A DNA stretch of 28,303 bases from an uncultured Pseudomonadota bacterium (GCA_913020725.1 CAJWCD010000032.1:1-28303); one strand, 5' to 3'; positions 1 through 28,303 are shown, counted from the first letter of the stretch. The notes: a model not told the origin generated them from the sequence alone. A program made the numbers and translations.

Positions 1-2
1 GG

Positions 3-446
3 CCTGGCTCAAGGCGGCATGAACCCCGAAACCGAAACGGAAAAACTCCGCGCCGGCTCACGCGCTTATTTGCGATAAGGTCTATTGGAGCCGCCCCACT
101 CCGGGATGATGCTGGAGCCGTGACTGGCGCGGTTCTCACCTTCCGGGACATCAGCACCCGCCATCAGGCCGAACTTGTCCTCGCCGAAGCCTGCGATACC
201 TTCGACAAACTCCTGACTCCCCGGGAAAACGAGGTACTGCAACTCATGGTGGACGGCTTCTCCACCAAGGAAATCGCCTCCGATTTCAACATCTCCCCAC
301 GCACTGTGGAGTCCCACCGACAGAACATGATGCGCAAATTCGGGCTGCACGACATACCCATGCTCATCCGCTTTGCCCTCGTCCACCGCCTCGTGGAGGT
401 TCCTCCCGGAAACTCCGTGGCGGGATCGCCTAAATCTCTAAAATGA
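3..446 (+). CDS. PAS/PAC-LuxR HTH transcriptional regulator, 5' part missing or off-window
   Basis: Frame is open from the left edge. From ~90 it reads AAPLRDDAGAVTGAVLTFRDIS (PAC motif), then LTPRENEVLQLMVDGFSTKEIASDFNISPRTVESHRQNMMRKFG (LuxR HTH). The first ~30 codons do not look PAS-like, so it may be a truncated remnant. Confidence 0.75.
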   Translation, partial: PGSRRHEPRNRNGKTPRRLTRLFAIRSIGAAPLRDDAGAVTGAVLTFRDISTRHQAELVLAEACDTFDKLLTPRENEVLQLMVDGFSTKEIASDFNISPRTVESHRQNMMRKFGLHDIPMLIRFALVHRLVEVPPGNSVAGSPKSLK

Positions 447-534
447 GCTTCCCTTTGGTGAAGCCTCCTTCGATGGTATCGTGGGCGGCACGGGTTTCAG
501 CGAGGGGGAAGCTGCGAGCGATGGTCACTTGAGG
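430..534 (-). pseudogene. C-terminal remnant of an NADPH:quinone oxidoreductase / MDR-family gene
   Basis: VTIARSFPLAETRAAHDTIEGGFTKGKLILEI* matches the MDR/QOR C-terminal pattern (I.R.FPL.E...AH...E.....GK.IL). The rest of the gene is absent. Confidence 0.65.
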
Positions 535-553
535 ACACCAGAGAGGATTGCTG

Positions 554-1564
554 TTAACCGTCGTAAGTCCGCGCACCAGAGTCTCGATGCCATGTCCGGT
601 AGAGGTGTCGTTTGAAACGAGGATCGGGGTGATCAGTGAAATGGCTCCGGTAGTGCCCCAACTCATGATTGTTCAGAAACTGCACCTGTCCTCGCTCCAA
701 AGGCGCTTCCAGCCACAAATCCGGGGAGTTGGCCACATCTTCCACGACCTCCAGAGCTTCTGACAGGACTACGTCCATTTCGAGGTTGGCGACTTGGTAG
801 CCCTTACGCACTAGCTGAACATTGGCCCGCGCCATCAATGATTCGCCATTCCAGATGAAGAAGGGTGCCCACGCGGTTTTTGGCGCGGTATCTGCGTGTT
901 CTTTTTGGCGGTCAAACAGCATGGGCTGGTAGAGGCGTTCCAGTCCTTTGGGGTGCTGTTCCAATAGGCGATTGTGGATCGAGTAGAAGCTGCAAAAACG
1001 ACTGACTCCCCCCTCGGGTGCGGGGTATTTGCAGAGCAAGCCCACATAGTTCGGCACCCGCACTCCAAAGGCGTTGTCGGTGTGAAAAACCAGTTCGGCA
1101 TTGGTGTGTGACCCCCGCACACCATAGCTGAAAGATTTTCCTGTGTCGGTGACATTGTACACCATCGTTCCGTCCCACTTTTGGGCGACTGTCCGCCCAA
1201 TCAATTGCGAAAGCACCCAATAGCACGACACGATCTCCTCGTCCTCCATCGGCATCCCCTCCAATATGCAAAACCCACAACCCTTGTCGAGAATGAACTT
1301 GGCCTGAATCGTGATTTCACGCAAATGGGGAATCTCGAAATCGTCCGGATGCCGTAAAATCAATGGAAGCGGATGCTCCCACAAAACTTCCAGCATCGTC
1401 TTGATTTCTGCTAGGGTTGAGTCAGAAATACGGATCGTCCAAGCCTCCGGAACCAGTTGCTCCGCAAGCCACGCTCGGCCATCGCTGATGGAGTGAGACA
1501 GGATTTGCGGTGCGGCCCCAGTGGTCAGGTCTAGGCTCCCCGGAGGAACAGGACAGGAGAACAT
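554..1564 (-). CDS. TauD/TfdA-family Fe(II)/2-oxoglutarate dioxygenase
   Basis: FHTDNAF (HxD), VGLLC...GGVSRF and distal GQVQFLNNHELGHYRSHF motifs, plus RHLYRTW. Start is uncertain: ATG 1564 chosen, ORF extends to 1651. Confidence 0.88.
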   Translation of the reverse strand: MFSCPVPPGSLDLTTGAAPQILSHSISDGRAWLAEQLVPEAWTIRISDSTLAEIKTMLEVLWEHPLPLILRHPDDFEIPHLREITIQAKFILDKGCGFCILEGMPMEDEEIVSCYWVLSQLIGRTVAQKWDGTMVYNVTDTGKSFSYGVRGSHTNAELVFHTDNAFGVRVPNYVGLLCKYPAPEGGVSRFCSFYSIHNRLLEQHPKGLERLYQPMLFDRQKEHADTAPKTAWAPFFIWNGESLMARANVQLVRKGYQVANLEMDVVLSEALEVVEDVANSPDLWLEAPLERGQVQFLNNHELGHYRSHFTDHPDPRFKRHLYRTWHRDSGARTYDG

Positions 1565-1788
1565 CTCAAGAGGTAGAGTGTTGCGGTAGAATTGCAGCGT
1601 CAGGTGGTTAGGCGGACGATGGGAAAACACCCGGAGCAACATCATCACCATCCCCGCTTTGGCATTTCAAGCTGAAAGGGGCGGACGCTGGAATGGACGG
1701 TTTCGTGTTCTTTGATTCACTCGTCCTCATTGAGGTGGTAGAATGGGACGGAGTCGAACCCCAAGCTTTTTCAAACAACCTGACGCAG

Positions 1789-2687
1789 ATGGCCTCCCTG
1801 TCGTTTTCCCTGACGCAACTGCACTACTTTGTGACCGCAGCCCACACGCTCAACCTGACGCGGGCTGCACGGGAGTGCCCTGTCTCGCAGCCCTCGATCT
1901 CCGGAGCCGTGCATCATTTGGAGGAGATGTTTTGTACCCAGCTTTTCCATCGTGATCCCTCACGCGGGTTGTCGTTGACGACTTCCGGAACGCAGTTGCA
2001 GGAACTTGCAGAATCCTTGCTCGCTCAAGCCCACCAGCTTGAATCCCAAATGAATCCGGGAACATCGGAGGAAGCCCTCAAGGTTGGTTGCCTGATGACA
2101 CTGGAGGCACTCATCATGCCCGCCATGATCCAGTTGTTTCAAGAACGATCCCCCGGAATCATGCTGGCACATGAAACCGCACATCAGCAGGAACTACTGG
2201 AATGGGTTCATCGTGGAGCAGTGGAGTTGACCTATGACATGCAGATTGCAGAGGGCATGGGTTTCACACCACTGGGCGAGGCGCAGTTACCGCCCTACGC
2301 GATTCTCGCGCCAGACTCCTCTTGGGCACAGCAAGACGCCGTTTCCCTGTTTAGAATTGGCGGAGCAACCACTGGTGCTGCTAGACCTTCCGATGAGCCG
2401 GGATGACTTTTTACCCTCTTCGAGGATTTGGGGGTGCGCCCCAAGATCGCCCATCGGGAGGCATCGCTGAATATGGTGTGCAGCATGGTCGCCAACGGGC
2501 TGGGCTATTCCATCCTCAACGCCCACTCCAAAACTCAAACCGCACAGGACGGCAAGCCGTTTGTCGCCCGCTCCTTTGTGGAAACACTACGCCCCCTGCG
2601 TTTTGACGCAGTTTGGTCGGAACGGCGACCGGGTTTCTGGACTTTTGCCGGGAAACGGTTGCGCAGTGGATGCCCGATTTCGAGTAA
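1789..2687 (+). pseudogene. LysR-type regulator (HinK-like subgroup), frameshifted
   Basis: HTH FSLTQLHYFVTAA...SQPSISGAVHHLEE. The frame shifts at ~2351 (continues ELAEQPLVLLDLPMSRD), at ~2410 (LFEDLGVRPKIAHREASLNMVCSMVANGLGYSIL) and at ~2632 (FLDFCRETVAQWMPDFE*, stop 2685-2687). Confidence 0.85.
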
Positions 2688-2743
2688 TTGGCCTCCTAGC
2701 AAAAAACAAGACCGAGGCGGTCTCTTGCTTTGCATGAAAAACC

Positions 2744-3661
2744 ATGAAGATCATCGACGCTCATCAGCACTTTTGGGACATTGAAACCAACCATCACCCG
2801 TGGTTGTGCGACCAGCCGGTGCCCTTTCGGTACGGGGATTACTCGGCACTCCAAAAGAACTACCTGCCGGAGGATTACCGTGATGATGCGAAATACTTTG
2901 ACCTCGCAGGCTCTGTCTTCGTTGAAGCAGAATGGACTCCAGACGATCCACAGGGGGAAGTGTCGTGGGTCTCACAACTGCGTAAGCAAGCACAACTCCC
3001 TTCGGTGATGGTTGCGCAAGTTTGGCTGCACCGGGACGATGCCGAGGCCGTGCTGTCCAGCTATGGACAGGTGGACTTTGTGCGCGGGATCCGACACAAA
3101 CCGACATCTGCAACGGCTCCCGGCAAGGTCGTGCCGGGCACTCCAAAGTCCATGAGTGACCCGAATTGGCGTCGGGGCTACGCCTTACTTGCTCCAAACG
3201 GGTTGAGCTTTGACTTGCAAACCCCATGGTGGCAGCTTGCGGAAGCTCGAGAGTTAGCCGAGGATTTTCCTGAAACCAGCATCTTTCTGAACCACACCGG
3301 ACTGCCTGCGGATCGTTCCAAGGAAGGGTTATCAGGCTGGCGCAAGGCGATGAAGCATTTTGCTCAAGCACCGAACACTGCCGTGAAAATCTCCGGACTG
3401 GGATGCAGGGGTCGGGTCTGGTCGGTTGCAGAAAACCACCGTGTGGTGCTGGAGACCATTGAGATTTTTAGTCCACAACGTTGCATGTTCGCCTCAAATT
3501 TTCCTGTGGATGGACTGGTGGGCAGCTACAAGACGATCATGGGCGGCTTTCTAGCGATCACCGAGCCGTTTTCTGAAGCAGAGCGCAATGCCATGTTTCA
3601 CGACAATGCCGCTAAGTTCTATCGAATCAATCAACCTCTCTTTCCTAAAAAGGCTTTGTGA
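2744..3661 (+). CDS. Amidohydrolase-2 family protein (sugar-lactonase-like)
   Basis: IIDAHQHFWD, VRGIRH, GLSFDLQ, LNHTGLP, VKISG and RCMFASNFPVD motifs. Confidence 0.9.
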   Translation: MKIIDAHQHFWDIETNHHPWLCDQPVPFRYGDYSALQKNYLPEDYRDDAKYFDLAGSVFVEAEWTPDDPQGEVSWVSQLRKQAQLPSVMVAQVWLHRDDAEAVLSSYGQVDFVRGIRHKPTSATAPGKVVPGTPKSMSDPNWRRGYALLAPNGLSFDLQTPWWQLAEARELAEDFPETSIFLNHTGLPADRSKEGLSGWRKAMKHFAQAPNTAVKISGLGCRGRVWSVAENHRVVLETIEIFSPQRCMFASNFPVDGLVGSYKTIMGGFLAITEPFSEAERNAMFHDNAAKFYRINQPLFPKKAL

Positions 3662-4551
3662 ACACAACCTCGCGTTTTGTCCCACCCACCCGCATTGGAT
3701 TTGTGGGGCTTGGCATCATGGGCGTACCGCTGGTACAGCGGTTTCTGGAAAAGGGCCTGTCGGTCACAGTTTGGAACTTGGAACCGGAGCGGTTTGCTCT
3801 GGTTCAGGACGCAGGTGCAGTTTGGGTAGATTCTCCCGCAGCAGTTTGTACGGCATCTGAGGTTGTCTTTGTCTGTGTCCTTGGCGATGATGCTCTTGCA
3901 AGCGTCTGCTTGGGAGAACACGGATTTGTGCAGGCCAAAGGAGCTTCGCTGCTGGTTGATTTCTCAACCTCCTCCCCTGCAGCTACCTTGCGGGTCGCTG
4001 CACAGTTGCAGGAAGCCACCGGCCTCGTATGGTTGGATGCTCCCATGTCCGGAGGCCCGCAAGCAGCACGGGAGGGCAAGCTAACACTGCTGGTTGGTGG
4101 AGACTCCAAAGTCTATGAGCAAGCAAAATCCCTCTTGTCACTGGTGTCCTCCAACCTCACCCGTATGGGTGGTTTGGGTTCAGGACAAAAGACTAAGATT
4201 CTCAATCAGTTGCTCGTTGGCGTGAATTATGTCCTCATGGCAGAACTGCTGACAACCGCAAAGGCCGCAGGCATTGACCCGCATCAGCTTCCGGAATGCT
4301 TGAAAGGGGGCATGGCAGATAGTACCATCCTGCAACGCATTTTTCCACAGATGGCGTCCGGCGACTTCAATCCTCCCAAAAGCTACGCACGGCAACTCAA
4401 CAAAGACCTCAAATCTGTTAAGGTGTTTGTGGAAAACCTGAAATTGGAGCTGCCTGTTGTCGCCACTGCCATTCAACAGTATCGCAACTACACTGAAGCA
4501 GGAAATGAGATGGAGGATGGGGCTTCCGTCTCTCGCCTGTATGAAGAATAA
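3658..4551 (+). CDS. NAD(P)-dependent beta-hydroxyacid dehydrogenase (3-hydroxyisobutyrate/tartronate semialdehyde reductase family)
   Basis: IGFVGLGIMG Rossmann motif, LDAPMSGG, catalytic KILNQ. GTGA overlap with the upstream gene. Confidence 0.9.
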   Translation: MNTTSRFVPPTRIGFVGLGIMGVPLVQRFLEKGLSVTVWNLEPERFALVQDAGAVWVDSPAAVCTASEVVFVCVLGDDALASVCLGEHGFVQAKGASLLVDFSTSSPAATLRVAAQLQEATGLVWLDAPMSGGPQAAREGKLTLLVGGDSKVYEQAKSLLSLVSSNLTRMGGLGSGQKTKILNQLLVGVNYVLMAELLTTAKAAGIDPHQLPECLKGGMADSTILQRIFPQMASGDFNPPKSYARQLNKDLKSVKVFVENLKLELPVVATAIQQYRNYTEAGNEMEDGASVSRLYEE

Positions 4552-4665
4552 CAAACTGACCACTACCAAGGCATCATTGTTGCTCTCTTCAAAGCCATCC
4601 GCATCATGATCGAGATCGACAAGAGCATCGACCAACGCGGCAGTTGGCCTGATACAATTCAGTGA
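4552..4665 (+). pseudogene. C-terminal remnant resembling a type ISP restriction-modification enzyme
   Basis: Translates as QTDHYQGIIVALFKAIRIMIEIDKSIDQRGSWPDTIQ*. This resembles the HYQKI.VAL.ETIR.M.EID..I...GGWP tail of type ISP enzymes. No start codon. Confidence 0.55.
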
Positions 4666-4772
4666 ATCAGGAGATCAACAAGTTTGAAGACGCAGGAAAC
4701 ATGGACCCAATTCTTGTAATCAGAGCGGCAAATAATTTCTGAAACCTCAAACCTTCAAGGGAGCAAAGCATC

Positions 4773-6158
4773 ATGACCGGAATCACTCGCCAGCTTGCAG
4801 AATTTGCAGCAAATCTTAAACCTAAGGACATTCCCGAAGAGGTGGTCGCACGTACCAGACTGCTCATTCTAGACATCACAGGAATCATGGTGCGTGCTCG
4901 TCATGACGCAGAGTCGACTCCGAGCATGATGGGCGCTATCCAAAGGCTCGGGCTGAATCAAGGACGCTACCTTGTGTTGGGCGACCCCACCGGCTACGCC
5001 TCTTCAGCAGCGGCGCTGATCAACGGGACTCTGGCCCATTCCCTCGATTTCGACGACACCCACGCCGCCGCATCGCTGCATTCCTCCGCACCCATTTTTC
5101 CTGCGGCCCTGACCGCAGCGGAAATGACTTCGGCCTCGGGACGGGATCTGATTGCAGCTTGCGTGGCAGGCTATGAAGTGCAAGTGCGCCTTGCCCTCGC
5201 GCTCAACCCCTCCGATCACTACGACCGTGGATTTCACCCGACCGCGACCTGTGGCGTTTTCGGGGCCGCCGCAGCTGCGGGCCGTCTGCTCGGACTCGAC
5301 GCAGAAGGCATCCAAAGTGCTTTCGGCATCGCCCTCTCCCAGTCCGCCGGTTCCATGCAGTTTCTTGCCGATGGCGCTTGGACCAAGCGTTCCCATGTTG
5401 GACAGGCGGCCTCCAACGGACTGCTCTGTGCGACCTTTGCCGCAGAAGGTTTCCGCGGACCTGCTGAAGCCTTCGAGGGCAACTGGGGGTTCCTGAGAAG
5501 TTATGCCCCGCACGCAGAGCCGGAGAAGGCCGTGAAGGCCCTCGGAGAAAAATGGGAGACTCTCGAACTCGCAGTCAAACCTTATCCCTCCTGCCGCTAC
5601 ACTCATGCTCCGATGGATGGTCTGGTTGCGCTGAGGAACGAGCAAGCTCTGGATCCGGACGCCATTGAATCTGTCGAAGTCGGGGTTTCCGCCACCGGAC
5701 ACAAGCTGATCGGAGAGCCGCAACATCTGAAAACCCACCCGGTGAGCATTGTTGACGGGCAGTTCTCGATGCCCTTCTGTGCCGCCGTGGTTCTGCGTCA
5801 CGGCAATCTGCTGTGGGACGACTACCCCGTCCAACTCAAGGACCAGGAAACCCTTGCCCTTTGCCGAAAAGTAAACACAGTGGTGGACGAACGCGCCGAA
5901 GCCACGTTCCCCGACAGCATGTCTGGTGTCGTGACGGTGAAGACGGGTCAGGGCAGCTTTGAGACCTTCGTCGGGCTTCCGAAGGGCGAACCTGGCAACT
6001 TCATGAGCGAGGATGAGTTTCGCGCCAAGTTCAGCGGACTCTGCGAACCCTATCTCGAAGAAAACCGGCTGGAGCAGCTTGCGGATGCGCTGCTCCAGCT
6101 CGATGGAGCAGCCAACGTGACGGAGGTGTTCTCCCTCAGTCGTCCCCAAGCAGGGTAA
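4773..6158 (+). CDS. MmgE/PrpD family protein
   Basis: AALINGTLAHSLDFDDTH, GFHPTATCG, KPYPSCRYTH, QFSMPF and PKGEP motifs. GGAG RBS upstream. Confidence 0.93.
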   Translation: MTGITRQLAEFAANLKPKDIPEEVVARTRLLILDITGIMVRARHDAESTPSMMGAIQRLGLNQGRYLVLGDPTGYASSAAALINGTLAHSLDFDDTHAAASLHSSAPIFPAALTAAEMTSASGRDLIAACVAGYEVQVRLALALNPSDHYDRGFHPTATCGVFGAAAAAGRLLGLDAEGIQSAFGIALSQSAGSMQFLADGAWTKRSHVGQAASNGLLCATFAAEGFRGPAEAFEGNWGFLRSYAPHAEPEKAVKALGEKWETLELAVKPYPSCRYTHAPMDGLVALRNEQALDPDAIESVEVGVSATGHKLIGEPQHLKTHPVSIVDGQFSMPFCAAVVLRHGNLLWDDYPVQLKDQETLALCRKVNTVVDERAEATFPDSMSGVVTVKTGQGSFETFVGLPKGEPGNFMSEDEFRAKFSGLCEPYLEENRLEQLADALLQLDGAANVTEVFSLSRPQAG

Positions 6159-6160
6159 CC

Positions 6161-6679
6161 ATGGTTGCCAAAGCAAAGGAAGTCGGCAAGCAAAGATACC
6201 GCGAATCCTACGGACGTTCCCTCGAGGATTTCGAAATCGGGGATGTTTACGAGCACCGCCCTGGACGCACCATCACTGAAAGCGACAACACTTGGTTTAC
6301 CCTGCTCACCATGAATCAGCACCCCCTGCACTTCGACGCGGAGTACGCCGCCAAGAGTGAATTCGGGAAACCTGTCGTCAATTCCTGCCTCACCCTCTCC
6401 ATCGTTGCAGGTATGAGCGTTTCTGACATCAGCCAGAAAACCATCGCCAATTTAGGCTGGGACAAGATCCGACTGACGGCACCGGTTTTCGTAGGTGACA
6501 CCCTCTATGCCGAATCGGAGGTGCTTGCAATCCGTGAATCGAAGTCCCGTCCCAGTCAAGGCATCGTGAAGGTTCGGACAACAGGCATGAAGCAGGACGG
6601 CACCAAGTTCATCAGCTACGAACGCACCATGCTGATCCCCAAACGCGGCTTTGCCGTGGACGACAAAGCGGGCTACTGA
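6161..6679 (+). CDS. MaoC-family (R)-specific enoyl-CoA hydratase/dehydratase
   Basis: GRSLEDFEIGDVYEHRPGRTITESDN...MNQHPLHFDAEYA hot-dog hydratase motif, plus PVFVGDTLYAESEV. Confidence 0.92.
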   Translation: MVAKAKEVGKQRYRESYGRSLEDFEIGDVYEHRPGRTITESDNTWFTLLTMNQHPLHFDAEYAAKSEFGKPVVNSCLTLSIVAGMSVSDISQKTIANLGWDKIRLTAPVFVGDTLYAESEVLAIRESKSRPSQGIVKVRTTGMKQDGTKFISYERTMLIPKRGFAVDDKAGY

Positions 6680-6683
6680 AAAC

Positions 6684-7853
6684 ATGGCTTCTTCGCAGAG
6701 CAGCACACCAGACGAGGAGGCGCTGATCCTCGAGAGCATCGGAAAATTCCTAGAGCGCGATGTCCGACCCAGTGTCCGTCGTCTGGAAGCCGCCGATGAA
6801 TACCCACACGAAATTGCGGACAGGCTCGCCGCACTAGGGCTTTTTGGCGCCACCATTCCTCCTGCATACGGAGGCCTTGGCCTGAACGCGACAATCTACT
6901 CACAGATCGTCGAAAAAGTGGCAGCGGTTTGGATGGCCGTCTCAGGCATCTTCAACTCCCACCTCATCATGTGCAGCGTCATTGAGCGCTTCGGCACCGA
7001 GGCGATGAAGCAGGCCTGCCTGCCACGCTTCGCCACGGGCGAGCTGCGCGGAGGGATTGCCCTGACCGAACCCGACTGTGGCACCGACCTGCAGGCGATC
7101 CGTACCCGTGCCGTCCGGGAGGGTGATGAATACATCCTCAACGGTGCTAAGCTGTGGTGCACGAACTCCGTTGAGGGGAATGTGCTCGCGGTGCTTGCCA
7201 AGACGGAGCATCTGCCAGATACACCAAGGCACAAGGGGATCAGCCTCTTTCTCGTCACAAAGGAGATGGGCTACCGGGCCAGCAAGCTACAGAAGCTCGG
7301 CTACCGGAGCATCGACACCGGTGAGGTTTTTTTTGAAAACGTCCGGGTTCCCGCTGATCACCTGATCGGCACCGAAGAGGGAGGGGGGCTGAACCAAATC
7401 CTGAGCGGATTGGAACTGGGGCGGATCAACGTTGCGGCACGGGGAGTCGGCATCGCACGGGCGTGCCTCGAGGAATCGGTGGCTTATGCTCAGGTGCGAC
7501 ACACTTTCGGCAAACCGATTTGCGAACACCAAACGATCCAGATCAAGCTCGCCGACATGGCCACCCGTGTCGATGCCGCACGCCTGCTCACCGAACAAGC
7601 GGCCCGTGCCTACGACCGTGGGGAACGGTGCGACATGGAGGCCGGGATGGCGAAGCTCAATGCCACCGAGGCAGCACTCGAGAATTCGCTGGAGGCCATG
7701 CGAATTCATGGTGCCTACGGCTATTCACCGGAATACAACATCGAACGCTACTACCGTGACGCCCCCCTGCTCGCCATCGGGGAGGGGACCAACGAACTCC
7801 AACGGCTCATCATTGCACGGCAGCTCGTGGAGCGGAATCCCGTTCAGAACTGA
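6684..7853 (+). CDS. Acyl-CoA dehydrogenase
   Basis: IALTEPDCGTDL, LNGAKLWCTN, RINVAARGVG, IHGAYGYS.EY.IERYYRDA and IGEGTNELQR motifs. Confidence 0.95.
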   Translation: MASSQSSTPDEEALILESIGKFLERDVRPSVRRLEAADEYPHEIADRLAALGLFGATIPPAYGGLGLNATIYSQIVEKVAAVWMAVSGIFNSHLIMCSVIERFGTEAMKQACLPRFATGELRGGIALTEPDCGTDLQAIRTRAVREGDEYILNGAKLWCTNSVEGNVLAVLAKTEHLPDTPRHKGISLFLVTKEMGYRASKLQKLGYRSIDTGEVFFENVRVPADHLIGTEEGGGLNQILSGLELGRINVAARGVGIARACLEESVAYAQVRHTFGKPICEHQTIQIKLADMATRVDAARLLTEQAARAYDRGERCDMEAGMAKLNATEAALENSLEAMRIHGAYGYSPEYNIERYYRDAPLLAIGEGTNELQRLIIARQLVERNPVQN

Positions 7854-7870
7854 AAAACTAAGAGACCGTC

Positions 7871-9058
7871 ATGACCCTTCCGCTTGCAGGTCTCCGTGTT
7901 CTGGCAGTCGAACAGTACGGCGCAGGCCCCTTTGGCACGCAGTTTCTTGCAGACCAAGGTGCCGAGGTGATCAAGATCGAAAATCCCAATGACGGTGGAG
8001 ACTTCGCCCGCGCAGTGGGTCCCCATTTCTTCACTCCGGAACACTCCCAATTCTTCCACGCCTACAATCGCAACAAGAAAAGTCTGACCCTCGACCTTTC
8101 AAAATCCGCAGGCACCGAGATTTTCAGGGACATGACGCGGACTGCCGATGCGGTCGTCTCTAACCTGAGGGGTGATGTTCCGGAGAAGCTGGGACTGACC
8201 TACGCGGCACTGAAAGAAGTCAACGAAAAGATCGTCTGTGCTCACCTTTCGGCTTACGGACGCAGCGGATCCCGTGCAAACTGGCCGGGCTTCGACTACC
8301 TGATGCAAGCGGAGGCCGGCTACTTCTCGCTGACCGGAGAGCCTGGCGGGCCGCCGACACGTTTTGGATTGTCGGTGGTCGATCAGATGACTGGACTCGC
8401 TCTTGCCTACGCGGTGCTGGCGGGTATCACTGGAGCCAGAGAGACAGGAAAGGGACGGGACCTCGACGTCAGCCTCTTTGATGTGGCACTTTCCAACTTA
8501 AGCTACCCCGCAATTTGGTACCTCAACGAGAACCACGTCACCGGACGCCTCGAACGTTCCTCCCATCCCGTGTTGACCCCTTGCGCCCTTTACCGCACTG
8601 CGGACGGCTGGATCTACATCATGTGCAACAAGGAAAAATTCTGGCCCGCCCTCTGTGGGGTGCTGGGACAGGACGACTGGGCGGAGGACAAACGCTTCAT
8701 GGATTTCAAGAGCAGGTTGGAGCACCGCGAGCAGATCAGGGAAATGCTGGACGACGTGCTTTCTGGACAAACCACTGCCCACTGGCTCGAGCTCTTTGCC
8801 GGACAGATCCCCGCTGCCCCAGTCAATTCCCTACAGGAGGCTCTCGAAAATCCTTTTGTGAAAGACGAAAACCGCTTGCAAGAACTGGAGTTGGAAGGAT
8901 ACGGAAACTACCGGACCATTGCTTCTCCTGTGAAATGTGGAGAGCCGACCCCAGCACGTCCTGCCCCAGGACTCGGACAGCATACTGAAGAACTGCTGAC
9001 AAAACTGGGTTACAACCAGACACGACTTGCCGAACTAAAAAAAATGGGGGTCATCTGA
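7871..9058 (+). CDS. CaiB/BaiF family III CoA-transferase
   Basis: PLAGLRVL..QYGAGPF..QFLADQGAEVIKIE, NRNKKSLTLDL, GFDYLMQAEAG and APGLGQHT motifs. Confidence 0.95.
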   Translation: MTLPLAGLRVLAVEQYGAGPFGTQFLADQGAEVIKIENPNDGGDFARAVGPHFFTPEHSQFFHAYNRNKKSLTLDLSKSAGTEIFRDMTRTADAVVSNLRGDVPEKLGLTYAALKEVNEKIVCAHLSAYGRSGSRANWPGFDYLMQAEAGYFSLTGEPGGPPTRFGLSVVDQMTGLALAYAVLAGITGARETGKGRDLDVSLFDVALSNLSYPAIWYLNENHVTGRLERSSHPVLTPCALYRTADGWIYIMCNKEKFWPALCGVLGQDDWAEDKRFMDFKSRLEHREQIREMLDDVLSGQTTAHWLELFAGQIPAAPVNSLQEALENPFVKDENRLQELELEGYGNYRTIASPVKCGEPTPARPAPGLGQHTEELLTKLGYNQTRLAELKKMGVI

Positions 9059-9167
9059 AGTCCTGCTCCAGATGACGACCACCTTGACCCGCATACGGAG
9101 TATCTAGGAAGCCCTGCCTAGGAACGGGTAGCTGCGCACAGCGCACAGCGCCGCTACATTTAAGACG

Positions 9168-9203
9168 ATCAAAAGTTCTGATGACCCTATCAGTTAATCG
9201 TAT
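9168..9203. promoter_or_regulatory. Tandem LysR-type binding boxes upstream of the monooxygenase operon
   Basis: ATC-AAAAGTTCT-GAT (9168-9182) and ATC-AGTTAATCG-TAT (9189-9203). Both fit T-N11-A, their centres are 21 bp apart, and they lie in an AT-rich intergenic region. Confidence 0.5.
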
Positions 9204-9287
9204 TTCACAGCATCGGAAAAATCGCGTACTTTTGTTGAGCATTTTTTAGACACGAGTCCCCCTTCTCTTTTCCACCCAAGGAGCCGC

Positions 9288-10745
9288 ATGATACGCACAG
9301 GAGCCGAATATCTTGAATCCATCCGGGATGGACGTGAGGTCTGGATTGACGGTGAGCGCGTCAAGGACATGTCCACGCATCCAGCCTTCAAGCCGATCAT
9401 TGACGTGCGGGCGCGGATGTACGACATGGCGCACGAAGCCCTGTACCAAGAGCAGTTGACGTACCAAGACGAGGAAACCGGCGAACTCAACACCACCTAC
9501 CACAAGCCTCCCCGCACCCGTGAGGATTGGTACGAGAAGGACGTGGCGCTGGACGCGCTCATGAACGACATCGGCGGCGTGGTCATCCGCATCAGCGACG
9601 AATCGGTTGGAGAAATGTGGTCGCTGTTTGACGGCAAGGACGTGCTCAACGAGGTCGATCCGCAATTCGCCACGAACATCGAGCAGCACATCCTCCGGAC
9701 CACCCGTGAGGATCCCTTCCACGTCTCGGCCAACACGGACCCCAAGGGCGACCGTTCCAAGCCTCCACAGGAGCAGGATCCGGACATGCTGCTGCATGTG
9801 GTCAAGGAAACCGACGCTGGAATCATTGTGCGTGGTGCAAAGTACGAAACGGCCGCAGCCTATTCCAACCAAGCGTTCGTGAAGCCGACCATCGCAGCAT
9901 GGTCCGGGAACGAAACGCTTTCGGATTACGCGGTGAGCTTCATGTGCGACATGGGGGTTCCGGGCCTCAAGCACATCTGCCGCAGCGGATTTGCCGGACG
10001 TGCGCCCGTTGAGGATTATCCGCTCGCCAACCGTTTTGACGAAGTGGACACCCTGCTCGTGTTCGATAATGTTTTGATCCCATGGGAAAACGTCCTCTTC
10101 TATCGCCACACCAAAGCAGCGGCGTTTATCCGTGCGACGCTCCATCGCTACAGCGCCTATCCCTTCGTGTTGCGCATCCGCTACATGGCTGACATGATGA
10201 TCGGTGCGGCACTTTTCAACGTGAAGCAGACCGGGCTGGACAAGAACCCGGCGGTCTGCGAAAAGCTGGCAACACTGGCCTGTTATCGTGAAGGCATCCA
10301 CGCGCACCTGACGGCCTCCATCGCGCTGGCAGAGCAGAGTCCAGGAGGGTTGTTGATGCCCAACCAGTCGTTGCTCTACACCGGACGGGTCCACGCCTGC
10401 TCGCGGCTTCCGGAGATGATGCACCTCGCCCGCGAACTCTGCGGCGGGCAGATTTGCATCACGCCGAACCACGCCGCCTTCCAAGACCCGGAGTCCGGAC
10501 ATTGGCTGGAAAAATACTACACGGTCAACGAAAACTGGGTCGCGGAGGATCGCCGCAAGCTGCTCGCGCTTGCACGGGATCTGCTCAACTCGGATTACGC
10601 CGGACATCGGCTCACCTTCCAGTTGTTCGCCCAAGCGCCCCCGTTCGCACACCTCAACGCGGTGTACAACAATTTCGACTTCTCCGGGCCGCTGGATTTT
10701 GTCCGCAATGCCGCCGGATTGTCGGAGAAGGTCATGCAAACTTGA
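9288..10745 (+). CDS. HpaB-family (4-hydroxyphenylacetate 3-hydroxylase-like) FADH2-dependent monooxygenase, oxygenase component
   Basis: RTGAEYLESIRDGREVWIDGERV, TDPKGDRS, VVKETDAGIIVRGAK and YPLANRFDEVD..LVFDNVLIPWENV motifs. AAGGAG RBS. Confidence 0.92.
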   Translation: MIRTGAEYLESIRDGREVWIDGERVKDMSTHPAFKPIIDVRARMYDMAHEALYQEQLTYQDEETGELNTTYHKPPRTREDWYEKDVALDALMNDIGGVVIRISDESVGEMWSLFDGKDVLNEVDPQFATNIEQHILRTTREDPFHVSANTDPKGDRSKPPQEQDPDMLLHVVKETDAGIIVRGAKYETAAAYSNQAFVKPTIAAWSGNETLSDYAVSFMCDMGVPGLKHICRSGFAGRAPVEDYPLANRFDEVDTLLVFDNVLIPWENVLFYRHTKAAAFIRATLHRYSAYPFVLRIRYMADMMIGAALFNVKQTGLDKNPAVCEKLATLACYREGIHAHLTASIALAEQSPGGLLMPNQSLLYTGRVHACSRLPEMMHLARELCGGQICITPNHAAFQDPESGHWLEKYYTVNENWVAEDRRKLLALARDLLNSDYAGHRLTFQLFAQAPPFAHLNAVYNNFDFSGPLDFVRNAAGLSEKVMQT

Positions 10746-10757
10746 ACAGGTGATTTG

Positions 10758-11174
10758 ATGGCACACGAACGCATCCGAAAATTCAACACCAAGGACACCT
10801 ATCCGGATCAGGACTTGGACAACGACCTCTGCCAAGTGGTGCGGGCGGGAAACATACTCTTTTTGCGGGGACAGGTCGGCACCGATTTTGACGGCAAGCT
10901 TGTCGGCCTCGGCGATGCGGAAGCCCAGACAGATCAGGCGCTGCGGAATGTCCAACAACTGCTCGAAGAAGCGGGAAGCTGCCTCGAGCACATCTGCAAG
11001 ATCACGATTTACTTGATCGATCGTGGATACCGGGACCCGGTGTATCGCACGGTCGGCAAGTGGCTCAAGGGCGTGTTTCCGGTCTCCACCGGAGTTGTGG
11101 TTGCAGGGCTTGCAAAACCTGAATGGCTGATGGAGATTGACGTGATCGCCGTGATTCCGGAGGAAGGAAAATGA
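10758..11174 (+). CDS. RidA/YjgF family protein (HinL-like)
   Basis: HERIRKFNTKDTYPDQDLDNDLCQVVRAG, LRGQVG and PVSTGVVVAGLAKPEWLMEIDVIAVIP motifs. Confidence 0.9.
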   Translation: MAHERIRKFNTKDTYPDQDLDNDLCQVVRAGNILFLRGQVGTDFDGKLVGLGDAEAQTDQALRNVQQLLEEAGSCLEHICKITIYLIDRGYRDPVYRTVGKWLKGVFPVSTGVVVAGLAKPEWLMEIDVIAVIPEEGK

Positions 11175-11842
11175 CGCTTTCCTTAGTCGGACGCTGCCCG
11201 GAAACTGGAATGCTCGGTGGGGTCATCACCTCATCGAGCATCTGCGTTGCAAGCCGTTGTTTGTGCACTCGTACAGGCGTTGGTGCGGCACTCACGCAAA
11301 ATGTCACGGACCCGGCCTTGGGTGACAAAATGCTCGACTTGCTGGAGTCCGGAGCCGATGCAAGCACGGTGATTTCCCAAGTTGTCGCAGAAGCCGATTA
11401 CATGGCGTGGCGACAACTCGTACTTTTGGATTCCGGGGGAAACTCCGCAATTCACACTGGAGCAAAAGCCTTGGGGAAACACGCCTCTGCGCAGGGGAAG
11501 CAGTGTGCTGCTGCCGCAAATCTCTTGGCCGATGAGCAGGTGCCCCAGGCAATGGTCACGGCCTTTGAACAAAGCTCCGGACACCTCGCTCTGCGGTTGA
11601 TCACCGCCCTTGAAGCCGGAATCAAAGCTGGAGGCGAAGCAGGTCCGGTGCGCTCTGCCGGAGTGCAAGTCGTTCATAAAGTTTCGTGGCCCATTGTTGA
11701 TTTGCGAGTTGATTGGGACGACGATCCCATTCCCAAGCTGCGCACGATTTGGAACGAATACCAGCCGCAACTCGAACCCTATGTCACCCGCGCCCTCAAT
11801 CCGGAAGCCGCTCCGTCTTACGGAGTTCCGGGGGATTTGTGA
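11171..11842 (+). CDS. DUF1028 family protein (putative Ntn-hydrolase-like, HinH-like)
   Basis: N-terminus (M)TLSLVGRCPETGMLG...SSS..VASRC, plus AGGEAGPVRSAG and DLRVDW. ATGA overlap with ridA. Confidence 0.88.
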   Translation: MTLSLVGRCPETGMLGGVITSSSICVASRCLCTRTGVGAALTQNVTDPALGDKMLDLLESGADASTVISQVVAEADYMAWRQLVLLDSGGNSAIHTGAKALGKHASAQGKQCAAAANLLADEQVPQAMVTAFEQSSGHLALRLITALEAGIKAGGEAGPVRSAGVQVVHKVSWPIVDLRVDWDDDPIPKLRTIWNEYQPQLEPYVTRALNPEAAPSYGVPGDL

Positions 11843-11862
11843 ACTGCATTTTCCTTTCCTGA

Positions 11863-12465
11863 GCGACCACCTTCACTCCAGACGATCTCTACGCCGGAAA
11901 GCTTCCGCAGGGGCGGGTGATCGTGTACGATGACGACCACTACTACCTCGGCGGGGTAATTGCGGAACTCTGCCGCAATCACGGTTGCGAGGTCACGCTG
12001 GTGACTCCGGCGGCCATTGCATCGTCGTGGACCATTCACACGCTGGAGCAGGACCTCATTCAGGCCGACCTCTTGAAAAAGGGCATCCAAATTCTGCCAC
12101 ATCATTTTGTACGTCCCGGCAAAAACACAAACCCGGAAGCCGTTCACATTTACACCGGAGCAGCAAATATTCTGGATTGTGATGCTTTGGTGTTGGTCAC
12201 GGCCCGTTTGCCCAATTCTGAACTCGAATCCGGCTTGGAACAAGTCCAGAGTTCATGGGCCGATGCCGGAATAAAAAGCGTCACCCGCATCGGCGATGCT
12301 TTGGCTCCGGCCACCATCGCGGCTGCGGTCTATTCAGGACACCGCTACGCCCGCGAGTTGGACGAAGTAATTGATCCAGATGCCGTACCTTTCGAGCGGG
12401 AACTGACCGAACTTGCTCCCGAATCGGATTGGAATACATTTTGGCAGTGCGGATTCAACTCGTAA
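11863..12465 (+). pseudogene. C-terminal ~200 aa of a histamine/trimethylamine dehydrogenase family flavoenzyme (5'-truncated)
   Basis: TPDDLYAGKLPQGRVIVYDDDHYYLGGVIAEL...CDALVLVTARLP...IGDALAPATIAAAVYSG...VPFERE closely resembles the histamine dehydrogenase C-terminus. There is an in-frame stop at 11860, and the FMN barrel and Fe-S cysteines are absent. Confidence 0.85.
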
Positions 12466-12575
12466 GTGCAACAGCGGATTGAAGCCGCGTGCCTTTTTCT
12501 CAGCCGCTCAGTGCCTTTTACAAAAGAGGTGTGCCACACTGCTTGGAAGAGCAACTCTACAACTTGGAGAATCCG

Positions 12576-12635
12576 ATGGCACAAGAAATCCCGACCGGCG
12601 AGGGCTTGAACTTTGAGCAGGTCTGGCTGATGTTT
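12576..12635 (+). pseudogene. DUF3782-like (QETD-repeat coiled-coil) gene, 5' part, interrupted
   Basis: GGAGA RBS, then MAQEIPTGEGLNFEQVWLMF, then an abrupt switch to AT-rich sequence and a stop. Confidence 0.7.
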
Positions 12636-12742
12636 TATGATTTTTAAAATATTCTAAAATATGAAACAACCTTAAAGGATTTGAAGTCTTTATGGAAAAC
12701 GATTATTTCATAAATCATTTAAAAATCTAAACTGGCAAAACC

Positions 12743-13918
12743 ATGCAGTTAAAAAATAGAGAAACACTCCCAGTTGATTCCCATTCAGCCTGTCTGGTTG
12801 GACGTGCCTGGATTCCAAATAGCCCGCAAGGTCCCTCACCCGTATGGATCCATGATGGAAACGTCTATGATCTTGCACCCTTTTCGCCAACCGTCAGTGA
12901 ATTACTTGAAAAAGAACCCCTGGTGGAAACCCTTCAGAGTTGGTCTGATCTTGAGCTTATAGGATCTTTAGAAGAGCTTTTGGACAACACGCCTCATGAT
13001 CAGCGTGATTCTTCAAAACCTTGGTTTTTAGCTCCATGTGATTTGCAGGCAATCAAGGCCAGCGGTGTGACCTTTGTCTCAAGCATGCTCGAACGGGTCA
13101 TTGAGGAGCAGGCTCGGGGAGACTGGACCAAGGCAGAAGAGATTCGTAAACAGATTCATGAATTGGTTGGTGACAACCTTGCTGAGATCCAGCCGGGTTC
13201 TGCTTCAGCAATGAAGGTCAAAGAGGTTCTCATCAAACAAGGTGCTTGGTCTCAATACCTGGAAGTCGGGATTGGTCCAGATGCCGAAATCTTCACCAAA
13301 AGCCAACCCATGTCTGCCGTGGGAACGGGAGCAGAAGTTGGTATTCATCCAGGATCACATTGGAACAATCCTGAACCTGAGATCGTATTGGCCGTTAATT
13401 CCAAAGGTAAAATCGTCGGTACTGCTTTGGGGAACGATGTAAATCTCAGAGACTTCGAGGGACGCAGCGCCCTCCTTCTCGGGAAAGCCAAAGACAATAA
13501 TGCATCGTGTGCGATCGGACCATTCATAAGGTTATTTGATGATCAATTCAGTCTTGATGATGTTCGTCAGGCCAATATTACTCTCTCGGTGGAGGGCCCT
13601 GAGGGTTTTACACTTGAGGGCAGCAGTTCCATGAAGCATATCAGCAGGGATCCTTTGGAACTGGTTCAACACTGTGCTGGATCGCATCATCAATATCCCG
13701 ATGGATTGATGCTTTTCCTCGGCACCATGTTCTCCCCCATCCAGGATCGCGATGAGCCAGGACAAGGGTTCACCCACAAAGTTGGTGACATCGTCTACAT
13801 TCAGACTCCCCTACTTGGATCATTGATCAACCGTGTCAATACATGCGATCAGATCCCACCTTGGACTTTTGGAACGGGAGCCTTGATGCGGAACCTTGCG
13901 CAACGTGGGCTTCTCTGA
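12743..13918 (+). CDS. xylX: Fumarylacetoacetate hydrolase family, 2-keto-3-deoxy-pentonate dehydratase (XylX-like)
   Basis: APCDLQAIKASGVTF..SMLERVIEEQARGD, WSQYLEVGIGPDAEIFTK, WNNPEPE, GNDVNLRDFEGRSALLL.KAKDNNASCAIGP and GFTHKVGD match the Caulobacter XylX type. Confidence 0.85.
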   Translation: MQLKNRETLPVDSHSACLVGRAWIPNSPQGPSPVWIHDGNVYDLAPFSPTVSELLEKEPLVETLQSWSDLELIGSLEELLDNTPHDQRDSSKPWFLAPCDLQAIKASGVTFVSSMLERVIEEQARGDWTKAEEIRKQIHELVGDNLAEIQPGSASAMKVKEVLIKQGAWSQYLEVGIGPDAEIFTKSQPMSAVGTGAEVGIHPGSHWNNPEPEIVLAVNSKGKIVGTALGNDVNLRDFEGRSALLLGKAKDNNASCAIGPFIRLFDDQFSLDDVRQANITLSVEGPEGFTLEGSSSMKHISRDPLELVQHCAGSHHQYPDGLMLFLGTMFSPIQDRDEPGQGFTHKVGDIVYIQTPLLGSLINRVNTCDQIPPWTFGTGALMRNLAQRGLL

Positions 13919-13935
13919 CTCAAATGGTTCCAGCT

Positions 13936-14088
13936 CAGGAGACTGACAAGAAGTTTCAGGAGACCAACAAGAAAATGGACCGCTTGGATGAGCAAATCGA
14001 GGAAACCAACCGCATCATCGGACGCTTGGGGAATAAGCTCGGTGAGTTCGTCGAAGGGCTGGTGCGTCCGGGACTGGTGCGTCGCTTC
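13936..14088 (+). pseudogene. DUF3782-like gene, continuation after the insertion, 3'-truncated
   Basis: QETDKKFQETNKKMDRLDEQIEETNRIIGRLGNKLGEFVEGLVRPGLVRRF. It joins in frame with 12576-12635. Confidence 0.7.
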
Positions 14089-14092
14089 ATGC

Positions 14093-14130
14093 AGCCGATG
14101 CCTCCTTTTGTGGAGTGTGTCGGCTTTTTT
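14093..14130 (+). terminator. Probable intrinsic terminator hairpin
   Basis: AGCCGATGCCTCC-loop-GGAGTGTGTCGGCT stem followed by a T tract, located between convergent units. Confidence 0.55.
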
Positions 14131-14143
14131 GTGGAGGGAAACG

Positions 14144-15145
14144 TTAAGGGGCTACGGGGAGCAGCACAATTTTTGGGGCGGGGGAACGACCCCTATTGAG
14201 ATCAGAAAACGCGGCTGAACCTTCACTCAGTGGGCGTTCCTCAACCCAGATGAGATCGCCCAAGACTCCGGAGTGCAACGCCTGCAACGCAGCTTGCAAG
14301 TCTGTGGGCGTGTAGGTGTAGGAACCGATAACCGTGATTTCGGAGAGGGTAATTTTGCGGAAATCGCAAATGCCGGAGCCTTCCTGCAAGCCAATGTGCA
14401 TGAGGACGCCTCCGGGGCGCACCGCCCGGATTGCGAGTTTCCGGGTTGCCTCCATGCCCACCGCATCCACGACCAATTCAAAACGGTTTTCAAGATCGAC
14501 GGGTTCCTGTCCGGGATCGAAGACGTCGCAACTGCCTGTGCGGAAAGCGGTTTCGCGGCGCAGGGGATTGGTGTCGCAGAGCAGGATTTCCGGACAACCG
14601 TGAGAGCGCAAGATTAGCGCGGCCAGCAAACCGATGGAACCTCCGCCGATCACGAGTGCCCGACCTTCGGAAACAGGGCGGTGCAGGGCTCGTTCCGCCA
14701 AATGAACTGCATGAAGCGAGGTCGCCGCAGGTTCGGTGAGTGCGGCGTGGGTGGGTTTCATCCCTGCGGGCATCGGGATCAGGTTCTGTTCCGGAATCGT
14801 GATGAACTCGGCAAAGGCTCCCGGATAGTTCATACCGATGAGTTTGCGGTTCGTGCAGAGGTTGCTGCGTCCGCCCCGGCAATCCTCGCAGGTTCCGCAA
14901 GCAATCAGCGGATTCAACACCACCTGCTGCCCCGCTTGCTTTCCGGAAACGATAACCCCGGCGGCTTCGTGCCCCAAAATCAACGGTGGCACTCGACGGG
15001 TATCCTCGCCGTGGTAGGCGTGCATGTCTGAACCACAAATGCCCACGGCCTCAATGCGGATTTGGGCTTCGCCTGCGCCAAGCTCGCGCAACGGTTCTTC
15101 CCGATACATCACCTCATTGGTATTGGTGTAAACAAGGGCTTTCAT
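14144..15145 (-). CDS. hpsP: Zn-dependent alcohol dehydrogenase, HpsP-like DHPS dehydrogenase
   Basis: GICGSDMH, GHEAAG, CGTCEDC...SNLC and GGGSIG motifs. It lies 11 bp downstream of hpsN in the same operon, so the hpsP name rests partly on context. Confidence 0.72.
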   Translation of the reverse strand: MKALVYTNTNEVMYREEPLRELGAGEAQIRIEAVGICGSDMHAYHGEDTRRVPPLILGHEAAGVIVSGKQAGQQVVLNPLIACGTCEDCRGGRSNLCTNRKLIGMNYPGAFAEFITIPEQNLIPMPAGMKPTHAALTEPAATSLHAVHLAERALHRPVSEGRALVIGGGSIGLLAALILRSHGCPEILLCDTNPLRRETAFRTGSCDVFDPGQEPVDLENRFELVVDAVGMEATRKLAIRAVRPGGVLMHIGLQEGSGICDFRKITLSEITVIGSYTYTPTDLQAALQALHSGVLGDLIWVEERPLSEGSAAFSDLNRGRSPAPKIVLLPVAP

Positions 15146-15156
15146 ATCGTGATGCT

Positions 15157-16752
<1,596 letters not shown>

Positions 16753-16828
16753 CCTGAACGAAACCCCACGCAAGAGCGGAACGGAACGCGGGAAAAAATT
16801 GGGTACTCGTCAAAAAATCAACAACTGA

Positions 16829-18001
16829 TCACGCACTCCGGAACAGTTTGGTCAGCACAAACTCACGGTGGCCGAGGGCTTCGGCACAGGTGTGGCGTCC
16901 GTTGGCCGTGCGGATCGTGCAGTGGACCAAGGCGTTTCCAGCCTGATCGAGGTTCAACTCACGCTTGAGGATTCCGGAGACATCAAGATCAATGTGTTCG
17001 CTCATGGTTGCCGCCGTGTGTGGGTTGGCCGTGAGCTTGATCACCGGCTCAATAGGATTGCCGATCACATTGCCCTGCCCGGTGGGGAAGAGATGCACCG
17101 TGAAGCCTGCCGCCGCTTGCAACGTTACGCACTCGGCAGCGGCAGAAGAGGTGTCCATGAAGTACAGCCCCGGACCTCGTGCAGGTGCTTCGGCAGGTTC
17201 CAGCACATCAATGAAGTTGGTTTGCCTGCCGATTTTCTGGAGGTTCCCGAACGCCTTTTCCTCGATAGTCGTCAAACCACCCGCGATGTTGCCCTTGGTC
17301 GGCTGCGATTCGGAGAGGTCGTTGGTCTTGTTCTCTAGGATGAAATCGTTGTAGTCGTTCCAAGTCTTGAGAAATTTCTGCTGCGCCTCCGGATTTGCCG
17401 CTCGTGTGGCACAAACCTGCTCGGCTCCTGTGAGTTCCGAGGTCTCTCCGAAACAAAGGTGCACTCCGAGCGGATCGAGCTTGTCCATCAGACTGCCGAC
17501 GGTTGGATTTGAGCCAAGTCCGGAAGTGGTGTCCGATTCCCCGCACTTGACGGAAATCCAGAGCTCCGAGAGTGGACATTCCTCGCGCTGAAGTTCGGTC
17601 GCCCATTGCACATACTCTTGGGCTTTGCGAGCCGCCTGCATTGCTGTGGCGAGATCGCCCCCGCCTTCGATGCTGAATCCGGACACGGGCTTGCCCGTTT
17701 CGGCAATGCCGTCCACCACGCGCTTGGTCCAGCCCGGCTCAATCCCGATCACGATCACCGCAGCAACATTCGGATTACGCCCTGTGCCGATGATCGTCCG
17801 GAAGAAGAGTTCAAGGTCAGCACCGAACTGCAAGCGCCCGTAGCTGTGCGAAATCGGCAGTGTGCCCTTGATGGTGTTTCCCACCATCTCGACACAGGCA
17901 TTTGAGATATCATCCACTGGCAAAATGACAACATGGTTGCGCACCCCCACGCGCCCGTTCTCCCGTCGGTAGCCTTGAAAGCTTTGTGGAAAATCAGCCA
18001 T
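16829..18001 (-). CDS. suyB: (2R)-sulfolactate sulfo-lyase beta subunit (UxaA family)
   Basis: [58 protein letters not shown] and [10 protein letters not shown] motifs. TGATG overlap with suyA. Confidence 0.85.
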
Positions 18002-18285
18002 CACCACCTCTTCGTCTTCACATTGTGGACATGGACATAGCCCCCCTTGGGAATGTCCGCGATGGCGCGACCGATGTCGTTGCCGTACTTGATGATGGTG
18101 TCGTCAGCCTTGATGTCGGCGAGTGCGAGTTTGTGGCCCAGCGAAACTTCTGCAAGAGCCTGGACCGAGACGGTTTCATCTGTCTCCATGATCCAGCCCA
18201 TCGCCTGCTGGCCCGCTGTGACTTTTTCCACCACGACCACCCCAACGGTGTCGGCAGGTTCGTGGGCAATAAAATGTGTGGTCAT
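18001..18285 (-). CDS. suyA: (2R)-sulfolactate sulfo-lyase alpha subunit (SAF domain)
   Basis: 94 aa with [29 protein letters not shown] and [11 protein letters not shown]. Confidence 0.85.
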
Positions 18286-18481
18286 CCGTGTGCTTGCTGG
18301 TTGTAGGTTGTGGTCAACACCATGACGAGCAACTTTACCGCAGTTTGAGCGTGGAGTCAAATATTCACACGCAGCACTTCGCCGACAAGGTGGACAAGGT
18401 GGTGCTGCGTTAATCCCGGCTTGAGAGTTCAGGCCACCCCGCTATTGTTTTGGAATTGTTCACCGCCTTCCGTCAGGCTTG

Positions 18482-19807
18482 ATGCTGGAGTTCCTCAGTC
18501 GCCGTGGCCGCTTTGTGGTCGCCCTCACCCTGCTCGCCGCACTTGCGGTGGCGTTGCTGTTTCTCCACGACATCCTTTTCCCGTTCTTAGTGGCTCTTTT
18601 CTTGGCCTACGTCCTTGCCCCGGTGATTGACCGGATGCACACCTGGAAGGTGCGCGGTCATCTGGTGCCACGCGGGCTGGCGGTGATCCTCGTCTATCTT
18701 GGCATTCTGGTGATCCTGATTGGCGGGGGCACCTATGTCGTGCCAAAAGTAAGCGCCGAACTTGCAAAAATGGTGGGGCAGATTCCACAAACGGTGTCGA
18801 AACTCACCCACGTGTGGGTGCCTAAAGCAGAAGCCAGTTTTGAGAACCTGTTCTCCCTGCTGCCAAAGCCTCCGGAACCCGTTGCTTTTCCAGTGCCTGA
18901 AGTGGCCAGCGAGGAAAACACACCCGTTCTGCCGATCAGTGGTGTTCCTCGCGAGTGGATGGATTTGCTGAACACCTACACCTTTGAAATCCGGACGCTG
19001 GACGGCGAGCGGGTGGAGGTGATTCCCCGGATCAGGGTCAATGGCTCCTCAACGGTGACACAAAGCCCATCTCCCGCCAGCTTGCAGGAACAGATTGATG
19101 CGGCGGTCGCCCAGGCCACGCAGCGCATCCAGCAGGACATCGCCAAATTGGTGGTGTGGGGTCAGCAACTGGTTGGAGGCGTGCTAGGTTCTGTGTTCAC
19201 CTTCTTTCTTATTTTTATGGTTGCCGGTTTCATTCTTGTAGACACCAGTCGTATTTTGCATTTTTTCCGCACCCTGATTCCAGAAGTGCATCAGGGGCGT
19301 TACAGAAATTTGGTTGCACGTCTGGACACCGGACTCAATGGCGTGGTGCGTGGGCAGTTGCTGATTTGTCTGGTCAATGGCATCTTCACGCTCGTCGGGT
19401 TGGTGATCATTGGTGTGCCCTTTGCGTTCACCCTTGCCCTTGTGGCAATGGTTTGCTCACTGATCCCAATTTTCGGAACGATCATCTCCAGCATCCCGGT
19501 CGTGATCATGGGAGTAACGGTGTCCTTTGGCACGGGGTTGCTTGCGCTGGGCTGGATTTTGTTGATCCACTTCATTGAGGCAAATTTTCTCAACCCCAAG
19601 ATCATGGGCACCGCCGCCCAAATTCACCCGGCGTTGATCGTCTTCGCACTCGTCACCGGAGAGTACATGGCGGGGATCGCTGGGGCGCTACTGGCGGTGC
19701 CGATTTTCTCCATTCTCCAAACCCTCTTCCTCTCCCTCAAGGCGCTGGCCGAGGAATTGGAACCAAAACGCTTTCAGCATGTACCACGAGAAGTTGCCGG
19801 AGACTAA
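18482..19807 (+). CDS. AI-2E (PerM/TqsA) family transporter
   Basis: PFLVALFLAYVLAP, VRGQLLIC, SLIPIFG, IEANFLNPKIMG, IHP and GALLAVP motifs; multiple TM helices. Confidence 0.92.
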   Translation: MLEFLSRRGRFVVALTLLAALAVALLFLHDILFPFLVALFLAYVLAPVIDRMHTWKVRGHLVPRGLAVILVYLGILVILIGGGTYVVPKVSAELAKMVGQIPQTVSKLTHVWVPKAEASFENLFSLLPKPPEPVAFPVPEVASEENTPVLPISGVPREWMDLLNTYTFEIRTLDGERVEVIPRIRVNGSSTVTQSPSPASLQEQIDAAVAQATQRIQQDIAKLVVWGQQLVGGVLGSVFTFFLIFMVAGFILVDTSRILHFFRTLIPEVHQGRYRNLVARLDTGLNGVVRGQLLICLVNGIFTLVGLVIIGVPFAFTLALVAMVCSLIPIFGTIISSIPVVIMGVTVSFGTGLLALGWILLIHFIEANFLNPKIMGTAAQIHPALIVFALVTGEYMAGIAGALLAVPIFSILQTLFLSLKALAEELEPKRFQHVPREVAGD

Positions 19808-20786
19808 GCTGAACTCAACCTTTCCCACTTTGAAGGTGCTGGGTTGGCTCGCAGTGATCCTCACGCTCATCACGGGGGCGTACCTGCTTGGCCCGCAGGT
19901 GGAGGTGGACGAAGCTGTAAAAACCCCAGAACTTCCAAAAAACCTCAACTCCTACCTCTGGGTTACAGAATCGCAGTACGCACTGCGCCCGGGCACCGAG
20001 AAGAAGATCGTCTGGAGCAACCCCCGCGCCCCGCAAATCACGCCCTACTCGGTCGTGTACCTGCACGGCTTCTCTGCGAGTCGTCAGGAGATCGACCCCT
20101 TCTGCGAGCAGCTTGCCTTTGAACTGCGGGCGAACCTCTTTCTGACACGACTTGCTGGACATGGACGGGATGCCGAGGCGATGGCGGAACCGGAGGTGAA
20201 GGACTGGCTACAGGATGCTCTGGAAGCCTATGCGATTGGAGAACGCCTTGGCCGCAAGGTGATCGTGGTGGGCACCTCCACTGGAGCCACCCTCGCGCTC
20301 TGGCTCGCCCTGCGCGAGGAGGCCAAGAACCTACAGGCCCTTGTGCTGCTTTCCCCGAATTTCAGCCCGCGCAACAAACTCGCCGGCTTGACGGCAGGAC
20401 CGTGGGGTGATCAGATCATGCGGCTGTTCGTGGGCACTCACCGGGAGTTCATGCCGGAAAGTCCCGAACACGCCCGAGGCTGGACCACCCGTTACCGCTC
20501 CGAGGCCATTCCCACCCTGATGGGACTCGTCAAGCTGGTGGAACGGCTCAAGCTGAAAAAACTGACCACCCCAACCTTCATGGCCTACTCTCCCAACGAC
20601 AAGGTGGTGGATGTCTCTCGCATCGAACAGCGCTTTGCAGAATTGGGAGCCTTGCTGAAGGTCTTGGTGTCCTACGATGAACCGGGGGATCCCTCCTACC
20701 ATGTGCTGGCAGGACGCATCCTTTCTCCCCGCAACACTGAAGCTCTGCTTGCGGATGTTACTCAATTTCTCAGAAAGCTCGAGTGA
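19779..20786 (+). CDS. Membrane-anchored alpha/beta hydrolase (esterase/lysophospholipase-like)
   Basis: N-terminal TM helix, YLHGFSAS, GTSTG nucleophile elbow, DKVV and HVLAG. The true start may lie slightly downstream. Confidence 0.87.
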   Translation: MYHEKLPETKLNSTFPTLKVLGWLAVILTLITGAYLLGPQVEVDEAVKTPELPKNLNSYLWVTESQYALRPGTEKKIVWSNPRAPQITPYSVVYLHGFSASRQEIDPFCEQLAFELRANLFLTRLAGHGRDAEAMAEPEVKDWLQDALEAYAIGERLGRKVIVVGTSTGATLALWLALREEAKNLQALVLLSPNFSPRNKLAGLTAGPWGDQIMRLFVGTHREFMPESPEHARGWTTRYRSEAIPTLMGLVKLVERLKLKKLTTPTFMAYSPNDKVVDVSRIEQRFAELGALLKVLVSYDEPGDPSYHVLAGRILSPRNTEALLADVTQFLRKLE

Positions 20787-21604
20787 TGACCCAAGCTGTG
20801 GACCGCTGGCGTGAGGTGGCCGAGCAACTGGCAGACCTCGCTCGCAAAACCGTGCGCCCCTACTTTCGCAGTGGCTTGAGCGTGGAGGCAAAAGGCACGG
20901 CAGGCTTCGATCCTGTCACCGAGGCGGATCGTCAGACAGAAACCGTGATGCGCGAACGGCTCGAGGTCGTGTTTCCAGAACATGGCATCATCGGCGAGGA
21001 ACACGGGAAACTGCGTCCGGAGAGTCGCTGGCAGTGGGTGCTGGACCCGATTGACGGCACCCGCGCCTTCATCATGGGCAGTCCGCTGTTCGGCACACTG
21101 ATCGCGCTCTTGGAAGACGGCGAACCACTGGTCGGCGTGATTGAGGCTTCGGTGCAGGGTGAACGCTGGATCGGGGTCCGGGGGCAGGGGACAAGCTACG
21201 TCCGGGAGTATCCGGAACCGTTAAACCTCCAATTGCAGACTTCCCAAACCACCGAACTCGGGCAAGCACTCATTGGTTCCACCGACCCTTCGATGTTTTC
21301 CGGAGCGCAGTGGGAGCGGGTGCAGAGGCTTTACGAAAAAACACGGATGCGTCGCTATGGCGGGGATTGCTACCTGTACGGAATGCTGGCGCTGGGCTGC
21401 GTGGACGTGGTCGTGGAAGCGGATTTGGCGTCTTACGATGTGATGGCGCTCATCCCCGTGGTGCAGGAAGCCGGAGGGGTGGTGACGGACTGGTCCGGAA
21501 ACACCGTGACGCTCGACTGGGACGGCACCCTGCTTGCCAGCGCCAACCCCGCCCTGCACGAACAGGCCCTCGCGGCCCTCAAGGGAGCATCACACTTGGG
21601 TTGA
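20786..21604 (+). CDS. hisN: Histidinol-phosphate phosphatase (inositol monophosphatase family)
   Basis: FDPVTEADR, GEEHG, WVLDPIDGTRAFI.G.PLFGTLIAL, RRYGGDCYLY and YDVMALIPVV.EAGG motifs. Confidence 0.85.
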   Translation: MTQAVDRWREVAEQLADLARKTVRPYFRSGLSVEAKGTAGFDPVTEADRQTETVMRERLEVVFPEHGIIGEEHGKLRPESRWQWVLDPIDGTRAFIMGSPLFGTLIALLEDGEPLVGVIEASVQGERWIGVRGQGTSYVREYPEPLNLQLQTSQTTELGQALIGSTDPSMFSGAQWERVQRLYEKTRMRRYGGDCYLYGMLALGCVDVVVEADLASYDVMALIPVVQEAGGVVTDWSGNTVTLDWDGTLLASANPALHEQALAALKGASHLG

Positions 21605-21665
21605 CGGTTCCAACAAGTTGCCGTAAGGTGAGGGCATAAAGTTCCATGCTCTCTGACGAGACCCC

Positions 21666-22583
21666 ATGCGCTTACTCCTTTTCTGCCTGTTCCTGCTCCT
21701 GCCGACCCTGACTCTGGGGCAGTCGGCTTGCTACCTCTTTGTCGGGGGAGAGCTTGGCGGCAACTCTTCCAAAATAGACTCCATCATCCGACCCCTGCTG
21801 GCCGCCTTCGTGGCTCCCCTGAAACAACTTCCAGCCGCAGGAATCTCTGAATCCAAACTGGCGTCCTCCTGCTTTTATGAGGTTTCACTGCTGTCCTCCG
21901 AAAACGGACTCGATCTCTCGATCACTGGCCAGCGCACTCCGGTTTCCCTGAACGGGGCTTCACACTCCAAACGTCCCTTTCCCGACAATGTGCGGCACGC
22001 CACGCTGCGGATTCTCCACAAGGAGTTGTCACAACCACAGAAAGATCAGATTTGTCGGAAGTATGGAGAGTTGTTGGTTGAGGAGTGTCCTCAGACTCAA
22101 AGATTGATCCTTGTTTTCAGGGAGAAACGTGATTCAGAACGAGAGTCCTTGTCCAAGGAACCAAGAACCATCCTCAGTTCAGAACTGGAGTCCCTGTTCG
22201 AGGAACTGGATTCCATCGAGTTCCTTGGAGTCTCCAAGGTCATGTCTGGAATTTCCTTCCAGCAAGCCCTTGGCAAGACCATGAACGAAAGGGGTTCCAA
22301 CGCCAGTCTGGTCATTTCCACGGACTGGGAGTTCCAAAAACAACAGACCAGTATGTGGAAGGGTCTGGTATCAATGACCGTCACAATGGAATCCTACTCT
22401 TTGAAAGATGGTGAGGCGATCAAAAAGGGAAGTTACTCCGTTGATCCTCAAAAGGTTCCCATTCGCAAGTGGGGAAAGTCCCAATCCTTCAAGAGGAAGA
22501 GTCTCCTGAAAATCTCAAAGAAGGTCACTCAGAAGTGGTCTGAAGAAGAGATCCGGGAGTTCCTCCAAGCAACCGACACTTGA
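21666..22583 (+). CDS. Secreted hypothetical protein
   Basis: 305-aa ORF with signal peptide MRLLLFCLFLLLPTLTLG. Four Cys in the mature N-terminal half. No family recognised. Confidence 0.75.
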   Translation: MRLLLFCLFLLLPTLTLGQSACYLFVGGELGGNSSKIDSIIRPLLAAFVAPLKQLPAAGISESKLASSCFYEVSLLSSENGLDLSITGQRTPVSLNGASHSKRPFPDNVRHATLRILHKELSQPQKDQICRKYGELLVEECPQTQRLILVFREKRDSERESLSKEPRTILSSELESLFEELDSIEFLGVSKVMSGISFQQALGKTMNERGSNASLVISTDWEFQKQQTSMWKGLVSMTVTMESYSLKDGEAIKKGSYSVDPQKVPIRKWGKSQSFKRKSLLKISKKVTQKWSEEEIREFLQATDT

Positions 22584-22593
22584 GTGCAACACC

Positions 22594-23064
22594 ATGAGAT
22601 TCGTTAAACTCCTCGTATTCCTGCTGGTCTTCCTTGGCGCGGTTGAAACTCCGTTTGGAAAAGACGCTCCTAGTTTCTGGATAAAGAACCTTGAAAGGCA
22701 GCGGTTCGACTCCAGAAAACAGGACCAACCCTACGTCCTGAGCTTCTTCTTTGTACACTGTGTCCCCTGTATCAAGGAAATACCAGCACTTTATAAATTG
22801 ATGAAATCAGAATTCCCTGAGACTCCCCTCCTCTTCATTGATCCGGTCAAGGAGGATTCAAAAAGAGACATTGTGAAGTTCTCCAAAAAACTGAAGGTTC
22901 CCCGGTCCTATTTCTACAGAGACAATTTCGGTTCCGTGTCCAAAAAATTCTTTGCCGGAAAAATTGCCTTCCCAACAATCATCGGAATTAGAGATAAGGA
23001 ATTCAAATTTCAAAGCAACAAATTTGATGATGAAACTGCTTCAATGATTATAAATCTAAATTAG
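22594..23064 (+). CDS. TlpA/redoxin-like thioredoxin-fold protein
   Basis: Signal/TM segment, VLSFFFVHCVPCIKEIP (CxxC) and a cis-Pro loop FPT. Confidence 0.82.
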   Translation: MRFVKLLVFLLVFLGAVETPFGKDAPSFWIKNLERQRFDSRKQDQPYVLSFFFVHCVPCIKEIPALYKLMKSEFPETPLLFIDPVKEDSKRDIVKFSKKLKVPRSYFYRDNFGSVSKKFFAGKIAFPTIIGIRDKEFKFQSNKFDDETASMIINLN

Positions 23065-23134
23065 TCACAAAAAACCGTCCTTGAAGAAGGCAGGGAGTTG
23101 TCTGCCATCTGACTTGCCCCTGCTCTCCTGATCC

Positions 23135-24403
23135 TCAAAGCGTCCAACTCACGCCAACCCGCAGTTGGTGCTTGGCAAAAGTCAACCCGGAGGTTTGGGA
23201 ACTGCGCTGAGTGCGGTGGAGTTCGCCGAACACTTGCCAGCCGGAATCCAGCACAAGCGCGGCTCCCACGCTGAGTTGCTGGCGGTCCACCGTCTTGCCC
23301 TCTGGGTAACTGCGGTGATTGCCCTGCAACTTCGCGGAATAAATCCACTCGGCGTCGGGGTGTTGCGTGGCAAGGCTCCACTCCTGTTCCGAACGGTCGT
23401 ATTGGGTATTTTGCAGATCGACTGCGGCCATCCGTCCTGCGAGTTCAAATTCCGAGGAAAACGCGGCAAACCCCACCCTGCTGCTGAAAGCCGTCACGCC
23501 GCCTTTCAGGTTGGCGTTTGCAAGTCCTTGTAGGCGTTGATGTTCGAGTTTGTTTTCAAACAGCAGGTGAAAGAATGGTTGATCCCAGCCCGCTTGCAGG
23601 GCATAGACCTGCTCTCCTGAAGACGCAAAGTAATTTTTCAGAAACGAAACTGTGCTACCCAACGACCAGCCGTAGCGGCTGGGGTAGCTCGTTTTCCACT
23701 CGTAGCCCAACAGGTAGTTGTCGCTATCGTGGTTGCGCAGTTGCGTTTTTTGGTACCAGTCCCGCATCCCCACCACCTGCACAGACCAGCGGTCGGTCGC
23801 GTTCAACTTGCGGACACGCTCCACTTGCCAAGCAAAGTGGCTGCGCCAATCCCCGGTTTTGGTCTGGGTGTCCGCCACCTCTGCCACATTGTCCTCATAC
23901 GCGACGGACGCCTGCACCTCGGCGTGGTACTCGACCGGATCGCCCCGGTAGCGTTTCACCTCATTGGTTTCCCGGAAGACCCGCAGGATGCGGGAGTGTT
24001 CTTGCTCCTGAGTCCGTACCCTCACCAAAATCTCGTTCTCCCCCGGATCAAGTTCAAGGGGGATGGTCAGGTCCAACTCAAGGCTTGGAACCTTGATGCG
24101 CTGTTGCTCTGCGTTGATCCAAACCTCCTTGATTGGAGCAAAGGCGGTGATCCGCAGGGTGAACTCCAGCTTTGCAGCCGAGCTTGTGGTATCCGTGAGG
24201 GGCACAATGAGGATTTGCGGCTCCATCCCTTCCGGAGCAACAGAACGGATCTCATCCCCACAAAGCTGCGCGATGGTCTGCGCACTGACCTGCTTGCGCG
24301 CCAAAACCGCGCGATCCTGAACGCCGCACTGCACCACGGCCCCTGCCGAGTTGGTCAGCAGCACGCCCACCACGCCAAGGCAAACCGTTAACTTCCGGAT
24401 CAC
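23135..24403 (-). CDS. Outer-membrane protein with an Ig-like N-terminal domain and a C-terminal beta-barrel
   Basis: Signal peptide, Ig-like IKEVWIN...LELDPGENEILVRVRT, barrel start VAYEDNV, amphipathic strands ending LRVGVSWTL. Confidence 0.65.
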   Translation of the reverse strand: MIRKLTVCLGVVGVLLTNSAGAVVQCGVQDRAVLARKQVSAQTIAQLCGDEIRSVAPEGMEPQILIVPLTDTTSSAAKLEFTLRITAFAPIKEVWINAEQQRIKVPSLELDLTIPLELDPGENEILVRVRTQEQEHSRILRVFRETNEVKRYRGDPVEYHAEVQASVAYEDNVAEVADTQTKTGDWRSHFAWQVERVRKLNATDRWSVQVVGMRDWYQKTQLRNHDSDNYLLGYEWKTSYPSRYGWSLGSTVSFLKNYFASSGEQVYALQAGWDQPFFHLLFENKLEHQRLQGLANANLKGGVTAFSSRVGFAAFSSEFELAGRMAAVDLQNTQYDRSEQEWSLATQHPDAEWIYSAKLQGNHRSYPEGKTVDRQQLSVGAALVLDSGWQVFGELHRTQRSSQTSGLTFAKHQLRVGVSWTL

Positions 24404-25209
24404 GGTGCCCCCTCGCTGGCCGTGCGGGCTTGATCCGTAGCCATGCCCCGCAGAATCGCAAAGGTCTCCTGCGCGTGATCCGCTGAGATCGCCAGCGCCG
24501 CTTGCGAATCCGCTTCAAGGTCTCCGAGCGGTGCAGCTTTGGGGAACAGAATTGCAGCCACGAAGTCTTCCGGATCGTCCTGAGCGCTCACCTTGTTCTG
24601 CACGAGTTTGGACACGGACACCGCCGGAGAAGGCGCGTAGCCCGCTTCCTGAAGCGAGGCTTGGGCCTTGGAAACCGCAACCGCCTGCTTGGGATGCGAG
24701 AGGGGCGTGAAGCGCACACTTCCGGAAACCACCAGCACGGCTATGCGGGAATCGGTGACGCCCACGATGAAATCGGCATTTCCGGACCCAAGACTGGCCC
24801 GCAGGCTTTGCACCTCCAGCCGTTGGCGTTGACTGGACGAGGAGGCGCCGCCACGAATCTTGAAACGGCCTTTGCCCGCCAACAGCCGCACCAAGCTGAG
24901 TTCCGGGGTCAGTTCTCCCAACTCCAAGTAGGACTGGGATTGCAGCACGACGGAGGCAGGATGCCCCCTCAGCTTGACCGTGACCACACTCTCTGCTCCT
25001 GTCCGGATGCGGTCGCCCGCCAGCATCGGCAGCACACTCCCGGCTTTGTGCAGCAGGCGCTCGCGCTTTGCGTTCTGCACCAGCACCACACCCTTTTCAA
25101 GGATGATGCGCCCCACCTGTGGGGGTTGCGCCCCGGATTGGAGGGGCAGGGCCAGCAAGAGCAAGCCCAGCAAGAATAATCGCAAAGGAGGTCGCATTCG
25201 TTGGTTCAT
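24400..25209 (-). CDS. Secreted FecR-domain protein
   Basis: Signal peptide, then VGRIILEKGVV, GDRIRTGAES, RLLAGK, and ADFIV...VLVVSGSVRF. Start at ATG 25209 or 25197; the ORF extends to 25275. Confidence 0.8.
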   Translation of the reverse strand: MNQRMRPPLRLFLLGLLLLALPLQSGAQPPQVGRIILEKGVVLVQNAKRERLLHKAGSVLPMLAGDRIRTGAESVVTVKLRGHPASVVLQSQSYLELGELTPELSLVRLLAGKGRFKIRGGASSSSQRQRLEVQSLRASLGSGNADFIVGVTDSRIAVLVVSGSVRFTPLSHPKQAVAVSKAQASLQEAGYAPSPAVSVSKLVQNKVSAQDDPEDFVAAILFPKAAPLGDLEADSQAALAISADHAQETFAILRGMATDQARTASEGAP

Positions 25210-25286
25210 GCCAAGGTCACAAGTGATTCGCACACCATGTCGAATTTTTGTGCAGGGAGCAAGTGGGGTTTCCATGACAAGTTGCT

Positions 25287-26172
25287 TCAGAAGCTCAACC
25301 CCAGCCCGAACAGCACCTGCGAAATCTGTCCGGAAAGCTCGTGGTTGATGGTGTAGGTGTAGCGCCGCCTGAGGTCGCGGTGGGTTTACCGTAACGGATG
25401 CTGCTCACCCGTGCGCCTGCAGTCCACTCGATACTGAAGCTGTCGAACTCCAGCGTTTCCCAGCCGTAGTAGAAGAAGCCGCTCTTGCCGCTGAACTGCT
25501 TGGTTTTGAAGGTCAATCCAAGGTAATCCACCTCAAGGCTACCCTCCGTGGACTGGCCGTCCAATCGTCAACCCGGCATCCTGATACTTCATGTTGAGCC
25601 GGTAGTTTGTCAAACCGGCAGCAGCATTGGCAATCCCGGACTTGAGAGTGTAGCGCATCTCGGTCGCTCCCGCCCCTAGCCAATGCCAGCTCACAAAGGC
25701 GCTGTACGGTTTTGTTTGGAAACTGTAACCACTGAACTTGCTCTCGCGTCCATAGTAAGCATCGTCAAATTTCGTGCCGTCTACGATTGGAATCAGAAAT
25801 TTGAGCCGCCACGTCTGTCCTTGCAGGTACTTGGGATTGCGGCTGCGTGGCCGGGTTTTCAACAACTGCAGAAGCAAATTCAAACGTCGCACCTCCAATC
25901 CGGTCGTGCGGGCATCAACGCTCGGAGCCTCGCACAGCATCGGCAGGGAGCAGCCCCGTTGAAAATTGGCAAGCAACCCTCCGGAAACCTCTGGAGCCAG
26001 TGGCGCACCCAAGACAATTGCAGAAGCCTCCGGACGCAGCAACGGCTCGGTTTGGGCACACCACGGCACCCCTCCTCCGAGCAGCAGCAACAGCAGTTCC
26101 AACGTTTTCCGCCTTAGTGGGATCCCGCCAAAAACCTCCGTGGCCTGATCACCCACGAAGCCTGGTTTCCAT
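25287..26172 (-). pseudogene. Outer-membrane beta-barrel-like protein, frameshifted
   Basis: ORF 26156-25539 shifts at ~25560 into ORF 25564-25295. It then shifts back at ~25360 to YTINHELSGQISQVLFGLGLSF* (stop 25287-25289), a beta-signal-type C-terminus. An ATG at 26172 with a GGAG RBS is also out of frame. Confidence 0.6.
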
Positions 26173-26219
26173 TCCGGAAGCTCCCTCAGCCTACAATTGA
26201 CCGAGTCTTCCCAATCTCT

Positions 26220-26246
26220 GCATCGGCTTGAATGAAAAAAACTTTA
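26220..26246 (-). promoter_or_regulatory. Sigma-28 (FliA) promoter driving the leftward beta-barrel/FecR operon
   Basis: Minus strand reads TAAAGTTT...: TAAA-N15-GCCGATGC. Confidence 0.72.
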
Positions 26247-26266
26247 GAGTGCTTGTCGAGAATTGT

Positions 26267-26293
26267 TAAAGAAAGTGAGGCACCTGCCGATAA
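26267..26293 (+). promoter_or_regulatory. Sigma-28 (FliA) promoter of flagellin
   Basis: Exact consensus TAAA-N15-GCCGATAA, ending 45 bp upstream of the flagellin ATG. Confidence 0.92.
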
Positions 26294-26338
26294 AGATACC
26301 GTGGGGATTGGACCTCATAGTGTTTTCTCATTGGACGA

Positions 26339-27952
26339 ATGCGAATTAGAAACAACCTCGCCTCGCTGAACACGCTGCGACACACCACCCGGAGTCAACA
26401 GGGGGTGCAGGACTCGATCGAACGTCTCAGTTCCGGGAGAGTGCTGAACCGTGGCAGTGATGGCCCCGCAGTACTGGTTGGGGCCGAAATCCTCAAGAAC
26501 CGCAAACTTGGGTTGGCGCAGGCGACAAAGAACATCGAAGCCCAAGTCAATCTGGTGCAGTCCGCCGAAAGCGGGCTGGGCGAGGTGGCGAAGCTGCTCA
26601 ACAAGATGAAGCAGTTGGCGGTGCATGCGGCCAACGAGGCAGTCAACGATGATCTCATGCGCAAGGCCGACCAGCTGGAGGTGGAGTACCTGCTAGGGTC
26701 GCTGGATCAGATTGCCAAAACCACGACCTACGACAGCATCAACGACCGCTTGCTGGACGGCAGCCGGGGGCATCGTGGGGTTGTGATGGGCGAGGGCTTG
26801 CGTTTCGTCGAGGCTCAGTCCAACACTCCAGCCTCGCCGCCCGCAGGCTTCGAGGTGGACATCCAAGCCCTTGCAGAACCCGCCAAGATGTTCGGATCCG
26901 CTCCCATCACCATGGACTTGCTGCGCGAGCCGATCACCCTGCTCATCACCGATGACAACCGCAACGTCAGCTTTGACACAGGCGCGGGTTATCTGGGGGA
27001 ATCCATCCGTGAAATCACCAAACACCATGAGGAAGACGCGGAACTCTACACCGCTGAAACCGCAAACCGCGATCTTCAGGAAGTCCTCGTCACCTACCTC
27101 AACAAGGCGTTTCTGGACAATCGTTTGGAGTTGGAGGCGGAAATCCTTGATGACGGACGACTGCTGGTGCAGCATCAGGAATATGGAGACCATGTCAGTT
27201 TCTATGTGAACGCCTCGGCTCCCGGACTGCTCACCGATGAGGCAGACGCCCCGACAATGGCCAACCCGGGCAAGGACATCAAGGGCACCATCGGCGGAGG
27301 CAGCGCCAACGGCAAAGGCAAGGTGCTGACCGCACGTCCGGGAACCCCGGCGCAAGGAGCAGCGGTCGCCTTTGATCTCGTGCCCGAAATTGTGGAGGTG
27401 TTGGTGCTGGACGAAAACGGCAACCAGGTGGGCGTTGAAAAATTCCAGCAGCGTCCGGATGAACTGATCGACAGTGCTGATAACCCCAAGATCGAGGGCT
27501 ACCTGCACCTCTCCCAGCAGTCCGTGAATTTCCAGCTAGGCGACAAGCGGGGTGATCACGAAAAATTCAGCTTTGCAGATGTCCGGGCCTCCTCGCTGGG
27601 CAAGGGCGTGGAGAACGTCAGCCGCTTTGCAAGTCTGGCCGACATTGACCTCACCGACGTCGAAGGAGCGCAGGACGCTGCCGAACTCGTTGACACCGCG
27701 ATTGATGAAATCGCCAACCTGCGGGCCGACCTGGGCGCGTTCCAAAAGCACACGCTGGAGCGCACCAAGACCGGCACGCAGATTTCCTCCGACCACAACC
27801 TCGCCGCCGAATCCCTCCTCCGCGACACCGACATGGCCGCCGAGATAGCTGAGATGACCAAGCATCAAATCCTGCTGCAATCCGGACAGTCCATGCTCTC
27901 GCAAGCCAACCAGAAACCCCGCAACGTCCTCCACCTCCTGCAAGCAGGGTGA
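26339..27952 (+). CDS. fliC: Flagellin
   Basis: MRIRNNLASLNT...IERLSSG...VQSAESGLGEV...MKQLAVHAAN N-terminus and AIDEIANLRADLGAFQ...AAES.LRDTDMAAEIAEMTKHQIL.QSG.SML.QANQ C-terminus. Confidence 0.95.
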   Translation: MRIRNNLASLNTLRHTTRSQQGVQDSIERLSSGRVLNRGSDGPAVLVGAEILKNRKLGLAQATKNIEAQVNLVQSAESGLGEVAKLLNKMKQLAVHAANEAVNDDLMRKADQLEVEYLLGSLDQIAKTTTYDSINDRLLDGSRGHRGVVMGEGLRFVEAQSNTPASPPAGFEVDIQALAEPAKMFGSAPITMDLLREPITLLITDDNRNVSFDTGAGYLGESIREITKHHEEDAELYTAETANRDLQEVLVTYLNKAFLDNRLELEAEILDDGRLLVQHQEYGDHVSFYVNASAPGLLTDEADAPTMANPGKDIKGTIGGGSANGKGKVLTARPGTPAQGAAVAFDLVPEIVEVLVLDENGNQVGVEKFQQRPDELIDSADNPKIEGYLHLSQQSVNFQLGDKRGDHEKFSFADVRASSLGKGVENVSRFASLADIDLTDVEGAQDAAELVDTAIDEIANLRADLGAFQKHTLERTKTGTQISSDHNLAAESLLRDTDMAAEIAEMTKHQILLQSGQSMLSQANQKPRNVLHLLQAG

Positions 27953-28078
27953 GCCAAAGAGCCTCTTCCCTGACCCTCAATCAATCCGCTCCGGACTTCG
28001 CGCTTCCGGACTAGGGCGGCATTTCCCGTTCGCTTGCCGAAATAGTTACCGCCGTCACCCACTCCAAACTTCTCCAAG

Positions 28079-28094
28079 TGGTACGCAACTTGAA
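28079..28094 (+). promoter_or_regulatory. Possible sigma-54 -24/-12 promoter
   Basis: TGGTACG-CAAC-TTGAA has correct spacing but GA instead of GC at -12. Confidence 0.3.
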
Positions 28095-28167
28095 AAAATA
28101 AAACAGGACACCCTCTGCAGGATGCCGTTCTGGAGCAGTCTCCACGGACTCAAGGCACCCTGCGTTT

Positions 28168-28303
28168 ATGCTTCTCAGTTTCCTCCATTTTCGTTGCCTT
28201 GGGCGGCTCTTGCTTGCAACAGCCCTCGGTTTTGTTTTCCTTTCCGGCTGTGGGCATCCTCTACCAGAGCGAGACGAGCAATTGATGGGCATTCCACAGA
28301 CTT
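28168..28303 (+). CDS. Lipoprotein, 5' end (runs off the window)
   Basis: MLLSFLHFRCLGRLLLATALGFVFLSGCGHP... has a hydrophobic core and an LSGC lipobox; the frame is open to the window edge. Confidence 0.6.
   Translation, partial: MLLSFLHFRCLGRLLLATALGFVFLSGCGHPLPERDEQLMGIPQT

Follow-up and report, generated by a model that had tools for sequence, protein, structure and literature searches.

The stretch of DNA analysed here (the window; 28,303 nucleotides, 56% GC) comes from a marine SAR324 bacterium whose genome is 93% complete, and it raises the question of what an HpaB-family flavin oxygenase attacks when its gene stands directly before genes for a RidA protein and a DUF1028 protein. In Pseudomonas putida U and P. 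aeruginosa PAO1, the lower segment of the Hin histamine pathway is encoded by hinFLHG (PA5393-PA5390) with the LysR regulator HinK, and comprises HinF (EC 1.14.13.5), HinL ("enamine deaminase"), HinH ("amidase") and HinG (N-formylaspartate deformylase, EC 3.5.1.8), as given in a review (PMC8231116) and a table (PMC6467879). Imidazole-4-acetate monooxygenase activity has to date been described only for HinF, an unrelated FMO-like protein; our literature searches returned nothing relevant on an HpaB-type imidazole-acetate oxygenase, and the term "DUF1028" appeared in one unrelated paper. The three intact genes at 9288-11842 probably form the ring-attacking core of a Hin-type pathway for histamine and imidazole-4-acetate, with the HpaB-family oxygenase likely doing the job of HinF. 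Sequence comparisons give good support to the reading of this locus as a new variant form of the pathway, with a biochemistry that is predicted.

The sequence-only reading had described an operon of oxygenase, RidA and DUF1028 genes followed by a histamine-dehydrogenase-like fragment, and Pfam and homology searches recovered all four on the + strand. Its first coordinate, 9168, falls in intergenic sequence (9059-9287), and the oxygenase gene really starts at 9288. The features of the locus are as follows:

1693..2562, + strand: LysR-type regulator gene with an in-frame TGA at 2404-2406 (Pfam HTH_1 and a partial LysR_substrate)
9059..9287: spacer of 229 bases that separates the oxygenase gene from an unrelated upstream CoA-transferase operon
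9288..10745, + strand: HpaB-family oxygenase gene (485 aa; Pfam HpaB_N E 1.9e-84, HpaB E 9.4e-54)
10755..11174, + strand: RidA-family gene, HinL type (139 aa; PF01042, E 6.1e-21)
11171..11842, + strand: DUF1028 gene, HinH type (223 aa; PF06267, E 8.1e-61)
11862..12465, + strand: histamine dehydrogenase gene remnant (about the last 200 codons; FMN/OYE domain absent)

The DUF1028 gene and the RidA stop overlap by 4 bases, and the dehydrogenase homology begins at 11862, just past a TGA in the same frame. As in the Hin system, the RidA-type and DUF1028-type genes are adjacent, follow a flavin oxygenase gene and have a LysR gene linked to them. Unlike that system, in which HinF is a single-component FMO-like enzyme, the window carries an unrelated HpaB-family oxygenase that needs a separate flavin reductase. 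The window also differs in having no deacylase gene: profile searches found neither a flavin reductase nor an M20 protein in it, in agreement with what had been read from the sequence.

In the nearest SAR324 relative (L004) the cluster runs reductase, HpaB, RidA, DUF1028 and full histamine dehydrogenase. In the host genome the edges of the locus have decayed: of the dehydrogenase gene only a C-terminal remnant is left, the adjacent reductase gene is absent, and a stop codon interrupts the LysR gene in frame. At the place corresponding to the spacer, just ahead of its HpaB gene, L004 carries a Flavin_Reduct gene (L004 7484-7984), and nucleotide homology of the window to L004 and to a further relative (L003) starts only at 9278. 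Contigs from independent metagenome runs bridge the spacer junction (X2, 8822-9803; X4, 8852-10528). A simple promoter and terminator scan of 8900-12800 found no promoter-like site in the spacer before the oxygenase gene; over the whole scanned segment there were 4 promoter-like sites (1.8 +/- 1.4 expected) and 5 terminator-like sites (4.4 +/- 2.6 expected). Elsewhere in the host genome are two flavin reductase genes unlinked to the locus. In this genome tblastn found no orthologous reductase (best match 29% identical) and no close M20 deacylase, the best matches to cluster-linked M20 proteins being 23-30% identical; pathway flux in the host is uncertain.

The dehydrogenase remnant corresponds to residues 501-698 of the 698-aa enzyme of L004, the first 500 codons being gone. 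Its first in-frame start is a GTG at 11917, and the resulting reading frame (11917-12465) has no Pfam match and aligns to positions 506-645 of 645 of the FadH/OYE flavoprotein model. Protein identity to the C-terminus of the L004 enzyme is 77%, with nucleotide identities of 80, 91 and 44% by codon position and no internal stop, a pattern that marks the deletion as recent. The full L004 gene resembles the histamine dehydrogenases of Nocardioides simplex (3K30, 894 bits) and Rhizobium sp. (6DE6, 891 bits) and scores 535 bits against trimethylamine dehydrogenase; the window remnant, unlike these enzymes, has neither an FMN/OYE domain nor a proper start. The proposal that the oxygenase is fed by a histamine dehydrogenase stands for L004, with its full gene; the window has a dead remnant in its place. 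L004 is accordingly predicted to oxidise histamine by a flavin/iron-sulfur dehydrogenase, whereas the Hin pathway uses the aminotransferase HinC. An intact paralogue of the dehydrogenase lies on another contig of the host genome (C42; 805 bits to 3K30).

The LysR gene is either a pseudogene or bears a sequencing error. A tblastn match to a cluster-linked LysR protein spans 1798-2562, across the stop, and when read through with X the product is 35-39% identical to LysR proteins encoded beside HpaB-type and HinF-type clusters. L004 keeps what is left of a LysR gene, 50 residues with 76% identity, immediately ahead of its reductase and HpaB genes.

In metagenomes from a natural marine population three structural forms of the locus coexist, and the module is seen in the course of being taken apart. 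A junction piece identical to 11837-11895 is present in runs X2 and X4; other metagenome contigs have at least 88 different letters in place of the dehydrogenase fragment, and further ones extend the dehydrogenase reading frame upstream of 11862 by at least 566 letters. Some runs leave stretches uncovered (e.g., X5 at 10274-11077), which does not mean that these are absent. Contigs from an RNA run (X14) lie on parts of all three intact genes; we do not count them as proof of transcription, since DNA may be present in such a library and there was no silent control.

These observations bear on whether the module still works in its host. In a relic the three genes would be intact and the pathway stopped, its regulator, reductase, dehydrogenase and deacylase being broken or absent; we consider this doubtful, although it is the most serious of the alternatives. 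It would account for the stop in the LysR gene, the truncated dehydrogenase, the lack of an adjoining reductase and of a close deacylase in a 93% complete genome, the structural polymorphism in seawater, and the presence of the oxygenase in just 4 of the 88 SAR324 genomes sampled. However, all three intact genes are under purifying selection: they have no stops and dN/dS values of 0.02-0.10 (0.016-0.02 for the oxygenase against its SAR324 relatives). Reduced flavin for a two-component oxygenase can come from an unrelated reductase, and the two unlinked reductases, together with the dehydrogenase paralogue, could act in trans; the LysR stop, moreover, could be a sequencing error.

To compare the RidA and DUF1028 proteins with those of the Hin system, we used as stand-ins for the Pseudomonas proteins the HinF-type clusters of proxy genomes, which are ordered FMO-like monooxygenase, RidA, DUF1028 and M20. 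This order is that published for hinFLHG (PMC8231116, PMC6467879). The HinF proxy gene (FMO-like, 430-446 aa) lies immediately before RidA-DUF1028-M20 and has homologues 73-77% identical in many Pseudomonas species. We take HinH to be the DUF1028 protein, partly from the cluster order in these genomes. The window RidA and DUF1028 fell into the same orthologous groups as their counterparts in the HinF-type clusters, so the expectation that they would group with HinL and HinH was borne out with these stand-ins.

The window RidA is 52-73% identical to the RidA proteins of five HinF-linked clusters, and the identities to HinF-linked and HpaB-linked copies overlap. At the position of the canonical catalytic arginine ("PAR" in solved RidA proteins) it has Ser111, in the motif FPVSTG; 69 RidA orthologues have Ser (58), Phe (10) or Cys (1) there, and none has Arg. 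The motif P[VI]STG, without the arginine, is common to the window RidA and the HinF-linked copies. The host genome has only one other RidA-like match (35% identical) and a single copy of DUF1028, whose only solved relative is 2IMH. In the DUF1028 tree the window copy sits in a clade that mixes HpaB-linked and HinF-linked copies (support 98), apart from distant DUF1028 proteins; the HinF-linked sequences nest among the HpaB-linked ones, and the nearest copies outside SAR324 are one HpaB-linked (L017) and one HinF-linked (L116). The DUF1028 protein is predicted to be an amidohydrolase whose substrate is the ring once this has been opened or oxidised.

The partnership extends well beyond SAR324. 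A first search scored 5808 relatives of the oxygenase, and the orthologue set comprises 80 loci from Alphaproteobacteria, Burkholderiales, Actinomycetota, Chloroflexota and SAR324, with oxygenases 64-89% identical. By a strict count, DUF1028 lies within 9 kb of the oxygenase in 55 of the 80 loci, and RidA as well in 49 of these 55, so that the neighbourhood anticipated for homologues of this HpaB is largely retained. Thirteen of the 80 loci, among them Rhodopila and Stellaceae loci whose flanks are complete, have neither RidA nor DUF1028 in the DNA examined, which counts against the imidazole-4-acetate reading. Unbiased clustering of neighbours (GC3-guided ORF picking plus Pfam, the picking being imperfect for the 56% GC window) retrieved LysR genes from 51 sources, M20 peptidases in clusters of 13 and 9 loci, class-III aminotransferase (9), aldehyde dehydrogenase (6), copper amine oxidase (5) and aspartase-type lyase (5), and histamine dehydrogenase recurs as well. 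A flavin reductase gene lies directly upstream on the same strand in 23 loci. The published roles of HinG, HinC, HinD and HinI, as described in PMC8231116 and PMC6467879, correspond to recurrent neighbour families; like the Hin system, relatives of the window have HinG-type M20 deacylase and HinI-type aspartase genes following the core.

The two oxygenase types were largely complementary across genomes, as mutual exclusivity with hinF would have it. The DUF1028 type occurs in 41 of 631 sampled proteobacterial genomes: the HpaB type alone is present in 22, the HinF type alone in 13, both in 4 and neither in 2, which leaves exactly one oxygenase type in 35 of the 41. Among 400 Gammaproteobacteria, 16 have the DUF1028 type (HpaB only 6, HinF only 8, both 2, neither 0), and the remaining 384 have no oxygenase of either type; among 231 Alphaproteobacteria, 25 have it (HpaB only 16, HinF only 5, both 2, neither 2). 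In the host genome, tblastn with two HinF-type proteins found no HinF type at E 1e-6 or better, a further difference from the Hin system. Since 4 of the 41 genomes have both types, and in one of them (G069) the HpaB gene lies 1.1 Mb away from the DUF1028 gene, replacement is not strict.

These exceptions leave some room for a different substrate. The same three-gene module might open another N-heterocycle or a modified imidazole acid, such as a methylated imidazole-acetate, imidazole-propionate or imidazole-lactate, with HinF and HpaB clusters being parallel pathways instead of replacements. Besides the genomes that keep both oxygenases, this would fit the 18 of 76 loci, the window included, that have oxygenase, RidA and DUF1028 without a histamine-oxidising enzyme within 8 kb; beside Caballeronia-type clusters there are recurrent Rieske oxygenases, PhyH dioxygenases and ABC importers, as would suit a modified substrate with one more step to pass through. 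The recurrence of a Rieske oxygenase within or beside some clusters also counts against the simple imidazole-4-acetate scheme. We nevertheless regard such a different substrate as unlikely, given the anticorrelation of the two oxygenases among genomes that share the RidA/DUF1028 pair, the membership of the shared downstream enzymes in one orthologous group, and the nature of the recurrent neighbours (histamine dehydrogenase, copper amine oxidase, aminotransferase with aldehyde dehydrogenase, M20 and aspartase).

The oxygenase itself belongs to the HpaB family, with matches spanning positions 1-269 of 270 of HpaB_N and 5-201 of 202 of HpaB, and its fold is settled by sequence matches to solved structures, the top one being T. 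thermophilus HpaB (E 1e-52, 182 bits). It shares with the HpaB enzymes of T. thermophilus (2YYJ) and E. coli (6QYI) the fold family, the length and the flavin-hydroperoxide-stabilising Arg, as well as the reductase gene found beside orthologues; it differs from them in its identity of about 30% and in scoring below half of both 4-hydroxyphenylacetate hydroxylase equivalog cut-offs (TIGR02309, 213.6 bits against 480.2; TIGR02310, 170.5 against 885.2). The catalytic triad of T. thermophilus HpaB is Arg100-Tyr104-His142 (PMC10537072). At these positions the window oxygenase keeps the arginine (Arg101) and replaces the two residues that hold and deprotonate the phenol, Tyr104 by Glu105 and His142 by Ser147 (alignment confidence about 0.8-0.9 in these columns). 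Arg101, Asp104, Glu105 and Ser147 are conserved in 82/82, 82/82, 80/82 and 82/82 orthologues, respectively. In the wider HpaB family the Tyr/His pair is not universal, and a relative with 31% identity carries His and Tyr at the two positions, which weakens the argument from these residues. The catalytic base of the chlorophenol and nitrophenol monooxygenases TftD and HadA (His289/His290; PMC8342789) aligns with Ala290 (Ala in 80/82 orthologues), and an invariant His286 four residues upstream makes a shifted alignment possible.

As had been foreseen, database relatives carry the name 4-hydroxyphenylacetate hydroxylase. Tyramine catabolism loci likewise combine amine oxidase, aldehyde dehydrogenase and HpaB. 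It is nonetheless very improbable that the oxygenase is a plain phenol hydroxylase with 4-hydroxyphenylacetate or a tyramine-derived acid as its substrate, and that the nearby amine oxidases and aldehyde dehydrogenases serve tyramine catabolism, given the oxygenase's equivalog scores and replaced phenol-binding residues, the absence of homoprotocatechuate dioxygenase from the host genome (no score over cut-off for HpaD of either kind) and from the 34 commonest neighbour clusters, and conserved RidA and DUF1028 partners that have no role in phenol catabolism.

The upstream CoA-transferase/acyl-CoA dehydrogenase operon also suggested an AbfD-like 4-hydroxybutyryl-CoA dehydratase, which we rejected. 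The 4Fe-4S cluster of AbfD has cysteine ligands near residues 99-103; residues 96-110 of the oxygenase (GGVVIRISDESVGEM) contain no cysteine, solved AbfD-type chains score 113-124 bits, below the 182 bits of HpaB, and the orthologues have no CoA-pathway neighbours.

The oxygenase is predicted to be the oxygenase component of a two-component flavin monooxygenase of imidazole-4-acetate. Reduced flavin would come from a flavin reductase, encoded just upstream in relatives and by an unlinked gene in the host. On the oxygenase, in which Arg101 has been kept for this step, a C4a-hydroperoxyflavin would form, and the imidazole ring would be hydroxylated. The HinH-type DUF1028 hydrolase and the arginine-less, HinL-type RidA would then carry out hydrolysis and deimination of the oxidised ring towards N-formylaspartate, from which a deacylase, for which the window has no gene, would free aspartate.

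On balance, we lean towards the view that a conserved and widespread "HpaB" subfamily, labelled in all databases as 4-hydroxyphenylacetate hydroxylase, may consist of two-component imidazole-4-acetate monooxygenases, and that the oxygenase slot of the histamine pathway may have been filled anew time and again while the RidA/DUF1028 core stayed fixed, with the Rieske oxygenase perhaps a further player. If so, thousands of 4-hydroxyphenylacetate 3-hydroxylase database entries would be mislabelled, and the catabolism of histamine and imidazole-acetate would be far wider than surveys of hinF indicate and would extend to soil Burkholderiales, actinomycetes, acetic acid bacteria and open-ocean bacteria. 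The locus would represent a clear non-orthologous displacement of an oxygenase around a conserved downstream pair, and it would give DUF1028 and the arginine-less RidA type a defined substrate.

The window's nearest relatives are SAR324 bacteria, and it makes up all of contig C32 of a host assembly of 3.45 Mb that is 93% complete. The HpaB-family oxygenase, RidA and DUF1028 genes and the histamine-dehydrogenase-like fragment that the sequence-only reading had described were all present on the plus strand. The oxygenase gene is real but starts at 9288, and not at 9168 where the earlier interval began, since 9059-9287 is spacer. The features are:

9059-9287, no strand: spacer, separating an unrelated six-gene operon (2744-9058) from the oxygenase
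9288-10745, plus strand: HpaB-family oxygenase gene (Pfam)
10755-11174, plus strand: RidA-family gene (Pfam)
11171-11842, plus strand: DUF1028 gene (Pfam), overlapping the RidA stop
11917-12465, plus strand: ORF without a Pfam match, aligning with the final 140 positions of a model for FadH/OYE flavoproteins

The six-gene operon, also on the plus strand, separates a LysR gene from the oxygenase; relatives carry a reductase gene in its place. The operon encodes an Amidohydro_2 protein, a dehydrogenase resembling 3-hydroxyisobutyrate/tartronate-semialdehyde reductases, MmgE/PrpD, a RipB/Ich-like (R)-enoyl-CoA hydratase (239 bits; cut-off 340 bits), an acyl-CoA dehydrogenase and a family III CoA-transferase, and resembles a CoA-dependent pathway for dicarboxylates of the itaconate/mesaconate kind. 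Upstream of it, on the opposite strand, lies a TauD-family dioxygenase gene (554-1651, minus strand). On the other flank, 12466-13918 comprises a 391-aa gene, whose C-terminus weakly matches the fumarylacetoacetase family, and an AT-rich spacer; the GC content is 48-49% versus 55-60% in the surroundings. A histidinol-dehydrogenase-family gene (15157-16458, within 14144-18007 on the minus strand; 446 bits to TIGR00069) lies between a Zn-dependent alcohol dehydrogenase gene and an altronate/galactarate-dehydratase-like gene; these surroundings are no histidine biosynthesis context.

The oxygenase scores less than half of both equivalog cut-offs for 4-hydroxyphenylacetate (4-HPA) hydroxylase. The catalytic triad of that enzyme, Arg100-Tyr104-His142, is described as highly conserved: Tyr and His hold the phenol and deprotonate it, and Arg has the role of stabilising the flavin hydroperoxide (PMC10537072). 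In an alignment to T. thermophilus HpaB, the triad positions of the window oxygenase are Arg101, Glu105 and Ser147, conserved among orthologues in 82/82, 80/82 and 82/82 cases, respectively; Asp104, adjoining Glu105, is invariant across the 82. The Arg-Tyr-His triad is not universal across the wider HpaB family. The catalytic His described for TftD and HadA (PMC8342789) aligns with Ala290, and His286, itself invariant, is one helix turn from that position, in an ambiguous part of the alignment. No homoprotocatechuate dioxygenase of either type scored above cut-off in the genome. An AbfD-type enzyme was also considered and rejected, as cysteines are absent from the positions that we take, by residue number, to be those of the AbfD iron-sulfur ligands.

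A scan of species-representative genomes yielded 80 loci in five phyla or classes, with oxygenases 64-89% identical. The predicted co-occurrence of this HpaB subfamily with RidA and DUF1028 was mostly borne out: by a strict count, DUF1028 was found within 9 kb in 55 of the 80 loci, and RidA as well in 49 of those 55. Neither was found in the flanking DNA covered for 13/80, several of which are short contigs, while the Rhodopila loci have full flanks. Cultured bacteria with an intact cluster and an adjacent reductase gene include Oceanibacterium hippocampi CECT 7691 (L017) and Caballeronia udeis (L036). Neither gene occurred in the 8-kb flanks of loci from Rhodopila (L005, L006, L071-L073) and Stellaceae (L008, L009), whose oxygenases are 67-71% identical orthologues. 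An unbiased clustering of adjacent ORFs, followed by Pfam assignment, retrieved LysR (51 sources), a flavin reductase just upstream (23 loci, on the same strand in all), M20 peptidases (clusters of 13 and 9 loci), Rieske oxygenase (16), class-III aminotransferase (9), aldehyde dehydrogenase (6), copper amine oxidase (5), aspartase-type lyase (5) and ABC transporter parts.

In the classical biochemical scheme, imidazole-acetate is broken down through imidazolone-acetate, formiminoaspartate and N-formylaspartate. The recurrent neighbours of the HpaB-type orthologues correspond to the enzyme functions published for the Hin pathway: HinFLHG is reviewed as converting imidazole-4-acetate to aspartate under the control of the imidazole-acetate-sensing LysR HinK (PMC8231116), and a published table (PMC6467879, Table 3) has HinF as FAD-monooxygenase (EC 1.14.13.5), HinL as enamine deaminase and HinI as aspartase, with both HinH and HinG entered as amidases (EC 3.5.1.8 for HinG). 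The best-supported reading of the locus, still a prediction, is a Hin pathway variant in which a two-component HpaB-family oxygenase would stand in HinF's place, as originally proposed; it draws on neighbourhoods, complementarity counts, trees and the active site. We found no publication on an HpaB-type imidazole-acetate oxygenase in a literature search that covered neither the original Hin papers nor the bulk of subscription journals.

As a proxy for Pseudomonas HinF we used FMO-like genes of 430-446 aa (HinF type), found directly 5' of RidA-DUF1028-M20 in four loci; their homologues, 73-77% identical, are named from many Pseudomonas species. Among 400 Gammaproteobacteria genomes, 16 carry the DUF1028 type (at least 50% identity to the window DUF1028), with HpaB only in six, HinF type only in eight, both in two and neither in none; in the remaining 384, neither oxygenase was found at the subfamily level. 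The corresponding numbers for the 25 DUF1028-type carriers among 231 Alphaproteobacteria are 16, 5, 2 and 2, and three alphaproteobacterial genomes have an oxygenase with no DUF1028 match; for two of these, the oxygenase match is located close to the end of a contig or directly at it. The mutual exclusivity that had been anticipated holds for the 35 of 41 pooled genomes with exactly one oxygenase type, but not for the two gamma- and two alphaproteobacterial genomes that hold both; the pooled one-sided Fisher p = 1e-5 is only indicative, since related genomes are not independent. In the DUF1028 tree, five HinF-linked rows fall at two or more places within the HpaB-linked clade, and the clade comprising both has a support of 98 versus distant DUF1028 proteins. 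The motif P[VI]STG is common to the RidA proteins of both cluster kinds, whose identities to the window copy overlap (medians 69% and 64%).

This RidA is an unusual partner of the oxygenase. The arginine described as essential for imine hydrolysis in the archetypal RidA (PMC4433059) aligns with Ser111 of the window protein, and none of 69 RidA orthologues has arginine there. DUF1028 has a single solved relative, itself without an assigned function. Of RidA and DUF1028, one would open the ring and the other would take off the imino group.

Genes for the alpha subunit of a Rieske ring-hydroxylating oxygenase recur within clusters of this kind (loci L115 6851-7957, L119 1457-2563, L121 8702-9802 and L111 6830-7936), including those of Caballeronia (e.g. 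L039 4931-6097). In some Gammaproteobacteria the Rieske gene lies between RidA and DUF1028. It is found in genomes of HpaB or HinF type alike, and its product could be a third oxygenase or work on a substrate that has been modified.

The fragment at 11862-12465 is, by its sequence, a histamine dehydrogenase remnant with its first roughly 500 codons deleted. In the SAR324 relative L004, the same place after DUF1028 is taken by a complete dehydrogenase gene of 698 aa, which scores 894 bits against 3K30 and 891 bits against 6DE6, the two solved structures of histamine dehydrogenase, and 535 bits against trimethylamine dehydrogenase. The proposed identity of the fragment thus stands, but not its role as the feeding enzyme in the window. 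Nucleotide homology with L004 is limited to 9278-11836 and 11915-12447; protein homology of the remnant begins at 11862, immediately past a TGA in that frame, and amounts to 77% identity over L004 residues 506-697. Identities at codon positions 1, 2 and 3 are 80, 91 and 44%, and the remnant is free of internal stops; the deletion is therefore recent. An intact paralogue, which scores 805 bits against 3K30 and shares 56% identity with the L004 dehydrogenase, lies at the end of contig C42 of the same genome (22223-24301; locus L128 17724-19802), in an unrelated context adjoining a BNR/sortilin-repeat protein. Also on contig C42, 13-15 kb from the paralogue, are genes for a class-III aminotransferase and a glutamine-synthetase-like protein.

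Thirteen sequencing runs drawn from several studies, the majority of them metagenomes of marine or seawater origin, contain at least 86% of the sampled words of the 4-kb stretch at this locus, one of the runs possibly being the source of the window DNA; contigs of two runs span the CoA-transferase-to-oxygenase junction. Three forms of the downstream junction (11862-12449) coexist in seawater metagenomes (runs X2, X4, X8 and X10, and RNA run X14). The first is the window's, with a 59-letter junction piece exact to 11837-11895 (X2, depth 25.4; X4, depth 11.9), whose 30 and 29 letters on either side fall slightly short of the 31 letters that the mapping tool requires for a bridge. The second has at least 88 other letters after 11866, returning to the window at 12449 in X14, and is present in X4 (depth 22.3), X8 and X10. 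In the third, 566 to 1457 other letters precede 11862 (contigs of X2, X4 and X10), and the final ones, translated by hand, stay in the dehydrogenase frame and resemble L004 there. The population is therefore polymorphic here, and the truncation is one of its genuine variants. A short piece at about 11790-11820 has a several-fold higher summed depth, as if common to other abundant DNA.

Other parts of the locus are eroded as well. As had been noted from the sequence, neither a flavin reductase nor a deacylase was detected in the window. In L004 a flavin reductase gene immediately precedes the oxygenase; the window has none there, and the best match to the reductase in the genome is only 29% identical. 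M20 deacylases number zero in the window, with none above 30% identity in the genome. The LysR gene (1693-2562) carries an in-frame TGA in the assembly sequence and, read through with X, is 35-39% identical to LysR genes adjoining HpaB-type and HinF-type clusters; L004 retains just a 50-residue LysR remnant, directly upstream of the reductase gene. In L004 (303-6781) and another SAR324 relative, L003 (739-7966), genes for cyanophycinase, cyanophycin synthetase and an AstE/AspA-family (aspartoacylase-like) protein precede the module; the window genome's AstE/AspA-family copy is on contig C56. It may be speculated that the AstE/AspA-family gene could replace the missing N-formylaspartate deformylase.

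The oxygenase occurs in 4 of 88 sampled SAR324 genomes, three of the four from one other genus, and its closest relatives outside SAR324 are alphaproteobacterial (75-77% identity). The locus is therefore a patchy accessory module in this lineage, and its oxygenase, RidA and DUF1028 genes (dN/dS 0.02-0.10, with dS saturated) are still under purifying selection.
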